Below are positions 1 to 44,765 of a stretch of 44,765 nt of DNA, piece by piece. A program made the translations under genes and the position numbers. The stretch lies in IMG/VR virus record IMGVR_UViG_3300045988_086665; one strand, written 5' to 3'. This DNA comes from a virus. How positions within the stretch are numbered: the first letter of the stretch is position 1; each line of letters starts with the position of its first letter. The notes beneath the pieces were generated by a model. That model searched no databases and had not been told where the DNA came from. It worked only from the letters and a program-made list of their open reading frames with translations.

Positions 1-119
1 AAATAACCTCCAAGGGAGCGGAAACGAAAAAGGCAGGAGTTTAACCCCTGCCCATCGCTTTGAGAATACACTGGTTGATGAAGTCGCTGCGGTCTTTCTT
101 TTCGACTCCTTCCAAGATG
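1..119. repeat. Terminal direct repeat, copy 1 (identical to 44647-44765)
   Basis: Read directly: nt 1-119 (aaataacctccaaggg...ttccaagatg) recur base-for-base at 44647-44765. This is the signature of a circular genome linearised by an assembler, or of a short terminal redundancy. Confidence 0.95.
21..52 (-). terminator. Putative intrinsic terminator of the 41-235 gene
   Basis: On the minus strand, a ggcagg-N9-cctgcc hairpin (plus coordinates 32-37/47-52, stop codon in the loop) is followed by tttttcgttt. Confidence 0.45.
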
Positions 120-235
120 TTAGCCACGTCCTCGGTAGCACCGAAATAGAATGTTGCAGCGTATTTCTTCGTTCGCCCTGCACCCTTGCGAGCACCTCCC
201 CAAGACTTGGAGGTAGTTTCATTCGTAGTATTCAT
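41..235 (-). CDS. Small ribbon-helix-helix/Arc-like DNA-binding protein (putative)
   Basis: 64-aa ORF with a basic N-terminus (GGARKGAGRTKK) followed by a short beta-alpha-alpha-like core. It is a paralogue of the 54-aa ORF at 28016-28180 (KGAGRTKK...RSDFINQCIL vs KKGAGATVK...KSRFINDLL). Confidence 0.55.
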   Translation of the reverse strand: MNTTNETTSKSWGGARKGAGRTKKYAATFYFGATEDVANILEGVEKKDRSDFINQCILKAMGRG

Positions 236-246
236 AATGTTAAAAA

Positions 247-278
247 TTTGGTGATATGAAAAATAATTCGTAAATTTG
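247..278 (+). promoter_or_regulatory. Bacteroidota-type promoter (late/terminase operon candidate)
   Basis: TTTG (247-250), a 20-nt spacer, then TAAATTTG (271-278). This matches the -33 TTTG / -7 TAnnTTTG consensus of Bacteroidota primary-sigma promoters. Confidence 0.55.
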
Positions 279-283
279 CAAAC

Positions 284-416
284 GAAATCCCAAAGTGGGG
301 TGGTGGTTCGAGCACCACCCCTTGGAGCTTAGAATAATCTAATCGTAAATGATAAGATTTCTATTTTCCAAATCTTCAATGAAATTTTCAGTACGTTCAT
401 AAGACTTTGGGATTTC
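284..416 (+). promoter_or_regulatory. Structured leader: nested inverted repeats upstream of the terminase genes
   Basis: A 13-bp perfect inverted repeat, gaaatcccaaagt (284-296) / actttgggatttc (404-416), encloses a 9-bp GC-rich hairpin ggggtggtg-N7-caccacccc (297-321) and about 80 nt of AT-rich sequence. It begins right after the 247-278 promoter. Confidence 0.5.
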
Positions 417-472
417 ATTTTACTTTTCCCTCATCCTCGGAGGGTTTCAGTAAATAAGGACTCTTCCCTTAT

Positions 473-488
473 TACGTTTGCAAAGATA
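473..488. promoter_or_regulatory. Abutting -7 boxes on opposite strands (TACGTTTG / rc TATCTTTG)
   Basis: tacgtttgcaaagata gives TAnnTTTG on the + strand (473-480) and TAnnTTTG on the - strand (481-488). Neither has a clean -33 TTTG at the expected spacing. Confidence 0.35.
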
Positions 489-565
489 CGAAATTTATTT
501 GAAATATGCAAGTTTTTCAAGTAGAATTTTTATAAAAAATCAAGTAAATTTCAAGAAATCAAAAT

Positions 566-1171
566 ATGCCACAAGGTAACAACAACAAGTTAAGGGCACA
601 GCGCATCGACATCGAGAACCGCCTACAGATTATCGCACCCTTATACCGCAAGGGATGGACTGAGCGGGAAATCACGGCAGAGGTGAGGAAACGTCTCGAC
701 AGACCGAAATACAATCAAGCGCACTGCGACATTCAGCGGTTATTGAAGGAGTGGAGGGAAGAGAGACTGACCGACACGGACGAAAAGATAACCAGCGAGG
801 TGGCAAGGTTGAAACTGGTAATACGTGAAGCGTGGGAAGCCTGGGAGAAATCCAAGGAAGACTACCACGAAAAGACAGCGACCCAGCAGGGACTGCCTAT
901 CGTAGATGAGCGAGGAAAGCAGATTTCAATCGAGACCGTCAAGGCGATAATGTACGATGCCGAGAAGCGAGGATTCGGAGAACCACGCTACCTCGACATC
1001 ATCATCAAGGCAGAAACGCAGATTTGCAAGCTGCTCGGACTGGATAAGGTCGTGCTTGATTTGAACGCAGGCTTCCAAGGCGGCATCGAGGTACGCTACA
1101 TCAATTCGGGGCACGAATGTGCATCCAGCGAGCAGGAAGTAATCGAGCGTGAGGGACTGGATAAAGAATAA
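566..1171 (+). CDS. Putative terminase small subunit
   Basis: 201-aa ORF immediately upstream of the large terminase. It has an N-terminal HTH-like segment (YRKGWTEREITAEVRKRL) and an acidic C-terminus. The call rests mainly on position. Confidence 0.5.
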   Translation: MPQGNNNKLRAQRIDIENRLQIIAPLYRKGWTEREITAEVRKRLDRPKYNQAHCDIQRLLKEWREERLTDTDEKITSEVARLKLVIREAWEAWEKSKEDYHEKTATQQGLPIVDERGKQISIETVKAIMYDAEKRGFGEPRYLDIIIKAETQICKLLGLDKVVLDLNAGFQGGIEVRYINSGHECASSEQEVIEREGLDKE

Positions 1172-1222
1172 ATCTCTACCATAATTTTTGTTTTAAGTTT
1201 TAAGTTTTAGTTTGTTAGAAGA

Positions 1223-2401
1223 ATGGCACTATTTGACGTTATTGGTGAACTGTATGCCCCGAATGCGGACGTGAAGCCAAGGTTTCTCGTGAACCAAGGA
1301 GGCACGTCCTCGGGGAAGACATACACCATTATGCAGCGTCTTATAGTGCTTTCTTTTGAGCATCCGATGACAATTATCACGGTGTGCGGTCAAGACCTCC
1401 CGAACTTGAAGGTGGGAGCCATGCGAGACCTCGACACAATCCTGCACACAAGGGCAGAGCTGCTGGACTGGTTCAAGAACAACAAGAGCGACAGCAGCTA
1501 CAGAGGAAAGAACGGCTCAATCATCGAGTTCAAGAGTTACCAGGATGCGCAGGATGCCAAGAACGGTAAGCGTGACTACCTGTTCGTGAACGAGGCGAAC
1601 GGTGTGCCCTACGAAGTATTTTGGCAGCTTGCCATCCGAACCCGAAAGCAGGTGTTCATCGACTACAATCCAAGCGCAAGGTTCTGGGTGCACAACAACA
1701 TCATCGGCAGGGATGACTGCCGTTTGATACTGAGCGACCACCGAAACAACCGATTCCTGACTGAGCAGGAGCACAAGAAGATTGAGGAGATTGACGACCC
1801 CGAGCTGTGGCGAGTATATGCGCGTGGACTGACTGGAAAAATAACCGGGCTTATATTCACCAACTGGGGTATCGTTGACAAGCTGCCACCAAGGGAGGAG
1901 TGGAAGATGGAGTGCAGGGGTATGGACTTCGGATTCACCAACGATCCAACTGCGCTGGAGCACGTTATTCTCGCACACGGAGAGTTATGGGTGGACGAGG
2001 AAATCTACCAGCCCGGACTGACGAACGAAGACATCGCAGACCGATGCAAGGAGCAAGGACTGACGAAACGAGACCTTATCATTGCGGACTCGGCAGAGCC
2101 TAAGAGCATTCAGGAGATACACAACCAAGGGCTGTGGATAATAGGAAGCACCAAGGGAGCGGACAGCATCAACAACGGCATCGACATCTTGAAGCGTTTC
2201 CGCATCAACATAACCAGACGAAGCTACGGCATCATCGAGAATATGCAGCAATACAAGTGGAAGAAGTCAAGGGATGGAGAGACCACGAACCAGCCTATAG
2301 ACGCATTCAACCACGGCATAGACGCAATACGATACGTAGCCTTGAAGAAGTTATCCGTAGCAAGCCACGGAACGGCTAGGGCGCACGTATTGAGACAATA
2401 A
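1223..2401 (+). CDS. terL: Terminase large subunit (PBSX/Terminase_3-like)
   Basis: 392 aa. Walker A GGTSSGKT near the N-terminus, Walker-B-like YLFVNEA, and a C-terminal nuclease half with conserved acidic residues (GMDFGF, IIADSAEP, DAIRY). Confidence 0.9.
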   Translation: MALFDVIGELYAPNADVKPRFLVNQGGTSSGKTYTIMQRLIVLSFEHPMTIITVCGQDLPNLKVGAMRDLDTILHTRAELLDWFKNNKSDSSYRGKNGSIIEFKSYQDAQDAKNGKRDYLFVNEANGVPYEVFWQLAIRTRKQVFIDYNPSARFWVHNNIIGRDDCRLILSDHRNNRFLTEQEHKKIEEIDDPELWRVYARGLTGKITGLIFTNWGIVDKLPPREEWKMECRGMDFGFTNDPTALEHVILAHGELWVDEEIYQPGLTNEDIADRCKEQGLTKRDLIIADSAEPKSIQEIHNQGLWIIGSTKGADSINNGIDILKRFRINITRRSYGIIENMQQYKWKKSRDGETTNQPIDAFNHGIDAIRYVALKKLSVASHGTARAHVLRQ

Positions 2402-2423
2402 CTACGACAAAATTATAAAGCGT

Positions 2424-2972
2424 ATGGATAAGAACACTACATTCAAGTACTGGCTGGCAGTGGCAAGGCACACCAGCTATAAAATCGGCAAGCAGCCACG
2501 ACCAGCTTTTGTCGGTGATAAGAAAGTTCCCGGCAATCTCAACCAGCTATCCATCGGGCAGCTGATTGATCTTTCCCAGCTATCCGACAGCGAGGAAAGT
2601 CTGTATCAGATAGTAACAACCGTCCTCGGTCTGAGCCACAAGGAAGTGGAGCAGGCAAGGGCGGTTGATGTCGTTATGCTCATCGGCTGGGTAACAGCAG
2701 AGGTGGAGCGCATCAACAAGCTCTTCGAGAGCACAGACACAGCGAAGCCAACGAGACTGGAGAAGGAGGCAGGCATCGACACCCTGCGCTTCGGATTGTT
2801 CGGTATGCTGGACTGGTACGCAGTGAGGATGGGCATCAGCGACCACGACCAGGTATTGAAGACACCGTGGCTTCGCATCTACAAGTGTATGGAGATGGAC
2901 AACAAGAGAAGTCTCTACGAGCGGAACCTGCAGAAGTTGCAGGCGGAGGAGATGAAACGTAAATCCAGATAA
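2424..2972 (+). CDS. Hypothetical protein, virion operon 1
   Basis: 182-aa ORF, tightly packed after terL, with a charged coiled C-terminus. No motif recognised. Confidence 0.65.
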   Translation: MDKNTTFKYWLAVARHTSYKIGKQPRPAFVGDKKVPGNLNQLSIGQLIDLSQLSDSEESLYQIVTTVLGLSHKEVEQARAVDVVMLIGWVTAEVERINKLFESTDTAKPTRLEKEAGIDTLRFGLFGMLDWYAVRMGISDHDQVLKTPWLRIYKCMEMDNKRSLYERNLQKLQAEEMKRKSR

Positions 2973-2974
2973 TT

Positions 2975-3406
2975 ATGGCAACAATCAGAGAAACATTGAA
3001 GCAGCTGGCAGCAGACACGCTACCGGACTACACCTACCTTTTCGAGGACTGGGACACTGCGGACACCAAGCTGGAGAAGCTGAGCTACCCGGCAATCGTG
3101 TGCATCATACCAGCCAGCGGAACGACAGAGATACGCAACGGCAGGGTTTACGACACCGTGAACGTTGCCCTGGCTTATCTCGACACCGTACCGAGGGGAG
3201 CGGAAGGAGAAGACAACGGAGAGTGCATCGACCGAATGAAGGTGGCAGGGGCAAGGATGATACGAGCCATCAACCAGTCGCACCAGTTCGAACCATTGGA
3301 GGGGCAGCAGTACTACGAGACCATCATCGAGCGGCTGAGCACGATCGTGTCGGGCGTAATGTACTCCCTGCAACTGACACAGAGCATAGGAGGGTGTGTG
3401 GTATGA
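2975..3406 (+). CDS. Hypothetical virion protein (connector/neck-size)
   Basis: 143-aa ORF starting 3 nt after the previous stop. Its stop overlaps the next start (ATGA). Confidence 0.65.
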   Translation: MATIRETLKQLAADTLPDYTYLFEDWDTADTKLEKLSYPAIVCIIPASGTTEIRNGRVYDTVNVALAYLDTVPRGAEGEDNGECIDRMKVAGARMIRAINQSHQFEPLEGQQYYETIIERLSTIVSGVMYSLQLTQSIGGCVV

Positions 3407-3936
3407 GCAAGGGAGGTATTCAATTCGACCCCAAGGCGGCATCGCTGATAATGAGGGAGGAAGTGGAGAGAGCACGGCAGCTTATCATCAACCACATCAG
3501 AATCAACGGACAGAACGCATCGGGGCGCACCATAGCGAGCCTAAAGGTGGAGCAGCCCAGCGAGGATGAGACCATCCTATGGGGACACAAGCCATTCGGT
3601 GTGCTGGAGACTGGACGAAGGGCAGGAAAGATACCATACGGCTTCCGTGGCATCATCCGCCAGTGGATGAAGGACAAGGGACTGCACGGCACACCTATCC
3701 CCTACAAGACCCAGCGACCGCACAAGTACACACCGCAGGAGCGTGGCGATATGAGTATGGCAGGGGCAATTGCCCACACCATCGCTAACAAGGGTTCTAG
3801 GCTGCACCGCACTGGCGGCAGGGCTGACGTGTACAGCAACGTTTTGCCCGACACGATGAAACGGCTGGGGCAGCGACTTATTTTCTTAATCCACCAGTCG
3901 GTGGGGAGTATCAAACTAAACAATGAGACGGTATGA
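3403..3936 (+). CDS. Hypothetical virion protein (possibly HK97-gp10-like tail/neck component)
   Basis: Start placed at ATG 3403 (MSKGGIQFD...), an ATGA overlap with the preceding stop. The track ORF extends back to 3100, but that part overlaps 2975-3406 in another frame. Confidence 0.6.
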   Translation: MSKGGIQFDPKAASLIMREEVERARQLIINHIRINGQNASGRTIASLKVEQPSEDETILWGHKPFGVLETGRRAGKIPYGFRGIIRQWMKDKGLHGTPIPYKTQRPHKYTPQERGDMSMAGAIAHTIANKGSRLHRTGGRADVYSNVLPDTMKRLGQRLIFLIHQSVGSIKLNNETV

Positions 3937-5018
3937 GACAGACAGAGAAAAACGGCATCACGATTAAGTATGCGGACGCTGTAGGCTTCGCATTCCTTCC
4001 CTGCATCATCAAGGCAAGCGGCTCGGGCGTTGCGAGCATCGAGACAACCATCAGCAGGGAGACCAGGGCGCACACGTACATCGTGGAAGCGTTTGCAGAT
4101 AACTGCATTATGGACTACCGGGGATATGTGCAGGCACTCTTCGATGGCATCAGCTTCGGGATCCTTGACTACACCAAGGAGATTCAGCAGAGCAAACTCG
4201 GGGCAGTGTTCAATATTTCCGTGAAGGTCAAGGACAGCGAGGGGAGCGACCTTGCTACATTCAGCTACACGACCTTCTACGTGTGGGGAGCGATGAGGGC
4301 AGGCGAGACGTGGAACGGATTCAAGAGGATCACTTGGTTCACGCATTTTCCTTTCTCCTTTGGCTTTTATCTCAATGCGGCTTCCCAGATACTTGTCGGC
4401 TACGAGGGAGCACCGAACAAAATGGTTAAGCCGGGCATCGATGGCATCGTGGACATCAACGCCAGCGTTCTGCCAAGCAAGGCGAGGTACTGGAACATCT
4501 ACGACTACGATGGCAAGATAGAGCAGGGAACGTTCACGGACGTTTTCGACCTTACCTTTGCGATGGCGAGCGGTGGCAAGCAGTCTCTCCTTGCAAGGAT
4601 AGAAAGGAACGACACGGAGAAGGGCATTTATCTTCGGTGGGTTGACCGACACGGCTTTTACCGTTACTGGCTATTCACGCAAGGCGATGAGAGCAGGGCG
4701 ATAAGCAGCGACACAAGCTTCATTCGCAACAACCTCGGAGGGTATGACGATACGATATTCGGCTACCTCGGAGCGAACGGCAGACGGCAGGGCTACAGCA
4801 GAGAGGACACCATACCTCTTTGCGCATCACTTGTGGACAGCGAGACGTTCGATTTTCTGCAAGACCTAGCCAGCAGTCCGGTCGTGGATATGTACCTCGG
4901 GGGCAACAAGTGGCAGAGCGTTACAATCAAGGCAGGAACGTACACCAAGACAACGGCAGAGTTGCAGGATTTCGTCTGCAACCTAGTTATTAACGATACA
5001 CAGATTCAGCAGCTATGA
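3933..5018 (+). CDS. Hypothetical virion structural protein
   Basis: 361-aa ORF with ATGA coupling at both ends and a beta-rich composition (YLRWVDRHGFYRYWLF). No family assigned. Confidence 0.7.
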   Translation: MRQTEKNGITIKYADAVGFAFLPCIIKASGSGVASIETTISRETRAHTYIVEAFADNCIMDYRGYVQALFDGISFGILDYTKEIQQSKLGAVFNISVKVKDSEGSDLATFSYTTFYVWGAMRAGETWNGFKRITWFTHFPFSFGFYLNAASQILVGYEGAPNKMVKPGIDGIVDINASVLPSKARYWNIYDYDGKIEQGTFTDVFDLTFAMASGGKQSLLARIERNDTEKGIYLRWVDRHGFYRYWLFTQGDESRAISSDTSFIRNNLGGYDDTIFGYLGANGRRQGYSREDTIPLCASLVDSETFDFLQDLASSPVVDMYLGGNKWQSVTIKAGTYTKTTAELQDFVCNLVINDTQIQQL

Positions 5019-7885
5019 CAGACCAGCAACTTTACATCGATGGCATCTTGATGGATATGAGCGAGGAAACGGCAATCACGCTCGACATCAAGAGCAACCT
5101 TTTCCGTGACATCACGAAAATGACCGCCAACACGACATACACCATCAACCTGCCCAAGACAGCACACAATATGGCGGTGCTGGAGTTCGCAGGGAAACCG
5201 AGCACAAGCAGCAAATACCCCTATATTTTCCACACAGCACGTTATTTCCGTAACGGACTGGAGATTATCCGCAACGGAAGGGCAAGCGTCCTGAGCGTAA
5301 AGGAAACCATCGAAATTTCGATTTATTGGGGATTGTTCCAGGCACTTGCAACGCTTCTGTCGTCTGACTTGAAACTGAACGAGTTAAATTGCACGAAGTA
5401 TCTGCGGTTCAACAGAAACAACAGCTCCTACACCTACGAGAAGGCGATTTCCGAGGGAGTTTTCTATGGAACCTATGACCCTGCAGCGGTCAAGACATCA
5501 AGCGAGGATTGGCAGGGCTATGACCGCAACGTTGGAGGGAACAGCAACACGACATATTCACTCGTTGACGGCAAGATAAGAACAGGAACAGAGGTCGGAA
5601 TATATGTATCTGGAGAGGTGCTGACCGATGGTGCCTATCGGTGCACAATCATACCTTTCGAGGCTGGAATGAGAGCAACAATCAGCAAAGTGTTGGGAAA
5701 GGGGGACTATCGAACCTGGGCAATACTCGATATCAACAAGAACATCGTTAGCCTTGCTGCGGATGCAGGAACAACCGAGGCGGAAACCAATCCGACCATA
5801 CCAGCACCCGACCCGATTTTGCAGGCAACAATAGGTGCAGGCATCCTTTGCGCCAGTGGAGACACGAAAACAGCTATGACGACAATCAGCATCCGATTTG
5901 CATTGATGGACGAAGCACCAGCAGGGCAGGTGGAATACGGAAGCTACGACCCTGCCACCGGGTTTACGGAAGCCTGGGGAGTGGAAGACATACCAGCAGA
6001 CAAGGGTGGAACAGAAATTACGGTGAACGTAACCAAGTATAAGCAGGCAGGAAGGCTCATCTACGTGAAGCCATCAAAGGACGGAATGCTCTACTGGATA
6101 GCAGGCGAAGGTTCGGAAAGCAACTACTACGTTTCGGGCGGAACACAATACGAGACATCGAGATTCGCACCATACAGCGTGAAGTACACCAGCGAGAGTG
6201 AGCCAATCGATATAGACCTTCAAGCACCAGCCACGGCAGAGTGGCTTGTCATCAACGCAATCAAGGAGTACAGCAGTGGAACGACCATTCAAGTTAAGAG
6301 CGAGACTGAGAGCCGGGCGAGAGCCAGCAGCAGGGAAGTACAGACTTCTTCGAGCGGAGGCGGTTCGTTTGGCGGAGGTGGCTCTTTTGGTTATGCTGAC
6401 AAGGGAGCAATCCAGCCAAGCGTGACGGCAAAATATATCCTAGACCTTATCACGGTACAGACCGGGGTTGTATTCGGATGGAGCAGCCAGGCGAAAGAGA
6501 CCATCAAGGGGCTTGCGGTCCCATTAATTACGAGAAAGGCAGATGCACAGACGGTCGTAGGCAGCTTTGAGGGTACTTTCATCGCAACAACGAACCTCGG
6601 CATTCTCGAATTCCAGCCAACGAGCCTATCGGAGGTCTTCGATGGACTGGAACTTGCGACCAGATATAGCCAGCTGAAAGTAAAGATTGCCTGCACGATG
6701 ATTTTCGATGTTCAGATGAACTGGTCGTGGGACGCATCAAATGCACGACCGAATGGGCATATCGGAAACTCTTACGAAGGCTCTACCGAATGGAACGGAG
6801 TATATCAGTATGATCCTTGCTACGTTGAAATCAAGGTTGTTTCAAAGCATACGAGCGACCAGGAGGAAAGCGAGTACACAAAGACATACATCGCAGGCAA
6901 GGAGATAGACGAAGATGATTCTTCTAGAAGGTATATTACAGACTACGACTCGGACAAGGTAAACGGACGGTTCATACACCTTGCAGCAGGGCGAGGGGAG
7001 ATTCAACTTGAAGAGGGCGACATCGTGACCTTCGAGTTCAAACACTACGGTAAGGGGGTCTTGAGAGGGTTGCGTGGGTACAACGGACGCATTTCTGCAA
7101 GCATCAGTCAGAGCGATGAAGTACCCTACGGAGGAAATTTCCCTATCGGCAAGAACCTGCCAGACATCAAGGTGACGGATTTTCTGAAGTGTATCTGCAT
7201 TCTGACATCAACGTTCCCAAGCCAGCGATTCACCGATGGCAGACTTGCGTTTGCGGACATAGTGAGTCTATGGGAAGACAAGGCGCAAGCGGTGGACTGG
7301 ACGAAGAAGCTCATCCCAAGCAAAGCTTGCAACCATCCAAGGCAGACCGATTTCAGCGTAGAGGACTACTGCCAGCATAACATCTACAAGTGGAAGGAAG
7401 ACGACACCGTCTTTCAGAAGCACGATGCAGATATGGAGATAGACAACAAGACGCTGGAATATACGCAGGACGTTTGCACGCTGCCATTCGCAGCCACGGA
7501 CGGAAACCGCATACCGATATACGAGTGGGAGAGTACGCAACGCACCTTTGGTAGAACCACGTTAACGGTACAGACAGCCACCAAGTACAAGGCGTGCAAA
7601 GACCGAATCGTGAATCTTGCAAAGGACGATGCCGGCTATGCGGTATTGGCTTTCAATATCGACCTGCAAGGTATCTTCGACAGCAAGCTGGAAAAGTTGA
7701 GAAAGACGGTGGCGAACCCACACCAGATAACGGAGCGTTTCAACCTTTCCGATTTGGAGATACTGAACTTTGATGAAACGAAGCCAGTGTACCTTGCCCA
7801 GTACGGAGCGTATTTTGCTGTTCTAAAAATCAAGACAACAAACAACGGATATTGCGAGGTTACAATGATAGAGTTGAACAACTAA
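5015..7885 (+). CDS. Large virion structural protein (tail-tip/baseplate-like), two halves joined by a Gly/Ser linker
   Basis: 956 aa. The N-terminus QLYIDGILMDM...YTINLPKTAHN resembles tail-fibre/baseplate N-termini of Bacteroidota phages (from recall). There is a central SSSGGGSFGGGGSFG linker. Confidence 0.7.
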   Translation: MTDQQLYIDGILMDMSEETAITLDIKSNLFRDITKMTANTTYTINLPKTAHNMAVLEFAGKPSTSSKYPYIFHTARYFRNGLEIIRNGRASVLSVKETIEISIYWGLFQALATLLSSDLKLNELNCTKYLRFNRNNSSYTYEKAISEGVFYGTYDPAAVKTSSEDWQGYDRNVGGNSNTTYSLVDGKIRTGTEVGIYVSGEVLTDGAYRCTIIPFEAGMRATISKVLGKGDYRTWAILDINKNIVSLAADAGTTEAETNPTIPAPDPILQATIGAGILCASGDTKTAMTTISIRFALMDEAPAGQVEYGSYDPATGFTEAWGVEDIPADKGGTEITVNVTKYKQAGRLIYVKPSKDGMLYWIAGEGSESNYYVSGGTQYETSRFAPYSVKYTSESEPIDIDLQAPATAEWLVINAIKEYSSGTTIQVKSETESRARASSREVQTSSSGGGSFGGGGSFGYADKGAIQPSVTAKYILDLITVQTGVVFGWSSQAKETIKGLAVPLITRKADAQTVVGSFEGTFIATTNLGILEFQPTSLSEVFDGLELATRYSQLKVKIACTMIFDVQMNWSWDASNARPNGHIGNSYEGSTEWNGVYQYDPCYVEIKVVSKHTSDQEESEYTKTYIAGKEIDEDDSSRRYITDYDSDKVNGRFIHLAAGRGEIQLEEGDIVTFEFKHYGKGVLRGLRGYNGRISASISQSDEVPYGGNFPIGKNLPDIKVTDFLKCICILTSTFPSQRFTDGRLAFADIVSLWEDKAQAVDWTKKLIPSKACNHPRQTDFSVEDYCQHNIYKWKEDDTVFQKHDADMEIDNKTLEYTQDVCTLPFAATDGNRIPIYEWESTQRTFGRTTLTVQTATKYKACKDRIVNLAKDDAGYAVLAFNIDLQGIFDSKLEKLRKTVANPHQITERFNLSDLEILNFDETKPVYLAQYGAYFAVLKIKTTNNGYCEVTMIELNN

Positions 7886-7898
7886 AAGACAAAAAACT

Positions 7899-10800
7899 AT
7901 GGTAAGTGAAGACAAACAGCAGATTCTTGACATCAAGGTCAAGTACGAGGATGCAATCTATGGAATCATCAGATACAAGGAGAAGATTGATCAGCTAAAG
8001 CAATCCATCAAGGACTTGCAGCAGCAGGAAAAAGACAAGACCATCACGACCAACGAGATGAAGGTGCAAACGGAAGCCATCAACGCAACCATCAAGGAGT
8101 ACCAGTACAACGTGCGTGCCTTGCAGAAGGAAATCCAGAACAACGTGCGCACAGAGAACGAGCAGGAGGGCAGTTTGAAGCAGCTGCGTGCCCAGCTTTC
8201 CAATGCCACCAAGCAATACGATGAGATGGCAAAGGCAGAGCGTGAGGGAGCGAAGGGGCAAGCACTAGCCAAGCACATAAACGAGATAACGGAAAAGCTG
8301 AAACTGGCAGAGGAGGAGACGCAACGATATTATCGCAACGTTGGCAATTACTACAACTCGATGATGCAAGCAGCAGATGACCTGCAGGGGACGGAGTTCT
8401 TTGGTATGGATATTGTCAATGATACCGAGGTTAGCAACATCATCAAGCTGGCGCAGAATATGGATGGACTGACAGACAAGCTGAAGGCGTTCGGTAAGAC
8501 CGCAATCGGCTTGGTTATGAATCCATATTTTGCAGCACTCGCTGGCGTTGTCGGTGTTGGTATGACATTTAAGTGGTTCTATGACTACAACAAGGGATTG
8601 ATGGAAGCCACACGACTGACAAAGGAATTCACTGGCTACACCGGGGAGGCATTGGAGACGATGAGGAACAGCATCGCAGCCACAGCGGACTCCATGGGAA
8701 AGGATTTCAAGGACGTTCTCGGAACGGCTGACAACCTTATGGCTAATTTCCATCTATCGGGCGAGCAGGCGATGGACGTAATCAACAAGGGCTTTGCAAG
8801 CGGTGCAGACCTATCGGGCGATATGTTGCAGAAGATACAGCAGTATGCGCCCACCTTCCACGATGCAGGAATATCGGCAGACCAGCTTGTGGCGATATTG
8901 CAGCAGACCAGAAGCGGCATTTTCAGCGATAAGGGTCTAGACATTATCACTATGGCTAGCAAGAAAATCCGTGAGATGAGCAGCGGAACGGCTTCAAGCC
9001 TTGACGCTATCGGCATTTCATCAAAGCAGGTGCAGCAAGACCTAGCCAACGGCACGAAGAACACATTCGACATCATCCAGCAGGTAGCTTCGAAGATGAA
9101 GAACTTTGGAGCGGACAGCCAGCAGGTTGGAGATATACTGAAAAACGTCTTCGGAAAGCAGGGAGCGGCAGCTGGTATTCAGCTTATCGAACAGCTCGAC
9201 ACGATGAGCACCAGCCTTGACGAAGTGAAGAAACAGACTGGAGCCTGGGGAGATGTGCAGCTGGAGAACATCAAGTTACAAAAGGAACTGAACACCTATA
9301 TGAGTTCTATGTTCGATTTCAGTCAAAAGGGTTTTGCATCAATCATCACGGCAGGAAAACAATTCGGAACGAAGGTGCTCATTCAGATAATGAAGGGTTT
9401 GTTCAACACCATCAACTACTTCATCGACTGGTACAACGAGAGCCTTCTTTTGCGTGGAGTTATTCAGACACTTGGAGCTGCTTTTCGTGGAGTTTGGTCT
9501 GTAGTTAGAGGCGTGGCAAACCTTATCATCGATGCAATGAAACAAGTCGGCAGAAGTCTAAAGGGTGCGCTCGATATATTGGAGGGTATCGTAACGTTCG
9601 ACCTTTCCAAGGCACAGCAGGGATTCAAGGAGATATTTGACCTTTCCAAGTTTATCAAGGAAGGATGGAATGATATTAAGCAGACTGGCGCAGACTTTGG
9701 AAACGCATTCGCTGACGGATACGAGAACGCAGTGAACGGAAGACTGAAGCATCTGAAACTTGCGAACCTAGACGGTGGAGCGACCAGCAGCGAGCCAGTG
9801 AACGGAAACAAGGGAACGACACCAGCCAAGGGCAGCACCACCAAGACCAAGGCACAGAGAGCCAAGGAGAAAGCGGAAGCCAAGGCAGAGGCAGAGCGCA
9901 GAAAGAAGCAGGAAAAGGAATTGCAGGCACAGATTGCACTTATCCAGTACAAGTACAACGAGCAAGTAATGGACGCAAAGAAGCGATACCTCGCAGGTAT
10001 GTACGACAACGAGCGAGACTACAGCAACGACCTCGAACAGCTGGAGAAGGATATGGTGGCAAGGAGCATTGACGCATACGTGGCGGCTGGAGAGATAGGA
10101 GCGGAAAAGGCGCAGGAAATGCAGGCTAAGCTGCTCGACATTATGATTAAGGCGAAGGCGGACATCAAGAACCAAGCAAAGGAGATTGTGGACGAAATCA
10201 ACAAGGAGTTCGAGGAAGCAGAGAAGAAGCGCAGGGAAGCGGACATTATGCACGGTGGCACTGGCGAGGAAAAAAACAATGCAGCCAAGCTGGAGAGATA
10301 CAAGGCTTTCCTAGAGCAGAAACTTGCAATGACCCAAGAGAATGTTGAAGCGCAGAAGTTGTTACAGCAGGAACTGCACGATACAACTATCGAGTTGCAA
10401 GCCGAAGCAAACAAAGAGCAGCAACAGATACTGCAAGAACAAAATCAGAAGATTGCAGACTACATCGCTATAATCGGTGATGGGTTGGCTGCGTTTTTCG
10501 AGAGTCAGGATCTGACTTTTCATAATTTCCTCAAAACCATGCTGACAACCTACCTAGATGCGATAGAGAAGCAGATAACTACGTCTTATGCAGCTATTCT
10601 TGCAGATAGTATTCTTCATGGCGGATGGGCAGGAGTTGCAAGTGCAGCAGCCAAGCTTGCTTTAATCAAGGCAGCGTTTGCAGCAGCCAAGGCAGCAGTC
10701 AAGGGATTCTCCACTGGTGGCTACGTCCAAGGCTCGGGCACTGGAACGAGCGACAGCATCCCGGCAAGGCTTTCCAATGGAGAGAGCGTAATGACCGCCA

Positions 10801-11021
10801 AGGCGACATCGATGTTCAGTCCGATATTATCCGCATTCAACCAGCTAGGAGGTGGCGTTCCTATCGTAGTAAACAACGGAGGCAGCAACATCGGTATGGA
10901 TATGCTTGCGGCAGCTGTAGCCAGAGGGTATCAGATGGCGCCACAACCAGTAGTGAGCGTTGAAGAGATAAACAGAACACAGCGGAGAGTGCAGACGATA
11001 GAGAATATCGGCAGGCTCTAA
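7899..11021 (+). CDS. Tail tape-measure protein
   Basis: 1040 aa with long coiled-coil thirds and a central hydrophobic segment (AALAGVVGVGMTF). It has a TP901-type core-like stretch (GKDFKDVLGTADNLMANFHLSGEQAMDVINKGFASGADLSGD) and a C-terminal GGYVQGSGTGTSDSIPARLSNGESVMT motif typical of tape-measure ends. Confidence 0.85.
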   Translation: MVSEDKQQILDIKVKYEDAIYGIIRYKEKIDQLKQSIKDLQQQEKDKTITTNEMKVQTEAINATIKEYQYNVRALQKEIQNNVRTENEQEGSLKQLRAQLSNATKQYDEMAKAEREGAKGQALAKHINEITEKLKLAEEETQRYYRNVGNYYNSMMQAADDLQGTEFFGMDIVNDTEVSNIIKLAQNMDGLTDKLKAFGKTAIGLVMNPYFAALAGVVGVGMTFKWFYDYNKGLMEATRLTKEFTGYTGEALETMRNSIAATADSMGKDFKDVLGTADNLMANFHLSGEQAMDVINKGFASGADLSGDMLQKIQQYAPTFHDAGISADQLVAILQQTRSGIFSDKGLDIITMASKKIREMSSGTASSLDAIGISSKQVQQDLANGTKNTFDIIQQVASKMKNFGADSQQVGDILKNVFGKQGAAAGIQLIEQLDTMSTSLDEVKKQTGAWGDVQLENIKLQKELNTYMSSMFDFSQKGFASIITAGKQFGTKVLIQIMKGLFNTINYFIDWYNESLLLRGVIQTLGAAFRGVWSVVRGVANLIIDAMKQVGRSLKGALDILEGIVTFDLSKAQQGFKEIFDLSKFIKEGWNDIKQTGADFGNAFADGYENAVNGRLKHLKLANLDGGATSSEPVNGNKGTTPAKGSTTKTKAQRAKEKAEAKAEAERRKKQEKELQAQIALIQYKYNEQVMDAKKRYLAGMYDNERDYSNDLEQLEKDMVARSIDAYVAAGEIGAEKAQEMQAKLLDIMIKAKADIKNQAKEIVDEINKEFEEAEKKRREADIMHGGTGEEKNNAAKLERYKAFLEQKLAMTQENVEAQKLLQQELHDTTIELQAEANKEQQQILQEQNQKIADYIAIIGDGLAAFFESQDLTFHNFLKTMLTTYLDAIEKQITTSYAAILADSILHGGWAGVASAAAKLALIKAAFAAAKAAVKGFSTGGYVQGSGTGTSDSIPARLSNGESVMTAKATSMFSPILSAFNQLGGGVPIVVNNGGSNIGMDMLAAAVARGYQMAPQPVVSVEEINRTQRRVQTIENIGRL

Positions 11022-11040
11022 TGGTGTTGTTATTTTATCA

Positions 11041-11123
11041 AAATTTGCGTTCTGAGCGGTTTTTGGTCGAAGGTGGTAAAGTTATACGCCCAAGGCAGTA
11101 AAAGCCGCTTAGAGCGCAAATTT
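11041..11123 (+). terminator. Large hairpin after the tape-measure gene (operon-end terminator candidate)
   Basis: aaatttgcgttctgagcgg (11041-11059) pairs with ccgcttagagcgcaaattt (11105-11123). The stem is 19 bp and its only two non-Watson-Crick positions are G-U on the + strand transcript. It is followed by tttcgg. Confidence 0.45.
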
Positions 11124-11146
11124 TCGGCTTGTTTAGGAAAATTAAC

Positions 11147-11163
11147 TGTTTATGAGATAAACA
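11147..11163. promoter_or_regulatory. Palindrome TGTTTAT-gag-ATAAACA over the -33 region of the head-operon promoter
   Basis: Perfect 7-3-7 inverted repeat. It is the same element as the 19-nt hairpins at 26782-26800, 28394-28412 and 42327-42345. Confidence 0.5.
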
Positions 11164-11178
11164 TATCGAAAATAATCG

Positions 11179-11186
11179 TATCTTTG
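11179..11186 (+). promoter_or_regulatory. -7 box TATCTTTG, promoter candidate for virion operon 2
   Basis: Exact TAnnTTTG 32 nt upstream of ATG 11218, in the only sizeable gap (196 nt) of the structural region. Confidence 0.5.
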
Positions 11187-11217
11187 CAGCGTTTTAAAAC
11201 TTAAAAATAACGTTTCA

Positions 11218-12525
11218 ATGGCTAAACTCAGAATATACAACGACATCGACAGCCAAGACAACAAGTTTTGGTATCAATGGTTTGGTGGTGACTGCGTATG
11301 CTTTCAAGATATAGATGCTTTTGCGGCAAGCATACCGAAGGATGATGATACCATCGATATGCGTATCTTCTGCAATGGCGGTTCTGTTGTCGAAGGCTGG
11401 GCGATTTACGACCGACTGCGACAGAGCGGCAAGAAGATAACCTGCACCATTGAGGGCAAGGCTGCTAGTATGGCAACAATCATTATGCTGGCAGCACCAA
11501 AGGAGAGCCGCAAGGCATACGAGAACGCTGCCTTTCTCCTGCACAATCCGTGGGTTCCCGGCTGGTGTCTGGGCGACCAGCTGAACGCAAAGGACTTGAA
11601 GAACCAGGGCGAGGAAATGCAGATGTGGCAGGACAAGATGGTGGACGCATACGTAGAGCGGTGCGGGTGCGACCGGGAAGAGATTCAAGCCTTGATGGAT
11701 AAGGACATCTTCATCAGCACCAGCGAGGCTTTGCGCCTAGGTCTTATAAGCAGCACCGTTGCACCAATCAGCGCAAGCGCATCGAAGCGCAATATCGAAA
11801 ATTTTATTAATTCAAAACAACAAAATCCAAAAGCAATGGAGAAGAAAACAGAAGTTAAGGCTTCTCTCCTTGACAAGATCCTCGCCAAGTTGGGCGTGAA
11901 GTCACTGGAGGAAGCAGAGCAGGCGGTGGCAGAGCCACAAGCCAAGGTAGAGCCACAAGCCAAGGTAGAGCCACAAGCCAAGGTGGAGCCAAAGGCTATG
12001 GAACTCAACACAGCGGACGGACAGACACTGACCGTAGAGCGTGAGGAGGGAGACCCGCAGGTTGGCGACAAGGCAAGTCCGGACGGAACGTTTGAAATGC
12101 CAGATGGAAAGACAATCGTTGTCGAGGATGGTGTAATCACCGACATTAAGACCGCAGACGACACCGACAATGAGGGTGGTGAAGGCGGTGAGGGCAGCAG
12201 CGCATCAAGCACCGACAACGACACCGTAGCCAAGTTGCAGCAGCAGGTAGCAGCACTCAAGCAGCAGTTGAGTGACACCAAGGCACAGCTGGCAAGCGCA
12301 CAGAAACTTGCGAAGAGCAAGGAAGATATGCGCATCTTGAATGCAGTGAAGATGGCAGGCGGTGCGGAGAAGGTGCTTGCAGGCTTCAGCAGCCACTACC
12401 AGCCATCACAACGACAGCCAAGCGGCAAGGGCGCAGGAGAGCAGGTGGACGTTAAGGCGGACGCAAAGACTATCAGCGAGAAGGTCAAGGCTTATCGTTT
12501 CAAGAAGCGACCAAGCAAGGACTAA
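11218..12525 (+). CDS. Prohead serine protease (ClpP/S14-like) fused to a scaffold-like coiled-coil C-terminus
   Basis: 435 aa. The ClpP-like core reads IDMRIFCNGGSVVEGWAIYDRL...IEGKAASMATIIMLAA...FLLHNP (Ser and His in the usual contexts). The C-terminal half is low-complexity/coiled coil (VAKLQQQVAALKQQLSDTKAQLASAQ). The gene sits directly upstream of the capsid gene. Confidence 0.85.
   Translation: MAKLRIYNDIDSQDNKFWYQWFGGDCVCFQDIDAFAASIPKDDDTIDMRIFCNGGSVVEGWAIYDRLRQSGKKITCTIEGKAASMATIIMLAAPKESRKAYENAAFLLHNPWVPGWCLGDQLNAKDLKNQGEEMQMWQDKMVDAYVERCGCDREEIQALMDKDIFISTSEALRLGLISSTVAPISASASKRNIENFINSKQQNPKAMEKKTEVKASLLDKILAKLGVKSLEEAEQAVAEPQAKVEPQAKVEPQAKVEPKAMELNTADGQTLTVEREEGDPQVGDKASPDGTFEMPDGKTIVVEDGVITDIKTADDTDNEGGEGGEGSSASSTDNDTVAKLQQQVAALKQQLSDTKAQLASAQKLAKSKEDMRILNAVKMAGGAEKVLAGFSSHYQPSQRQPSGKGAGEQVDVKADAKTISEKVKAYRFKKRPSKD
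11932..11997 (+). repeat. 18-bp in-frame tandem repeat (about 3.7 copies) encoding (EPQAKV)n
   Basis: gagccacaagccaaggta occurs twice, then gagccacaagccaaggtg, then the partial copy gagccaaaggct. It lies in the linker between the protease and scaffold parts. Confidence 0.9.
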
Positions 12526-12572
12526 AACGTTGTAAGAAATCAAGTAAAAAACAAATTAGATATTTATAAATT

Positions 12573-13640
12573 ATGAGTAATACTTTTGATGTAAAGCAGT
12601 TCGAGAACTTTGTCCTCGAACCCGAAAATCTGAAGACCATCAAGGATGCCGTTCAGGAGACATTCTACAAGGATGAGGACATTGCGGATTTCGTCACCAT
12701 CACTAAGGTTAAGGACGGAGACCCTATCGCCATCATTGGTGAGATGGAGATGGTCGGCAAGGCTGGCAGCGGTTGCGACCCAACGTATGACGAGAAGGGC
12801 ATCGCCAACAAATTGGAGCGTTGGAAGCTTGGCGACTGGCAAGTACCAATCAAGATTTGCTATGATTCGCTTAAAGGCTCAATCGCTGAGTACAGCTTGA
12901 AGACCGGCACAGACATTGGAGACCTCACCAGCACCGACTTCATGGTAATCTACACCGATGCACTGGAGCGTGCTATGAAGCAGATGGTTTGGCGATTCGG
13001 CTGGTTTGGTGCTGAGGATGCGCAGACTGTTTCCGAGGGCGGCAAGCTGACCGATGGCTTGAAGAAGGAGTACTTTACCACTTGCGATGGTCTCTTCAAG
13101 AAAATTTTCGCAGCTACAGCCACAAAGAACCGCACCGAGATTGCAGCCAACAAGGAAACCACGATGGCGGAGCAGATTGCGGCAATCCGCAAGCAGGGTG
13201 TGGCAACCGACCTTGTAGACAATATGCTTATGAACGTGGATTCACGCATCATCGATGATCCGAACGCTGTGCTTCTTATGACACGCTCGCTGGCTGACGC
13301 ATTGACTTACGACATCAAGAAGACTTACCACGACATTATGCCTTGGGAGAAGGTCTTCGATGGCTTCCAAACATCGACCTACAACGGCATTAAAATTGCC
13401 AGTGTCAGCATTTGGGACAGAATGATTAAGGGCTATGAGAAAGGCGCTACAGCGTACAACCTTCCTCATCGTATGGTCTTCTGTAACCCTAAGCAGCTGA
13501 TGGTCGGCACACCGCAGGATTCGCTCATTAGTGAGCTGGATGCTTGGTTCGACCACAAGGAGCGTAGAAACTATATCTATTCAACTGGTAAGATTGGCAC
13601 GGCTCTCCTCGAAGAGAATATGATCCACGCAGCTTACTAA
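12573..13640 (+). CDS. Major capsid protein (P2-GpN/HK97-fold type)
   Basis: 355 aa, directly after the protease/scaffold gene. Size and segments such as MVWRFGWFGAEDA and NLPHRMVFCNPKQLMVG resemble P2-family capsid proteins (from recall). Confidence 0.75.
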   Translation: MSNTFDVKQFENFVLEPENLKTIKDAVQETFYKDEDIADFVTITKVKDGDPIAIIGEMEMVGKAGSGCDPTYDEKGIANKLERWKLGDWQVPIKICYDSLKGSIAEYSLKTGTDIGDLTSTDFMVIYTDALERAMKQMVWRFGWFGAEDAQTVSEGGKLTDGLKKEYFTTCDGLFKKIFAATATKNRTEIAANKETTMAEQIAAIRKQGVATDLVDNMLMNVDSRIIDDPNAVLLMTRSLADALTYDIKKTYHDIMPWEKVFDGFQTSTYNGIKIASVSIWDRMIKGYEKGATAYNLPHRMVFCNPKQLMVGTPQDSLISELDAWFDHKERRNYIYSTGKIGTALLEENMIHAAY

Positions 13641-13730
13641 TCGCTCCATATCTTCATCAAGTATTAAGTTTCAAATCCTCAACACCCACAAAACGGTGTT
13701 GGGGATATAACAATTTTAAAACGAATTAAT

Positions 13731-14321
13731 ATGGCAACAACTTGCGAGAGCCTTATCGCCCAGGACATCATCATCCCTTGCGAAGACCAGGTAACAAAGG
13801 GATTGGAGGGCGATGGACTTATCATCAACCGAGACGACATAGACTTCACCAAGTCTGCTGTCGTTGGTAATACAATTAGCACATTGGTCTTGAAGACTGG
13901 CAAGAAGGCATACGCTATCCGGCAGGAGGGCAGCAAGCCATTCACTGGAACCAAGACAGAACTTACCGTTGGTACGTACCGCAACAGCTGGAAGAACACC
14001 GTGGCAGTCGTGGTATTGGCAAACACACCTGACGTTTGCGCAAATATCATTGACGGCTTGGCGAACGGAAAGTTTGTCATCATCCTGCGCAACCTTTCGA
14101 AGGGAGCGGACGGAAAAGCAGAGTACCAGGTATTCGGATATGCGCAGGCATTGAAGGCAAGCGCAGGCGAGAACGACAAGTACTCTGACGACACCGAGGG
14201 CGGCTGGCTTATCACGCTGGAAGAGGAGAGCGTACCGAAGGCAGCTTACTTCTTTTTCGATACCGACAGCGAGACCACAGCAGCCAAGTACGCCAGTCTG
14301 ACCACAGCAGTAGGAGGTTAA
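13731..14321 (+). CDS. Hypothetical virion protein (candidate major tail or head-decoration protein)
   Basis: 196-aa beta-rich ORF after the capsid gene. No tail-tube gene is otherwise recognisable in the genome. Confidence 0.6.
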   Translation: MATTCESLIAQDIIIPCEDQVTKGLEGDGLIINRDDIDFTKSAVVGNTISTLVLKTGKKAYAIRQEGSKPFTGTKTELTVGTYRNSWKNTVAVVVLANTPDVCANIIDGLANGKFVIILRNLSKGADGKAEYQVFGYAQALKASAGENDKYSDDTEGGWLITLEEESVPKAAYFFFDTDSETTAAKYASLTTAVGG

Positions 14322-14324
14322 GCT

Positions 14325-14831
14325 ATGACCTACGAGGAAGCAACAGCCAAGGTCGGGGAGTTGAAGGAACGGTTTGACAGTCCCTTTGACGCATCCGACA
14401 AGGCAGTTATCGAAACTCTATATTTCGAGGTAACACGGAAGCGGTTTGTACCGACAACCTGCCAGCAGTGTTACCACGATGCTTTGATTGAAATTTATCT
14501 AAAACTCAAAAAAGAAAAGGCTATGCCAAAGCAATGTAATTACGTAATGAAGGCAGGCTTCATCATTTCCTGCCCCGATTTCTATAATGGTAAGATTTTC
14601 ACAAACGAGAACTTGACCGACAAGGTAGCGCACGAATATCTGACAAAGTACCCACACATGGAGAGCTACTTTCAGAAAATACCCAGCGAGGAACTTATCG
14701 AGAACAAACAGCCGCCAGCAGGCAGCGACAGCGGTGCAGATGATACCACCGGGAAAGATCCTGCCGAAAAAGCAGGCAGCGACAAGAAAAAAGACCTCGA
14801 CCAAGCCGAAAAAGCAGGCAAGGAAGAGTAA
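14325..14831 (+). CDS. Hypothetical protein with a charged repetitive C-terminus
   Basis: 168-aa ORF whose C-terminus reads PAEKAGSDKKKDLDQAEKAGKEE. It starts 3 nt after the previous stop. Confidence 0.6.
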   Translation: MTYEEATAKVGELKERFDSPFDASDKAVIETLYFEVTRKRFVPTTCQQCYHDALIEIYLKLKKEKAMPKQCNYVMKAGFIISCPDFYNGKIFTNENLTDKVAHEYLTKYPHMESYFQKIPSEELIENKQPPAGSDSGADDTTGKDPAEKAGSDKKKDLDQAEKAGKEE

Positions 14832-14861
14832 TAAAACAACAGGTAAAACGACACAAGCAAG

Positions 14862-16043
14862 ATGAACGTAAAGACAGTTAAGAAGCCGAAGCGAAGAATT
14901 GATATTGGCTACGTGAGCCGATTCAAGATGCAGGCATACGGATATGATAATCTATATCCGCAGAACCTCGCACGCATCACGGAAGCCAGCGGAACGGCAA
15001 TGCTCTGCCTTAACCGCTACGCCCGATTCATTGAGGGCTACGGCTTCGACAGCGACATTCTAGCAGCGTTGGCGATGAACCAGCAGGGGGATACGGCAGA
15101 CGATTTGCTTCGGAACGTATCGGGCGACCTCGCTAGGTTTGGAGGCTTCGCCCTTCACGTGAACTACAACGTTCTCGGGCAGGTGTCGAGCGTGAGCCAC
15201 GTACCCTTTGAAAATTGCCGACTGGAAGAGACGGACGACAAGGGGAACGTGGCGCACGTCTTGCTGCACCCCGACTGGGAGCAGAAGAAAACGAGGAACG
15301 GAAAGCGGTTGATGGTGAACGAGAAGACCATCGAGCGCATCAACACCTTCAATCCCGACCCCGACATCGTTCTTGAACAGATTGAGAACGCTGGCGGTAT
15401 CGACAGCTACAATGGGCAGATTCTGTGGCAGAGCCTAGACGGAAAGTATATCTATCCGACAGCCAGCTACGATTCTGCCATCACGGAGATTTCGACCGAT
15501 GAGGGACTGGGCAACGTGAAGATGAGAAACGTCCGCAACAACTTCCTCGTATCGTGTATGCTCGTAACCAAGAAGGGCGTTCCTAAGTTCAACGAGAAAG
15601 GCGAAGAGTTGGAGAGCGGACAGATGATTTCCGATGAAGACCTTTTGCAGTTCCAAGGGGACGAGAGCACAGCGAAGATTCTAGCTGTCGAGGTGGAGAA
15701 CGAGGAAGACGAACCGAAGGTTGTGGCTTTCCCAACGAAGAACTTCGACAAGGAGTTTTCCGTGACCGATAGCAGCGTTATCGAGCGCATCTACGCACAG
15801 TTCCACCAAGAACTCTTCTACTCCATCCGTATTGGCAAGCTGGGATTCAGCGGACAAGTGATGCAGGATGCCTATGAGTACTATGCTGGAGAGGTGACGA
15901 CAGAGCAGCGATTCATTGAGCGAGCCTTCAAGAAGATTTTCGAGAACTGGCACGATCCAGGCATTCAGAACATAGACCCAAAACTACAGCCGTTGAAGTA
16001 TATCAGCAGCGAGGCGGGAAACAACACCATCAAAAACGAATGA
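14862..16043 (+). CDS. Portal protein candidate (PBSX-family-like)
   Basis: 393 aa. The N-terminal region YDNLYPQNLARITEASGTAMLCLNRYARFIEGYGFD resembles PBSX-type portals (from recall). The size is right and it is the only portal-sized candidate. Confidence 0.6.
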   Translation: MNVKTVKKPKRRIDIGYVSRFKMQAYGYDNLYPQNLARITEASGTAMLCLNRYARFIEGYGFDSDILAALAMNQQGDTADDLLRNVSGDLARFGGFALHVNYNVLGQVSSVSHVPFENCRLEETDDKGNVAHVLLHPDWEQKKTRNGKRLMVNEKTIERINTFNPDPDIVLEQIENAGGIDSYNGQILWQSLDGKYIYPTASYDSAITEISTDEGLGNVKMRNVRNNFLVSCMLVTKKGVPKFNEKGEELESGQMISDEDLLQFQGDESTAKILAVEVENEEDEPKVVAFPTKNFDKEFSVTDSSVIERIYAQFHQELFYSIRIGKLGFSGQVMQDAYEYYAGEVTTEQRFIERAFKKIFENWHDPGIQNIDPKLQPLKYISSEAGNNTIKNE

Positions 16044-16612
16044 CCATGCCAAAGATTGAACGTAAACCATTATTGACGGTCGAGCAGTTCAAGCAACTTG
16101 CAAGACCGACCAGCGCACACCTTGATGAGGATGAGGTGGAGAAGCTTATCCGAGAATGCGAGGATGCCTTTATCTTGCCAGCCATCGGCTGGGCGAACTT
16201 CAAGGCATCAATCGGACTTTGCCCATGGGACAACACCTTCGATGACTCTTTTATTCCCGATTTATTCTTGGACGGAGGCGAGTGGGACACCAAGGAGAGA
16301 GACGAGGACGGAAACGAATTCAAGAAGCTAAGGTATTGTAACGGTGTACGCAAGGCGGTCGCTTATTTCACGTATGCGAAGTTATTGCGAGCCGATGGAA
16401 CAATTATAAGCCGTGCGGGCGGTATGCGTCACAGAGACGAATATTCCGACCATGTGCAGGACATAACCAACAACAAGCAATACAACGACATTATGGGATT
16501 GGCAGAAGGGTATTTATCCGACTGCCTATATTATCTTAAGTATCACGCAAAGAGCAAGCAGATAAGCCCGGTTAGAGGTAGTCGGGCGCACGTGCATGCG
16601 ATAGGAGACTAG
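16040..16612 (+). CDS. Hypothetical head-tail connector candidate
   Basis: 190-aa ORF with an ATGA overlap with the portal candidate. Confidence 0.6.
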   Translation: MTMPKIERKPLLTVEQFKQLARPTSAHLDEDEVEKLIRECEDAFILPAIGWANFKASIGLCPWDNTFDDSFIPDLFLDGGEWDTKERDEDGNEFKKLRYCNGVRKAVAYFTYAKLLRADGTIISRAGGMRHRDEYSDHVQDITNNKQYNDIMGLAEGYLSDCLYYLKYHAKSKQISPVRGSRAHVHAIGD

Positions 16613-16617
16613 AGCGT

Positions 16618-16848
16618 ATGGCAGACACAGTAATCAAGACAATTCCCCAAATGCGGGAGGTGGCTCAAAAGGTCAAGAATGAGACGGAGGTCGGTTGCAA
16701 TACCGCAGACCGTGTCGGAGGGCTTTTCGAGGACATCGTAAATCATATCGGGCAGCACGAAGACAGCCTTTTAGTCCTTGGGGAAAGCGAGTATAATTCC
16801 ATCAACAAGGACGAAAGCAAGATTTATTTTGTTTACGAGGAGGAATAG
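16618..16848 (+). CDS. Hypothetical small virion-module protein
   Basis: 76-aa ORF, tightly packed in the operon. Confidence 0.55.
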   Translation: MADTVIKTIPQMREVAQKVKNETEVGCNTADRVGGLFEDIVNHIGQHEDSLLVLGESEYNSINKDESKIYFVYEEE

Positions 16849-16850
16849 GT

Positions 16851-17024
16851 ATGATTCGGGCATTTGGACACGACATAGCGATAATACAAGCCAAGGGCAA
16901 GGTTATCGCGGCGGTCTATCGAGGAGCGAGGCTTGTTTGGCAAGCGGTCCGTTCTTGCTTCGGGAGCGGGCACTGGATAGACTCTAAACCATGGATTGAT
17001 AGCGAAGCATGGAAAAATAATTAA
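16851..17024 (+). CDS. Small Trp-rich ORF (57 aa, below the track cutoff)
   Basis: Translated by hand: MIRAFGHDIAIIQAKGKVIAAVYRGARLVWQAVRSCFGSGHWIDSKPWIDSEAWKNN. It starts 3 nt after the previous stop and ends 11 nt before the giant fibre gene. Confidence 0.4.
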   Translation: MIRAFGHDIAIIQAKGKVIAAVYRGARLVWQAVRSCFGSGHWIDSKPWIDSEAWKNN

Positions 17025-17035
17025 AAGTAATAACA

Positions 17036-20000
17036 ATGGCAAAAGTTTATGATAAACCGATAAGCCTTTCCACCAACTGGGGAGGGGATTCCAGCACTGG
17101 AAACTTGCCGGTGTCGGGACGGCGAGTACAAGAACTCATCAAGAACACATTCGCTAAGAAGGGCGGCTTCTTCCAAGTTAAGGATAGCAAGTTTTTGCAG
17201 GTTTTTGCCAGCGAGGAAGACGCTAAGAACTACAACAAAGACAGCGAGAAATACGCCGACTTGGTTCTCTCGCAGATTCAACTTCCGAACACTGGAGCAA
17301 CGCAAGCGACAATGAAAAATACGATTCTCGCCACGCCTAGCGAATATACGACCCCTGGGAGTGCCGAGATTTTCAAGTTTAGGTACTTATCCTATTACGA
17401 CAACGAGCAAGACCTTTCTCAGATGAGCGGTTCTTGTACGGTTTACGTTGCGGGTTTGCAGCGTGAGCGCATTTCCCTGCGTTCGGGCAGCACCTATACG
17501 ATTGATGTAACGAAGTACATAGGCGATGATGTTACAGAAATCAGATTCACTATCGACAACGGGGAGGGAAGCAGCAGAAGCTACGTTTACGAAGTCACAA
17601 CCGTAAACCTTTTTGTTTCTTCAAGCTTCGATAGCGTGACCGCATACGAGGGTGCAATCCCATTTGTGTACACACCAATCGGCAATATCAAGAAGGTCGT
17701 CCATATTCTCCTGGACGGCGAGGAGATACACACCGAGGAGACGGAAGTCAACAACCGCCAGCAGTCCTTTGAGATTCCAGCGCAAGCGCACGGAGCGCAT
17801 AGCCTGGAAGTTTATCTGTCCGCATCCGTGCAGGGGTCGGAACTGGAGAGTAACCACCTTAACTTTGCGCTCGTCTGTATCGAGCGAGGAAACGAAACCC
17901 CAATCATCGCTAGCACCATGGAACATATCTATATGAAGCAGTACGAGACGGTTTCCATTCCTTTCGTGGTCTATGATCCATTGAACAACCCAGCAGACAT
18001 TACCTTGAAGATTAACGGCTCAACCGTGGCAACCCGAAATGTTGACCGCACCCAGCAATCGTGGGTATACAAGTCGATGAGCCAAGGCGGTGCCGCTATG
18101 ACGATAACTTGCAGAAGCGTAAGCAAGACTTTCCCATTGACTGTTGACAAGTCTTCCATCACATCAGAGGCAGAAACCCGGAACCTCGAGTTGTTCCTAA
18201 CCTCGCAGGGCAGGAGCAACCAAGACACCAACAAGGAGATATGGAAGTACAATGACATCGAAGTTTCTTTCAATGGTATGAACTATCAGACCAACGGCTG
18301 GGTCGAGGACTCGGACGGCAACATTGCAATGCGCTTAAGCGGCGGTGCAACAATGAGCATACCTTTGCATTTGTTCGCCAAGGACATCAGACAAACTGGA
18401 AAAACAATAGAGATTGAGTTTGCCGTAAGACAGATAACCGACTTTACAAGCGTAATCCTATCATGCATGCAGGGCGGCATCGGCTTGCAACTGACCCCTA
18501 ACACGATTTCCATTAAATCTGAGCAATCAGCACTGGAGACCAAGTACAAGGAAGATGAGCGTGTCCGCATCTCTTTCGTTATCGAGAAACGAGCCAATAA
18601 CAGATTGATGCAGATTTACATCAACGGCATCAAGTCCCAGTCCTTGCAGTACCCGAACAACGATGGATTCACGCAGTCGGCACCTGTAGGAATAACCGTT
18701 GATTCTTCGACAGCCACGATCGACTTCTACAATATCAGAAGCTATTCCAACAACCTCAACGCCCAGCAGCTTCTGGACAACTATATTGCGGATATGGACG
18801 ACATAGAGAAGAAACTGACTATCTTCAACCGAAACCAAGTTTATGATACATACGGCAATTTGAGCTATTCCAAGTTGCTGGAGCAGATTCCGTGTCTCAT
18901 TATCACTGGTGAGCTTTCCCAGTACAAGGGCGACAAGAAGACCGTAGCTATCGAGTATGTGGACAAGAACAATCCAGCGAATAGTTTCACCGCAGACGGC
19001 GTGGAGCTGAACGTGCAGGGTACTTCTTCCCAGTACTACCCACGCAAGAACTACAAGGGCAAGTTCAAGAACGGCTTCAATATGACCGCCAGCGGCAAGC
19101 ACGAGGATAATTTTGCGCTTGATAAAGATGCAGTTTTGCCAGCGAACGCCTTCTGCTGGAAAGCGGACTTCGCCGAGAGCAGCGGCACACACAACACTGG
19201 ACTTGCTAATTATATCGGCTGGATGCTCAAGGAGGCGGGCATACAGACAGAGCCACAGAAAAAGAACTCGCTCATCCGTACGACCGTATATGGAGAGCCA
19301 TGTTTGATTTTCCACAGAAGTAAGGCAGGGGAGACACCTCTGTTCATCGGCAAGTACAACTTCAACACCGACAAGAGCGCAGAGAACACATTCGGCTTTG
19401 CGGAGGGGGACGAATCGTGGGAGTTTCTGAACAACACCAGCGACCGCTCGAACTTCCTTTCAGCCGATTTCAGCGGTGACGGATGGAAGAACGATTTCGA
19501 AGGTCGTTATCCTGACGGCAACGAAGACATCTCAAAGATGAAGGAAGTGTTTACATGGGTAGTTTCTTGCAAGGGTAACGTTGACAAGTTCAAGGCAGAA
19601 CTGGAACAATATTTCGACAAGAAGACAATTCTCTTCTATGACCTCATTACATTGGTTTTCGGAATGGTTGATCAGCGAGCGAAGAACCAGTTCTTGACAT
19701 ATTACACTGGCGGCAAGTGGCTTTTCATTTTCTATGATAACGATACCGTCTTCGGCATCAACAACGAGGGCGCAATCGGATTCAGCTACAACATCGAGAT
19801 ACACGATGTTATCGGCAACTTGAACGCTTACAATGGAGCGAACTCCTTGCTTTGGGAGCTCGTTGAAAGCGCATTCGCCGATGACATCAAGAGCCTTTAT
19901 CAGACCTTGCGACAGAAGAACATTCTGACCTATGACAAGGTTATCGAGTATTGCAACACAAGACAGAGCGACAAGTGGTGCGAGGCGGTTTACAACGAAG

Positions 20001-22324
20001 ACGGCTATTTCAAGTACGAGTCTCCTTTGATTGACGGATATACGGATTATTCCAGCGGTACGGCTCAGACCGTGAAGACTGGAGCGTTCTTGTATGCCCT
20101 TCAAGGTAGCCGTGACGCTCATCGCCGCTGGTGGCTTTACAACCGATTCAAGTACATGGATTCTAAGTTCCAGGCAGGCTCTTCGTTGTCAGACTACATT
20201 ACTTTCCGAACATACACACCGAGTGTATGGGTAGGTGTCGAGCCAAAGGCAGACATCACCATCGGTGCGTTCTCGGCAATGTATGGAACTATTCGCTGGG
20301 GTAGCGTGACCAAGAGTGAGAGAATGCGAGAGGGAGAAGTGAAGACTATCACTGCACCTGCTGGCATCAAGTTCAACGACACCGAGACCATTATCTACAA
20401 TGCTTCTATGATAAAGAGCATTGGCGACTTGTCGGCTTTATACATTGGTACGGTTGATGTATCGAAGGCAACCAATATAACAGAACTTATTATCGGTTCT
20501 TCCAAGGCAGGCTATCAAAATCGAAACTTCAACGTTTTGTCCCTGGGTAACAACTCGAAGCTGAGAAAGCTGGATATCCAGAACTGTCCGAACTACACCA
20601 CAAGCATTGACGTGAACGGCTGCGAGAACATCGAGGAAATTTATGCGAGAGGCACTGGCGCAACAGCCGTGAACCTTGCTGAGGGCGGCGTTCTCAGAGT
20701 TTTGCAGCTTCCAGCCACCATTACCAACTTGACGTTAAAGAACCAGCAGAAGCTGGGGCTCGGTTTAACCATGGAGTCGTGGGCGAACCTTTCAACACTA
20801 GTTGTCGAAAACTGCCCAAATGTTGACTTCTTAAGTATCGCAGACAGCGTTCTTTCCTCAACGAACGCATTAAAGTACGCTAGATGCACCAATATTGATG
20901 CAACCAAGTCGGATTTCAATATCTTGAATAAACTTTCAAGAATCAAAGGAATTGGCGACAACGGCGAATATACGGAAACCGCATATTTGAGCGGAAAATA
21001 TGTTGTGCTTAAGGCTATCAAGGAAGACATTGAGAGAATGAAGAGTCTTTATCCTTATTTGTCAATTTCAGCAAGAACAACGCTGGAAACCATATTTGTT
21101 ACATTCGAAGTGACAAGTCAATATGGAGTAATAAAAGGAGCGACCGTTGAAATCAATAGCTTGACATACGACCTTTCTTCAGGAACGGTAAAAGTGCCAT
21201 TAGCCAAAGGAGAACGTTACGATTACGTTATCCGATATAGTGGAGGCGAAGATACTGGATACATCACACCTTCTTCGGACACGACCATATCAAAGTCGTA
21301 CGAAATCGAATTAGACATTATGACGATGAAACCAGAACCTAACGGAAAGATGCAAGTTTTGTTGACTGGTAACTCTGTGTCTATAACTGCTTTAGGCGGT
21401 TCTGTCAATATAGATTGGGGAGATGGAAGTACAAGTAATGAAGACTCGCACACTTATACGGATGGTAATGCTTTCCATAATGTATCTTTGGATTCCGCAA
21501 ACGATAGCATAGTATCAATCTCTTTTAATAGAGACACTATTTTGGCTTTTTGGGGCATCGGAAAATCAAAGGCTAGGATTGCAGATTTTCAAAATCAAGG
21601 AAAATTGGAATACATCGCCGATGATTTATTCTACAATGGCTATGTTGATAGCGATAACATTGCTAAATTTTTCCAATATTGCTCTAATCTTAAAGAGATA
21701 CCAGCCAAACTGTTTGAACCGATACCAGATTTGACATCAATGCATTATTATTATTATTGTGGTACGTTTTACGGATGCACTTCCTTAAAGGAAATTCCAG
21801 CAGGGCTTTTCGACCCATTAGTCAATCTGGAGCATGCTTCTGGATTGTTTTACGGATGCACTTCCTTAAAGGAAATTCCAGCAGGGCTTTTTGATAAGCT
21901 TGTAAAAGTAATCTTCGACACTGACCAACAAAGGCATGGACTTTTCTGTAATTGTGAAAAGCTAGAGGAATTCCCGTACAACCTGTTTGATAAGAGCGTG
22001 AAAACTTATCGTTTTGATAGTGTATTCTTAAACGACACAGCCTTAAAGGTCGGTTTTCTGCCACTCTGTAAAGAGTCCAATGCTCGTCACGAAAGAACCT
22101 ACTGTAATTGTGATAATATGCAGAAGCTCATTGCTCGAACTGCCACACCTTGCACTATAGACAGTGAAACAATTCCAGGCGGAATTCAGTTAAAAATATA
22201 CGTCCCAGATTCGGCGATAGAGGCATACAAGACAGCAACGAACTGGAGTGCTTTTGCAGACAAGATTGTCGGATGGAGCAAGTTAACGGAAGAAGAGAGA
22301 CAGAAGTATGGATTGACAACATAA
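17036..22324 (+). CDS. Giant multidomain tail fibre/adhesin-like protein (CotH-like + LRR + PKD-like + BspA-type LRR)
   Basis: 1762 aa. CotH-like motifs: NVQGTSSQYYPRKNYKGKF (about nt 19010) and DQRAKNQFLTYY...FIFYDNDTVFG (about nt 19680-19770). Internal LRR-like segment, about nt 20400-20880. PKD-like motif NIDWGDGSTSNEDSHTYTDG at about nt 21410-21470. C-terminal repeats FYGCTSLKEIPAGLFD are typical of BspA-type LRR proteins. Confidence 0.85.
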   Translation: MAKVYDKPISLSTNWGGDSSTGNLPVSGRRVQELIKNTFAKKGGFFQVKDSKFLQVFASEEDAKNYNKDSEKYADLVLSQIQLPNTGATQATMKNTILATPSEYTTPGSAEIFKFRYLSYYDNEQDLSQMSGSCTVYVAGLQRERISLRSGSTYTIDVTKYIGDDVTEIRFTIDNGEGSSRSYVYEVTTVNLFVSSSFDSVTAYEGAIPFVYTPIGNIKKVVHILLDGEEIHTEETEVNNRQQSFEIPAQAHGAHSLEVYLSASVQGSELESNHLNFALVCIERGNETPIIASTMEHIYMKQYETVSIPFVVYDPLNNPADITLKINGSTVATRNVDRTQQSWVYKSMSQGGAAMTITCRSVSKTFPLTVDKSSITSEAETRNLELFLTSQGRSNQDTNKEIWKYNDIEVSFNGMNYQTNGWVEDSDGNIAMRLSGGATMSIPLHLFAKDIRQTGKTIEIEFAVRQITDFTSVILSCMQGGIGLQLTPNTISIKSEQSALETKYKEDERVRISFVIEKRANNRLMQIYINGIKSQSLQYPNNDGFTQSAPVGITVDSSTATIDFYNIRSYSNNLNAQQLLDNYIADMDDIEKKLTIFNRNQVYDTYGNLSYSKLLEQIPCLIITGELSQYKGDKKTVAIEYVDKNNPANSFTADGVELNVQGTSSQYYPRKNYKGKFKNGFNMTASGKHEDNFALDKDAVLPANAFCWKADFAESSGTHNTGLANYIGWMLKEAGIQTEPQKKNSLIRTTVYGEPCLIFHRSKAGETPLFIGKYNFNTDKSAENTFGFAEGDESWEFLNNTSDRSNFLSADFSGDGWKNDFEGRYPDGNEDISKMKEVFTWVVSCKGNVDKFKAELEQYFDKKTILFYDLITLVFGMVDQRAKNQFLTYYTGGKWLFIFYDNDTVFGINNEGAIGFSYNIEIHDVIGNLNAYNGANSLLWELVESAFADDIKSLYQTLRQKNILTYDKVIEYCNTRQSDKWCEAVYNEDGYFKYESPLIDGYTDYSSGTAQTVKTGAFLYALQGSRDAHRRWWLYNRFKYMDSKFQAGSSLSDYITFRTYTPSVWVGVEPKADITIGAFSAMYGTIRWGSVTKSERMREGEVKTITAPAGIKFNDTETIIYNASMIKSIGDLSALYIGTVDVSKATNITELIIGSSKAGYQNRNFNVLSLGNNSKLRKLDIQNCPNYTTSIDVNGCENIEEIYARGTGATAVNLAEGGVLRVLQLPATITNLTLKNQQKLGLGLTMESWANLSTLVVENCPNVDFLSIADSVLSSTNALKYARCTNIDATKSDFNILNKLSRIKGIGDNGEYTETAYLSGKYVVLKAIKEDIERMKSLYPYLSISARTTLETIFVTFEVTSQYGVIKGATVEINSLTYDLSSGTVKVPLAKGERYDYVIRYSGGEDTGYITPSSDTTISKSYEIELDIMTMKPEPNGKMQVLLTGNSVSITALGGSVNIDWGDGSTSNEDSHTYTDGNAFHNVSLDSANDSIVSISFNRDTILAFWGIGKSKARIADFQNQGKLEYIADDLFYNGYVDSDNIAKFFQYCSNLKEIPAKLFEPIPDLTSMHYYYYCGTFYGCTSLKEIPAGLFDPLVNLEHASGLFYGCTSLKEIPAGLFDKLVKVIFDTDQQRHGLFCNCEKLEEFPYNLFDKSVKTYRFDSVFLNDTALKVGFLPLCKESNARHERTYCNCDNMQKLIARTATPCTIDSETIPGGIQLKIYVPDSAIEAYKTATNWSAFADKIVGWSKLTEEERQKYGLTT
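21766..21891 (+). repeat. Perfect 45-nt direct repeat (21766-21810 and 21847-21891) inside the BspA-type LRR region
   Basis: gttttacggatgcacttccttaaaggaaattccagcagggctttt occurs twice, 81 nt apart (one 27-aa repeat unit). Confidence 0.9.
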
Positions 22325-22335
22325 ACGATTAGGAT

Positions 22336-22554
22336 ATGAAGATAGACAAAGACAACGACAAGCACATCATCGCTGATGATGGCAAGACGTTCGAGCGCAT
22401 CGCAGATGGCACGAACTATGGCAAGGAGATTTATCTAGGGTATTCGTATTTCATTGGTGGGGAGAAGTTGGACGTTCCCCACCTTGACACGCCCGAGGAC
22501 TTCCGAGAGGTTGACGAGCCAAAGGAAGAACAAAAAGAGAACAGAGATGAATGA
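22336..22554 (+). CDS. Hypothetical small acidic protein
   Basis: 72-aa ORF directly after the fibre gene. Confidence 0.5.
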   Translation: MKIDKDNDKHIIADDGKTFERIADGTNYGKEIYLGYSYFIGGEKLDVPHLDTPEDFREVDEPKEEQKENRDE

Positions 22555-22885
22555 CAAGGAGAAAGAACTATGGCGAGTTATAGACAACGTAATCAAGTGT
22601 TGTGCTATTGAACTTCAGAACGGAGAGTTGAGCATTACGAGAGAAGACGTTCTCGGCAAGTCGAGAGCAGAAAACCTCGTAATGACAAGATGTATGGTCG
22701 TTGAGCAGATGATACACGCAGGATTCAGCATAACGACCATTGCGACCGTATTAAACCGCACCGTTCCAGCTGTTAGGCATCTTTGCAAGATGGCTTACAC
22801 CTATATCAGCACGTCTCGAGTTTATCGACTTGCTACGGCACAAGCGACCCTTCTAAACAAGGACGTTGAGCCGATTTGTATTTAA
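22547..22885 (+). CDS. HTH protein resembling DnaA domain IV (putative regulator)
   Basis: Start placed at ATG 22547 (MNDKEKELW...), overlapping the previous stop by 8 nt. GKSRAENLVMTRCMVVEQMIHAGFSITTIATVLNRTVPAVRHLCKMA resembles the DnaA C-terminal DNA-binding fold (from recall). Confidence 0.55.
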   Translation: MNDKEKELWRVIDNVIKCCAIELQNGELSITREDVLGKSRAENLVMTRCMVVEQMIHAGFSITTIATVLNRTVPAVRHLCKMAYTYISTSRVYRLATAQATLLNKDVEPICI

Positions 22886-22956
22886 TTAAGAAACAAAAAG
22901 AAAACAACCAAAAGCGTTCTTTGAAAATAATTCGATAAATACCCCTGCACTAACTT

Positions 22957-22988
22957 TTTGGAGCGAGCCAAAAATCAGAGTATCTTTG
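22957..22988 (+). promoter_or_regulatory. Bacteroidota-type promoter for the 23038 gene
   Basis: TTTG (22957-22960), a 20-nt spacer, then TATCTTTG (22981-22988). Confidence 0.6.
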
Positions 22989-23037
22989 CAGCGGATTCAA
23001 ATATTTTGTTTCCGTAACGTAATTAACTCAAAATTTT

Positions 23038-23862
23038 ATGGCAGACACAATTGAGAAGGTCTATTGCACTGGGGACGGTGGCAATGACAACCTGGCAGCA
23101 GCTTTGCTCGCTAGAGGTAGAGACAATGATCCAGCGACTATGCTGGCAGCAATGAACGGTGGTATGGGCAACTGGATGAATAACCCGTTTGCCTATATGA
23201 TGATGATGGCTTGGATGCGAGACTGGAATAACCGTGGCGGCAATTTGCAGGACACGGAATTGCAGAATCAGATTGCGAGCCTTCGCACACAGATGCAGGA
23301 CGGCAATAATACGGCTCTCCTGATGGACGCAGTGAAGGGCAACAGCGTTGCTCTTGGTCAGCTTGCGCAGAATCTTAACTGCGATATGAACCAGCTGCAG
23401 AATGCAGTCTGTGGCGTGCAGGCAGCAATCCAAGATGTAGGCGGCAAGGTTGGTCTCAGCGCAGAGCGAGTAATCAACGCAGCGAACCTCGGAAACCTCA
23501 ACATCATCCAGCAGTTGAAGGACTGTTGCTGCCAGACCCAGCAGAACATCATCAAGATGGGCTACGAGAACCAGCTGGGGCAGAAGGACATCCAGAACTC
23601 AATGCAGCGAGGATTCGATTTCAACAACCGCAGCATAGAGCGAGGCTTCTCGGCACTCGGTTTCCAGCTTCAGCAGGACAAGTGCGACATCATCCGCTCG
23701 AACCAAGACAACACCCAGCGAGTTATCGATGTGCTTAACAATCACTGGCAGCAGGATTTGCAGCAGAAGTACAACGATGCACGCCTGGAGTTGAGCCAGC
23801 AGAGACAGAACGCTGAACTTATTGCAGCGTTGAAGACCACCACAACCACCACTGGAGCGTAG
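23038..23862 (+). CDS. Q/N-rich hypothetical protein (stand-alone transcription unit)
   Basis: 274 aa with a Met/Trp/Asn-rich N-terminal patch (GMGNWMNNPFAYMMMMAWMRDWNNRGG), then a long Q/N-rich helical region with a CCC motif and a TTTTT tail. It has its own promoter and terminator. Confidence 0.7.
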   Translation: MADTIEKVYCTGDGGNDNLAAALLARGRDNDPATMLAAMNGGMGNWMNNPFAYMMMMAWMRDWNNRGGNLQDTELQNQIASLRTQMQDGNNTALLMDAVKGNSVALGQLAQNLNCDMNQLQNAVCGVQAAIQDVGGKVGLSAERVINAANLGNLNIIQQLKDCCCQTQQNIIKMGYENQLGQKDIQNSMQRGFDFNNRSIERGFSALGFQLQQDKCDIIRSNQDNTQRVIDVLNNHWQQDLQQKYNDARLELSQQRQNAELIAALKTTTTTTGA

Positions 23863-23885
23863 GAGGTCTAAACAAAATCTATCAA

Positions 23886-23922
23886 GGGGCAACTCACCGT
23901 GCTATCGGTGAGACCCCTTTTT
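23886..23922 (+). terminator. Intrinsic terminator
   Basis: gggg..ctcaccg-tgctat-cggtgag..cccc followed by ttttt (23918-23922). Confidence 0.75.
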
Positions 23923-23956
23923 GTCTATTTATCGAATTATCTAAAAAGAGCGCATT

Positions 23957-24427
23957 ATGGAATTCAAAAATATTCAGAGAAATCACCCGGTCTATCTGCT
24001 AGACAAGCAGACGGTGGAAGTAAAGGAAGGCAAGGTCGTAGACAACCAGCCGCACATCAACACTGGCATCGCAACCATTTCCAGCAGCGGACAGCCAATG
24101 CGAGACGTAACAATCGAGGTGGAGGGAAAGCAGACAATCTATACCATCCCCGAACACCTGGGAGTAACCTTTGCAGGCGAAATCGTACTGGCAACCGACA
24201 AGGCAGACCTTTTGCCCGAAGTTGGGAAATTGGTAAATGAAGCCGATGAGATAATCAAGGCATACGAGCCAAGCAAGGAGCGGAAAGCCAAGGGCGAAGA
24301 ATTGCTTGCATCTTTGAACCCAGCAATCAAGGAGAAGCAGGAAACCGAAAAGCGTTTCAAGGCACTTGAGGGCGATATAAGCGGCATTCGTGGTATGGTC
24401 AAGCAATTACTCGACAAACTAGGATAG
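23957..24427 (+). CDS. Hypothetical protein
   Basis: 156-aa ORF with a coiled-coil C-terminus, upstream of the lysis cassette. Confidence 0.65.
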   Translation: MEFKNIQRNHPVYLLDKQTVEVKEGKVVDNQPHINTGIATISSSGQPMRDVTIEVEGKQTIYTIPEHLGVTFAGEIVLATDKADLLPEVGKLVNEADEIIKAYEPSKERKAKGEELLASLNPAIKEKQETEKRFKALEGDISGIRGMVKQLLDKLG

Positions 24428-24438
24428 GAGGGCGCACA

Positions 24439-24924
24439 ATGAAGAAAATCATCGTTTTGCGCCATTCTTGCGATAGCGAGGAAGAGCGACACCAGCACCA
24501 AGAGAGCGACATCATCCACAGCTTGCCATACGAGAAGGCGGCAAAGGCTTTGATGGGAGCCAGCGGATATGTGGCATACGTTGCCAAGCACGGCTACCAC
24601 TTCACGAAGCAGTTAGCTATCAAGGCGAGCGAGCAGATGAAGAACGTAGACGGAACGAGCCACCGATGGACGGTAGACGAAATCCGGCTGGCGACAAACA
24701 ACGAGATAATCTCAAAGGGCACGACCCTCGGGGATATTCTCTATTTGGCTAATATGGCTTATGCGGACTTCTATCCAAAGGTAATCAAGACCGAGAGCGA
24801 CTGCGTACAGTATGCTATTGCCGTAGCCAGTGATCCAGACGGATACGAGGGTATGGCATTCTGCAGGTGGACGGCAGACATCATCGGGAAGGGCGTTACC
24901 ATCGACTGGGAGAAATTGGAATAA
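24439..24924 (+). CDS. Hypothetical protein
   Basis: 161-aa ORF with conserved-looking segments (HGYHFTKQLA, LANMAYADFYP, DPDGYEGMAFCRW). No function recognised. Confidence 0.65.
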   Translation: MKKIIVLRHSCDSEEERHQHQESDIIHSLPYEKAAKALMGASGYVAYVAKHGYHFTKQLAIKASEQMKNVDGTSHRWTVDEIRLATNNEIISKGTTLGDILYLANMAYADFYPKVIKTESDCVQYAIAVASDPDGYEGMAFCRWTADIIGKGVTIDWEKLE

Positions 24925-24944
24925 ACCAAAAAAAATAAATTGAT

Positions 24945-25400
24945 ATGAGCGAAGTATTTCACGATTTTCAGGTGCACCACCTATATCTGTGCGCCCTAGT
25001 AATTTTTATCTGTTTCGCTACGATTCTGATAGCGATGACAATTGACTTGATAGCAGGCATACAGAAGGCGAAGGAACTGCATATTGCAAGAACGTCAACT
25101 GGACTAAAGAAGACGTGCGACAAGGCGAAGAAGTATTTTCCGACATTCGGTATAGCTTCGCTTATGGACGTTGCTACGTGTATTATCTCTCCCTTCCCTA
25201 TGTTCTCCATCGCCTGGACGGTGTATCTGCTTTTGTGCGAGTTCAAGAGCATCCGGGAGAAGGCATACGAGAAGGCTGAGATACGCAAGCAAGACCGCAC
25301 GATGCAGGTAATACTCGAAAACAAGGATGAAATTGCGAAGGCAGTTGTCGAGATAATGAAAGAAGAGCGGAAGAAAGGAGGAGATAATGAGGGTAACTAG
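24945..25400 (+). CDS. Holin (Phage_holin_4-like)
   Basis: 151 aa with hydrophobic helices (LCALVIFICFATILIAMTIDLIAGI; FGIASLMDVATCIISPF; IAWTVYLLLCEF) and a charged C-terminus. It overlaps the endolysin start by 14 nt. Confidence 0.65.
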   Translation: MSEVFHDFQVHHLYLCALVIFICFATILIAMTIDLIAGIQKAKELHIARTSTGLKKTCDKAKKYFPTFGIASLMDVATCIISPFPMFSIAWTVYLLLCEFKSIREKAYEKAEIRKQDRTMQVILENKDEIAKAVVEIMKEERKKGGDNEGN

Positions 25401-25923
25401 AGCGCAACTGGTAAAGATAATGCCGAATGCAGGCAGCAAGGCAGACACCTACCTTCCAATCATCAACGGATGGGCAGAGCATTTCCGCATCAACACTCCT
25501 TTGCGAATGGCTCACTACCTCGCACAGATTGCCCACGAAAGCGGAGAGTTGAGATACACCAAGGAGCTTGCAAGCGGCAGAGCCTACGAGGGCAGGAAAG
25601 ACCTCGGCAACACCCAGCAGGGCGATGGCGTGAAGTACAAGGGCAGAGGATTGATACAGATTACCGGGCGAGCCAACTACCAGAAGTATGCCAATTATTG
25701 CGGCTTCGATGTTGTTGGCACACCCGAGCTTCTGGAGCGACCATTCGGTGCAACGAAATCCTCGATGTGGGTATTCGACACCTTCGGCTGTAATGAGTTG
25801 GCAGACCAAGACAACTTGAAGGCTATCCGAAGGAAGATAAACGGAGGGTACAGAGGGCTGGCAGAATGCGAAAAGTATTTGAAGCGAGCCAAGGAAGCCC
25901 TGGAAATTAAGGTGCTTACATAA
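25387..25923 (+). CDS. Endolysin, glycoside hydrolase family 19 (chitinase-like lysozyme)
   Basis: 178 aa. AHYLAQIAHESGELRYTKE...YEGRKDLGNTQQGDGVKYKGRGLIQITGRANY is the hallmark GH19/COG3179 phage-lysin core. Confidence 0.9.
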   Translation: MRVTRAQLVKIMPNAGSKADTYLPIINGWAEHFRINTPLRMAHYLAQIAHESGELRYTKELASGRAYEGRKDLGNTQQGDGVKYKGRGLIQITGRANYQKYANYCGFDVVGTPELLERPFGATKSSMWVFDTFGCNELADQDNLKAIRRKINGGYRGLAECEKYLKRAKEALEIKVLT

Positions 25924-25952
25924 TAAACATATCAATCTAACGTTTATAGAGT

Positions 25953-26474
25953 ATGGAAGATTCAAGAAAAGGGCGAAATTTGCGTTCTGTGGCGTTATTT
26001 CTCGCCGTGCTTATAATTACCCCACTTTTGATTTTGGGCTGTTCCTGCGCAAAAACAGCACAAAATAACACAGTTTATCGCGATAGCGCACACACCAGTG
26101 TAAGACGTGACAGCGTGAACCAGCGACAGATCCACTGGCAGGACACCCGGCAGCAGGACAGCGTATTCAAGCAGGACAGCGTGCTGGTGTACATCAAGGG
26201 CGACACCGTAATCAAGGAGCGGTGGCACAACCTTACGACCACCAGGTGGAAGACAACGACCAAGACGGACACCATCGTGGGCGACACCTACGTTTTCGTG
26301 ACCGACACCGTGAAAGTCAACCATTACGTTAACCGATACAAGACCAAGGAGGTAGAGAAGCCAGCGAGCACTTGGCACAAGGTAAGGCTATTCATTGGCG
26401 ATTGCGTGATTCTGTTTCTGTTCCTTCTTTTGGCAAACTGGATAAAGGAGCGCATCAAGAAGAGAGTTCAATAG
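25953..26474 (+). CDS. Unimolecular-spanin-like protein (N-terminal lipoprotein signal + C-terminal TM helix)
   Basis: 173 aa. The signal peptide ends in the lipobox-like LILGC. The middle is beta-rich and Thr/Asp/Val-rich. A C-terminal TM segment (LFIGDCVILFLFLLLANWI) is followed by KERIKKR. The gene comes directly after the endolysin. Confidence 0.55.
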   Translation: MEDSRKGRNLRSVALFLAVLIITPLLILGCSCAKTAQNNTVYRDSAHTSVRRDSVNQRQIHWQDTRQQDSVFKQDSVLVYIKGDTVIKERWHNLTTTRWKTTTKTDTIVGDTYVFVTDTVKVNHYVNRYKTKEVEKPASTWHKVRLFIGDCVILFLFLLLANWIKERIKKRVQ

Positions 26475-26502
26475 GTTCAATCATAATATCATTTGTTAGA
26501 AA

Positions 26503-26541
26503 GGGCAGGAAGCGCAGGAGAGCGTTTTCCTGCCCATTTTT
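26503..26541 (+). terminator. Intrinsic terminator ending the lysis/late region
   Basis: gggcaggaa-N15-ttcctgccc (26503-26511/26527-26535) followed by atttttg. Confidence 0.75.
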
Positions 26542-26745
26542 GTGCGAAGAACACTTTTCATTGAGAGAAAAGGGGTAGGGGATATGAGAGTTAGATTATA
26601 TATTCATTCAAACTAAGGCGTGCAGGTTATTATTATATAGAGTGTGGAAAACGTACCGAGAACGACCGAAATCGACCGAAAATAGCGGTGTTTATCATAC
26701 AAACAGCTAATAAAAGTTAAAATATTAATATCTTTCGGGAAAAGT

Positions 26746-26843
26746 TTTGGTGGAATGGAAAAATATTAATATCTTTGCATCGTGTTTAAGAGATAAACAC
26801 ATTAAACATTCAGTAACTTAAGCCCTAGGCAACACGGTAAAGC
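26746..26843 (+). promoter_or_regulatory. 98-nt promoter + leader cassette, copy 1
   Basis: TTTG (26746-26749)-N20-TATCTTTG (26770-26777), hairpin gtgtttaagagataaacac (26782-26800), box ttaaacattcag (26802-26813). The cassette is about 90 percent identical to 28358-28455. Confidence 0.7.
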
Positions 26844-26851
26844 CAAAGAAA

Positions 26852-27100
26852 ATGAAAAAGTCAAATTCAAACGTTTTAGAGTTCACAACAAAGTTCATCA
26901 ACTCAAACTTCCGCATCAAGGTATTCGGACGCACAGAGGATGGCAAGAAGATAAACACACTCGTAGGTGTAAGCGGTATCTTGAAGCTCATCGGAGCTGA
27001 ACTTTTCAACAAGTTCATCAAGCGAGCATTGAAGGCAGGTCTGGACGCTTGCCGCTGCGCACTCAGAAGAGGATTGGTAGTGACACTTTATGCTAAGTAA
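26852..27100 (+). CDS. Hypothetical small basic protein (accessory island)
   Basis: 82-aa ORF and first gene behind cassette copy 1. Confidence 0.6.
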   Translation: MKKSNSNVLEFTTKFINSNFRIKVFGRTEDGKKINTLVGVSGILKLIGAELFNKFIKRALKAGLDACRCALRRGLVVTLYAK

Positions 27101-27118
27101 TCAAGGGAGGACATAGAT

Positions 27119-27316
27119 ATGAGCGACTGGAAAGTATGGAGAGTTATCGGGTGCTACGGAAGGTATACCGTAGCACTCGTAAAACCCGAAATCAACGGAA
27201 GAGACAAGGTTGTTGAGCTCTCAAACAAGTGGTTCGGATTTTCAGAAATAAAAGAAGCCGATAAGCTTGCAGCCCAACTTAACAAGCGAGACGGATTAAA
27301 AGAACTTTATGATTAA
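27119..27316 (+). CDS. Hypothetical small protein (accessory island)
   Basis: 65-aa ORF, same operon. Confidence 0.55.
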   Translation: MSDWKVWRVIGCYGRYTVALVKPEINGRDKVVELSNKWFGFSEIKEADKLAAQLNKRDGLKELYD

Positions 27317-27321
27317 AAGAT

Positions 27322-27543
27322 ATGAAACAATACATTTTGAATGCTAAAAACAGCCTTGGGGAAGTTGACAGTCACATCGAGGACTACAGAACCAAGGAGA
27401 GAATGGAGGAAGAGTTTGCACGCATCAAGGAAGTTTACAGAAACAACCCACATGCGGAAATGCTGGAAGAAGGAGACCGACACTTCAAGGTTAAGATGGG
27501 TAGGGTGACATTCGAGTATTACATCACTGAACGAGAAATTTAA
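27322..27543 (+). CDS. Hypothetical small protein (accessory island)
   Basis: 73-aa ORF, same operon. Confidence 0.55.
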   Translation: MKQYILNAKNSLGEVDSHIEDYRTKERMEEEFARIKEVYRNNPHAEMLEEGDRHFKVKMGRVTFEYYITEREI

Positions 27544-27555
27544 ATTTGGTAAGAT

Positions 27556-28026
27556 ATGAAGGAATACGACAAGATACCAGCACAAGCGGTGGTCGAGGTA
27601 ACGACCAGCTGGGGAAGAACCTGCTTGTTAGAGATTGGGCGAGACCTCAAGGAAGGCACGGTGCTCAATGGCTATTATTATCCGGTAAGCAAGGCTTTCG
27701 ACTTTGAATGGAAGGGAGAGGGCACAATGCTGTGGATCGGGGACAACGGAAGGCTTGTAAGCCTTGGAGAAGGACAGAAGCACAAGTATATGATGCTTGG
27801 TCGTATGCTATCCGATTGCGAGTACTTCCTTCGCAACCCATACCAGCGGCACCTCTATTTCCCGAGCATCGCTAGACACTGCAAGGAAATGCGCCAGTAC
27901 TGGCTGTCGTTGAATATCAAGCCGGAGTGGTTATCTTATAAGCAGATTGGCAAGCTGGAGCACAAGATGAACAGAATGAAAACGAAGTTAGATAGACAAT
28001 TTAAAAAAGACAGATATGGAGAATAG
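27556..28026 (+). CDS. Hypothetical protein (accessory island)
   Basis: 156-aa ORF. The C-terminal half (YMMLGRMLSDCEYFLRNPYQRHLYF...PEWLSY) looks like a conserved domain that I cannot name. Confidence 0.65.
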   Translation: MKEYDKIPAQAVVEVTTSWGRTCLLEIGRDLKEGTVLNGYYYPVSKAFDFEWKGEGTMLWIGDNGRLVSLGEGQKHKYMMLGRMLSDCEYFLRNPYQRHLYFPSIARHCKEMRQYWLSLNIKPEWLSYKQIGKLEHKMNRMKTKLDRQFKKDRYGE

Positions 28027-28180
28027 AAGAAACATCAAGAGAACGAAGAAGGGTGCTGGCGCAACGGTCAAGCTAGTTGGCATACAGATAGACAACGACC
28101 TACTGCCGTACATCAACGCATTACCCAACAAGTCACGATTCATCAATGATTTGTTGAGAAAGAAATTTTTCAGTAAATAA
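28016..28180 (+). CDS. Small RHH-like protein (54 aa, below the track cutoff), paralogue of 41-235
   Basis: Translated by hand: MENRRNIKRTKKGAGATVKLVGIQIDNDLLPYINALPNKSRFINDLLRKKFFSK. It overlaps the previous ORF by 11 nt. Confidence 0.45.
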   Translation: MENRRNIKRTKKGAGATVKLVGIQIDNDLLPYINALPNKSRFINDLLRKKFFSK

Positions 28181-28212
28181 TTTGGTGGTTTCAAAGGAAA
28201 AGCGTACCTTTG
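28181..28212 (+). promoter_or_regulatory. Bacteroidota-type promoter with no ORF behind it
   Basis: TTTG (28181-28184)-N20-TACCTTTG (28205-28212). The TTTGGTGG start and the spacing match the two cassette promoters. Confidence 0.55.
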
Positions 28213-28218
28213 CATCAC

Positions 28219-28287
28219 TGAATGTTTAAAGTGGTTACCACTTATTACCCCAGCGACTCGACTTTTTCACCGCTGGGGTATTTTTTT
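28219..28287 (+). ncRNA. Candidate small RNA (about 65-70 nt): 5' seed, small hairpin, terminator hairpin
   Basis: Predicted transcript: ugaauguuuaaag, then aagugg-uua-ccacuu (28229-28243), then accccagcg-N15-cgcuggggu (28247-28279), then U7. It has no ORF. The 5' end is the reverse complement of the AAACATTCAG box. Confidence 0.4.
28247..28287 (+). terminator. Strong intrinsic terminator
   Basis: 9-bp GC-rich stem accccagcg/cgctggggt followed by ttttttt (28281-28287). Confidence 0.8.
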
Positions 28288-28357
28288 GCCCATTTTAAGC
28301 CGTAAATGTAAAATAACATTAAAATAACAATAAAATAAAAAGAAAATCGTTTAAAAA

Positions 28358-28455
28358 TTTGGTGGAACGGAAAAATATTAATATCTTTGCATCGTGTTTA
28401 TGAGATAAGCACATTAAACATTCGGTAACTTAAGCCCTACGCATCACGGTTAAGC
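28358..28455 (+). promoter_or_regulatory. 98-nt promoter + leader cassette, copy 2
   Basis: TTTG (28358-28361)-N20-TATCTTTG (28382-28389), hairpin gtgtttatgagataagcac (28394-28412), box ttaaacattcgg (28414-28425). Confidence 0.7.
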
Positions 28456-28464
28456 GATAAGAAT

Positions 28465-28770
28465 ATGACAACTAATATCAAATTCAACCGGGTTGTTGCA
28501 AAGGAAAATTTCAACAACAACAGTATCGAAGAACTGAAGAACGCTATTGAGAGAGGCATCCTTAGCGAAACAGGTCTGATTGTCGCAAGTGATATGAAAA
28601 AGGCAAAAGAAATATTGAACCCCGATGGTAGTCTTGAGATACAGAAGACCGTTGCAGGAGAAGCTATTGCCTTCCTCGCTGATGAGACCGCAGTGTCGGT
28701 AAGACTTATCCAACACAACCCTCATGGTCTTTTAAAATTCGTCTACACGATAAAAGCAACGGAAATCTGA
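28465..28770 (+). CDS. Hypothetical protein (monocistronic accessory gene)
   Basis: 101-aa ORF between cassette copy 2 and a bidirectional terminator. Confidence 0.6.
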   Translation: MTTNIKFNRVVAKENFNNNSIEELKNAIERGILSETGLIVASDMKKAKEILNPDGSLEIQKTVAGEAIAFLADETAVSVRLIQHNPHGLLKFVYTIKATEI

Positions 28771-28845
28771 TGTAAAACAACCCTTTATCCCTCGACATTA
28801 CGGTCAAGTCAATAGATACGAAACGTTTATAAATTATATAAAAGG

Positions 28846-28873
28846 GGACTGACGAAAGCCAGTCCTTTTTTTT
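28846..28873. terminator. Bidirectional intrinsic terminator
   Basis: ggactg-acgaaagc-cagtcc is flanked by aaaagg upstream and tttttttt downstream. It can terminate both the + strand 28465 gene and the - strand integrase transcript. Confidence 0.75.
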
Positions 28874-29036
28874 GTTCCACAAGTAGCCCGACCACCTGCA
28901 TTCCACCTATGCTTTGCGCTCTTTCTTTCGATTTACCCCGAATTTTGCGTTCTAAGCTGTTTGCGTAGTAAGCACGTAAAACTATCCCCGAAAACAATTT
29001 GAGCCGTTTCTGCGCCAAATTCGCAAGAAATAAGGG

Positions 29037-30203
29037 CTATTTTTTATTGTATAGCACGTAATCAATAACCCTGCGGTTTGCTTCATCTACTCTCGATAGG
29101 TCTGCATTGATGTAGGTGTCAGTTACCCGGACACCGAACGAGTGACCCAGTGCCAGCGATATTACGTCCTTTGGTATTCCAAGGTTGAAGGCGATGGATG
29201 CCCACGTATGGCGAGCGTAGTACGTAGTAAGCCCTTGGCGCACCTTTCCTAGCTTCTTATTAATCATTACCGTTGCAGAATCAACATTTTTGAAATGCTC
29301 CGAGAAACGAAGCAGCTTCTTTTCCCCCTTGTATTTCTCGATGATTCGGAGAGCTTCGGGATGAAGAAGGATGGAGTAATGCCTGCCAGTCTTCGCACGG
29401 TCGTATTCCAGTCTGCCACGGACGATATTCTCCTTTGTCAAGGCGAACAAGTCACGCACGTTGATACCAATGAGCAGGAACATAAGCTGGAACATATCGA
29501 CCAGCTCATCACCACCAGCTTCGAAGATAGAGCGGATTTCCTCAACAGACAAGTCTCGCTTTTTCGTTGTCTCAATCCGGAGGCTATACCTGCGGAAGGG
29601 GTAGTTTTTCGTTTGCTCATTATCTATCGCAAGATTGAAGACAGCAGCGACACAGAGCATCCTGCTTGTTCTGGTATTCCTAGACAAGCCTTCCTTTGCC
29701 ATAAAAGCATCGAAGGCTTCAAGCCAAGAGCGGTTAATCTCATCGTATGTAAGCAGAGCCGCTTTTTCCTTCCCAAGGAAAGCTTCAATCTTTGCCCAAG
29801 TGTACTTGTATCTATTGATCGTGTTCTTTTTTAGATTTCTCCCCTCGTAGGCGATGAAGCCATCACGAAGATGGGCGACCCTTTCCCTGGCAGGCTCGGC
29901 TTCAAGGATGATTAAGTCACGAAGCTCCCTAGCCGTAATGTCGCCACGGTAAGTATCCCTGCATTGCGCCTTCATCATCATTCTATTATAAAAATTCAGA
30001 CGGTCAAGAAGGAAGTCGTTGATAGCATCACGATCGGGACGCTTTCGCACCTTACAAGACCTTTTATCCCATTCATCTTTCTTGCAGTATTGATTGAGGG
30101 ATATGAAGGCAGTCCCACCGTGATGGTTAACGGCAAGACGGATGGAGAACGTGCCATCCTGCCTTTTTACCCTCGTGTCTAGATATAATCTCAGTGTTGC
30201 CAT
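29037..30203 (-). CDS. int: Tyrosine site-specific integrase (Bacteroidota phage/CTn type)
   Basis: 388 aa with an N-terminal SAM-like/arm-binding region. The catalytic C-terminus reads YYARHTWASIAFNLGIPKDVISLALGHS...VTDTYI (R, H-x-x-R, H, Y contexts). Confidence 0.92.
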   Translation of the reverse strand: MATLRLYLDTRVKRQDGTFSIRLAVNHHGGTAFISLNQYCKKDEWDKRSCKVRKRPDRDAINDFLLDRLNFYNRMMMKAQCRDTYRGDITARELRDLIILEAEPARERVAHLRDGFIAYEGRNLKKNTINRYKYTWAKIEAFLGKEKAALLTYDEINRSWLEAFDAFMAKEGLSRNTRTSRMLCVAAVFNLAIDNEQTKNYPFRRYSLRIETTKKRDLSVEEIRSIFEAGGDELVDMFQLMFLLIGINVRDLFALTKENIVRGRLEYDRAKTGRHYSILLHPEALRIIEKYKGEKKLLRFSEHFKNVDSATVMINKKLGKVRQGLTTYYARHTWASIAFNLGIPKDVISLALGHSFGVRVTDTYINADLSRVDEANRRVIDYVLYNKK

Positions 30204-30430
30204 ATTTCCGTGCAGTATTTATTCAGTTTATTTACAGCAGGAAGAACCGCAATTGTGCAGAGTGGTGCAGGATTGCGGCACTTCTCAGTTTCCCCAGTAT
30301 CAGAGAACCCCTTTATATACTGGGGGAAACAGTTAAGTTGTACTCAAAATCATAACGTATGCTTTAAATGGTTAAAAATTAGATACTTAATACTGTTGCT
30401 ATTTTTCCGTGCAGTTTTTATTCAGGTTTT
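30204..30430. other. Candidate attP region (direct-repeat arms around inverted-repeat core)
   Basis: tttccgtgcagtatttattcagttt (30205-30229) and tttccgtgcagtttttattcaggttt (30404-30429) flank ccgcaat-N18-attgcgg (30247-30278) and gtttccccagtat-N16-atactgggggaaac (30288-30330). The hexamer GTGCAG occurs four times. Confidence 0.35.
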
Positions 30431-30731
30431 TCACGATTTCAGACGTGAAGCCGGATGCGTAGAAGTCACCCGAACCAAGGAGCAGCCAGTATGGGTTGAC
30501 GTGATAGTCTCGTACCAGAAACTGAACCCAGGACGGACGGAAGCGACCGTAGCACTCGGCAGGCTTGTCTCGAAGGGATATGGTGTTCCAACGGTTGAGA
30601 CCGTACCGGTCCGTGATCGTCTTAAGACCTCCTATGCAGCCGTCAGCCTTCAAGCGGTCTAGGGCATCGAAGAAGCGCACGGCTATATCCACATCAGCGG
30701 ACATCAGTTTTTTATCTTCCATATTATTCAT
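30399..30731 (-). CDS. HTH DNA-binding regulator (Bacteroidota phage/CTn repressor-like)
   Basis: 110 aa. RFFDALDRLKADGCIGGLKTITDRYGLNRWNTISL...NPYWLLLGSGDFY has the HTH plus the WLL-x-G-x-G tail typical of this regulator class (from recall). Confidence 0.65.
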   Translation of the reverse strand: MNNMEDKKLMSADVDIAVRFFDALDRLKADGCIGGLKTITDRYGLNRWNTISLRDKPAECYGRFRPSWVQFLVRDYHVNPYWLLLGSGDFYASGFTSEIVKNLNKNCTEK

Positions 30732-30912
30732 TTAACTTTTGGTAGGCACGACCGAAAACGCTTTCCAGCCTTGCCCGATGATTATTCAATCTTTGCGACC
30801 AGTCCTGCAACTGAGCCAGCGTTGGGCGAGAAGCCAGCAGCCCATCCACCTCGGAAGGGGTGAGCACTTGCAGGTATTCCTCGTAGGCGAGAAGGTAATC
30901 AATTCGGCACAT
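30724..30912 (-). CDS. Hypothetical small protein (lysogeny operon)
   Basis: 62-aa ORF whose ends overlap both neighbours on the same strand. Confidence 0.45.
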   Translation of the reverse strand: MCRIDYLLAYEEYLQVLTPSEVDGLLASRPTLAQLQDWSQRLNNHRARLESVFGRAYQKLNE

Positions 30913-31441
30913 TCGGCATAACTAACATTACAAGGATATATCCGAGAACAGCAGCAAAGCCAAAGTATAGATAAATCTTTGCTATCTTCTCGTTTCTTGC
31001 TATGATGTAATCATCAGCTTCAATCTCTACCTTACGCCTAGATGATTGATGACCATCGTACCGTTCCCCTCTCTTGTATCGATTATCAGCGACATATACA
31101 GCCTGCGATTCATATAGCCAGCCATAGGCGGTATATTTATTTTTCAGCTTTCTGTAGCCAACAATCAGCAGGACAACTCCACCGATGATACTAAACACGA
31201 AACCAACGAAACCCCAAAACCAAGCAGCACCAACAGAAGGGACTATCGGCTGGATTCCTTCATTCTCTACCTTTCCAACGCTTGAAACACGACCAGCACC
31301 ACCAGCGGAAACATTCCTGTGCGGTATAGAGTGAGCATCGCCATAGATGTTATTGCTGACAACACGACCAGCATCTCTTCCTACCTGATTAACAGCAGAG
31401 CGAACGAAACCCTTTGCCAGTCCACTGATAAAACTTCCCAT
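30899..31441 (-). CDS. Membrane protein (two TM helices), lysogeny operon cargo
   Basis: 180 aa. TM segments AAWFWGFVGFVFSIIGGVVLLIVGY and IYLYFGFAAVLGYILVMLVM, with a soluble basic loop between them. Confidence 0.65.
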   Translation of the reverse strand: MGSFISGLAKGFVRSAVNQVGRDAGRVVSNNIYGDAHSIPHRNVSAGGAGRVSSVGKVENEGIQPIVPSVGAAWFWGFVGFVFSIIGGVVLLIVGYRKLKNKYTAYGWLYESQAVYVADNRYKRGERYDGHQSSRRKVEIEADDYIIARNEKIAKIYLYFGFAAVLGYILVMLVMPNVPN

Positions 31442-31444
31442 ACG

Positions 31445-31894
31445 CTATTTATTTAAATGATTAATATTTCTATCGTAAAACTCATTCCAAGCCTTTTTCT
31501 TGATGAAGACGAAGAAAATCAGCAGCCCTAGAGCGACCATCAGCAGGTGCAGTGGCTGACGCAAGACCCCGAACCCGAAGGAACGCTGGAAGTCGATGCA
31601 GAACGAGATCAGCACTCCGTAGGTAGCGAACGCTCGATGCACCCAGCAGAAGCCATAGGCTAGGCTGACGATGATCCAGGCAATGAAGCCGAAGAGCGAG
31701 CAGTCGAATATCCACTCCGTGAGTTTTACCCGATAGCCGAATGAGAGCAGGGTGCAGTGCACCAGCATCACAAACGCACCCACTGGAGGGATAATGCCTA
31801 TTATCAACCTGCTGGCTTTCCATAGCCAGCTTTTACCGAGAGCGGCAAGAAGAACCTTCTCCTTCCGTTCTATGAAATCCTCACCTTTCATCAT
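31445..31894 (-). CDS. Polytopic membrane protein (about 4 TM), lysogeny operon cargo
   Basis: 149 aa with four hydrophobic stretches (IIGIIPPVGAFVMLVHCTLLSF, LFGFIAWIIVSLAYGFCWV, YGVLISFCIDF, LLMVALGLLIFFVFI). Confidence 0.65.
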   Translation of the reverse strand: MMKGEDFIERKEKVLLAALGKSWLWKASRLIIGIIPPVGAFVMLVHCTLLSFGYRVKLTEWIFDCSLFGFIAWIIVSLAYGFCWVHRAFATYGVLISFCIDFQRSFGFGVLRQPLHLLMVALGLLIFFVFIKKKAWNEFYDRNINHLNK

Positions 31895-31933
31895 TACTTA
31901 GAATTTTAGTTGATATTGTACCTGGAGCGAGAA

Positions 31934-32038
31934 CTAAAGTTCACGCAACCACTTCTGACCTTTCTTTGATTTCAAGAAAATGCCGAATGCAATGGTCATT
32001 CCCAATGCCATCACGTTAAATAACAAGAATGCATCCAT
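31934..32038 (-). CDS. Possible 34-aa single-TM peptide (below the track cutoff)
   Basis: Translated by hand: MDAFLLFNVMALGMTIAFGIFLKSKKGQKWLREL. It fills the gap between two membrane-protein genes on the same strand. Confidence 0.3.
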   Translation of the reverse strand: MDAFLLFNVMALGMTIAFGIFLKSKKGQKWLREL

Positions 32039-32043
32039 AATCT

Positions 32044-32277
32044 TTATTTTTTAAATTTCATTATATAATTTGCAAGGTACGCAAGTGATGCGCCACAAGC
32101 CACACCCGACACCAAGCAGACTTGATGAACCGCCTGCAATGGGTCACCAGTTAGTAGAGGAGACAGACCACCGACAGCAACGCTTCCGTACATCATTTTC
32201 GAGCAGTCGTACAGATACCCAGCCAAGAGCTTTCTTCTGTCCGTTTCCCTATCGTTTGTTGTTTTTTGACTAACCAT
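32044..32277 (-). CDS. Small membrane protein, lysogeny operon cargo
   Basis: 77 aa with two hydrophobic segments (MMYGSVAVGGLSPLL, VCLVSGVACGASLAYLANYI). It lies immediately downstream of the repressor gene. Confidence 0.55.
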   Translation of the reverse strand: MVSQKTTNDRETDRRKLLAGYLYDCSKMMYGSVAVGGLSPLLTGDPLQAVHQVCLVSGVACGASLAYLANYIMKFKK

Positions 32278-32304
32278 ACTTTTTCCTTTTGCAAAGTTAC
32301 TAAA

Positions 32305-32661
32305 TTATTTCTGTCCGACAATGGCAAGCAGCGTTTTAACTTGATTTTGCAGGAACTCATTCTGTTCTCGCAGCAGTTTATTCTCAGCAGCCAAGGCAGC
32401 ATCACTACCTATTGACTGGGAAACGTTGGAGCTGTTCGAACCATTGACATTTGAACCGAAGACAGCCTCTTCCATCTCGGCTGGTAGGGGAGGGGCGCAT
32501 TTATCGATGATTTCCTTTATCTTTTGAAAGAAATCTATCTTTATAGACTTGCGATTAAACTTCGCATTCAAGTTCTGCGGACTTGTTCCTAACTCCTCCG
32601 CAACAGCAGCAACGGACATTCCCGAGCGCTTTATATATTGTTTTAGTTCTTCTCCGTTCAT
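32305..32661 (-). CDS. CI-like repressor (XRE-family HTH + leucine-zipper-like C-terminus)
   Basis: 118 aa. HTH: SGMSVAAVAEELGTSPQNLNAKFNRKS. C-terminal coiled coil: AAENKLLREQNEFLQNQVKTLLAIV. It is oriented divergently from the early operon. Confidence 0.75.
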   Translation of the reverse strand: MNGEELKQYIKRSGMSVAAVAEELGTSPQNLNAKFNRKSIKIDFFQKIKEIIDKCAPPLPAEMEEAVFGSNVNGSNSSNVSQSIGSDAALAAENKLLREQNEFLQNQVKTLLAIVGQK

Positions 32662-32714
32662 ATTAAAACAAAATTAAATAAAATTAAATTAATATTAAAA
32701 TCACTACAAAATGT

Positions 32715-32745
32715 TTTGTAATCTAAAATATTTGTTTTATTTTTG
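32715..32745 (+). promoter_or_regulatory. Early (rightward) promoter candidate
   Basis: TTTG (32715-32718)-N19-TATTTTTG (32738-32745). The -33 element lies inside the inverted repeat tacaaaa-tg-ttttgta (32705-32720). Confidence 0.5.
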
Positions 32746-32781
32746 CAAACGATTTCAGAAACGAGTTTAAAAACTCATTTG

Positions 32782-32812
32782 CAAAGATAAAGAAAATAAT
32801 TTAAAATACAAA
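32782..32812 (-). promoter_or_regulatory. Repressor (leftward) promoter candidate
   Basis: On the minus strand: TTTG (rc of 32809-32812)-N19-TATCTTTG (rc of 32782-32789). Confidence 0.5.
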
Positions 32813-32817
32813 TAAAA

Positions 32818-33060
32818 ATGGGAGAAAATTTTAATTATGATTTTCGAACACCGCTGCAGAAGCAGCAGGACGAACGAAAGAAGAACATCATTGCGATGTT
32901 TGCCGATTTCCGGGCAAAGGCACCTGCCGAGACTTCGGACAGCAGAATAATGCTTGCAGTATCGCAGCATGTAGGCTGCACTCAGCAGAACGTGCGTGTC
33001 TGTCTCATCAAGGCTGGAGTGATTACACCAAAGAAGAGACGTGCAACCGTGCGCAAGTAA
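32818..33060 (+). CDS. Small HTH protein, Cro-like position
   Basis: 80 aa and the first gene of the rightward operon. The C-terminal HTH-like stretch reads IMLAVSQHVGCTQQNVRVCLIKAG. Confidence 0.6.
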   Translation: MGENFNYDFRTPLQKQQDERKKNIIAMFADFRAKAPAETSDSRIMLAVSQHVGCTQQNVRVCLIKAGVITPKKRRATVRK

Positions 33061-33087
33061 GTAGAATCATTTAAACATTCAGAGCGT

Positions 33088-33180
33088 ATGAAGAAGTTCA
33101 TCGATATTGTTACAAGTGACGAGTTCTTATCAGTGGCATTTGCTGCCATAGTATCAATTTTAGTATTTTGGAGGGCATAG
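33088..33180 (+). CDS. Possible 30-aa hydrophobic peptide (below the track cutoff)
   Basis: Translated by hand: MKKFIDIVTSDEFLSVAFAAIVSILVFWRA. The ATG is 5 nt after an AAACATTCAG box. Confidence 0.25.
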   Translation: MKKFIDIVTSDEFLSVAFAAIVSILVFWRA

Positions 33181-33380
33181 TTATGACGAACATAGAACCA
33201 AAGGTAGCGGATGCAGGCAGATACACAATGACAGAAACCTGCAAGGCATTGGGTATCCATCGCAACACCCTGCGCAGATGGGTGCAGGCTGGAAAGATGA
33301 AGGTAAAGTTCCGCAGAATCGACAACCGCAAGGTTATCGATGGCGCAGAAATCAAGAGAGCGTGGAGGGTTGCCCTATGA
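33168..33380 (+). CDS. Excisionase-like HTH protein (HTH_17/MerR-like)
   Basis: YTMTETCKALGIHRNTLRRWVQAGKMKVKFRRID is typical of excisionase-family DNA-binding domains. An alternative start at ATG 33183 (MTNIEPK) is equally plausible. Confidence 0.65.
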   Translation: MEGIVMTNIEPKVADAGRYTMTETCKALGIHRNTLRRWVQAGKMKVKFRRIDNRKVIDGAEIKRAWRVAL

Positions 33381-33670
33381 GCAAGTTATCAATCAATATG
33401 CGCAGGATGATCGTGAAGTACACAGACATCTGCTGGCTTATCACTAACTGGAAGGCGAACCGCAAGACCAGAAAGTGCTGCGAACTGAACAACAAGTGCT
33501 ATCTGGAGGCAGAGCGAAGAATCCAGTACAGAGAGTTTAAAGGCAACCTATGCGTTGCACTGGACAATATACCGCTCATACCACTGGACGGAACGGACAA
33601 CGAGGTATTGAAGTCGTGCCGTGAGACCTTCCAAAGTTACATATTCAATCAGAGAGGAGGTAACAAATGA
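33377..33670 (+). CDS. Hypothetical Cys-containing small protein
   Basis: Start placed at ATG 33377 (MSKLSINM...), an ATGA overlap with the previous stop. The track ORF starts earlier at 33278. Confidence 0.6.
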   Translation: MSKLSINMRRMIVKYTDICWLITNWKANRKTRKCCELNNKCYLEAERRIQYREFKGNLCVALDNIPLIPLDGTDNEVLKSCRETFQSYIFNQRGGNK

Positions 33671-34005
33671 GGAAGATAATCGAGGAGTGCAGGAAGAAGA
33701 TGTACGAAGCCATCTGGCTGGAGATAGACCGAGACCCACAGAGACCAGCGGTTGCAAGGGTTGACATCAAGACCAAGGCAGGAGGCATCTGCGTATGGTG
33801 CGACAGCGTGGGCAACATTGCGGTCGTGACGCACAATGGCAGCAATAACGACAGCGAGCGGCTGGAGGAAGCCATCGAGGGCTGCGTCAACTATAAGGAC
33901 GTGATGGACGACTGGCTGGAGGAGAACAGCCAGCACGCATGCCAAGACCCGATGGACACCTTCGAGGAAAGCAGGCTCGACATTCTTATGGCTCAACTGG
34001 TTTAG
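33667..34005 (+). CDS. Hypothetical acidic protein
   Basis: 112-aa ORF with an ATGA overlap with the previous gene. Confidence 0.6.
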   Translation: MRKIIEECRKKMYEAIWLEIDRDPQRPAVARVDIKTKAGGICVWCDSVGNIAVVTHNGSNNDSERLEEAIEGCVNYKDVMDDWLEENSQHACQDPMDTFEESRLDILMAQLV

Positions 34006-34216
34006 GCTTCATAAATTATTATAACGGTTATTTGACACTAAAATCCCCACAGCGGTGGGCAAAGGGCGCACGCAAAGATTCATATTGGTTAGAATAGTTA
34101 ATGTTTTTTTCGTTGTTAGTGTTTACTGCAAATATGCGGAAACTGACAGCGTGCGCCCTACAAAGGAAGGGCATCCCTCGGCAGCTGGCAAGGGGGGGTA
34201 AGTTTTGGCAGTCAAC

Positions 34217-34241
34217 TGGGGTTCGAATCCCCAGCCTTCCA
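34217..34241 (+). other. tRNA-like T-arm + acceptor 3' strand (fragment, not a complete tRNA)
   Basis: tgggg-ttcgaat-cccca (canonical 5-bp T stem and TTCGAAT loop) followed by gccttcc-a. A partner ggaaggg lies 77 nt upstream (34165-34171), but no D or anticodon arm can be drawn. Confidence 0.4.
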
Positions 34242-34287
34242 CTAGAGTTAATTAAAAGATTATGTTGAACTAGAAATTGAACGAATT

Positions 34288-35148
34288 ATGGACAATGAGA
34301 TTATTCAAGTAAGCGGTGGCGAAATGCTGGAAGCCATCAACCGCTCGGAGATTGACGGGCAGATTGCAACAGCGCACAAGTTCCCGAGAGACATAGCCCA
34401 GTGCAAGCAGAATATGGTAGCACTGGCAGCGATGGACGATGATGTGGCATACAACTGCTTCTATCACCTCGAACGCAAGGGCAAGGACGGACAGATTTCT
34501 ATTATCGAGGGTCCGAGCGTGAGATTCACTGAGATTATATCTGCCTGCTGGAAGAATCTCCGCATCGCGGGTCGCATCATCGCCAACGATGGCAAGACCA
34601 TCACGGCACAAGGCATCTGCCACGACCTCGAGAGCAATGTTGCCTACTCCGTGGAAGTGAAGCGCAGCATTCTGACCTCTAAGGGCTATACCTTCTCGCA
34701 GGATATGCAGGTGGTAGTCGGCAATGCAGCGGTTGCAATCGCACAGCGAAACGCAATCTGCAAGGTCGTGCCGCAGGTACTGATTTCAAGCGTAGTCAAG
34801 GAGGTGCAGGCAAAGGCACTTGAGCACATCAAGCAGACTGGCGTGCAGAGCCAGTGGAAGAGCTGCGTTGCCTGCTTCCAGGTTTACCAAGTGACCGACA
34901 TTATGCTGCTGGAATACCTGGGCAGGAAATCTGCCGAGGAAGTCACGGCAGAGGACATTCAAAAGCTGGGCGGTGTGTACAATGCCATCAAGGAAGGTAC
35001 GACCACCGTAGAGGATACTTTCAAGAAGCCGAAGCAGCAGGAAGCCATCGCACAGCAGGCGCAGGCAGCAGCCGATGATGCAAAGAATAAGGCGCAGCAG
35101 GCAATGAGCCGCAGCCAGGGCAAGACTGGCACGGCAGCGAAGAAATAA
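34288..35148 (+). CDS. Single-strand annealing protein (RecT/Redbeta-like), putative
   Basis: 286 aa with a Lys/Gln/Ala-rich C-terminal tail. It pairs with the YqaJ-type exonuclease gene about 430 nt downstream, as in RecET/Red modules. The call rests on context plus general resemblance. Confidence 0.6.
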   Translation: MDNEIIQVSGGEMLEAINRSEIDGQIATAHKFPRDIAQCKQNMVALAAMDDDVAYNCFYHLERKGKDGQISIIEGPSVRFTEIISACWKNLRIAGRIIANDGKTITAQGICHDLESNVAYSVEVKRSILTSKGYTFSQDMQVVVGNAAVAIAQRNAICKVVPQVLISSVVKEVQAKALEHIKQTGVQSQWKSCVACFQVYQVTDIMLLEYLGRKSAEEVTAEDIQKLGGVYNAIKEGTTTVEDTFKKPKQQEAIAQQAQAAADDAKNKAQQAMSRSQGKTGTAAKK

Positions 35149-35258
35149 GCCATTTTATTATAACGTTAAGCCCGAACCGCCACGGTGCAACCTATGGGGT
35201 GGGGTCCCATCGAGACAAAGGGAAGCCGTGGCAACTTTTTAAACATTCAGTAAATCAA

Positions 35259-35564
35259 ATGAAGAAACAGAACGAAACAGACAATCAGAGACACGAGAGC
35301 ACCATCGACAAGTACTTCGATAGAACCGCAGACGGTTACAAGGCATGGTGCGAGGGGAACGAGGAAGACAGAAACTTTTTGCAGATAGCAGTTGAGGCGA
35401 CTGGGGATGCGGACGAAGAAGAAGACCAAAGTTACGATTTCCATATTGCTTACTCCGGCAAGAGCAATGTCCTCGCAGATGGAATTTTCCAAGATATGAA
35501 AAGGGATGAATTCATTCGCCAGCTCATCATCGAAGCAGCAAGAAGATTCTTAATGGATAAATAA
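35259..35564 (+). CDS. Hypothetical acidic protein
   Basis: Start placed at ATG 35259 (MKKQNETDN...), 7 nt after an AAACATTCAGT box. The track ORF starts at 35199 inside a structured intergenic segment. Confidence 0.55.
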   Translation: MKKQNETDNQRHESTIDKYFDRTADGYKAWCEGNEEDRNFLQIAVEATGDADEEEDQSYDFHIAYSGKSNVLADGIFQDMKRDEFIRQLIIEAARRFLMDK

Positions 35565-35578
35565 AAACATTCAAGGCA

Positions 35579-36520
35579 ATGAAACAGATAATCAAGTACA
35601 AGAACAGAGAGGAATGGTTGCAGAACCGCTCGAACGGAATAGGTGCAAGTGAAGCAGGCACGGTGCTGGGGCTGAATCCGTGGGAAACGCCATACCAGTT
35701 GTGGAGACGCAAGAAGGGTATCGACCCACCAAAGGTTGAGAACTTTGCGATGGTTGCAGGACACCTGCTTGAGGATGCCGTGGCGCAGTTCTTCCAGCGA
35801 GAGAGCCACTGCCACATCATCAAGGCGAGCACTGACGACTACACCATCACGAACACCGATGCACCATATCTGCGTGTATCTCCTGATCGCACCTTCTGGA
35901 GAGCCGGGGCAACGCACAACGAGGCGAGCAAGAGCATCCTGGAGTGCAAGACCACGCAGATGCAGATAGATGCAGACGACCTTCCGAAGCATTGGTTCTG
36001 CCAGTTACAAATGAACCTCGGAGTGGGAGAATACAAGGATGGAGCACTTGCATGGCTGACAGCAGGCAGGGAGTTCGGCTACCGTGACATCGACTTCGAC
36101 CCCGAATTTTACAGATGGATGCGTGACGAGATAACCAAGTTTTGGCTTGACTACATCGTGGGCAACCAAGAGCCACCTGCATACAGCGCACAAGACGTTC
36201 TCCTAAAGTCTCCTCTCCATGTAGCTGGAAAGGAAGTGACCGCAACGAAGGAGATACTCGAACAGATTGCTAGGCTCAAGGAACTCAAGGTTCAGAACAA
36301 GAAACTGGAGACCGAGCAGGATGAGATTGAGGACAACTTGAAGCTGTTCTTCGGGGACGCAGAGAGCATCGTGGACGGAAACGGCAAGACGCTGGCAACG
36401 TGGAAAGCACCGAAGGCAAGTGAGAAGTTCGATGCCAAGGCTTATCTTGAAGACCACCCTAAAGCGTGCGCCAAGTACATCAAGCAGGTGCAGGGAGCAA
36501 GAAGATTACTCATCAAGTAA
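35579..36520 (+). CDS. YqaJ-type viral recombinase exonuclease (lambda-Exo-like)
   Basis: 313 aa. WLQNRSNGIGASEAGTVLGLNPWETPYQLW is the hallmark YqaJ N-terminal motif. Catalytic contexts LRVSPDR and ILECKT are present. Confidence 0.85.
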   Translation: MKQIIKYKNREEWLQNRSNGIGASEAGTVLGLNPWETPYQLWRRKKGIDPPKVENFAMVAGHLLEDAVAQFFQRESHCHIIKASTDDYTITNTDAPYLRVSPDRTFWRAGATHNEASKSILECKTTQMQIDADDLPKHWFCQLQMNLGVGEYKDGALAWLTAGREFGYRDIDFDPEFYRWMRDEITKFWLDYIVGNQEPPAYSAQDVLLKSPLHVAGKEVTATKEILEQIARLKELKVQNKKLETEQDEIEDNLKLFFGDAESIVDGNGKTLATWKAPKASEKFDAKAYLEDHPKACAKYIKQVQGARRLLIK

Positions 36521-36532
36521 ATTTTCAAGCTT

Positions 36533-36706
36533 ATGATGCACCAAGTATCGACAACAGACATCAAGGCGATTGTGGGCTACCTGGAAGCCTACATCGCCAA
36601 GATGAAGACAGAGCCACGACTTCTCAGTACAAGGGAAGTCAACCAGACTCGCAGGGCTACCGTGCTCAAACGGAAGCTTGAAAAGAAACTATCATTATCA
36701 GAATAA
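36533..36706 (+). CDS. Possible 57-aa protein (below the track cutoff)
   Basis: Translated by hand: MMHQVSTTDIKAIVGYLEAYIAKMKTEPRLLSTREVNQTRRATVLKRKLEKKLSLSE. I prefer it over the overlapping 36466-36681 track ORF, whose product looks non-protein-like. Confidence 0.35.
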   Translation: MMHQVSTTDIKAIVGYLEAYIAKMKTEPRLLSTREVNQTRRATVLKRKLEKKLSLSE

Positions 36707-36708
36707 TT

Positions 36709-37725
36709 ATGAACGATTCATTTATCTTATACACATCATACTACGCTCTTATCGAGGGACTGACCGATGAACAACTCGGGCAACTTACGAGAGCGATATT
36801 TCTCTACGCAAGGGATGGGGAGATTATCAGTCTCGAACCAGTCGTGCGTATGGCTTTCGCCTTTATCAAGGACAATATCGAGCGCAATCAAGACAAGTAT
36901 CAAGCCAAGTGTGAGAAAAATAGACAGATTGCACTTGAAAGAGAAAGAAAAAAGCGAGAGGCAAGAGAAAAAGCAGGTAACACGAACGTGCACGAACGTT
37001 CACCTTATGATAATGATAATGAATATGATAATGATAGTGATAATGATGTTTCTAAAGAAACAGATATATTAGAACCTTCTAAAGAAGCTTCTATGCAAAG
37101 TTTTTCCGAGAAAAACGTTTGCGCTGCAGAAGAGCCGCAAAAAAGTTCTGAGAAGAAATCCAAGAAAGGTGAAATCGACTACGCAGCCATCAAGGACTAC
37201 TGGAACGAGCAGCACGACAAGACCAACAGCGCAATGAGAAGGCTTACGCTGATGACGGACAACCGCAAGGAGGCAATCAGAGGAAGGCTCAAGGACTGCA
37301 AGGGAGATATTTCCAAGATTTACCTAGCCATCGACAAGGCTATGGCTAGCGACTATCTGAACGCAGGGCATTCCTGGGCATCATACGACTGGGTAATGAC
37401 ACGGAAGTATTTCCCGAAGGTGCTGGAGGGCAACTACGACAACACCAAGCCAGCCGCAAGCCAGCAGCCGCAATCGGCAGAAGCCAGGGCGCAGGATCCA
37501 GCGGCAACGGCAAGACCGAGCATCGGGGAACGCTACGAGCTAGCCAAGCACCGACAGCCAGCATCCCAGCAGAGCCAGGACAACAAGTTCCGATGGGTAA
37601 TCCAGCAGAACCTTGCCGACTTGAAGAAGAACCCACGGAACAAGCCAGCCAAGGATTCACTGGCGAGATTCTACGAGAAGGGAGTTCTGCAGCGACTGGG
37701 CATCGACTGGAAGCCCGAAAAATAG
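36709..37725 (+). CDS. Replication-organiser/initiator-like protein
   Basis: 338 aa. The N-terminus SFILYTSYYALIEGLTDEQLGQLTRAIFLYARDGE resembles the N-terminal module of Bacteroidota phage/CTn replication proteins (from recall). There is a basic linker, an acidic DN-rich insert and a conserved-looking C-terminal domain (IDYAAIKDYWNEQ...ASYDWVMTRKYF). Confidence 0.6.
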   Translation: MNDSFILYTSYYALIEGLTDEQLGQLTRAIFLYARDGEIISLEPVVRMAFAFIKDNIERNQDKYQAKCEKNRQIALERERKKREAREKAGNTNVHERSPYDNDNEYDNDSDNDVSKETDILEPSKEASMQSFSEKNVCAAEEPQKSSEKKSKKGEIDYAAIKDYWNEQHDKTNSAMRRLTLMTDNRKEAIRGRLKDCKGDISKIYLAIDKAMASDYLNAGHSWASYDWVMTRKYFPKVLEGNYDNTKPAASQQPQSAEARAQDPAATARPSIGERYELAKHRQPASQQSQDNKFRWVIQQNLADLKKNPRNKPAKDSLARFYEKGVLQRLGIDWKPEK

Positions 37726-37822
37726 CGAATGAGGGTAAAAATATCCGCTCTGAGCCGTTTTCTCGGTTCGGACGGTAAAATTATAAGGCAAACAGATTTC
37801 AAACGCTTAAAACGAAAGAATT

Positions 37823-38077
37823 ATGGCAAGATATGCACTTAGAAACCAACAGAAGATAAAGGAAGAATACGGAACTTCGGTGTTGGAGAGAATGAAAGTA
37901 TCGTTGGACGCTTATTTTAAGGCTGACGACATCAAGCCGGAGGAATGGGAAACGAACGAACCATACCCGATAATCTCAATTGACGACAAGGGGCACTCGT
38001 TCGGGCTTATCTGCTTTTACGTGACTAGTGTTGTTTATGATGTGTATCACCTAGCGTTCAAGGAGTTTATCAGCTGA
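37823..38077 (+). CDS. Hypothetical small protein
   Basis: 84-aa ORF. It shares a 23-nt initiation region with the next gene. Confidence 0.55.
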   Translation: MARYALRNQQKIKEEYGTSVLERMKVSLDAYFKADDIKPEEWETNEPYPIISIDDKGHSFGLICFYVTSVVYDVYHLAFKEFIS

Positions 38078-38111
38078 AAGTAAAACTAAAATTTAAATAA
38101 ACGAAAGAATT

Positions 38112-38414
38112 ATGGCAAGATACAATAATCAGAGCATTGACATCGACCTTGAGGAAATTTTCAACGGTTTATCGGAAAATGACCAAGTGGAATACTTGAC
38201 CGATATGTTTGATAACTTACCAGACGGAGACAGTCAAAAGGATGTGCTAGAGACCAATCTTTTGTTGCTTGACGATGAAGCAACTATCGACATCATTGTT
38301 AACGCATTCGGGATAATGGATGATTCTAACAGACAAGATGCAGCCGAGCGCATCGCAGACGTAATGACACCTGAGCAGCGTGAGGCACTTATTGAGTACA
38401 TCAAGGAGGGATAG
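38112..38414 (+). CDS. Hypothetical acidic protein
   Basis: 100-aa ORF, strongly acidic. Confidence 0.6.
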   Translation: MARYNNQSIDIDLEEIFNGLSENDQVEYLTDMFDNLPDGDSQKDVLETNLLLLDDEATIDIIVNAFGIMDDSNRQDAAERIADVMTPEQREALIEYIKEG

Positions 38415-38416
38415 AT

Positions 38417-38725
38417 ATGAAGAAAATCAAAAGCAAGAATGTTCAGAACTATGTTATGAACGACATGGTGTTTAAGGTTGATATGCCAAGGCTATTGAAA
38501 GAGATAGCAGAGTGTTCGAAAAGCACTCCTTATCCTAAGACTTTTACGATTTTGGCACGTGTACTTGGGATACTCGCAGAAAGGGCTATTGAAATAGATG
38601 ACCCTGCTCTTAACATCATTATGATGCATCTTGGACTCTATGATGGAGTGCACGATAAGAACGCAGGTGAGGTTATATCTAGATTACGCAAGTTGATTGC
38701 TGATAATCAAAAATCGGGGGAATAG
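38417..38725 (+). CDS. Hypothetical protein
   Basis: 102-aa ORF starting 3 nt after the previous stop. Confidence 0.6.
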   Translation: MKKIKSKNVQNYVMNDMVFKVDMPRLLKEIAECSKSTPYPKTFTILARVLGILAERAIEIDDPALNIIMMHLGLYDGVHDKNAGEVISRLRKLIADNQKSGE

Positions 38726-38727
38726 AA

Positions 38728-39210
38728 ATGAATGAGTTGTTTTTCCACGAATGCCGTGCCGCTGGGCTTGTTTTCAAGACCTCGGACGACTGGTTCAAGT
38801 GGCTGACCGATAACAGCTACGACATCAAGAAGCCGGTTGCAGAGCACGAAGGCTTCAAGTACACCATCAAGGATTTCTGCATCAATCCGCACGTAATCGA
38901 GTATTCCGTAGAGGGTGCAGACAACTGGGGATGGAAGGTAACGACCGCCAAGACGCAGTTCGGATGGATATGGGGGTTCAGTATTCAGAACGGAAAGACC
39001 GGGTATGACAGCCCGGTCGGATACCCGAGCAGATATGATACCATCAGCATCTTCTACGGCAGTGAGGCAGAAGCGGTTCAAGATGCACTGACCTACATCA
39101 TCGGCTACCTTTCGGAGAAGGCTGGAACCAAGAACGTCAGCCTTCTCATCTGGGCAGCAAAGAAGAAGCGGGCAGACATCGTTCATCCACAGATGGAACT
39201 TTTCAAATAG
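38728..39210 (+). CDS. Hypothetical protein
   Basis: 160-aa ORF starting 3 nt after the previous stop. Confidence 0.65.
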   Translation: MNELFFHECRAAGLVFKTSDDWFKWLTDNSYDIKKPVAEHEGFKYTIKDFCINPHVIEYSVEGADNWGWKVTTAKTQFGWIWGFSIQNGKTGYDSPVGYPSRYDTISIFYGSEAEAVQDALTYIIGYLSEKAGTKNVSLLIWAAKKKRADIVHPQMELFK

Positions 39211-39233
39211 TTATCATATAAACCGTATTGGCT

Positions 39234-39392
39234 ATGAACAGAGTTGAGAATATTATACTTGTCCGTGAATGCGGTCTTCATCATCTGACTGTTGGCGACA
39301 GAGACATCTGGCTGGCAGATGATGAAATCAAGGCACTCGAATGTATCCTAAAGGATTACAATGCGGACACAAACAATTTTAAACGTAGTTGA
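39234..39392 (+). CDS. Possible 52-aa protein (below the track cutoff), paralogue of the next ORF
   Basis: Translated by hand: MNRVENIILVRECGLHHLTVGDRDIWLADDEIKALECILKDYNADTNNFKRS. Confidence 0.35.
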   Translation: MNRVENIILVRECGLHHLTVGDRDIWLADDEIKALECILKDYNADTNNFKRS

Positions 39393-39394
39393 AA

Positions 39395-39520
39395 ATGAAG
39401 AAGATAGAAATCATCACGGACAGCCACCGCCATCACGTATACGTTGGCAACACCGACTTCTGGCTCGACACCCTGGAGCTGGTGGAACTGTACAAGAAAC
39501 TGGGACACGTCAAGCTGTAA
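39395..39520 (+). CDS. Possible 41-aa protein (below the track cutoff), paralogue of the previous ORF
   Basis: Translated by hand: MKKIEIITDSHRHHVYVGNTDFWLDTLELVELYKKLGHVKL. It shares the HH-x-x-VG-x-x-D-x-WL core with 39234-39392. Confidence 0.35.
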   Translation: MKKIEIITDSHRHHVYVGNTDFWLDTLELVELYKKLGHVKL

Positions 39521-39565
39521 CAGACAAAAGAAACAAGAGTAACAAACAATAAAAACATTCAGATT

Positions 39566-40576
39566 ATGGAACAGAAAGATTTTGATATTTACGAGATTTT
39601 GAAGGGTGTGCCTGTTGGCACTAAGTTATATACGCCAATGTGCGGAAAGGTTGGATTCGCTTATCTTGCAACCAACAAGGAAGCAGGGAAAGCAATCTGG
39701 ACTACGGACAAGAACGGAGAGTACACCTACAACAAGAACGGCAGATGGATGGAGGGAGGCGAAGTAATGCTTTTCCCATCCGATAAAATGAGAGACTGGA
39801 GCAAGTTTGCCTGGAAGAAGGGAGACGTGCTTGTTTCTAAAGACAGAAATGTACATATTATCTTTGAGAAGTTTGAGGATGATGCCTACGAAAATTTCCA
39901 TGGTCAGTATTATCTATGGGAAGATGGGGGTAGTATGGTGAACTTTGAAGAGGATGAAAACTACATGCAAACATCTGATTTCAACAAAGCAAATAAAGAA
40001 GACGCCCAGGAATATATCTACAAAATAGAGAAAATACTAGGTGGCAAGTTGAACCGTGAGACCCTGGAGCTTGAGAAGCCAGCGAAGCCAGTGTTTGAGT
40101 TGGGCAAACTCTACGTTTTCAATGAGGAAGACGAGGACGGAGAGCTGACAATCATCGGCAAGCTCATCGGCAAGAACGAGAGCGAGGACACGCTGACATT
40201 CGGCAACCAGTACGAAATCGAGAACGAGAAGTTCGTGACCGACCAAGCCTTCGACCTGCGTATCAGCGTACACGATGAACTTCGAGAAGCAACAGAGGGC
40301 GAAGCCGTCACGTTCCAGGAGGCTTGCACCCTATGGGAGAAGAGCAAGGAAAAGAAGCGCAAGGAGCAGCCACCATTCAAGCCTTTCGACAAGGTGCTGG
40401 TGAGGAACGGAGGGAAATGCAAGTGGATACCAGCGTTCTTTGTCCGTGACCGTGGAGAGGACTTTGCGTGGAGATACAAAGTCTTGCCTATCCACAGCGG
40501 AAAAGTAGATGACTTCGCCAGCTGCATCCCATTCGAGGGACACGAGAACATCGCCTTCACGTCAGACCCATTCTAG
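39566..40576 (+). CDS. Hypothetical protein with repeated small beta modules
   Basis: 336-aa ORF. The ATG is 3 nt after an AAACATTCAG box. Confidence 0.7.
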   Translation: MEQKDFDIYEILKGVPVGTKLYTPMCGKVGFAYLATNKEAGKAIWTTDKNGEYTYNKNGRWMEGGEVMLFPSDKMRDWSKFAWKKGDVLVSKDRNVHIIFEKFEDDAYENFHGQYYLWEDGGSMVNFEEDENYMQTSDFNKANKEDAQEYIYKIEKILGGKLNRETLELEKPAKPVFELGKLYVFNEEDEDGELTIIGKLIGKNESEDTLTFGNQYEIENEKFVTDQAFDLRISVHDELREATEGEAVTFQEACTLWEKSKEKKRKEQPPFKPFDKVLVRNGGKCKWIPAFFVRDRGEDFAWRYKVLPIHSGKVDDFASCIPFEGHENIAFTSDPF

Positions 40577-40583
40577 AGAGCCT

Positions 40584-40718
40584 ATGGCGAGCGAACTTTG
40601 CAAGGCTTGCGAGGAAGGGCGGAACTGCATTAACGGCAGGTACTGCCCAACTCGCAGGCGATATGTTGAACACCAAGACATCAAGGAATGCAATGGGAAG
40701 AAAGAAGAAGTACACTGA
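40584..40718 (+). CDS. Possible 44-aa Cys-rich peptide
   Basis: Internal start of the 40509-40718 track ORF: MASELCKACEEGRNCINGRYCPTRRRYVEHQDIKECNGKKEEVH. Confidence 0.3.
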   Translation: MASELCKACEEGRNCINGRYCPTRRRYVEHQDIKECNGKKEEVH

Positions 40719-41145
40719 CGAGGAAATTAAAGAGCACAATCGAGAGAGAGCACGCAGATACTACGTCCTGCACCGTGAAGAAATGATGAGGAGAAACCGG
40801 GAATGGAGAAGGGCGAACCCCGACAGAATCAGAGAGTACGGAAAAAGACAGCGTAAAAGGCGCAACGTCTCTCAGTACAACTCGGAGTATTACCGCAAGA
40901 ACCGACAGAGATTGATTGAGCTTGCGAGCGACTGGAGAAAGGCGAACCCCGAAAAGGTCAAGGGTTACAACGACAAGCAGAAGAAGCTGCGGAGAATTGA
41001 AGCCGAAAGAAAGAAGCTGGATAGGGCAAGCCTGGAAGCGCAGGCTTCCATTTTCCGTGATCCGCAGGCGGCAGAGCACTTCAAGTGGCTTGCAGAGCGT
41101 GTAAGGAGAAAGAAGGAGCAATCCTTGCTCAAAGCAGCAAGATAA
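40693..41145 (+). CDS. Highly basic repeat protein
   Basis: Start placed at ATG 40693 (MGRKKKYTDEE); the track ORF starts at 40663. It has two copies of W-R-[RK]-A-N-P-[DE]-[RK]-[IV]-[RK]-x-Y-x-x-[RK]-Q-[RK]-K. Confidence 0.6.
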   Translation: MGRKKKYTDEEIKEHNRERARRYYVLHREEMMRRNREWRRANPDRIREYGKRQRKRRNVSQYNSEYYRKNRQRLIELASDWRKANPEKVKGYNDKQKKLRRIEAERKKLDRASLEAQASIFRDPQAAEHFKWLAERVRRKKEQSLLKAAR

Positions 41146-41210
41146 GTACTTAACCAGCGAATGAATGCCGCAAACGGCAAACAACATCAATTATAACACA
41201 TTTGAGACTG

Positions 41211-41218
41211 TATCTTTG
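41211..41218 (+). promoter_or_regulatory. -7 box TATCTTTG at the start of a 560-nt non-coding region
   Basis: Exact TAnnTTTG with no canonical -33. No ORF follows for about 490 nt. Confidence 0.4.
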
Positions 41219-41546
41219 CGCTCAATGTAATCACTTAAATTATTAATCTGGCAACTCGGAAAGACGAGAGTCGTCCGGCATTCATTCCAACAAAAAAGAA
41301 AGCGAGGTGAACACGAAGAAATAGAAGAAATAACAGAAGACAGCTAAGTGCAGGAATCCCGAAACGAGGAACATCGGGAACTTCCTGCAACCCAAAGAGG
41401 GAGTGTTTGCGGAATAAACTCATTCGGTACGAGATATTCTTTATTTTGCATATCGCCAGGCACTCCCTCGATTTTTCCGTTTCAAGCCCGCAAGACGATG
41501 AAAGGAGGAGGGACTATAGGGTAGAGGATAGGAATAGTAGGGGGCT

Positions 41547-41580
41547 AGCGCACAAGCGCACACAAGCGCACACACGCACG
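41547..41580 (+). repeat. Iteron-like tandem repeats AGCGCACA(CA)
   Basis: agcgcaca agcgcacaca agcgcacacacgcacg, read directly. Confidence 0.85.
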
Positions 41581-41704
41581 TAAGACTCCGCAACCCGAAC
41601 AACTACCCACAGACGCAGAGATAACGGCTTAGAACGAAAATTTCAAGAAAATAACAAAAAAAGAAAATAAAAAATAAAACAAAAGTAAAACAAAAGAAAA
41701 CGAG

Positions 41705-42247
41705 ATGGAAAAAGGAACAGTTATAATCGGAATCGACCCCGACATCAAGGAAAGCGGTGTCGGAGCCGTATTTGACGATAGAAAATTCTTAGCCTACAAG
41801 ATGAACTTCCCGGCTCTGATTGACTACTTGAAGGCAATGAACGAGAGCTGCAAGAAGATTAAGGTCGTTATTGAAGGCGGCTGGCTCAACAAGAGCAACT
41901 GGCACGTACTAGGCAGATTTATGTCGGCAGTCAAGGCAGCAGCAATCGGACGCTCAACCGGGATGAACCATCAGACCGGGATCCTTATCGTAGAATGCTG
42001 CGAGCATTACAATATCCCATACGAGATAATCAAGCCGCTGAAGAAGTGCTGGAAAGGCAAGGACGGAAAAATAACACAAGACGAAATCGCCTACTTCATC
42101 AGCTCAGACGGAAAGCTCCCGAGAATGAACCAAGACCAGAGAGACGCACTTCTCCTCGCCTGGGTGTGCGCAGGATACCCGGTCAAGGTCAAGCCAAAGA
42201 AACAAGAAACAACCCTTCAGAAGACCATCAGAGCCTTTGATGGATAA
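41705..42247 (+). CDS. RuvC-fold Holliday-junction resolvase (putative)
   Basis: 180 aa with IIGIDPD (first catalytic Asp), VVIEGGW (Glu) and QDQRDALLLAW (C-terminal Asp) in RuvC-like order and spacing. Confidence 0.6.
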   Translation: MEKGTVIIGIDPDIKESGVGAVFDDRKFLAYKMNFPALIDYLKAMNESCKKIKVVIEGGWLNKSNWHVLGRFMSAVKAAAIGRSTGMNHQTGILIVECCEHYNIPYEIIKPLKKCWKGKDGKITQDEIAYFISSDGKLPRMNQDQRDALLLAWVCAGYPVKVKPKKQETTLQKTIRAFDG

Positions 42248-42313
42248 AATAAAACGAAGTGTTGGAAAAAGTTAAAAGTGGGCAAAGGACAAACAACTAA
42301 AGCAAAAAAGTCG

Positions 42314-42345
42314 TATCTTTGCGCCAGTGTTTATTAAATAAGCAC
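42314..42345 (+). promoter_or_regulatory. -7 box TATCTTTG plus 19-nt leader hairpin, promoter of the methylase gene
   Basis: TATCTTTG (42314-42321), then gtgtttattaaataagcac (42327-42345). Position and sequence are the same as in the two 98-nt cassettes. Confidence 0.55.
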
Positions 42346-42372
42346 GAATTTCGAACTTAAAACAAGAAGAAA

Positions 42373-44067
42373 ATGAAAACAGAAGAAATCGCACTATCGA
42401 GGGTCAGCGAGAACGAAGCGAACCCTCGAACCATAACAGAGGCGAACTTCCAAAAGCTGGTAAAGAGCATCCTTGTATTTCCTAAGATGCTCCAGCTTCG
42501 CCCGATAGTCGTGGATGAGACCTACAAGGCACTGGGTGGCAATATGAGAACGAGAGCACTCTGCCACATCGTGAGTATGACACCCGAAGCCATTATGGAC
42601 GTTCTCGACACAGACCAGCGACTGACCGATGCAGAGAAGCTGGCAATCGCCAACTACTGGAGCCAGTGGAAGGAGCAGCCGACTGCAACCATCGTTAAGG
42701 CATCAGACCTCACAGAAGCGCAGAAGAAAGAATTCATCATCAAAGATAATGCAGGCTTCGGAGACTGGAACACAGAAGAACTGGCGAACCAGTTCGGAGA
42801 CCAGCCGTTGACGGACTGGGCAATCCCACAATGGATTCTCGGTATGGCAGGCATCAGCAATGAACAAAAGGAGGGGGGCGATACTCCAACGGAAGGAGAA
42901 GGAGCACCGAAACCAAGCCTAGTGGATAAGTTTGTCGTTCCTCCCTTCTCAATCCTCGACACACGCCAAGGCTACTGGGTTGAGCGCAAGAAGCAATGGC
43001 GTGCCATCGTTTCCAGCAAGGACATCGGGGCAAGCCGTGAACAGACCCTGGTCCGTTCCAAGGAAATGCGATACAAGGAACTGTACTCCAAGAGCGAAAA
43101 GTTCAGAAAAGAGAAAGGCATCTCTTTCGATGAGTATCTCGAGTACTATGTATCGCCCGAAGAGAAAGCCAAGGCGGACCGTAGCGTATTGGCGCAGGGT
43201 ACAAGCCTTTTCGACCCAGTACTGGCAGAAATCATTATGCGATGGTTCTGCAAGCCACACGGAAAGATTATCGACCCATTCGGAGGAGAACAGACCAAGG
43301 GCGTTGTTGCTGGTACGCTGGGCTACGACTACCAAGCAGTGGAAATCCGCAAGGAGCAGGTCGACATCAACACAGAAGCGACCAAGGACTACGGCAGCGT
43401 GAAATATTTCTGCGGTGACTCTAACAACATCGGGCAGATAATCAAAGACAGCGATTTCGACCTCTGCTTCACCTCGCCACCATATTACGACCTCGAAGTC
43501 TATAGCAAGGAGGATATGAGCGCACTCGGCACATACGAGGAGTTTATGAGCCAGTACGAGAACATCTTCAAGCAATGCGTGGATAAGATGAAGGACGGTT
43601 CATTCCTGGTTGTCAAGATTGGAGAGGTGCGAAACAAGAAGAACGGAGAGTACCGAAATTTCGTTGGCGACAATATCTCCACCTTCCTGCGGCTCGGTCT
43701 TCACTATTACAACGAACTTATCTTGATCGAGCAGGTCGCGTCCCGATGCCTTAGAGCCGATGGCGGTATGAAAAGCCGCAAGACACAGAAGTGCCACCAG
43801 AACGTGCTCGTTTTCTATAAAGGCGAAATGGACGAAATCAAGAAGACGTTCGAGGATATGCGACAGCCCGAAAAGATGCACTCCAACGTTCTGGTATTCT
43901 ACAAGGGCGACCCGAAACACGTTCAAGACCATTTTCAGCCCATCGAATACAACGAGGAAGAAGCACAGCAGCTTGCGGACACCTTCAACAGCGTAGCACC
44001 GCCAGCAGGCGAGGAAGAGCAACCAGCAGAGAAAGGAGGGCAGGATGGACAAGGCACAGACGATTGA
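42373..44067 (+). CDS. ParB/Srx-domain - SAM-dependent DNA methyltransferase fusion
   Basis: 564 aa. N-terminal ParB-like nuclease domain (ENEANPRTI...LRPIVVD...ALGGNMRTRA). Methylase part has SAM motif I (IIDPFGGEQTKG), catalytic motif FTSPPYYD about 65 aa later, and a LVVKIG segment. Confidence 0.85.
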   Translation: MKTEEIALSRVSENEANPRTITEANFQKLVKSILVFPKMLQLRPIVVDETYKALGGNMRTRALCHIVSMTPEAIMDVLDTDQRLTDAEKLAIANYWSQWKEQPTATIVKASDLTEAQKKEFIIKDNAGFGDWNTEELANQFGDQPLTDWAIPQWILGMAGISNEQKEGGDTPTEGEGAPKPSLVDKFVVPPFSILDTRQGYWVERKKQWRAIVSSKDIGASREQTLVRSKEMRYKELYSKSEKFRKEKGISFDEYLEYYVSPEEKAKADRSVLAQGTSLFDPVLAEIIMRWFCKPHGKIIDPFGGEQTKGVVAGTLGYDYQAVEIRKEQVDINTEATKDYGSVKYFCGDSNNIGQIIKDSDFDLCFTSPPYYDLEVYSKEDMSALGTYEEFMSQYENIFKQCVDKMKDGSFLVVKIGEVRNKKNGEYRNFVGDNISTFLRLGLHYYNELILIEQVASRCLRADGGMKSRKTQKCHQNVLVFYKGEMDEIKKTFEDMRQPEKMHSNVLVFYKGDPKHVQDHFQPIEYNEEEAQQLADTFNSVAPPAGEEEQPAEKGGQDGQGTDD

Positions 44068-44554
44068 CATCAGCAGAAGTGCGAAGACTATCCGTGCCCA
44101 CATCATCAAGCGGCACATGGAAGAGAACCACATCGACCGCTGCGTCTGCTTTTCCTGCGGCAACGCATCAAGAGCCATCAAGGATGCCGGAATCCCCTGC
44201 GTGGAAATATCGCCCGGTGGCGACCTGAGTGCGAACCGCTGGTGGAGTATGAACGAGATACGCAACACCTTCCCCGATTCCTTCGATGCAACGAGCGGAC
44301 ACCTGCCAATGGATATGATGAACCAACTGGCAGCAGAATACAGAATCATCCTTTCCGACACCATCAAGGAGGGGCATACCTACACCATACCGACTGGCAG
44401 CGGTGAGACCGTCATCTGCTTGCGGATGGCTTTCCCTAAGTCGCGGTTCATCGCCCAATGGGATAACCAAGACCCAAGCTGCGAGTACTCAGACCAAGCA
44501 CCGATGGCGCAACTGGTAAAAGCCACCGGGGAATGGGAGATAATAAACGGATGA
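44045..44554 (+). CDS. Hypothetical protein, translationally coupled to the methylase
   Basis: 169-aa ORF overlapping the methylase 3' end by 23 nt. Loops CFSCGNASRAIKDAG and PTGSGETVICL suggest a small Rossmann-like fold. This is a weak, recall-based impression. Confidence 0.6.
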   Translation: MDKAQTIDISRSAKTIRAHIIKRHMEENHIDRCVCFSCGNASRAIKDAGIPCVEISPGGDLSANRWWSMNEIRNTFPDSFDATSGHLPMDMMNQLAAEYRIILSDTIKEGHTYTIPTGSGETVICLRMAFPKSRFIAQWDNQDPSCEYSDQAPMAQLVKATGEWEIING

Positions 44555-44646
44555 GACGATATGCGGGCGTATGTGGCGCGTTCTCAAACTATGCGTATAA
44601 CTAAGCGTGATTGGAACGTTCGAGCCGTGTGCGCAAAATTCGCACA

Positions 44647-44765
44647 AAATAACCTCCAAGGGAGCGGAAACGAAAAAGGCAGGAGTTTAACCCCTGCCCA
44701 TCGCTTTGAGAATACACTGGTTGATGAAGTCGCTGCGGTCTTTCTTTTCGACTCCTTCCAAGATG
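44647..44765. repeat. Terminal direct repeat, copy 2 (identical to 1-119)
   Basis: Same 119 nt as the window start. It contains a truncated second copy of the 3' part of the 41-235 gene. Confidence 0.95.

Follow-up and report, generated by a model that had tools for sequence, protein, structure and literature searches.

A recurrent inverted repeat at the promoters of a temperate Segatella copri phage, paired at predicted transcript starts and unpaired upstream

The inverted repeat TGYTTR-N5-YAARCA, 17-19 bases long, is a real and enriched element of the window, the whole 44,765-nucleotide stretch of DNA analysed here, which represents a temperate phage of Segatella copri with a circular genome of 44.6 kb. 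The original prediction for this DNA held that one element links the accessory island, the methylase gene and the capsid operon, and the present analysis agrees: the same repeat marks the accessory island, the methylase/late operon and the head operon. Its copies differ in where they stand. Start-site (D) copies lie at predicted transcript starts and keep their base pairing, while upstream (U) copies keep their sequence and do not pair. The reading we put forward, tentatively and with slightly less than an even chance of being right, is that a single oriented element, TGYTTR-nnAnA-YAARCA, has two uses, as a DNA operator and as a transcribed 5'-terminal stem-loop.

The phage, the repeat and its promoters

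The first and last 119 nt of the window are identical, which indicates a circular assembly of ~44,646 bp. Encoded in it are a Bacteroidota-type tyrosine integrase with an Arm-DNA-bind_5 domain, a ClpP-scaffold fusion, a capsid protein, lysis genes, an N6/N4 DNA methylase and a CI-like protein with a weak XRE-type match, in which a domain search found no S24 domain. The closest isolate phage is Bacteroides phage BS-TP3 (capsid identity 47.5%). IMG/VR holds 262 relatives by the ClpP-scaffold protein and 111 by the methylase; the cassette promoter described below occurs on 90 to >120 IMG/VR contigs, and the element itself is conserved in >130 cassette, 85 head-promoter and 76 methylase-promoter instances. 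The group is a family of temperate siphophages of S. copri. Segatella (Prevotella) copri is a dominant species of the human gut. In a scan of 185,579 species genomes, with one genome per species and a D-type context required for a match, every S. copri match to the promoter plus D copy was a prophage locus, at cassette or methylase promoters; such prophages were present in at least four S. copri genomes, and the remaining ~40 matches were at chance level. Strains HDE04 and HF1825 are examples of S. copri lysogens with relatives of the phage. In the literature searched we found no earlier description of the element or of the phage group, and nothing on the regulation of temperate phages of S. 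copri.

Six strong sites of TGYTTR-N5-YAARCA were found in the window (Table 1). All five palindromes originally reported were confirmed in sequence and position, and a motif scan, which had been proposed as a way of finding further copies, added one at 25913-25929. Searches with TGTTTANNNNNTAARCA that allowed ≤1 mismatch returned 14 strand-matches where 0.31 would be expected, a count reached by none of 100 shuffles, and the perfect palindrome with ≤2 mismatches gave 14 matches against 1.6 expected. The half-site centres are 11 bp apart, and this 6-N5-6 layout bears out the earlier remark that the repeat looks like the operator of a dimeric protein. Most spacer positions are variable; spacer bases A9 and A11 are kept in U and D copies alike, with one and the same orientation on the plus strand, and the element is therefore oriented, a U copy not being simply an inverted D copy. 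A separate repeat family, D7 (beginning AAATTTGCGTTCTGAGCGG), lies near some copies, with one D7 copy inside a coding region.

Table 1. Positions in the window of the repeat, its promoters and associated features
Feature	Position	Strand	Description
U copy, head operon	11147-11163		TGTTTAT-gag-ATAAACA; at -44 to -28 of a promoter without -33 TTTG
-7 box, head-operon (ClpP-scaffold) promoter	11179-11186	+	no -33 TTTG
U-type copy, lysin/spanin junction	25913-25929		TGCTTACATAATAAACA; from motif scan
U copy, cassette	26688-26706		GTGTTTAT-cat-ACAAACA; 94 bp from D copy 1
Promoter-leader cassette, copy 1	26741-26843	+	-33 TTTG at 26746-26749; -7 TATCTTTG at 26770-26777; ends at start codon of 82-aa gene
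D copy 1	26782-26800	+	GTGTTTA-agaga-TAAACAC; at predicted +1 of cassette-1 promoter; in >130 relatives
54-aa RHH-like protein	28016-28180	+	last gene of cassette-1 operon; candidate binder
Promoter-leader cassette, copy 2	28353-28455	+	-7 box at 28382-28389; heads a 101-aa ORFan
D copy 2	28394-28412	+	GTGTTTAT-gag-ATAAGCAC; at predicted +1 of cassette-2 promoter
-7 box, methylase/late-operon promoter	42314-42321	+	no -33 TTTG
D copy 3	42327-42345	+	GTGTTTAT-taa-ATAAGCAC; at predicted +2, promoter of ParB-like/methylase gene

Promoters of the window are of the Bacteroidota type, with -33 TTTG and -7 TAnnTTTG, and the -7 box TATCTTTG occurs 11 times against 2.1 expected. The G of TAnnTTTG lies at -5 in Bacteroidota promoters (PMC6847099), and the start positions given here are predictions from the -7 box by this G(-5) rule. 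The predicted +1 of both cassette promoters is the first base of the repeat (26782 and 28394), and that of the methylase promoter is 42326, one base 5' of the repeat. The copies at 26782, 28394 and 42327 had been proposed to cover the predicted start, and the repeat begins at predicted +1, +1 and +2, respectively. For the head promoter the predicted start is about 11191. The claim that the head-operon copy lies over the -33 position was likewise upheld, by its span relative to the box at 11179. The -33 TTTG is present at the cassette promoters and absent at the head and methylase promoters. The latter two share CGTATCTTTGC and a leader motif, AACTTAAAA, with the repeat placed differently in each. 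A methylase domain was confirmed in the gene downstream of 42327, and this gene opens the late operon.

The first two D copies lie in a duplicated 103-nt block (repeat family D4, 91% identical) that runs from -33 TTTG through 20 nt, the -7 box, CATC and the 19-nt repeat to a conserved leader of ~52 nt. These copies had been listed separately and their sequences are as reported, but since both lie inside one duplicated block they count as one independent occurrence. The cassette region also contains a partial promoter duplication, and its degenerate first -7 box, TATCTTTC, is at 26729, 23 nt after the U copy at 26688. In IMG/VR relatives the cassette stands before the conserved 82-aa gene and also before at least 10 small ORFs that are unrelated to one another, of which many are acidic. 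Among 51 island-spanning loci, the core of the accessory island consists of the 82-aa gene, an LPD11-domain gene and the 54-aa RHH-like gene, each present in 50 of the 51, and the rest is variable; a megablast comparison of the island with 50,697 phage records gave no match. The island is probably an anti-defence island, because more distantly related phages have ArdC-N/MPTase or RadC genes after their 82-aa gene.

Pairing at transcript starts and conservation without pairing upstream

Pairing in the D copies was analysed in 33 unique haplotypes from the cassette promoters, the methylase promoters and two diverged lineages, 31 of them from the main family. Within the stems, 197 of 198 cells (99.5%) form a standard pair, a value reached by 2 of 500 shuffles, although the haplotypes come from close relatives and are not independent events, and a shuffle control is optimistic for related sequences. 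Pair 3/15 is U.G in 24 haplotypes, U-A in seven and C-G in two, so that C at position 3 is found only opposite G; pair 6/12 is A-U in 26, G.U in four and G-C in three, and pair 4/14 is U.G once. Changes on both sides of a pair occur in three cells, all of them at pair 6/12. T1, T4, T5, A13 and A17 are invariant even though an A-to-G change would still pair there as wobble U.G, which indicates that the D sequence is constrained beyond its structure.

The D stems are weak. Those of the window fold at -4.2 to -5.1 kcal/mol, with -4.2 kcal/mol (z = -5.3) for the RNA at 26782 and -4.8 kcal/mol for that at 28394. A hairpin with changed arms stands at the same place in the diverged lineages L361, L370 and L372, at -3.8 to -7.0 kcal/mol (GTGTTTG..CAGACAC, -5.9; GTGCTTAA..TTAAGCAC, -7.0; GTGTTC..GACAC, -3.8), and in L372 both the arm sequence and the spacing are altered (15-16 nt versus 17). 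In the methylase copy, represented by 32 haplotypes in 76 relatives, the core TGTTTR..YAARCA is kept, in contrast to a hypervariable stretch of 14 nt directly after it. The hairpin is missing from some p82 promoters of other phages and is thus not required for expression of the p82 gene. Searches against Rfam 15 returned no match at gathering score in the window, and matches in 26650-28500 were at chance level only (E ≥ 0.26). A role for the hairpin as a terminator was rejected: the stem is AT-rich and weak, no U-run follows it, and a terminator scan made no call.

The U copies, in contrast, do not pair. At all three U sites the family consensus gives a minimum free energy of 0 kcal/mol; of the copies in the window, 26688 folds at -0.7 kcal/mol, with an A.C mismatch, and 25913 at 0 kcal/mol. 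The original prediction, in which the element as RNA would be a 5' hairpin, thus stands for the transcribed D copies, where pairing is kept, and fails for the upstream U copies. Its corollary, that U-G pairs preserve the stem in imperfect copies, is borne out at 28394 and 42327 and not at 26688 or 25913. The head U copy is TGCTTA..TAAACA, with a C.A mismatch, in 46 of 85 instances (26 haplotypes); its pairing falls below that of all 500 shuffles, and it ends 15 nt 5' of the -7 box in 63 of 64 haplotypes. Among 70 haplotypes the cassette U copy is mostly TGCTTA-CGACA-TAAACA, with invariant arms and a variable upstream flank, and the lysin-junction copy keeps its place in relatives and in the diverged lineage L370, where it reads TGCTTR-N5-TAAACA.

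Across 53-70 haplotypes the U arms show little or no variation, a degree of conservation similar to that of the promoter boxes, while the loop, the flank 5' of the cassette U copy and the stretch after the head U copy vary. Two of the three U sites stand at set distances 5' of -7 boxes, and U copies persist in diverged lineages, at 84 bp in L361 and at the lysin junction in L370. This conservation is explained neither by RNA pairing nor by coding, as would be expected of an operator. Because the consensus does not fold and yet its arms are conserved like promoter boxes, the U copies point to recognition as double-stranded DNA. In the cassette, the U and D copies are separated by 94 bp in 94 contexts, by 83-84 bp in five and by 53 bp in two; at 10.5 bp per turn these distances correspond to 8.95, 7.9-8.0 and 5.05 turns, near whole turns throughout, in an argument from helical phase that has three spacing classes only.

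The distribution of mismatches, with U.G only in D copies and C.A only in U copies, could partly be a result of common descent within each site class. Antisense promoters, which would make the U copies 5' hairpins of minus-strand transcripts, were considered and rejected: the candidate boxes either have no G at its otherwise invariant position or show variation at the invariant A. Together, the folding start-site copies and the non-folding upstream copies form a natural experiment that separates DNA-level from RNA-level constraint on a palindrome.

Candidate binding proteins and competing explanations

No cognate DNA-binding protein for the element was found among the window proteins checked, and none of the binders named in the original prediction could be tied to the site. 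The CI-like repressor, one of those named, appears unlikely from the content of its own immunity region (32.2-33.3 kb), which holds no copy with ≤1 mismatch and carries a different palindrome, GAGTTTAAAAACTC, instead. The sole 2-mismatch match there, at 32260, is inside an ORF and not at the promoters; the face-to-face promoters of the CI region have their -7 boxes at 32738 (+) and 32789 (-). Two RHH paralogues had also been named, of which only one RHH-like protein, of 54 aa, was recognised, a second paralogue not being found in the window.

This 54-aa protein is the most concrete candidate binder, as a candidate only. It has a weak MazE-family match (E = 2e-4, below the cut-off) and a strand-helix-helix pattern, and an AlphaFold2 model of the monomer places two helices after a strand-like segment with moderate confidence (pLDDT 67); searches by sequence against PDB, by Pfam and by Foldseek were all without a match. 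An autoregulatory loop is attractive, because its gene is the last gene, and a core gene, of an operon headed by the palindrome and is confined to this phage lineage. On the other hand, a 59%-identical homologue in L354-356 has no motif within 8 kb, and this, together with the moderate model and the missing structural match, speaks against the protein. The 82-aa protein was also considered as an autoregulator and rejected. It is widespread, with 989 homologue clusters, and in diverged phages it lies across from an S24 repressor, at the 'Cro position', where the promoters lack the palindrome; its AlphaFold2 model is confident (pLDDT 83) and matched no DNA-binding fold in PDB. Activators of the Mor or LuxR type, as in BS-TP3, have no homologue in the window.

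If the element does serve both as operator and as stem-loop, the D copies, at predicted +1/+2 of host-sigma-type promoters, would give mRNAs that begin with a 6-8-bp stem-loop. Such a structure would most likely shield the 5' end from 5'-end-dependent decay and may also be a handle for a protein. The U copies would be recognised as double-stranded DNA by a factor that is sequence-specific and probably dimeric. As the D copies share the half-sites of the U copies and lie whole helical turns from the cassette U copy, the same factor would probably bind there too, the start-site operator acting in repression through occlusion or looping. At the head promoter the factor would either stand in for the absent -33 contact or block it, the outcome being activation or repression. 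A more elaborate scheme, which we regard as rather improbable, is that a phage regulator bridges the phased U and D copies, silences the anti-defence cassettes and the methylase/late promoter by looping and controls the -33-less head promoter, with the RNA stem-loop setting the lifetime of the mRNA or titrating the same protein. Were this true, the 103-nt cassette would plug any captured ORFan straight into the timing circuit of the phage.

It is possible, though on balance unlikely, that all U and D copies are simply sites of a dimeric phage or host regulator and that the RNA hairpin is a functionless by-product. Identical half-sites at transcribed and non-transcribed places would be expected in that case, and the fixed stem positions at which wobble would be tolerable, the helical phase of U and D copies and an analogous palindrome at the same operons of BS-TP3 all agree with it; symmetric 'compensatory' changes can also arise in palindromic operators that co-evolve with their protein. 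What a DNA site does not readily account for is that the states found in D copies are only those compatible with RNA pairing (1 of 198 cells unpaired), with C.A being the majority state in U copies, or that L372 keeps a hairpin with changed arms and 15-16-nt spacing, which a fixed dimer site should not tolerate. The contrast between D and U copies in pairing statistics and in folding would itself follow if the D copies were an mRNA stabiliser or the handle of an RNA-binding protein and the U copies functionless, decayed relics of cassette rearrangement. The partial promoter duplication in the cassette region is in keeping with such a history, and the paralogous head and methylase promoters, with the repeat in different places, suggest shuffling. 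Relics, however, would be expected to decay rather than to hold a non-folding consensus, and the U arms are invariant or nearly so over 53-70 haplotypes beside variable flanks, at a fixed distance from the -7 box and at three separate sites that persist in the diverged L361 and L370. We consider a purely RNA-level element improbable.

Two further explanations seem very improbable to us. The repeated promoter block might act only in recombination, aiding gene shuffling and terminating upstream transcription as a promoter-early stem-loop (PeSL) does. Repetition of the 103-nt block, its place before at least 10 unrelated ORFs in relatives, the variation of island content around three core genes and the PeSL precedent (PMC2839356) favour this idea, but the AT-rich, weak stem without a U-run and the negative terminator scan do not; neither the U copies nor the conserved copy at the methylase promoter is explained by shuffling, and shuffling driven by homology needs the whole block, not a palindrome. 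Alternatively, the phage might have captured the box of a host transcription factor, either the Bacteroidota SOS (LexA-like) box or that of another global regulator. The dyad-N5-dyad layout does resemble LexA-like CTAA-N5-TTAG and TTAC-N5-GTAA (PMC8565304), but the sequence is unlike both published boxes, and a host-wide box is hard to square with a scan, requiring D-type context, in which all S. copri matches were prophage loci and the ~40 others chance.

The element offers a testable handle on how late genes and variable accessory genes, the latter probably anti-defence, are wired in an abundant prophage family. The compact unit of promoter, 5' hairpin and leader could also serve as an expression part for engineering in Prevotella and Bacteroides.

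Relation to known regulatory elements

Each of the parts described here is known in kind, be it the operator-like dyad, the stem-loop at the 5' end or the portable promoter cassette, and no specific family fits fully. Operators of P1 C1 are scattered over the genome, and dyads of Mu Mor and C lie upstream of middle and late promoters. The present element resembles these in that several widely separated promoters of a single phage share one short motif and in that the head-promoter copy occupies the -35-type contact position of a promoter without that element. It differs in that several copies lie over the start site, not upstream; homologues of Mor, C and C1 were not found in the window. Stem-loops at the 5' terminus are known to stabilise mRNAs, as in the E. 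coli ompA leader. The D copies are like such stabilisers in having a hairpin with 0-1 unpaired nt at the predicted 5' end and in conserving pairing rather than the loop. They differ in that conservation of the stem goes far beyond what structure alone would require and in that non-folding copies exist elsewhere in the genome.

PeSLs are mobile regulatory cassettes of T4-type phages (Arbiol et al., 2010; PMC2839356). Both they and the present cassettes are short repeated blocks that combine a stem-loop with a host-type promoter and cluster ahead of ORFans in a variable region, and in both the block heads different genes in related phages. The stems of PeSLs, however, are GC-rich terminators placed variably around -35/-10 boxes, whereas here a weak, AT-rich stem stands at +1/+2 in every case, with the conserved ~52-nt leader after it. 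The promoter here is of the Bacteroidota -33/-7 type, the phage is temperate, and the repeat also lies upstream of two core-operon promoters. Judged as a PeSL, the cassette fits in its repeated promoter and stem-loop block and its varied downstream ORFs and lacks the terminator signature of a GC-rich stem and U-run. It provides a Bacteroidota counterpart to the T4-type 'mobile regulatory cassette' idea.

LexA-like SOS boxes of Bacteroidetes are dyads with a 5-nt spacer, bound by HTH-S24 repressors akin to phage repressors (Sanchez-Osuna et al., 2021; PMC8565304). They were rejected as an identity for the element, the half-sites of which differ from CTAA-N5-TTAG and GGA-N5-TCC. A parallel in layout and position comes from BS-TP3, which is syntenic with the window and contains exactly two perfect copies of the palindrome CTGACA-N5-TGTCAG, each 42 nt 5' of a -7-like box, at the ClpP/head and the ParB-methylase operons; the comparison involves one genome, and the argument is positional, the motif count alone not being significant. 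The two phages share the 6-N5-6 layout and mark the same two operons. They differ in the half-site and in the number and placement of copies, BS-TP3 having only two, both upstream and none at a start site, and its dyad can only act as DNA. From these positions it follows that a phage-specific dyad marks the same two operons in a relative of the S. copri phage.

The cassette leader and the gene behind it

The duplicated promoter-leader cassette that heads the accessory island has a conserved leader. This leader occurs in two alternating forms, CTA[G]GC...AAGC[C] and CTA[C]GC...AAGC[G], with the G/C pair in 81 unique contexts, the C/G pair in 20 and mixed pairs in none. The two bases change together so as to preserve a 3-bp helix, which closes the invariant loop AACACGGTTAA just 5' of the start codon; the cassette may thus hold another RNA element besides its hairpin. 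The alternation between the two forms could be one ancient event. Short direct repeats (GAACGACCGAAATCGACCGAAAAT, 26650-26685) directly adjoin the upstream palindrome copy of the cassette on its upstream side; this flank varies between relatives.

The gene behind the first cassette copy encodes an 82-aa protein, for which a confident structural model predicts a novel-looking alpha-beta-beta-alpha-alpha-beta-beta arrangement. Among loci L351-L358 and L372-L374 of the compared phages, the gene opens the early operon opposite an S24 repressor in some; in others it comes first in operons that also contain ArdC-N/MPTase or RadC genes. The 82-aa protein is an early protein common across Bacteroidales phages.

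Features of the window discussed in this part
Feature	Position	Remark
Canonical promoter TAAATTTG with -33 element	271 (region 271-325)	Very stable GC-rich hairpin downstream
Tandem repeats, 18 nt x four, GGTAGAGCCACAAGCCAA	11910-11999	Inside ClpP-scaffold gene
Cassette leader, possible second RNA element	26820-26845 and 28432-28457	Covarying pair in conserved leader
82-aa protein gene	26852-27100	phrog_32997; 989 homologue clusters
Canonical -33/-7 promoter TACCTTTG	28205 (unit 28205-28285)	Directly 3' of RHH-like gene
Immunity-switch -7 boxes	32738 plus strand; 32789 minus strand	Promoters seemingly face-to-face
Identical 119-nt terminal repeat	1-119 and 44647-44765	Circularly closed assembly

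A possible start-site hairpin outside Segatella

The arrangement TTTG-CATC-GTGTTTA-N5-TAAACAC was also found on two non-Segatella Bacteroidales contigs, from a Paludibacter sp. MAG (L339) and a Tannerella sp. MAG (L302). Both have the identical 4-nt spacer and short leaders downstream, and the Paludibacter copy lies between a proper TATATTTG box on its 5' side and a PIN-like gene on its 3' side. These matches may be due to chance, since ~70 are expected database-wide; alternatively, the start-site hairpin may be in wider use.

Candidate RNA units and repeats

The 28205 promoter is followed by a unit of ~70 nt that looks like a small RNA gene: AAGTGGTTACCACTT forms a small hairpin in it, and CCCCAGCG..CGCTGGGG a terminator-like one with TATT behind it. 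Rfam returned no match to it above chance. The promoter and the first bases, CATCrCTGAATGwTTAArG, are kept in diverged prophages (L359, L361 and L363), where they invariably separate the island from the integrase gene. In the related prophages L359-L362, a diversity-generating retroelement (bAvd + RVT_1) precedes the lysis genes; the integration site of these prophages adjoins the host lepA gene.

The hairpin behind the promoter at 271 has the form GGGGTGGTG-gttcgag-CACCACCCC; ARAGORN found neither tRNA nor tmRNA. The tandem repeats would encode a repeated hexapeptide in the ClpP-scaffold linker.

Genome ends and the immunity switch

As its identical ends show, the window was assembled as a closed circle, and the late operon from 42314 therefore runs on through coordinate 1. 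The promoters of the immunity switch seem to face each other. With predicted starts separated by ~27 nt, both immunity transcripts would overlap at their 5' ends, and a palindrome (GAGTTTAAAAACTC) is located within this predicted overlap. The same face-to-face layout is found in diverged relatives with an S24 repressor.

Follow-up and report, generated by a model that had tools for sequence, protein, structure and literature searches.

Several phages encode small antisense RNAs linked to lysogeny and immunity, namely c4 of P1/P7, CI of P4, sar of P22 and OOP of lambda. The c4 and CI RNAs are processed from the same transcript on which their targets lie; CI works by terminating transcription prematurely, and the hosts are Proteobacteria. 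Phage T4 uses a protein, RegA, which recognizes a degenerate AU-rich site and shuts off several early phage mRNAs at their initiation regions. Prophage-encoded trans-acting sRNAs occur in enterobacteria and vibrios, VpdS among them. DicF, svsR and Pas of the same group are encoded in prophage accessory regions and regulate by means of a seed, and some of these RNAs limit other phages (PMC5069750, PMC12803456). The enterobacterial and vibrio prophage sRNAs depend on Hfq and mostly target host mRNAs.

In Bacteroidota post-transcriptional control is poorly understood, translation initiation is largely independent of a Shine-Dalgarno sequence and Hfq is absent. A dRNA-seq study of Segatella copri reports that this species lacks Hfq, ProQ and CsrA. 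A precedent within the phylum is GibS of B. thetaiotaomicron, whose unstructured 5' seed acts on translation-initiation regions (PMC7366714). Our literature searches found no described phage sRNA for this phylum.

The start-associated sequences (SAS) of cluster K mycobacteriophages are asymmetric motifs of 10–13 nt that precede the ATGs of some non-structural genes by 3–9 nt. They are invariant across relatives with different downstream genes, and some copies, termed ESAS, are accompanied by a promoter and an inverted repeat (PMC3203893; PMC11373665; PMC12699233). The 13-bp SAS consensus GGGATAGGAGCCC contains a Shine-Dalgarno core and is present in 13–19 copies per genome in phages of an actinobacterial host. 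No trans factor is known for SAS and their function has been unexplained since 2011.

The phage and its host

The window, i.e. the whole stretch of 44,765 nucleotides analysed, is a complete temperate phage of about 44.6 kb of Segatella copri, one of the most abundant human gut bacteria. S. copri HDE04 (NZ_CP152346.1) carries this prophage at around 1.90–1.92 Mb, strains H-2632 and HF1825 are further candidate lysogens, and the family occurs as integrated prophages in cultured strains. Relatives of the phage's 82-aa protein are encoded on more than 340 IMG/VR contigs, and the prophage family with the cassette described below is very common and widespread in S. copri. A search for similar DNA among 50,697 GenBank phage records gave no match, an exact-protein look-up for transcript-like contigs matched only the same 44.8-kb metagenome contig, and no tRNA pointing to tRNA-linked integration was found within the window or beside the prophages.

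Amid accessory genes with host-type promoters, roughly 2 kb from the integrase end, the prophage contains a cassette at 28174–28287. We assign a probability of roughly 55% to the reading that it is a phage-encoded gene for a trans-acting antisense sRNA, which would block translation initiation of phage genes marked by a short sequence box. Its elements are as follows:

28174..28188, plus strand: -33 promoter element AAATAATTTGGTGG, directly 3' of the stop codon of a 54-aa ORF
28205..28214, plus strand: -7 promoter box TACCTTTGCA, the most conserved segment of the cassette (pi 0.003)
28217..28287, plus strand: predicted small RNA of about 65–71 nt, based on its fold, its consensus fold and 127 copies in relatives
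28217..28230, plus strand: predicted single-stranded 5' seed ACUGAAUGUUUAAA (anti-box), with the core CUGAAUGUUU at 28218–28227
28229..28243, plus strand: hairpin 1, AAGUGG-UUA-CCACUU, in minimum free energy (MFE) and consensus folds
28246..28287, plus strand: intrinsic terminator with a 10-bp stem UACCCCAGCG/CGCUGGGGUA, a 15-nt loop and a U5–U8 tail

The first-pass annotation had labelled the upstream 54-aa ORF as RHH. We treat this label as tentative: the ORF has no Pfam or PHROG match, and a single-sequence AlphaFold model is of low confidence (pLDDT 65) and contains two C-terminal helices only.

Promoter, fold and terminator of the cassette

All coordinates and sequences that the first-pass annotation gave for 28181–28287 were confirmed on re-check, including the promoter, which consists of TTTG at 28181–28184, a spacer of 20 nt and TACCTTTG at 28205–28212. 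This is a complete promoter of the Bacteroidota type. In S. copri, the consensus derived by dRNA-seq comprises AAAnnTTTGG at -33 and TAnnTTT(G/C)A at -7, and the cassette matches it at both positions. The pattern TTTG-N20-TAnnTTTG occurs five times in the genome, always on the plus strand (247, 22957, 26746, 28181 and 28358), compared to 0.12 expected occurrences. The -33 element belongs to a repeat family (D6) common to the promoters at 240, 26739 and 28351.

Promoter geometry would place the start of the RNA at 28217 (±3), with the 3' end within the U-run, so that transcription from promoter to terminator probably makes an RNA of about 70 nt. The segment 28217–28287 folds with a predicted free energy of -22.5 kcal/mol (z -5.1), leaving nucleotides 1–12 unpaired, followed by two hairpins and U7. 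Overall the unpaired 5' end amounts to 12–14 nt and precedes the 6-bp hairpin 1 and a GC-rich hairpin of 10 bp. The latter had been described as a stem of 9 bp; the GC-rich stem and the following U7 hold, the length has to be corrected to 10 bp. Its arms at 28246–28255 and 28271–28280 include seven G-C pairs, as is typical of an intrinsic terminator. A simple terminator scanner missed it because of the 15-nt loop.

A search of the whole window against Rfam at gathering thresholds gave no match, including to the P1/P7 c4 and P4 CI families. The relaxed matches (Spot 42, NsiR1 and anti-hemB; E 0.25–0.7) are below threshold and reflect terminator shape only, and assignment to a known RNA family was therefore rejected.

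The cassette had also been described as free of ORFs, which is not literally correct, since the ATG at 28222 opens a frame of 27 codons on the plus strand. However, this frame continues past the terminator into hypervariable spacer sequence, and indels in relatives disrupt it by frameshifts; it is therefore non-coding. On the minus strand, an ATG at 28215 (reading downward) lies 2 nt beyond the inverted box and opens a 75-aa ORF antisense to the 54-aa ORF. The order of hairpin, box, 2 nt and ATG mimics the other box sites, and the inverted box might accordingly serve a minus-strand gene. Yet among relatives this ORF can be as short as 15 aa or longer than 200 aa, 5 of 67 sequences have lost its ATG, variable sites show no excess at third codon positions (5/6/3), and no TAnnTTTG is found on the minus strand between 28230 and 29040. 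An independent gene caller likewise annotates only the plus-strand ORF. Taken together, length variation, lost ATGs, the missing codon-position signal and the lack of a minus-strand promoter effectively refute this possibility, which we regard as extremely improbable. At the level of sequence the cassette thus presents itself as an independent transcription unit with its own promoter, its own terminator and no coding capacity.

Conservation of the cassette

The cassette was found in every relative whose sequence reaches the region, in 127 copies, and persists when the genes upstream of it or the operon downstream are different. Across these 127 cassettes, the variability of the -7 box, the seed and the stems is lower by a factor of about 25 than that at synonymous sites in the neighbouring genes. 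Nucleotide diversity (pi) across 64 genomes amounts to 0.12–0.13 at synonymous sites, compared to 0.015–0.05 in the terminator arms and 0.50 in the downstream spacer; conservation ends exactly at the T-run. For TTTGGTGG at 28181–28188 pi is 0.05, again below the synonymous sites, and in these alignments the cassette promoter is conserved more strongly than coding DNA. The seed, unpaired in both MFE and consensus folds, has a pi of 0.005. In hairpin 1 the stem is nearly invariant (pi 0–0.01) and the loop varies freely (pi 0.25; TTA, TCT, TTC, TCC, TAT and TCA). The consensus fold is kept across 24 distinct variants, variation in the terminator is concentrated in the loop, and its stem contains one compensatory change from C-G to A-U (L266/L006). 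Since the terminator also ends the upstream operon, part of its conservation can be explained without an sRNA.

An alignment query for divergent lineages yielded 347 relatives, the best 80 of which all belong to the close family and carry the same seed. A pattern scan of IMG/VR with AAAACATTCAGNNNATG returned mostly chance single matches. The only seed variant is a U3 to C exchange in L066; it is uncompensated in the one leader box compared, the only box known on that contig. The patterns of variation demonstrate purifying selection on the promoter, the seed, the stems and also the boxes described below; the arrangement of the sequence elements and the non-coding nature of the cassette are likewise shown.

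The seed is complementary to a box in front of six phage genes

The seed is the exact reverse complement of a 10-nt box, AAACATTCAG. Exact copies of the box occur four times on the plus strand and once on the minus strand, the latter being the seed itself. These five copies compare to 0.17 expected, and none of 100 shuffled sequences reached five, which excludes chance as the origin of the recurrence. Two near-copies bring the number of plus-strand boxes to six; correspondingly, AAACATTCR is found six times on the plus and once on the minus strand. The box core is the only 9-mer in this genome that recurs within 20 nt upstream of ORFs starting with ATG. All six boxes are in mRNA-sense orientation, and the sole antisense copy sits at the predicted +1 of a promoter. 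Four boxes are located 3–8 nt before ATGs of early genes, and two lie in duplicated promoter-leader modules:

26741..26843, plus strand: leader module of promoter, 5' hairpin and box; second copy at 28353–28455, 91% identical (direct repeat D5)
26802..26814, plus strand: box in the leader of the 26852 operon (82-aa phrog_32997 gene); predicted duplex -16.0 kcal/mol
28414..28426, plus strand: box TTAAACATTCGGT, with one G-U pair, in the leader of the 28465 gene; predicted duplex -15.3 kcal/mol
33070..33082, plus strand: box 5 nt before ATG 33088 (30-aa hydrophobic peptide); predicted duplex -15.1 kcal/mol
35238..35251, plus strand: box 7 nt before ATG 35259 (101-aa acidic protein); predicted duplex -16.8 kcal/mol
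35565..35573, plus strand: box 5 nt before ATG 35579 (YqaJ/RecE-like exonuclease); predicted duplex -9.5 kcal/mol
39553..39562, plus strand: box 3 nt before ATG 39566 (336-aa protein with no assigned function); predicted duplex -12.2 kcal/mol

The six complementarities of 9–14 nt each are as first described. For the box at 35565 the match of 9 nt holds in this window, but most relatives have the full 10-nt AAACATTCAG. Predicted duplexes reach -12 to -17 kcal/mol at five sites, and the boxes are predicted to be mostly accessible. Four of the sites are the best non-self sites of the genome, whereas the best chance sites in coding sequence form duplexes at least as strong as those at 39553 and 35565. 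We know of no complementarity between the box and the 3' end of Bacteroidota 16S rRNA. In type I toxin-antitoxin systems the antisense RNA is encoded over or next to the toxin gene and pairs specifically with it; the 30-aa hydrophobic ORF at 33088 does not fit this pattern, as it is one of six box sites and 4.9 kb away from the RNA gene.

The boxes of the early targets are invariant (pi 0) across 16–19 relatives, while their flanks and the neighbouring proteins have diverged. The core is identical in 18 of 18 relatives at 33070 (flank pi 0.2–0.6), in 16 of 16 at 35238, in 19 at 35565 and in 17 of 17 at 39553. Boxes are kept where the downstream gene or the leader is replaced: the 35238 box persists before a different gene in L001 and L088. 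The 39553 box is duplicated together with a mini-ORF in L089 and L097. Some prophages (L098, L099) lack the 28465 operon, whose leader box is part of the 103-nt direct repeat D5. In about 130 relatives neither the seed nor the boxes vary, and support for pairing therefore takes the form of co-conservation rather than covariation. In short, the seed is conserved, predicted to be single-stranded and complementary to six leaders, four of them near ATGs, which suggests RNA-based control of phage gene translation.

That boxes lie at junctions of differing gene content (L001/L088, L015, L089/L097), in a phage encoding a YqaJ-type exonuclease, would also fit a role as short linkers between modules, conserved through recombination-driven mosaicism and not for a regulatory function, with the inverted copy as a recombination scar. 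However, 10–13 nt are very short for homology-driven exchange, and linkers predict neither the spacing to the ATG and the strand specificity nor a structured, constrained cassette around the inverted copy. We consider such an origin very improbable.

At 26802 the box follows a 7-bp 5' hairpin; the predicted transcription start is about 20 nt upstream of it and the ATG 37 nt downstream. Here the complementarity extends beyond the 13 nt noted initially: 26787–26814 is complementary to 28217–28244 in 24 of 28 nt (repeat I6). Both segments would be present on one transcript, since the terminator at 28246–28287 necessarily ends the upstream operon. The anti-box might thus be part of the 3' UTR of the 26746–28287 operon mRNA, pairing with its own 5' leader and affecting stability or translation, or belong to a processed 3'-UTR fragment, the promoter-like motif being of minor importance and an independent sRNA not existing. 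We judge this quite unlikely, because it leaves unexplained the exact consensus geometry of a promoter that would be unused, the strongest conservation of the whole cassette in the -7 box (pi 0.003 vs 0.12–0.13 at synonymous sites) and the occurrence of four boxes far away, in the early operon.

A 10-nt core that is identical at all targets could just as well be recognized by a protein or by the ribosome. Lambda nutR is located just after cro, and the 33070 box likewise follows closely on the gene at the cro position in the early operon. The boxes could be start-associated elements, either a translational operator or enhancer similar to that of T4 RegA or an ops/nut-like site on RNA or non-template DNA; the inverted copy would be a DNA operator over the +1 of the 28181 promoter or a by-product of an inverted leader duplication, and RNA-RNA pairing would play no role. 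The same 10-nt core everywhere and its fixed proximity of 2–8 nt to the ATG are typical of a factor-binding motif, and the SAS motifs of cluster K phages are suspected translation signals of unexplained mechanism (PMC3203893). Such a factor does not explain, however, why the inverted copy is invariant and placed exactly at the unpaired 5' end of a cassette bounded by a consensus promoter and a terminator, nor why the hairpin after it has conserved stems but a freely varying loop. The box is asymmetric, all six leader copies are sense-oriented, and no promoter is found near the four internal boxes, a point against a DNA operator. On balance we hold a factor-binding site to be unlikely.

Proposed mode of action

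In the antisense sRNA model, host sigma-A polymerase would transcribe the RNA from the consensus -33/-7 promoter and the intrinsic terminator would end it. Its first 10–14 nt, (A)CUGAAUGUUU(AAA), would stay unpaired and base-pair with the box, (UUU)AAACAUUCAG(U), in the target mRNA. A long perfect seed fits a host without Hfq, ProQ and CsrA. Predicted targets in the early operon are the 30-aa membrane-type peptide, the 101-aa acidic protein, the YqaJ-type exonuclease and the 336-aa protein. Further targets would be the leaders of both accessory operons flanking the RNA gene, where the box lies about 20 nt into the transcript. At the four internal sites the duplex would cover roughly positions -21 to -4, inside the 30S footprint, so that a block of translation initiation is expected. 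The proposal that the RNA occludes initiation regions thus fits four of six sites; the two leader boxes are 37–38 nt upstream of their ATGs, and an effect on mRNA stability or structure is more likely there.

As the RNA gene lies near the integrase end amid accessory genes with host-type promoters, its most likely role would be to keep leaky expression of the early genes low in lysogens, with an additional effect in trans on related phages that superinfect. Alternatively, it may shut off early translation late in infection. The initial proposal of an sRNA with a 5' seed is borne out in part: promoter, unpaired seed, stems, terminator and boxes agree with it, and we infer from them RNA production with its exact 5' end, in vivo pairing, repression as the direction of regulation, and timing. 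The S. copri dRNA-seq preprint mentions no phage RNAs, and the seed string is absent from its supplements, in which the sRNA tables list coordinates without sequence.

Relation to known systems

The cassette shares with GibS and other trans-acting sRNAs of Bacteroidota its own sigma-ABfr-type promoter, an intrinsic terminator, an unstructured conserved 5' seed and a host without Hfq (PMC7366714). GibS differs in being chromosomal and longer and in acting on host metabolic targets by imperfect extended pairing, whereas the cassette is phage-borne, would encode about 70 nt with a perfect seed of 10–14 nt and has all its predicted targets in the phage genome. There is no sequence similarity between the two. 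Like c4 and CI, the predicted RNA would be antisense to several short stretches of phage transcripts, ribosome-binding regions among them. Unlike these RNAs it has a separate promoter and is located at the 3' end of an operon, with its main targets 5–11 kb away in another operon; action is predicted at four or more start sites, and the host belongs to the Bacteroidota. In contrast to DicF-type sRNAs the predicted regulon is made up of early genes of the phage itself, which carry a dedicated box as a mark. With T4 RegA the model has in common a single trans factor for several early-mRNA initiation regions, although an RNA with exact complementarity would take the place of the protein. If this is true, the phage tags a subset of its genes with a 10-nt box read by a single antisense RNA, and the seed/box pair would be a portable tool for synthetic translational control in Bacteroidota.

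The boxes resemble SAS in being asymmetric, in a single orientation, close to the start codon and kept regardless of the downstream gene, and ESAS resemble the promoter-hairpin-box leaders of the Segatella phage. However, the box (TTT)AAACATTCAG(T) differs in sequence from the SAS consensus and has no Shine-Dalgarno-like core; since sequence and host differ, the likeness does not imply family membership. A search for SAS-like start motifs in the isolated Bacteroidales phages PDS1 and BKO1-3, which have only the 82-aa gene in common with this phage, revealed none that was convincing. In the Segatella phage the box in opposite orientation sits in a clear promoter-terminator cassette, which suggests an RNA as trans factor. 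It is possible, though we offer this tentatively and by analogy, that one prophage RNA of about 70 nt from the integrase-proximal region holds down translation of marked early genes, adding an RNA layer to lysogeny maintenance and superinfection immunity, and that such an RNA supplies the missing trans factor of SAS. If correct, this would provide a hypothesis, open to direct test, on the mycobacteriophage start-associated sequences, which have long lacked an explanation. When SAS consensus and positions were checked in Anaya, the lone SAS in reverse orientation, at 59870–59882 of the record, was found to lie in an ORF-free gap of 385 nt.

Genomic context of the cassette

The ends of the window (1-119 and 44647-44765) are identical and it therefore represents a complete, circularly assembled genome of ~44.6 kb. 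Its main genes are arranged as follows:

up to ~26.5 kb, + strand: structural and lysis genes
29037-30203, - strand: tyrosine integrase
32305-32661, - strand: repressor-like gene, facing the rightward early operon
start at 35579: YqaJ/RecE-type exonuclease, rightward early operon
start at 36709: DnaD-like replication protein, rightward early operon

The cassette (28174-28287, + strand), a putative sRNA gene, is located in the accessory region downstream of the lysis genes. Close relatives of the phage are integrated in four Segatella copri genomes, and homology to these prophages stops at ~30355, so that in a lysogen the cassette sits ~2 kb in from the end nearest the integrase. On either side of this junction lies one copy of a direct repeat of 41 nt (85% identity; 30195-30235 and 30394-30434), probably arm-type sites of the integrase around attP; the junction involves no tRNA gene.

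The phage family is abundant: the LPD11-domain gene neighbouring the cassette was found on 121 IMG/VR contigs and a relative of an 82-aa protein on 347. No similar DNA was found among GenBank phage records. The 82-aa protein (26852-27100, phrog_32997), encoded by the first gene of an operon bearing the box, is conserved across Bacteroidota siphophages, with 44-55% identity in isolated Bacteroides, Parabacteroides, Alistipes, Elizabethkingia and Croceibacter phages (PDS1, BKO1-3, PD691P6, AS73P1 and Croceibacter P2559S). Gene maps were examined for BKO1-3 and PDS1, and in both the relative is also the first gene past the lysis module.

Promoter of the cassette

The sequence of the cassette as described in the first-pass annotation proved exact on re-reading. 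Its promoter pattern, TTTG-N20-TAnnTTTG, occurs five times in the window, always on the + strand, compared to 0.12 expected copies. The promoters at 26746, 28181 and 28358 share an extended form, AATTTGGTGG...TAnCTTTGCATC (direct-repeat family D6), which agrees with the motifs AAAnnTTTGG at -33 and TAnnTTT(G/C)A at -7 determined for S. copri by dRNA-seq. The promoter of the cassette directly repeats the two neighbouring ones (D6), and the transcribed portion of the cassette matches their leader as an inverted repeat (24/28, I6), which would provide a simple origin for an antisense regulator.

Upstream of promoters we also observed A-rich tracts with 11-nt periodicity and AAAATAACA-type units (family D1; 28299-28357, 32664-32722 and 41637-41712), which resemble phased A-tracts or bent, UP-like DNA. 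The sites include the gap that separates the sRNA terminator from the 28358 promoter as well as the repressor/early divergent promoter region. A further full consensus promoter is located at 247-278 on the + strand and is followed ~10 nt on by a 10-bp GC-rich hairpin (~295-322) with a T-loop-like GGTTCGAG loop, well upstream of the first ORF (566). A -7 box on the - strand at 488 faces this promoter, and both are joined by a 47-nt imperfect inverted repeat (242-288/471-517). The region 240-520 may encode another non-coding RNA or serve as a control region with convergent promoters.

Fold and conservation of the candidate RNA

RNAfold leaves the first 12 nt of 28217-28287 unpaired and places a 6-bp hairpin and a GC-rich one ahead of U7 (dG -22.5 kcal/mol, z -5.1), and none of 200 shuffled sequences folded equally well. 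The layout agrees with the earlier description, except for the GC-rich stem, which is 10 bp long instead of 9 bp. No match to a known RNA family was found in Rfam.

The cassette is present on every related contig reaching far enough. It was detected in 66 of 80 loci of a first set and 57 of 75 of a second one; loci lacking a match are mostly truncated contigs, and the regular expression also missed a cassette with a 7-nt insertion (L267). In total 127 copies with 40 distinct sequences were obtained.

Nucleotide diversity (pi) of the cassette and its flanks across 64 genomes
third codon positions, flanking LPD11 gene: 0.12
third codon positions, 54-aa ORF: 0.13
-7 box: 0.003
seed: 0.005
hairpin-1 arms: 0-0.01
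hairpin-1 loop: 0.25
terminator arms: 0.015-0.05
13 nt past the T-run: 0.50

The conserved block therefore runs from the -33 element to the U-run. Variation sits in the loops, with at least six different sequences in the hairpin-1 loop; the terminator stem shows a compensatory C-G to A-U change in one lineage, and indels of 1 nt and 7 nt are tolerated at the seed/hairpin junction and the terminator loop. The cassette is kept where the number of upstream genes differs and where the downstream 28358 operon is absent. Judged by these comparisons, the variation is that expected of a small structured RNA gene and unlike that of a coding region or neutral DNA. The seed, or anti-box, might instead act only as 3' UTR of the upstream operon mRNA, but pairing of this kind does not account for how very strongly the -7 box is conserved.

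Two reading frames were considered at this site. One is a 75-aa frame on the - strand, opened by an ATG 2 nt past the inverted box, which would make the seed one more start-associated box. We rejected this frame: its length ranges from 15 to >200 aa among relatives, 5 of 67 sequences have lost its ATG, third positions are not enriched in variable sites, no - strand -7 box is found between 28230 and 29040, and an independent gene call returned a + strand ORF only. On the + strand, the transcript had been described as free of ORFs; a 27-codon frame from ATG 28222 does exist in the window, but it extends past the terminator into the hypervariable spacer, and indels disrupt it in relatives.

Distribution and conservation of the boxes

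The box core AAACATTCAG occurs five times exactly in the window, compared to 0.17 expected. With R as last position there are six copies on the + strand and one on the - strand, the latter being the seed. The box is the sole 9-mer of the genome recurring within 20 nt upstream of ATG-initiated ORFs.

Spacer between box and ATG
ATG 33088: 5 nt
ATG 35259: 7 nt
ATG 35579: 5 nt
ATG 39566: 3 nt
two duplicated promoter-leader modules: 37 and 38 nt

Among the 16-19 relatives covering the early operon the core shows zero diversity at the four start sites, and the 25 nt upstream of these boxes have a pi of 0.2-0.6; in one of these relatives a neighbouring protein is just 53% identical. The match at 35565, previously given as 9 nt, is indeed of this length in the window and extends to the full 10-mer in most relatives. 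In loci L001 and L088 the downstream gene is replaced and the box kept, in L089 and L097 a mini-ORF is inserted and the box duplicated, and in L015 the leader of the 82-aa gene is swapped for another that carries a pair of boxes, with 2 nt separating the second one from the ATG. Zero diversity together with retention through gene and leader replacement shows that the box itself is under selection and tied to start codons. A role as DNA operator is weakened by the four internal boxes, which have no promoters, and by the uniform sense orientation. Recognition by a protein or the ribosome is possible, but leaves the constrained architecture around the inverted copy unexplained.

Just upstream of the 35238 box we found a conserved structured element (35181-35232, context 35150-35262; GCCACGGUG...CCUAUGGGGUGGGGUCCCAU...GGGAAGCCGUGGC). 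RNAalifold of six relatives gave 16 pairs, six of which are backed by double compensatory changes such as GCCACGG/CCGUGGC versus GCCGCAG/CUGCGGC, and no match to it was found in Rfam. AAC-U6 follows in the window, the U-run not being conserved; the element may function in attenuation, in RNA processing or in protein binding. It starts with a second motif, TTAAGCCC-N7/8-CACGG (35166-35187), which also follows the box in both duplicated leaders (26817-26838, 28429-28450); homology or a common binding site may lie behind this. Genome-wide, two 9-mers are found on the coding strand in strong excess, GACATCAAG with 13 copies and CATCAAGGA with 12, probably owing to codon and dipeptide bias (Asp-Ile-Lys, Ile-Lys-Glu/Asp).

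Predicted pairing of seed and boxes

Duplex energies were calculated for the first 16 nt of the candidate RNA against each box.

Duplex energy (kcal/mol)
35238: -16.8
26802: -16.0
28414: -15.3
33070: -15.1
39553: -12.2
35565: -9.5

The first four are the strongest non-self sites genome-wide on both strands. Those at 39553 and 35565 do not exceed the best sites arising by chance within coding sequence, so that only the identity of the motif and its position set these two boxes apart. Local folds leave the boxes largely unpaired (mean unpaired probability 0.48-0.87). At the four internal sites the predicted duplex would span ~-21 to -4, within the region around the start that is occupied by the 30S subunit.

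Seed and boxes are both invariant in every relative retrieved, leaving no covariation to read apart from a single seed variant (L066, U3 to C), which has no matching change in the one leader box covered for that contig. If one seed has to match six sites, such invariance is expected, and the putative pairing is argued from co-conservation only. The cassette and boxes noticed in the first-pass annotation are confirmed, and the proposed sRNA interpretation is the best available, well supported by comparative sequence evidence. To the model in which the sRNA represses the box genes we assign a probability slightly above one half (about 0.55).

Comparison with known systems

The candidate would be a phage-encoded antisense sRNA, a kind already known. 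Phages P1/P7 and P4 encode antisense immunity RNAs, which it resembles in biology without being homologous; it differs in having its own promoter and in its predicted targets, which are start sites of a separate operon. In mechanism it is similar to GibS of B. thetaiotaomicron, a 5'-seed sRNA pairing with initiation regions in an Hfq-less host (PMC7366714). Literature searches returned no description of a phage sRNA in Bacteroidota.

The boxes also resemble the start-associated sequences (SAS) of cluster K mycobacteriophages, the function of which is still called unknown in papers from 2024-2025. Both are asymmetric, precede the ATGs of non-structural genes by 3-9 nt, are conserved irrespective of the gene that follows, are at times combined with a promoter and inverted repeat, and have a single reverse-orientation copy away from gene starts. 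Each K1 genome carries one reverse SAS that is not at a gene start (PMC3203893). In phage Anaya (JF704106) we verified 16 copies in forward and one in reverse orientation. The latter (39871-39883) is located in an ORF-free gap of 385 nt (39683-40067) that follows an intrinsic terminator and separates gp96 from gp97, and its + strand reads GGCCTCCTATCCC, an anti-SAS plus anti-Shine-Dalgarno. In principle the anti-box has this layout as well, which offers a lead rather than a finding.

What the first reader, a model, noticed from the sequence alone, without database searches (positions are those of the whole stretch)
41146..41704. 560-nt non-coding, purine-rich, highly structured region with iteron-like repeats: origin of replication or large ncRNA
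This is the largest gene-free stretch in the genome. It opens with a TATCTTTG -7 box (41211-41218). The + strand is then strikingly purine-rich for about 450 nt and contains several elements. There is a 12-bp bulged hairpin caggaatcccga...tcgggaacttcctg (41351-41387). There is a 9-bp long-range stem gagggagtg (41397-41405) / cactccctc (41461-41469). A G/A block ggaggagggactatagggtagaggataggaatagtaggggg precedes tandem AGCGCACA(CA) repeats (41547-41580). A second long-range pairing joins ccgtttcaagcc (41477-41488) with ggcttagaacg (41626-41636). The region ends in a 60-nt A-tract (41641-41700). Iterons, an A/T-rich unwinding element and a promoter feeding a G-rich transcript match a transcription-activated or R-loop-primed origin. 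A promoter plus conserved stems could equally indicate a roughly 480-nt structured RNA. The only track ORF here (41235-41423, minus strand) is a pyrimidine-strand artefact.
Basis: partly seen in the sequence, partly recalled or inferred. Interest (0 to 1): 0.65.

Follow-up and report, generated by a model that had tools for sequence, protein, structure and literature searches.

The report
Conserved structured RNA leader before phage resolvase
The 560-base gap in front of the RuvC-like resolvase gene of this Segatella (Prevotella) copri temperate phage most likely encodes a conserved, multi-hairpin RNA leader absent from Rfam rather than a replication origin, and it carries an unusually strong ribosome-binding motif in a bacterial group whose ribosomes normally ignore such motifs.

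Summary
The described features are at the stated coordinates. Two descriptors are overstated: the gap is the second-largest gene-free stretch, and its purine content is only about 1.7 sd above the genome mean.

About 130 distinct related leaders from IMG/VR and metagenomes keep a 250-420-nt non-coding stretch between a conserved motif and the RuvC-like gene. This holds down to 52-72% RuvC protein identity. One relative is a prophage in Segatella copri HF1825.

Shared architecture:
- Helix P1 closes a 5' domain.
- An invariant AGAAAG(C)GAGGUG is complementary to the Bacteroidia 16S rRNA 3' tail. In 101 of 131 relatives it is followed by a 2-3-codon minigene. The window has ACG instead of AUG.
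- A long hairpin P3 is followed by a U run.
- A G-run/GA block sits inside a long-range helix.
- An A-rich translation start region precedes the gene.

P1 and P3 use different complementary sequences in different lineages. G·U pairs favour the + strand RNA. Several sub-elements vary less than synonymous codon sites. No Rfam family matches.

The TATCTTTG promoter is lineage-specific (18 of 131). The GCGCAC repeats vary in number and orientation and are absent in one lineage. A classical iteron array plus AT-rich run lies inside the initiator gene about 4.5 kb upstream.

Verdict: a new cis-acting RNA leader, probably an attenuator or processing element. The origin reading is not supported.

The parts
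41152..41158 (+). AACCAGC anchor just after the stop codon of the upstream gene; marks the 5' edge of the conserved element
   Evidence: Present right after the upstream gene in type 1, type 2, L332, L350 and L348-like (AACAAGC) lineages.
41159..41170 (+). P1 helix, 5' strand (GAAUGAAUGCCG)
   Evidence: 12 nt, 100% complementary to 41276-41287 (I1). Other lineages have different complementary pairs at the same two positions, for example UGGGCAG/CUGCCCA, GGAUGGC/GCCAUC and GGGGAUG/CAUCUCC.
41211..41218 (+). TATCTTTG Bacteroidota-type -7 promoter box, lineage-specific, lying inside the P1-enclosed domain
   Evidence: The exact 8-mer occurs 11 times in the window; 8 are TATCTTTGC at intergenic sites facing genes. 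Only 18 of 131 distinct relatives have any TAnnTTTG here, and many close relatives read TATCGTTTG.
41240..41272 (+). Conserved motif UUAUUAAUCUG, followed by the small hairpin CUCG-GAAAGA-CGAG (41257-41272)
   Evidence: Shared with L004, L332, L348 and L350 as ...CACG-GAAAGA-CGUG, a compensatory U-A to A-U change. Zero diversity among 24 close relatives. The motif is unique in the window.
41276..41287 (+). P1 helix, 3' strand (CGGCAUUCAUUC)
41297..41309 (+). AGAAAGCGAGGUG: extended Shine-Dalgarno-like motif complementary to the 16S rRNA 3' tail, with one bulged C
   Evidence: Invariant in all 19 aligned lineage representatives. Duplex with ACACCUCCUUUCU is -16.8 kcal/mol, third best on the + strand of the window. 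The SD oligo AGAAAGGAGGU was used against the Bacteroidetes tail in PMC7797042.
41313..41315 (+). ACG at the position where most relatives have the AUG of a 2-3-codon minigene (MKK*, MK*, MKE*, MKT*)
   Evidence: 101 of 131 distinct relatives have an intact AUG minigene. All 27 with ACG or ACA carry the window-type P1 module, and 15 of those 27 have a second AUGAAAUAA nearby. The window has none.
41349..41389 (+). P2, optional bulged hairpin in the spacer
   Evidence: I13 plus the inner CCCGA/UCGGG. Absent in class B, L362 and L380 lineages. The L382 lineage has GCAAGAA.../...UUCUUGC at the same place, one compensatory pair relative to GCAGGAA.../...UUCCUGC.
41397..41469 (+). P3, long hairpin. 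Outer helix 41397-41409/41457-41469; alternative inner helix 41408-41418/41440-41450; conserved loop motifs CUCAUUCGGUA (41419-41429) and UUAUUUUGCA (41441-41450)
   Evidence: z = -4.8. Outer helix 97.6% paired over 41 distinct sequences, with 3 pairs changed on both sides; slid controls 47-59%. Six different sequence solutions across lineages. + strand 89.8% paired against 76.9% if read on the - strand. Model R1 finds the untrained lineage L447/L538 and nothing else relevant.
41472..41476 (+). U5 run two bases after P3, giving a terminator-like arrangement
   Evidence: GAUUUUUCC, GUUUUUCC, GAUAUUUUUG and AUUUUUACC follow the hairpin in 5 of 6 lineages. Type 2 has UUUCUCU. Diversity 0.017.
41477..41488 (+). 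P4 long-range helix, 5' strand (CCGUUUCAAGCC)
   Evidence: Pairs with 41626-41636. Among 40 type-1 sequences, 15 carry changes that keep or improve pairing and 2 carry changes that break a pair. Short-form lineages have UUCCGU/ACGGAA at the same place.
41500..41544 (+). G/A-rich block with G runs (GGAGGAGGGACUAUAGGG...GGGGG)
   Evidence: All lineages keep two G runs separated by ACUAUA, AUUAUA or UA. A canonical G3+ quadruplex motif occurs in 77 of 133 relatives but not in the window. Second strong anti-SD complement at 41492, -15.6 kcal/mol.
41545..41582 (+). GCGCAC direct repeats forming an alternating purine-pyrimidine tract
   Evidence: D2 and TRF. Diversity 0.010, with copy-number indels. 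Type 2 has an inverted or palindromic arrangement, short forms have a single CGUGCGCACG palindrome, and L447 has none.
41626..41636 (+). P4 long-range helix, 3' strand (GGCUUAGAACG)
   Evidence: diversity 0.006.
41641..41704 (+). A-rich tract running into the RuvC-like start codon (41705); probable SD-less translation initiation region
   Evidence: 75% A. A-rich upstream regions are the rule for genes in this window. Length varies by indels and is much shorter in type 2.

Best explanation
The region is a conserved, multi-helix RNA domain on the + strand. It is an intercistronic leader that lies between an early gene and the RuvC-like Holliday-junction resolvase gene of a Segatella copri temperate phage.

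In window coordinates its parts are:
- Helix P1 (41159-70/41276-87) closes a 5' domain.
- An invariant motif (41297-41309) is complementary to the 16S rRNA 3' tail. In most relatives it drives a 2-3-codon minigene.
- P2 is an optional hairpin.
- P3 (41397-41469) is a long hairpin with conserved loop motifs, followed by a U run.
- A domain closed by helix P4 holds G runs and GCGCAC repeats.
- An A-rich, SD-less translation start region precedes the gene.

I infer that it acts in cis after transcription initiation to limit or time expression of the resolvase and perhaps of the genes behind it. The most likely route is that P3 plus the U run works as a regulated terminator (attenuator) or as a double-strand RNA processing or stability site. 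Ribosome binding at the strong SD/minigene would be the probable input.

Shown here: conservation, covariation, strand preference and the absence of a conserved promoter. Inferred: termination or processing, and the role of the ribosome. In this particular window the minigene AUG is mutated to ACG and a private promoter sits inside the P1 loop, so its copy is a derived variant.
For: Relatives and synteny:
- Relatives keep the non-coding stretch upstream of the RuvC-like gene even where blastn sees no similarity.
- This holds down to 52-72% RuvC identity.
- 77 of 119 IMG/VR and 40 of 120 metagenome motif hits have the RuvC-like gene 250-416 nt downstream.

Helix P3:
- 97.6% of cells pair in the outer helix.
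- Three pairs are changed on both sides.
- The inner helix varies only by C-G/U-G and A-U/G-U changes.
- Slid controls give 47-59% pairing.
- Six different arm sequences occur across lineages.

Other helices:
- P1 uses different complementary sequences at the same two positions in type 1, class B, type 2, L332 and L348.
- The small 5' hairpin and P2 each show one compensatory pair.

Strand and selection:
- Pairing is 89.8% on the + strand against 76.9% if read on the - strand, with 147 G.U cells.
- Diversity is 0.00-0.02 in the 5' hairpin, P2, the U run with the P4 arms, and the GCGCAC repeats. It is 0.07-0.13 at third codon positions of the flanking genes.

SD motif and minigene:
- The extended SD is invariant and pairs at -16.8 kcal/mol.
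- An intact minigene is present in 101 of 131 distinct relatives.

Other points:
- Only 18 of 131 relatives have a canonical promoter here, so most copies must be transcribed from upstream.
- A U run follows P3 in 5 of 6 lineages.
- No Rfam family and no tRNA match.
- Background: Bacteroidia ribosomes sequester the anti-SD, and exceptionally strong SDs (below -13 kcal/mol) are otherwise characteristic of rpsU, which is read better by bS21-less ribosomes (PMC9976891; PMC7797042).
Against: - There are no transcript data, so the ends, termination and processing are all untested.
- Compensatory changes come from few independent lineages (effective sequence number 2.3 in model R1).
- P3 has a large apical domain, unlike typical intrinsic terminators, and the tool's terminator scan does not call it.
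- The type 2 lineage has only a weak U run.
- A specific antiterminator pairing between the SD motif and the P3 3' arm/U tail is no better than composition-matched shuffles.
- The window itself lacks the minigene AUG.
- Rare deletion variants lack the SD motif and the 5' arm of P3 (L068, L423).
- The GCGCAC repeats and G runs have no demonstrated RNA role and could be DNA-level sites.
- The minus strand also folds better than shuffles.
- The 16S 3' tail of S. copri itself was not checked. The tail sequence used comes from Flavobacterium johnsoniae and was extended by two bases from memory.
Confidence: 0.55

Rival explanations
1. Replication origin. The GCGCAC repeats would be iterons for the 36709 initiator. 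The A tract would be the unwinding element. The promoter plus G-rich non-template strand would give R-loop or transcription-activated priming.
For: - Direct repeats, G runs, an alternating purine-pyrimidine tract and an 82% purine, 75% A tract sit within 200 nt.
- The repeats are very conserved among close relatives, with diversity 0.010.
- Repeat copy number varies, as iterons often do.
- Type 2 relatives carry a canonical G-quadruplex motif.
Against: - A much better origin signature lies inside the initiator gene. CACGAACGU units (2 in the window, 5 to at least 7 in relatives) are directly followed by an (ATGATA)n AT-rich run, as in lambda O/ori.
- The repeats here have irregular 8/10/8 spacing. 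They become inverted or palindromic in type 2, a single palindrome in short forms, and are absent in L447.
- The feeding promoter is present in only 18 of 131 relatives.
- The window has no canonical quadruplex motif.
- G.U-dependent, strand-specific helix conservation points to RNA-level selection.
- A-rich tracts precede most genes here.
Confidence: 0.08
2. A free-standing, trans-acting non-coding RNA, either an sRNA or a larger RNP RNA. It would end at the P3 hairpin and U run, or be processed out of the operon transcript. The conserved P3 loop motifs (CUCAUUCGGUA, UUAUUUUGCA) would act as a seed or as a protein-binding site.
For: - Hairpin plus U run is the standard sRNA 3' end.
- Loop sequences are conserved across lineages in which the stem sequence changes.
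- The window has its own promoter about 250 nt upstream of the U run.
Against: - Most relatives lack a promoter in the region.
- Conservation continues for more than 200 nt past the U run up to the resolvase start.
- The element is always directly upstream of the RuvC-like gene, even when the upstream gene is swapped.
- No target or partner protein is identified.
Confidence: 0.17
3. An RNase III-type processing and mRNA-stability site in a polycistronic early transcript. P3 is about 22 bp in two helices with an asymmetric bulge. It and P1 would be cleaved to separate the resolvase mRNA from upstream cistrons, as at the phage T7 early intercistronic sites or the lambda N leader (comparison from established knowledge).
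For: - Intercistronic position with no conserved promoter.
- An 11+11-bp helix with an 8-10-nt 3' bulge in many type-1 sequences.
- Long, lineage-specific P1 duplexes.
Against: - Nothing here tests cleavage.
- This reading does not explain the invariant SD/minigene, the conserved loop motifs, the U run or the G-run domain.
Confidence: 0.12
4. No function of its own. On this reading the region is a mosaic recombination junction plus an ordinary long leader, and the apparent conservation reflects recent common ancestry.
For: - The region is visibly mosaic. Segment 41159-41391 or 41483-41659 is replaced in some lineages, and the whole region from 40696 to about 41692, including the upstream gene, is replaced in type 2.
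- Most relatives are closely related gut contigs from one large dataset.
Against: - The same architecture recurs with different sequence in lineages whose resolvase is only 52-72% identical.
- Helices are maintained by compensatory changes.
- Sub-elements are more conserved than synonymous sites.
- A 13-nt motif is invariant.
Confidence: 0.05

Closest known systems
Leader-ORF (minigene) attenuators. Examples: the translational attenuation leader of the Bacteroides CTnDOT tetQ-rteA-rteB operon (PMC3809561; its very short leader peptide is recalled from memory) and the two-codon 'bar' minigenes of phage lambda (mentioned in PMC2490762).
   Same: A strong ribosome-binding site, AUG, 1-2 further codons and a stop lie in an untranslated leader of a mobile element, upstream of hairpins that could gate downstream expression. 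The CTnDOT case is in the same bacterial order.
   Different: - The leader here is 400-550 nt with at least four helices.
- The SD is an extended 16S-tail complement.
- No alternative antiterminator pairing could be shown.
- No inducing signal is known.
- The window's own copy has lost the AUG.
Extended-SD autoregulation of rpsU (bS21) in Bacteroidia (PMC9976891, PMC7797042)
   Same: An exceptionally strong complement to the 16S 3' tail (-16.8 kcal/mol against the below -13 criterion) occurs in a phylum whose ribosomes normally occlude the anti-SD. The motif AGAAAG(C)GAGGUG matches the SD oligo AGAAAGGAGGU apart from one bulged C.
   Different: - It precedes a 2-3-codon minigene in a phage leader, not rpsU.
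- Other coupled genes of this phage also have strong SDs, so SD use may be less exceptional in this host or phage.
- Dependence on bS21 is untested.
Intrinsic terminators and attenuators in lambdoid early operons (nut site, then tR terminators upstream of late regulators; established knowledge)
   Same: A GC-rich stem base directly followed by a U run, inside a rightward early operon between the replication genes and the nin-like resolvase region. A small purine-loop hairpin (CUCG-GAAAGA-CGAG) lies upstream and is reminiscent of boxB.
   Different: - P3 has a 50-nt structured apical part with conserved loop motifs.
- No N- or Q-like antiterminator was identified among neighbouring proteins.
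- The boxA/boxB resemblance is only visual and was not tested.
Lambda-type origin (iterons plus AT-rich region inside the initiator gene O)
   Same: The finding has direct repeats next to an A/T-rich tract.
   Different: The lambda-like arrangement is found elsewhere in this genome, inside the initiator gene at about 36975-37050. The repeats in the finding are not conserved in number, orientation or presence across lineages.
Large phage- or prophage-associated structured RNAs in Rfam (GOLLD, ROOL, HEARO and others)
   Same: A several-hundred-nucleotide conserved structured non-coding region in a prophage.
   Different: No match to any of 4227 Rfam models, either at gathering score (window and seven relatives) or up to E = 10 in the region. 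The element is tied in cis to one gene.

Membership tests
Iteron-type / lambda-like replication origin | Array of similar direct repeats (initiator binding sites), usually at least 3-4 copies at regular spacing | tested here: inconclusive
   The window has 3-4 GCGCAC units at 8/10/8-nt spacing. Regular helical phasing is absent.
Iteron-type / lambda-like replication origin | Repeats conserved in kind and arrangement among relatives | tested here: not met
   Type 2 has inverted or palindromic units, short forms have one palindrome, and L447 has none.
Iteron-type / lambda-like replication origin | Location within or next to the initiator gene, with an adjacent AT-rich unwinding region | tested here: not met
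   The finding lies about 3.4 kb downstream of the initiator gene's end (37725). The initiator gene itself contains CACGAACGU iterons (2 to at least 7 copies in relatives) plus an (ATGATA)n run.
Iteron-type / lambda-like replication origin | Supports initiator-dependent replication | not testable with these tools
   Needs a plasmid replication assay or marker-frequency analysis.
Transcription/R-loop-primed origin (ColE1- or mitochondrial CSBII-like) | Conserved promoter directing transcription through a G-rich non-template strand | tested here: not met
   TAnnTTTG is present in 18 of 131 distinct relatives. G runs are conserved, but the window has no canonical quadruplex motif.
Intrinsic (Rho-independent) terminator / attenuator | GC-rich stem immediately followed by a U run | tested here: met
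   GAGGGAGUG.../...CACUCCCUC is followed by GAUUUUU. A comparable U run follows in 5 of 6 lineages.
Intrinsic (Rho-independent) terminator / attenuator | Compact hairpin (short loop) | tested here: not met
   The apical part is about 47-55 nt with its own helices, and the consensus terminator scan does not report it.
Intrinsic (Rho-independent) terminator / attenuator | Mutually exclusive antiterminator pairing | tested here: not met
   Pairing of the SD motif with the P3 3' arm/U tail is not better than shuffled tails in 7 lineages. Other alternatives were not searched exhaustively.
Intrinsic (Rho-independent) terminator / attenuator | Transcript 3' ends at the U run | not testable with these tools
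   Needs Term-seq or in vitro transcription.
Leader minigene / leader-peptide control | Ribosome-binding site, start codon, very short ORF and stop in the leader | tested here: not met
   Not met in the window (ACG at 41313-41315, no alternative AUG). Met in 101 of 131 distinct relatives (MKK*, MK*, MKE*, MKT*). All 27 with ACG or ACA carry the window-type P1 module, and 15 of those have a second AUGAAAUAA.
Extended-SD element read by ribosomes with a free anti-SD (rpsU-like) | Pairing with the 16S 3' tail stronger than about -13 kcal/mol | tested here: met
   -16.8 kcal/mol in the window and -17.3 in relatives, against the tail ACACCUCCUUUCU. The tail sequence comes from F. johnsoniae, extended from memory; the S. 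copri 16S was not checked.
Extended-SD element read by ribosomes with a free anti-SD (rpsU-like) | Translation stimulated in bS21-depleted ribosomes | not testable with these tools
   Needs toeprinting or reporter assays as in PMC9976891.
Any Rfam family | Score at or above the family's gathering threshold | tested here: not met
   No hits in the window or in 7 relatives. Within the region only chance-level eukaryotic models appear at E of 1 or more.
Bacteroidota invertible promoter (inverton) | Promoter flanked by inverted repeats | tested here: met
   A 12-bp perfect inverted repeat, 41159-70/41276-87, flanks the TATCTTTG box.
Bacteroidota invertible promoter (inverton) | Both orientations present in populations | tested here: not met
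   94 of 94 related loci have the inner segment in the same orientation as the RuvC-like gene. Other lineages have non-homologous complementary pairs at the same site, which fits an RNA helix.
RNase III processing site | About two turns of imperfect double-stranded RNA in an intercistronic region | tested here: met
   P3 has 11+11 bp with an asymmetric bulge, and P1 has 12 bp or more.
RNase III processing site | Specific cleavage | not testable with these tools
   Needs end mapping or an in vitro cleavage assay.

The most novel reading that the evidence does not exclude
The element is a phage-encoded sensor of the host ribosome's state. The invariant 16S-tail complement plus 2-3-codon minigene would be engaged only by ribosomes whose anti-SD is free, for example bS21-poor or immature 30S subunits in Bacteroidia. 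That engagement would change the folding, termination or processing at the P3 hairpin. Expression of the Holliday-junction resolvase and downstream genes would then be tied to the cell's translational status. This would be the first regulatory use of the 'SD-blind ribosome' peculiarity outside ribosomal-protein autoregulation.
Probability: 0.1. Interest if true: 0.85.

Novelty: new variant of a known kind. Interest (0 to 1): 0.6.

Why it matters
Segatella copri is one of the most abundant human gut bacteria, and its temperate phages are almost unstudied.

A conserved, covariation-supported RNA leader that matches no Rfam family would add a new cis-regulatory RNA class for Bacteroidota phages. 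It would also give a handle on how these phages time a potentially toxic DNA-cutting enzyme.

The invariant, very strong anti-SD complement with a 2-3-codon minigene is notable in a class whose ribosomes normally ignore SD sequences. It offers a natural test case for specialised (bS21-less) ribosome function beyond rpsU.

Practically, the work moves the likely origin of replication to the initiator gene. This matters for anyone engineering these phages or building Segatella vectors.

Tried and rejected
- Rfam at gathering score (window and 7 relatives) and at E up to 10 in the region gave nothing relevant.
- The tRNA/tmRNA scan found none.
- blastn against GenBank phages found no match.
- The sigma-70 promoter scan found none, and the consensus terminator scan found nothing in the region.
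- A genome-contig scan with a 15-mer was a poor choice. Nearly all 120 hits were chance SD-like gene starts. Only L130 (Segatella copri HF1825) was real, and it gave the host.
- The inverton idea for the 12-bp inverted repeat was dropped because no inverted copies occur in 94 loci.
- The P3 loop motif UUAUUUUGCA was considered as an internal or late promoter. It is one base short of TAnnTTTG in all lineages but one, and it is not repeated elsewhere in the genome.
- The SD motif was tested as an antiterminator partner of the P3 3' arm/U tail. It is no better than shuffles.
- The window has no canonical G-quadruplex motif.
- A pac/cos site is unlikely, because terL (1223-2401) and the probable terS lie after the 1-565 gap, 3 kb away.
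- A small protein gene on either strand was rejected because the ORFs are not conserved and are interrupted by indels or module swaps.
- A guide RNA for a TnpB/IscB-type nuclease was considered only because of the RuvC fold. The protein is 180 aa and matches the phage Holliday-junction resolvase PHROG. PDB sequence search was uninformative.
- The upstream 160-aa basic protein was examined as a candidate RNA-binding regulator. It has no family or PDB hit.
- Model R1 does not recognise the type 2 hairpin. Homology of type 1 and type 2 P3 therefore rests on position, the shared loop motif and the flanking motifs.
Full report
**Setting.** The window is a lambda-like temperate phage genome.
- The integrase (29037-30203) and repressor (32305-32661) are on the minus strand.
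- A rightward early operon follows, with a RecE-like exonuclease (35579-36520) and a replication initiator of the DnaD/O-like kind (36709-37725).
- Several unknown small genes come next, then the gap under study.
- After the gap lie a 180-aa RuvC-like protein (41705-42247; PHROG 1770 Holliday-junction resolvase, E = 2e-16), a ParB-methyltransferase fusion (42373-44067) and a 169-aa unknown.
- After a second large gap come the terminase and structural genes.
- TATCTTTGC, an exact Bacteroidota -7 element, recurs at eight intergenic sites facing genes.
- A near-identical relative of the type 2 form lies in a Segatella copri HF1825 contig, so the host is Segatella/Prevotella.

**Observation check.** Three descriptors are too strong.
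- The gap (559 nt without an ORF of 70 aa or more) is second to bases 1-565.
- Purine content of 41250-41700 is 0.639, against 0.567 +/- 0.043 for 450-nt windows. That ranks 54th of 1773, in a genome whose whole + strand is purine- and A-rich.
- GCGCAC is not enriched genome-wide, and the units here are spaced 8/10/8 nt.
- The minus-strand ORF 41235-41423 and the two 58-aa plus-strand ORFs are not conserved.

**Relatives.** Protein-anchored and motif-anchored scans gave several hundred loci and 133 distinct upstream sequences.
- By blastn the gap is mosaic. Some lineages replace 41159-41391 with about 65 nt, and others replace 41483-41659 with about 95 nt. A large 'type 2' group replaces the whole region from 40696 to about 41692, including the upstream gene.
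- Nevertheless almost all keep 330-560 nt without a gene in front of the RuvC-like gene.
- A 13-nt motif search shows the RuvC-like gene 250-416 nt downstream in 77 of 119 viral and 40 of 120 metagenome hits. The remaining hits are ordinary SD-plus-ATG gene starts of unrelated organisms.
- Divergent members whose RuvC-like protein is only 52-72% identical (L332/L549, L348/L356/L507, L350/L357, L447/L538) have the same order of parts.

**Architecture (window coordinates).**
1. AACCAGC lies right after the upstream stop codon (41152-41158).
2. Helix P1 is 41159-41170/41276-41287, 12 perfect pairs. In the window it encloses the TATCTTTG box, the conserved UUAUUAAUCUG, and a small hairpin CUCG-GAAAGA-CGAG (41257-41272).
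3. AGAAAGCGAGGUG lies at 41297-41309.
4. P2 is an optional hairpin at 41349-41389.
5. P3 is the long hairpin 41397-41469, with conserved loop motifs CUCAUUCGGUA and UUAUUUUGCA. It is followed by GAUUUUU.
6. A domain is closed by P4 (41477-41488/41626-41636). It contains the G/A block with G runs, the GCGCAC repeats and a variable segment.
7. A 60-nt A-rich tract runs into the AUG at 41705.

**Evidence that this is a selected RNA structure.**
- *P3.* On 41 distinct type-1-like sequences plus three divergent lineages, the outer helix is paired in 97.6% of cells. Three pairs are changed on both sides. The inner helix varies only by C-G/U-G and A-U/G-U exchanges. Sliding the 3' partner by 1-3 columns drops pairing from 89.8% to 47-59%.
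- *P3 arm sequences.* Across lineages the arms are:
  - GAGGGAGUGYUUG/CARGCACUCCCUC
  - GGGG(AA)UAGUG/CACUACCCC
  - GGGGACGUGC/GCACGUUCCC
  - GGAGGGCGGUGC/GGCAUCGCCCUUC
  - In type 2, a three-helix version: GGCUGGCGG.GGA..GGAAG..CCUGC/GCAGG..CUUCC..UCC.CUGCCAGCU. It has its own CCUGC/GCAGG to UCUGC/GCAGA exchange.
- *Model R1.* A covariance model built on the first set finds the untrained L447/L538 lineage at the right place (E about 0.002-0.02). It gives no comparable hit in 16 unrelated control loci or elsewhere in the window.
- *P1.* It shows the same behaviour, with different complementary sequences at the same two positions in five lineages. This is why I read the 12-bp inverted repeat as an RNA helix rather than as inverton arms. 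None of 94 related loci has the inner segment flipped.
- *Strand.* G.U pairs are frequent (147 cells). Pairing would fall from 89.8% to 76.9% on the opposite strand. Folding energy alone does not distinguish the strands.
- *Diversity.* Among 24 distinct close relatives, nucleotide diversity is 0.00 in the small 5' hairpin, 0.016 in P2, 0.017 in the U run with the P4 5' arm, 0.006 in the P4 3' arm and 0.010 in the GCGCAC repeats. It is 0.071 and 0.127 at third codon positions of the two flanking genes. One internal segment (41583-41625) drifts at 0.103.
- *P4.* It is less secure. Of 17 variant sequences, 15 keep or improve pairing and 2 break it. Short-form lineages have an analogous UUCCGU/ACGGAA helix.

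**The invariant motif.**
- AGAAAG(C)GAGGUG is identical in all 19 lineage representatives.
- Apart from one bulged C, it equals the SD oligonucleotide AGAAAGGAGGU that was used against the Bacteroidetes 16S 3' tail ACCUCCUUUCU (PMC7797042).
- Its predicted pairing energy is -16.8 kcal/mol, the third strongest on the + strand of the window. The two stronger sites and the next one are real starts of translationally coupled genes. Most genes have A-rich, SD-less starts.
- In 101 of 131 distinct relatives an AUG follows 4-6 nt later and opens a 2-3-codon ORF (AUG AAG AAR stop, AUG AAG stop, and similar).
- All 27 sequences with ACG or ACA at that position, including the window, carry the window-type P1 module. 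Fifteen of the 27 have a second AUG AAA UAA nearby, but the window does not.
- In Bacteroidia the anti-SD is occluded. Exceptionally strong SDs are otherwise the hallmark of rpsU, which is read preferentially by bS21-less ribosomes (PMC9976891).
- I could not check the S. copri 16S end itself.

**Promoter.** The TATCTTTG box is a good promoter by the genome's own standard. Even so, only 18 of 131 distinct relatives have any TAnnTTTG between the upstream gene and the RuvC-like start. Many of the window's closest relatives read TATCGTTTG. P1 starts upstream of the box. The conserved entity is therefore an intercistronic part of the early transcript, and the window has acquired a private promoter inside the P1 loop.

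**Why not an origin.**
- The initiator gene itself contains CACGAACGU direct repeats followed at once by an (ATGATA)n AT-rich run, in the linker between its two domains.
- Relatives carry five to at least seven copies of the same unit before the same AT-rich run.
- This is the lambda O/ori arrangement (established knowledge) and is a far better origin candidate.
- In the finding, the repeats differ in number and orientation between lineages and are absent in L447. The feeding promoter is not conserved. The window has no canonical quadruplex motif. The A tract is the normal start context.
- I leave 8% for a DNA-level role, because the GCGCAC tract (alternating purine-pyrimidine) and the G runs are conserved and I have no RNA explanation for them.

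**Mechanism.**
- *Shown:* a conserved, strand-specific, multi-helix RNA region tied in cis to the resolvase gene.
- *Inferred:* it limits or times resolvase expression after initiation.
- *Favoured route:* P3 plus its U run acts as a regulated terminator. A GC-rich stem base followed by U5 is kept in five of six lineages. Ribosome loading at the SD/minigene would be the input. In the minimal lineages the minigene stop codon is only 12-17 nt from the 5' arm of P3, so a terminating ribosome would reach the stem base. In other lineages the spacer is 40-80 nt, which weakens this coupling.
- *Failed test:* a direct antiterminator pairing between the SD motif and the P3 3' arm/U tail is not better than shuffled controls.
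- *Alternative:* an RNase III-type processing or stability site fits the 11+11-bp bulged helix and the intercistronic position equally well, and cannot be separated from attenuation here.
- *Less likely:* a free-standing sRNA ending at the U run, because conservation continues to the start codon and most relatives lack a promoter.

**Known relatives and novelty.**
- No Rfam family matches, and I found no paper describing the element.
- It works most like leader-ORF attenuators. Examples are the CTnDOT tetQ operon leader in Bacteroides (PMC3809561) and lambda bar-type minigenes (PMC2490762). It also resembles terminator checkpoints in lambdoid early operons.
- It is not a member of any defined family. 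Two defining features failed for the window: the intact minigene and a demonstrable alternative pairing.
- I rate it a new variant of a known kind.
- The most novel reading not excluded is a phage sensor of free-anti-SD (bS21-poor) ribosomes. I give it about 10%.

**Limits.**
- There are no expression data.
- Independent lineages are few, so the covariation counts are not a formal test.
- Type 1 and type 2 hairpins are equated by position and shared motifs, not by a model hit.
- The 16S tail was taken from another Bacteroidia species.

Noticed in passing
window 36975-37050 (inside initiator gene 36709-37725); relatives L088, L093, L103, L106, L113: CACGAACGT(g/t) direct repeats are followed at once by an (ATGATA)n AT-rich run. 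There are 2 copies in the window and 5 to at least 7 in relatives. This is the best candidate for the phage replication origin, in a lambda O/ori-like arrangement.
   Followed up: partly
window 26743-26830 and 28355-28442; also 42314-42350: An approximately 90-nt promoter-plus-leader module is duplicated almost exactly. It reads TATCTTTGcatc, then the hairpin GTGTTTAagagaTAAACAC. A similar post-promoter hairpin follows the 42314 promoter. This may be a shared leader regulatory hairpin.
   Followed up: no
window 33645-33666, 44023-44044, 25365-25386 (also 14312, 24426, 38404): Very strong anti-SD complements (-16 to -18 kcal/mol) sit directly before the start codons of genes that overlap or abut the preceding gene. 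Most other genes have A-rich, SD-less starts. This suggests SD use for translational coupling in a Bacteroidota phage.
   Followed up: partly
window 41159-41170 / 41276-41287: A perfect 12-bp inverted repeat flanks the TATCTTTG promoter and looks like a Bacteroidota inverton. No flipped copy occurs among 94 related loci.
   Followed up: yes
window 40663-41145: The upstream 160-aa protein is very basic, with repeated W-R-x-A-NPE-K...Y motifs. It has no Pfam, PHROG, NCBIfam or PDB match. Homologues with the same C-terminal ...AAEHFKWL... motif precede the element in nearly all lineages, so it is a candidate partner of the RNA.
   Followed up: partly
L068 and L423 (IMG/VR relatives): These are deletion variants. 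The upstream gene is fused into the 5' side of the type 2 hairpin through a GAGGAAGAA/GAAGGAAGAA microhomology. They lack the SD/minigene and the outer 5' arm.
   Followed up: no
L007 about 3334-3597 and downstream: A second copy of GAAAGCGAGGTG sits at the end of a different upstream gene, about 85 nt before the regular copy.
   Followed up: no
window 1-565 plus 44555-44765: This is the largest gene-free stretch, in front of the probable small terminase gene (566-1171, which oddly hits an 'RNase E' PHROG). It has TATCTTTG boxes on the minus strand at 488 and a GC hairpin at 285-325. It is the likely packaging and late-control region.
   Followed up: no
window 41680-41687 (minus strand); type 1 relatives: TACTTTTG and TATTTTTG -7-like boxes lie on the minus strand inside the A tract, in most type 1 lineages but not in type 2. 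They could drive antisense transcription across the leader, or they may be a by-product of A-richness.
   Followed up: partly
window 11931-11991: An 18-nt unit (AGAGCCACAAGCCAAGGT) is repeated 3.4 times in frame inside gene 11218-12525 (97% matches).
   Followed up: no
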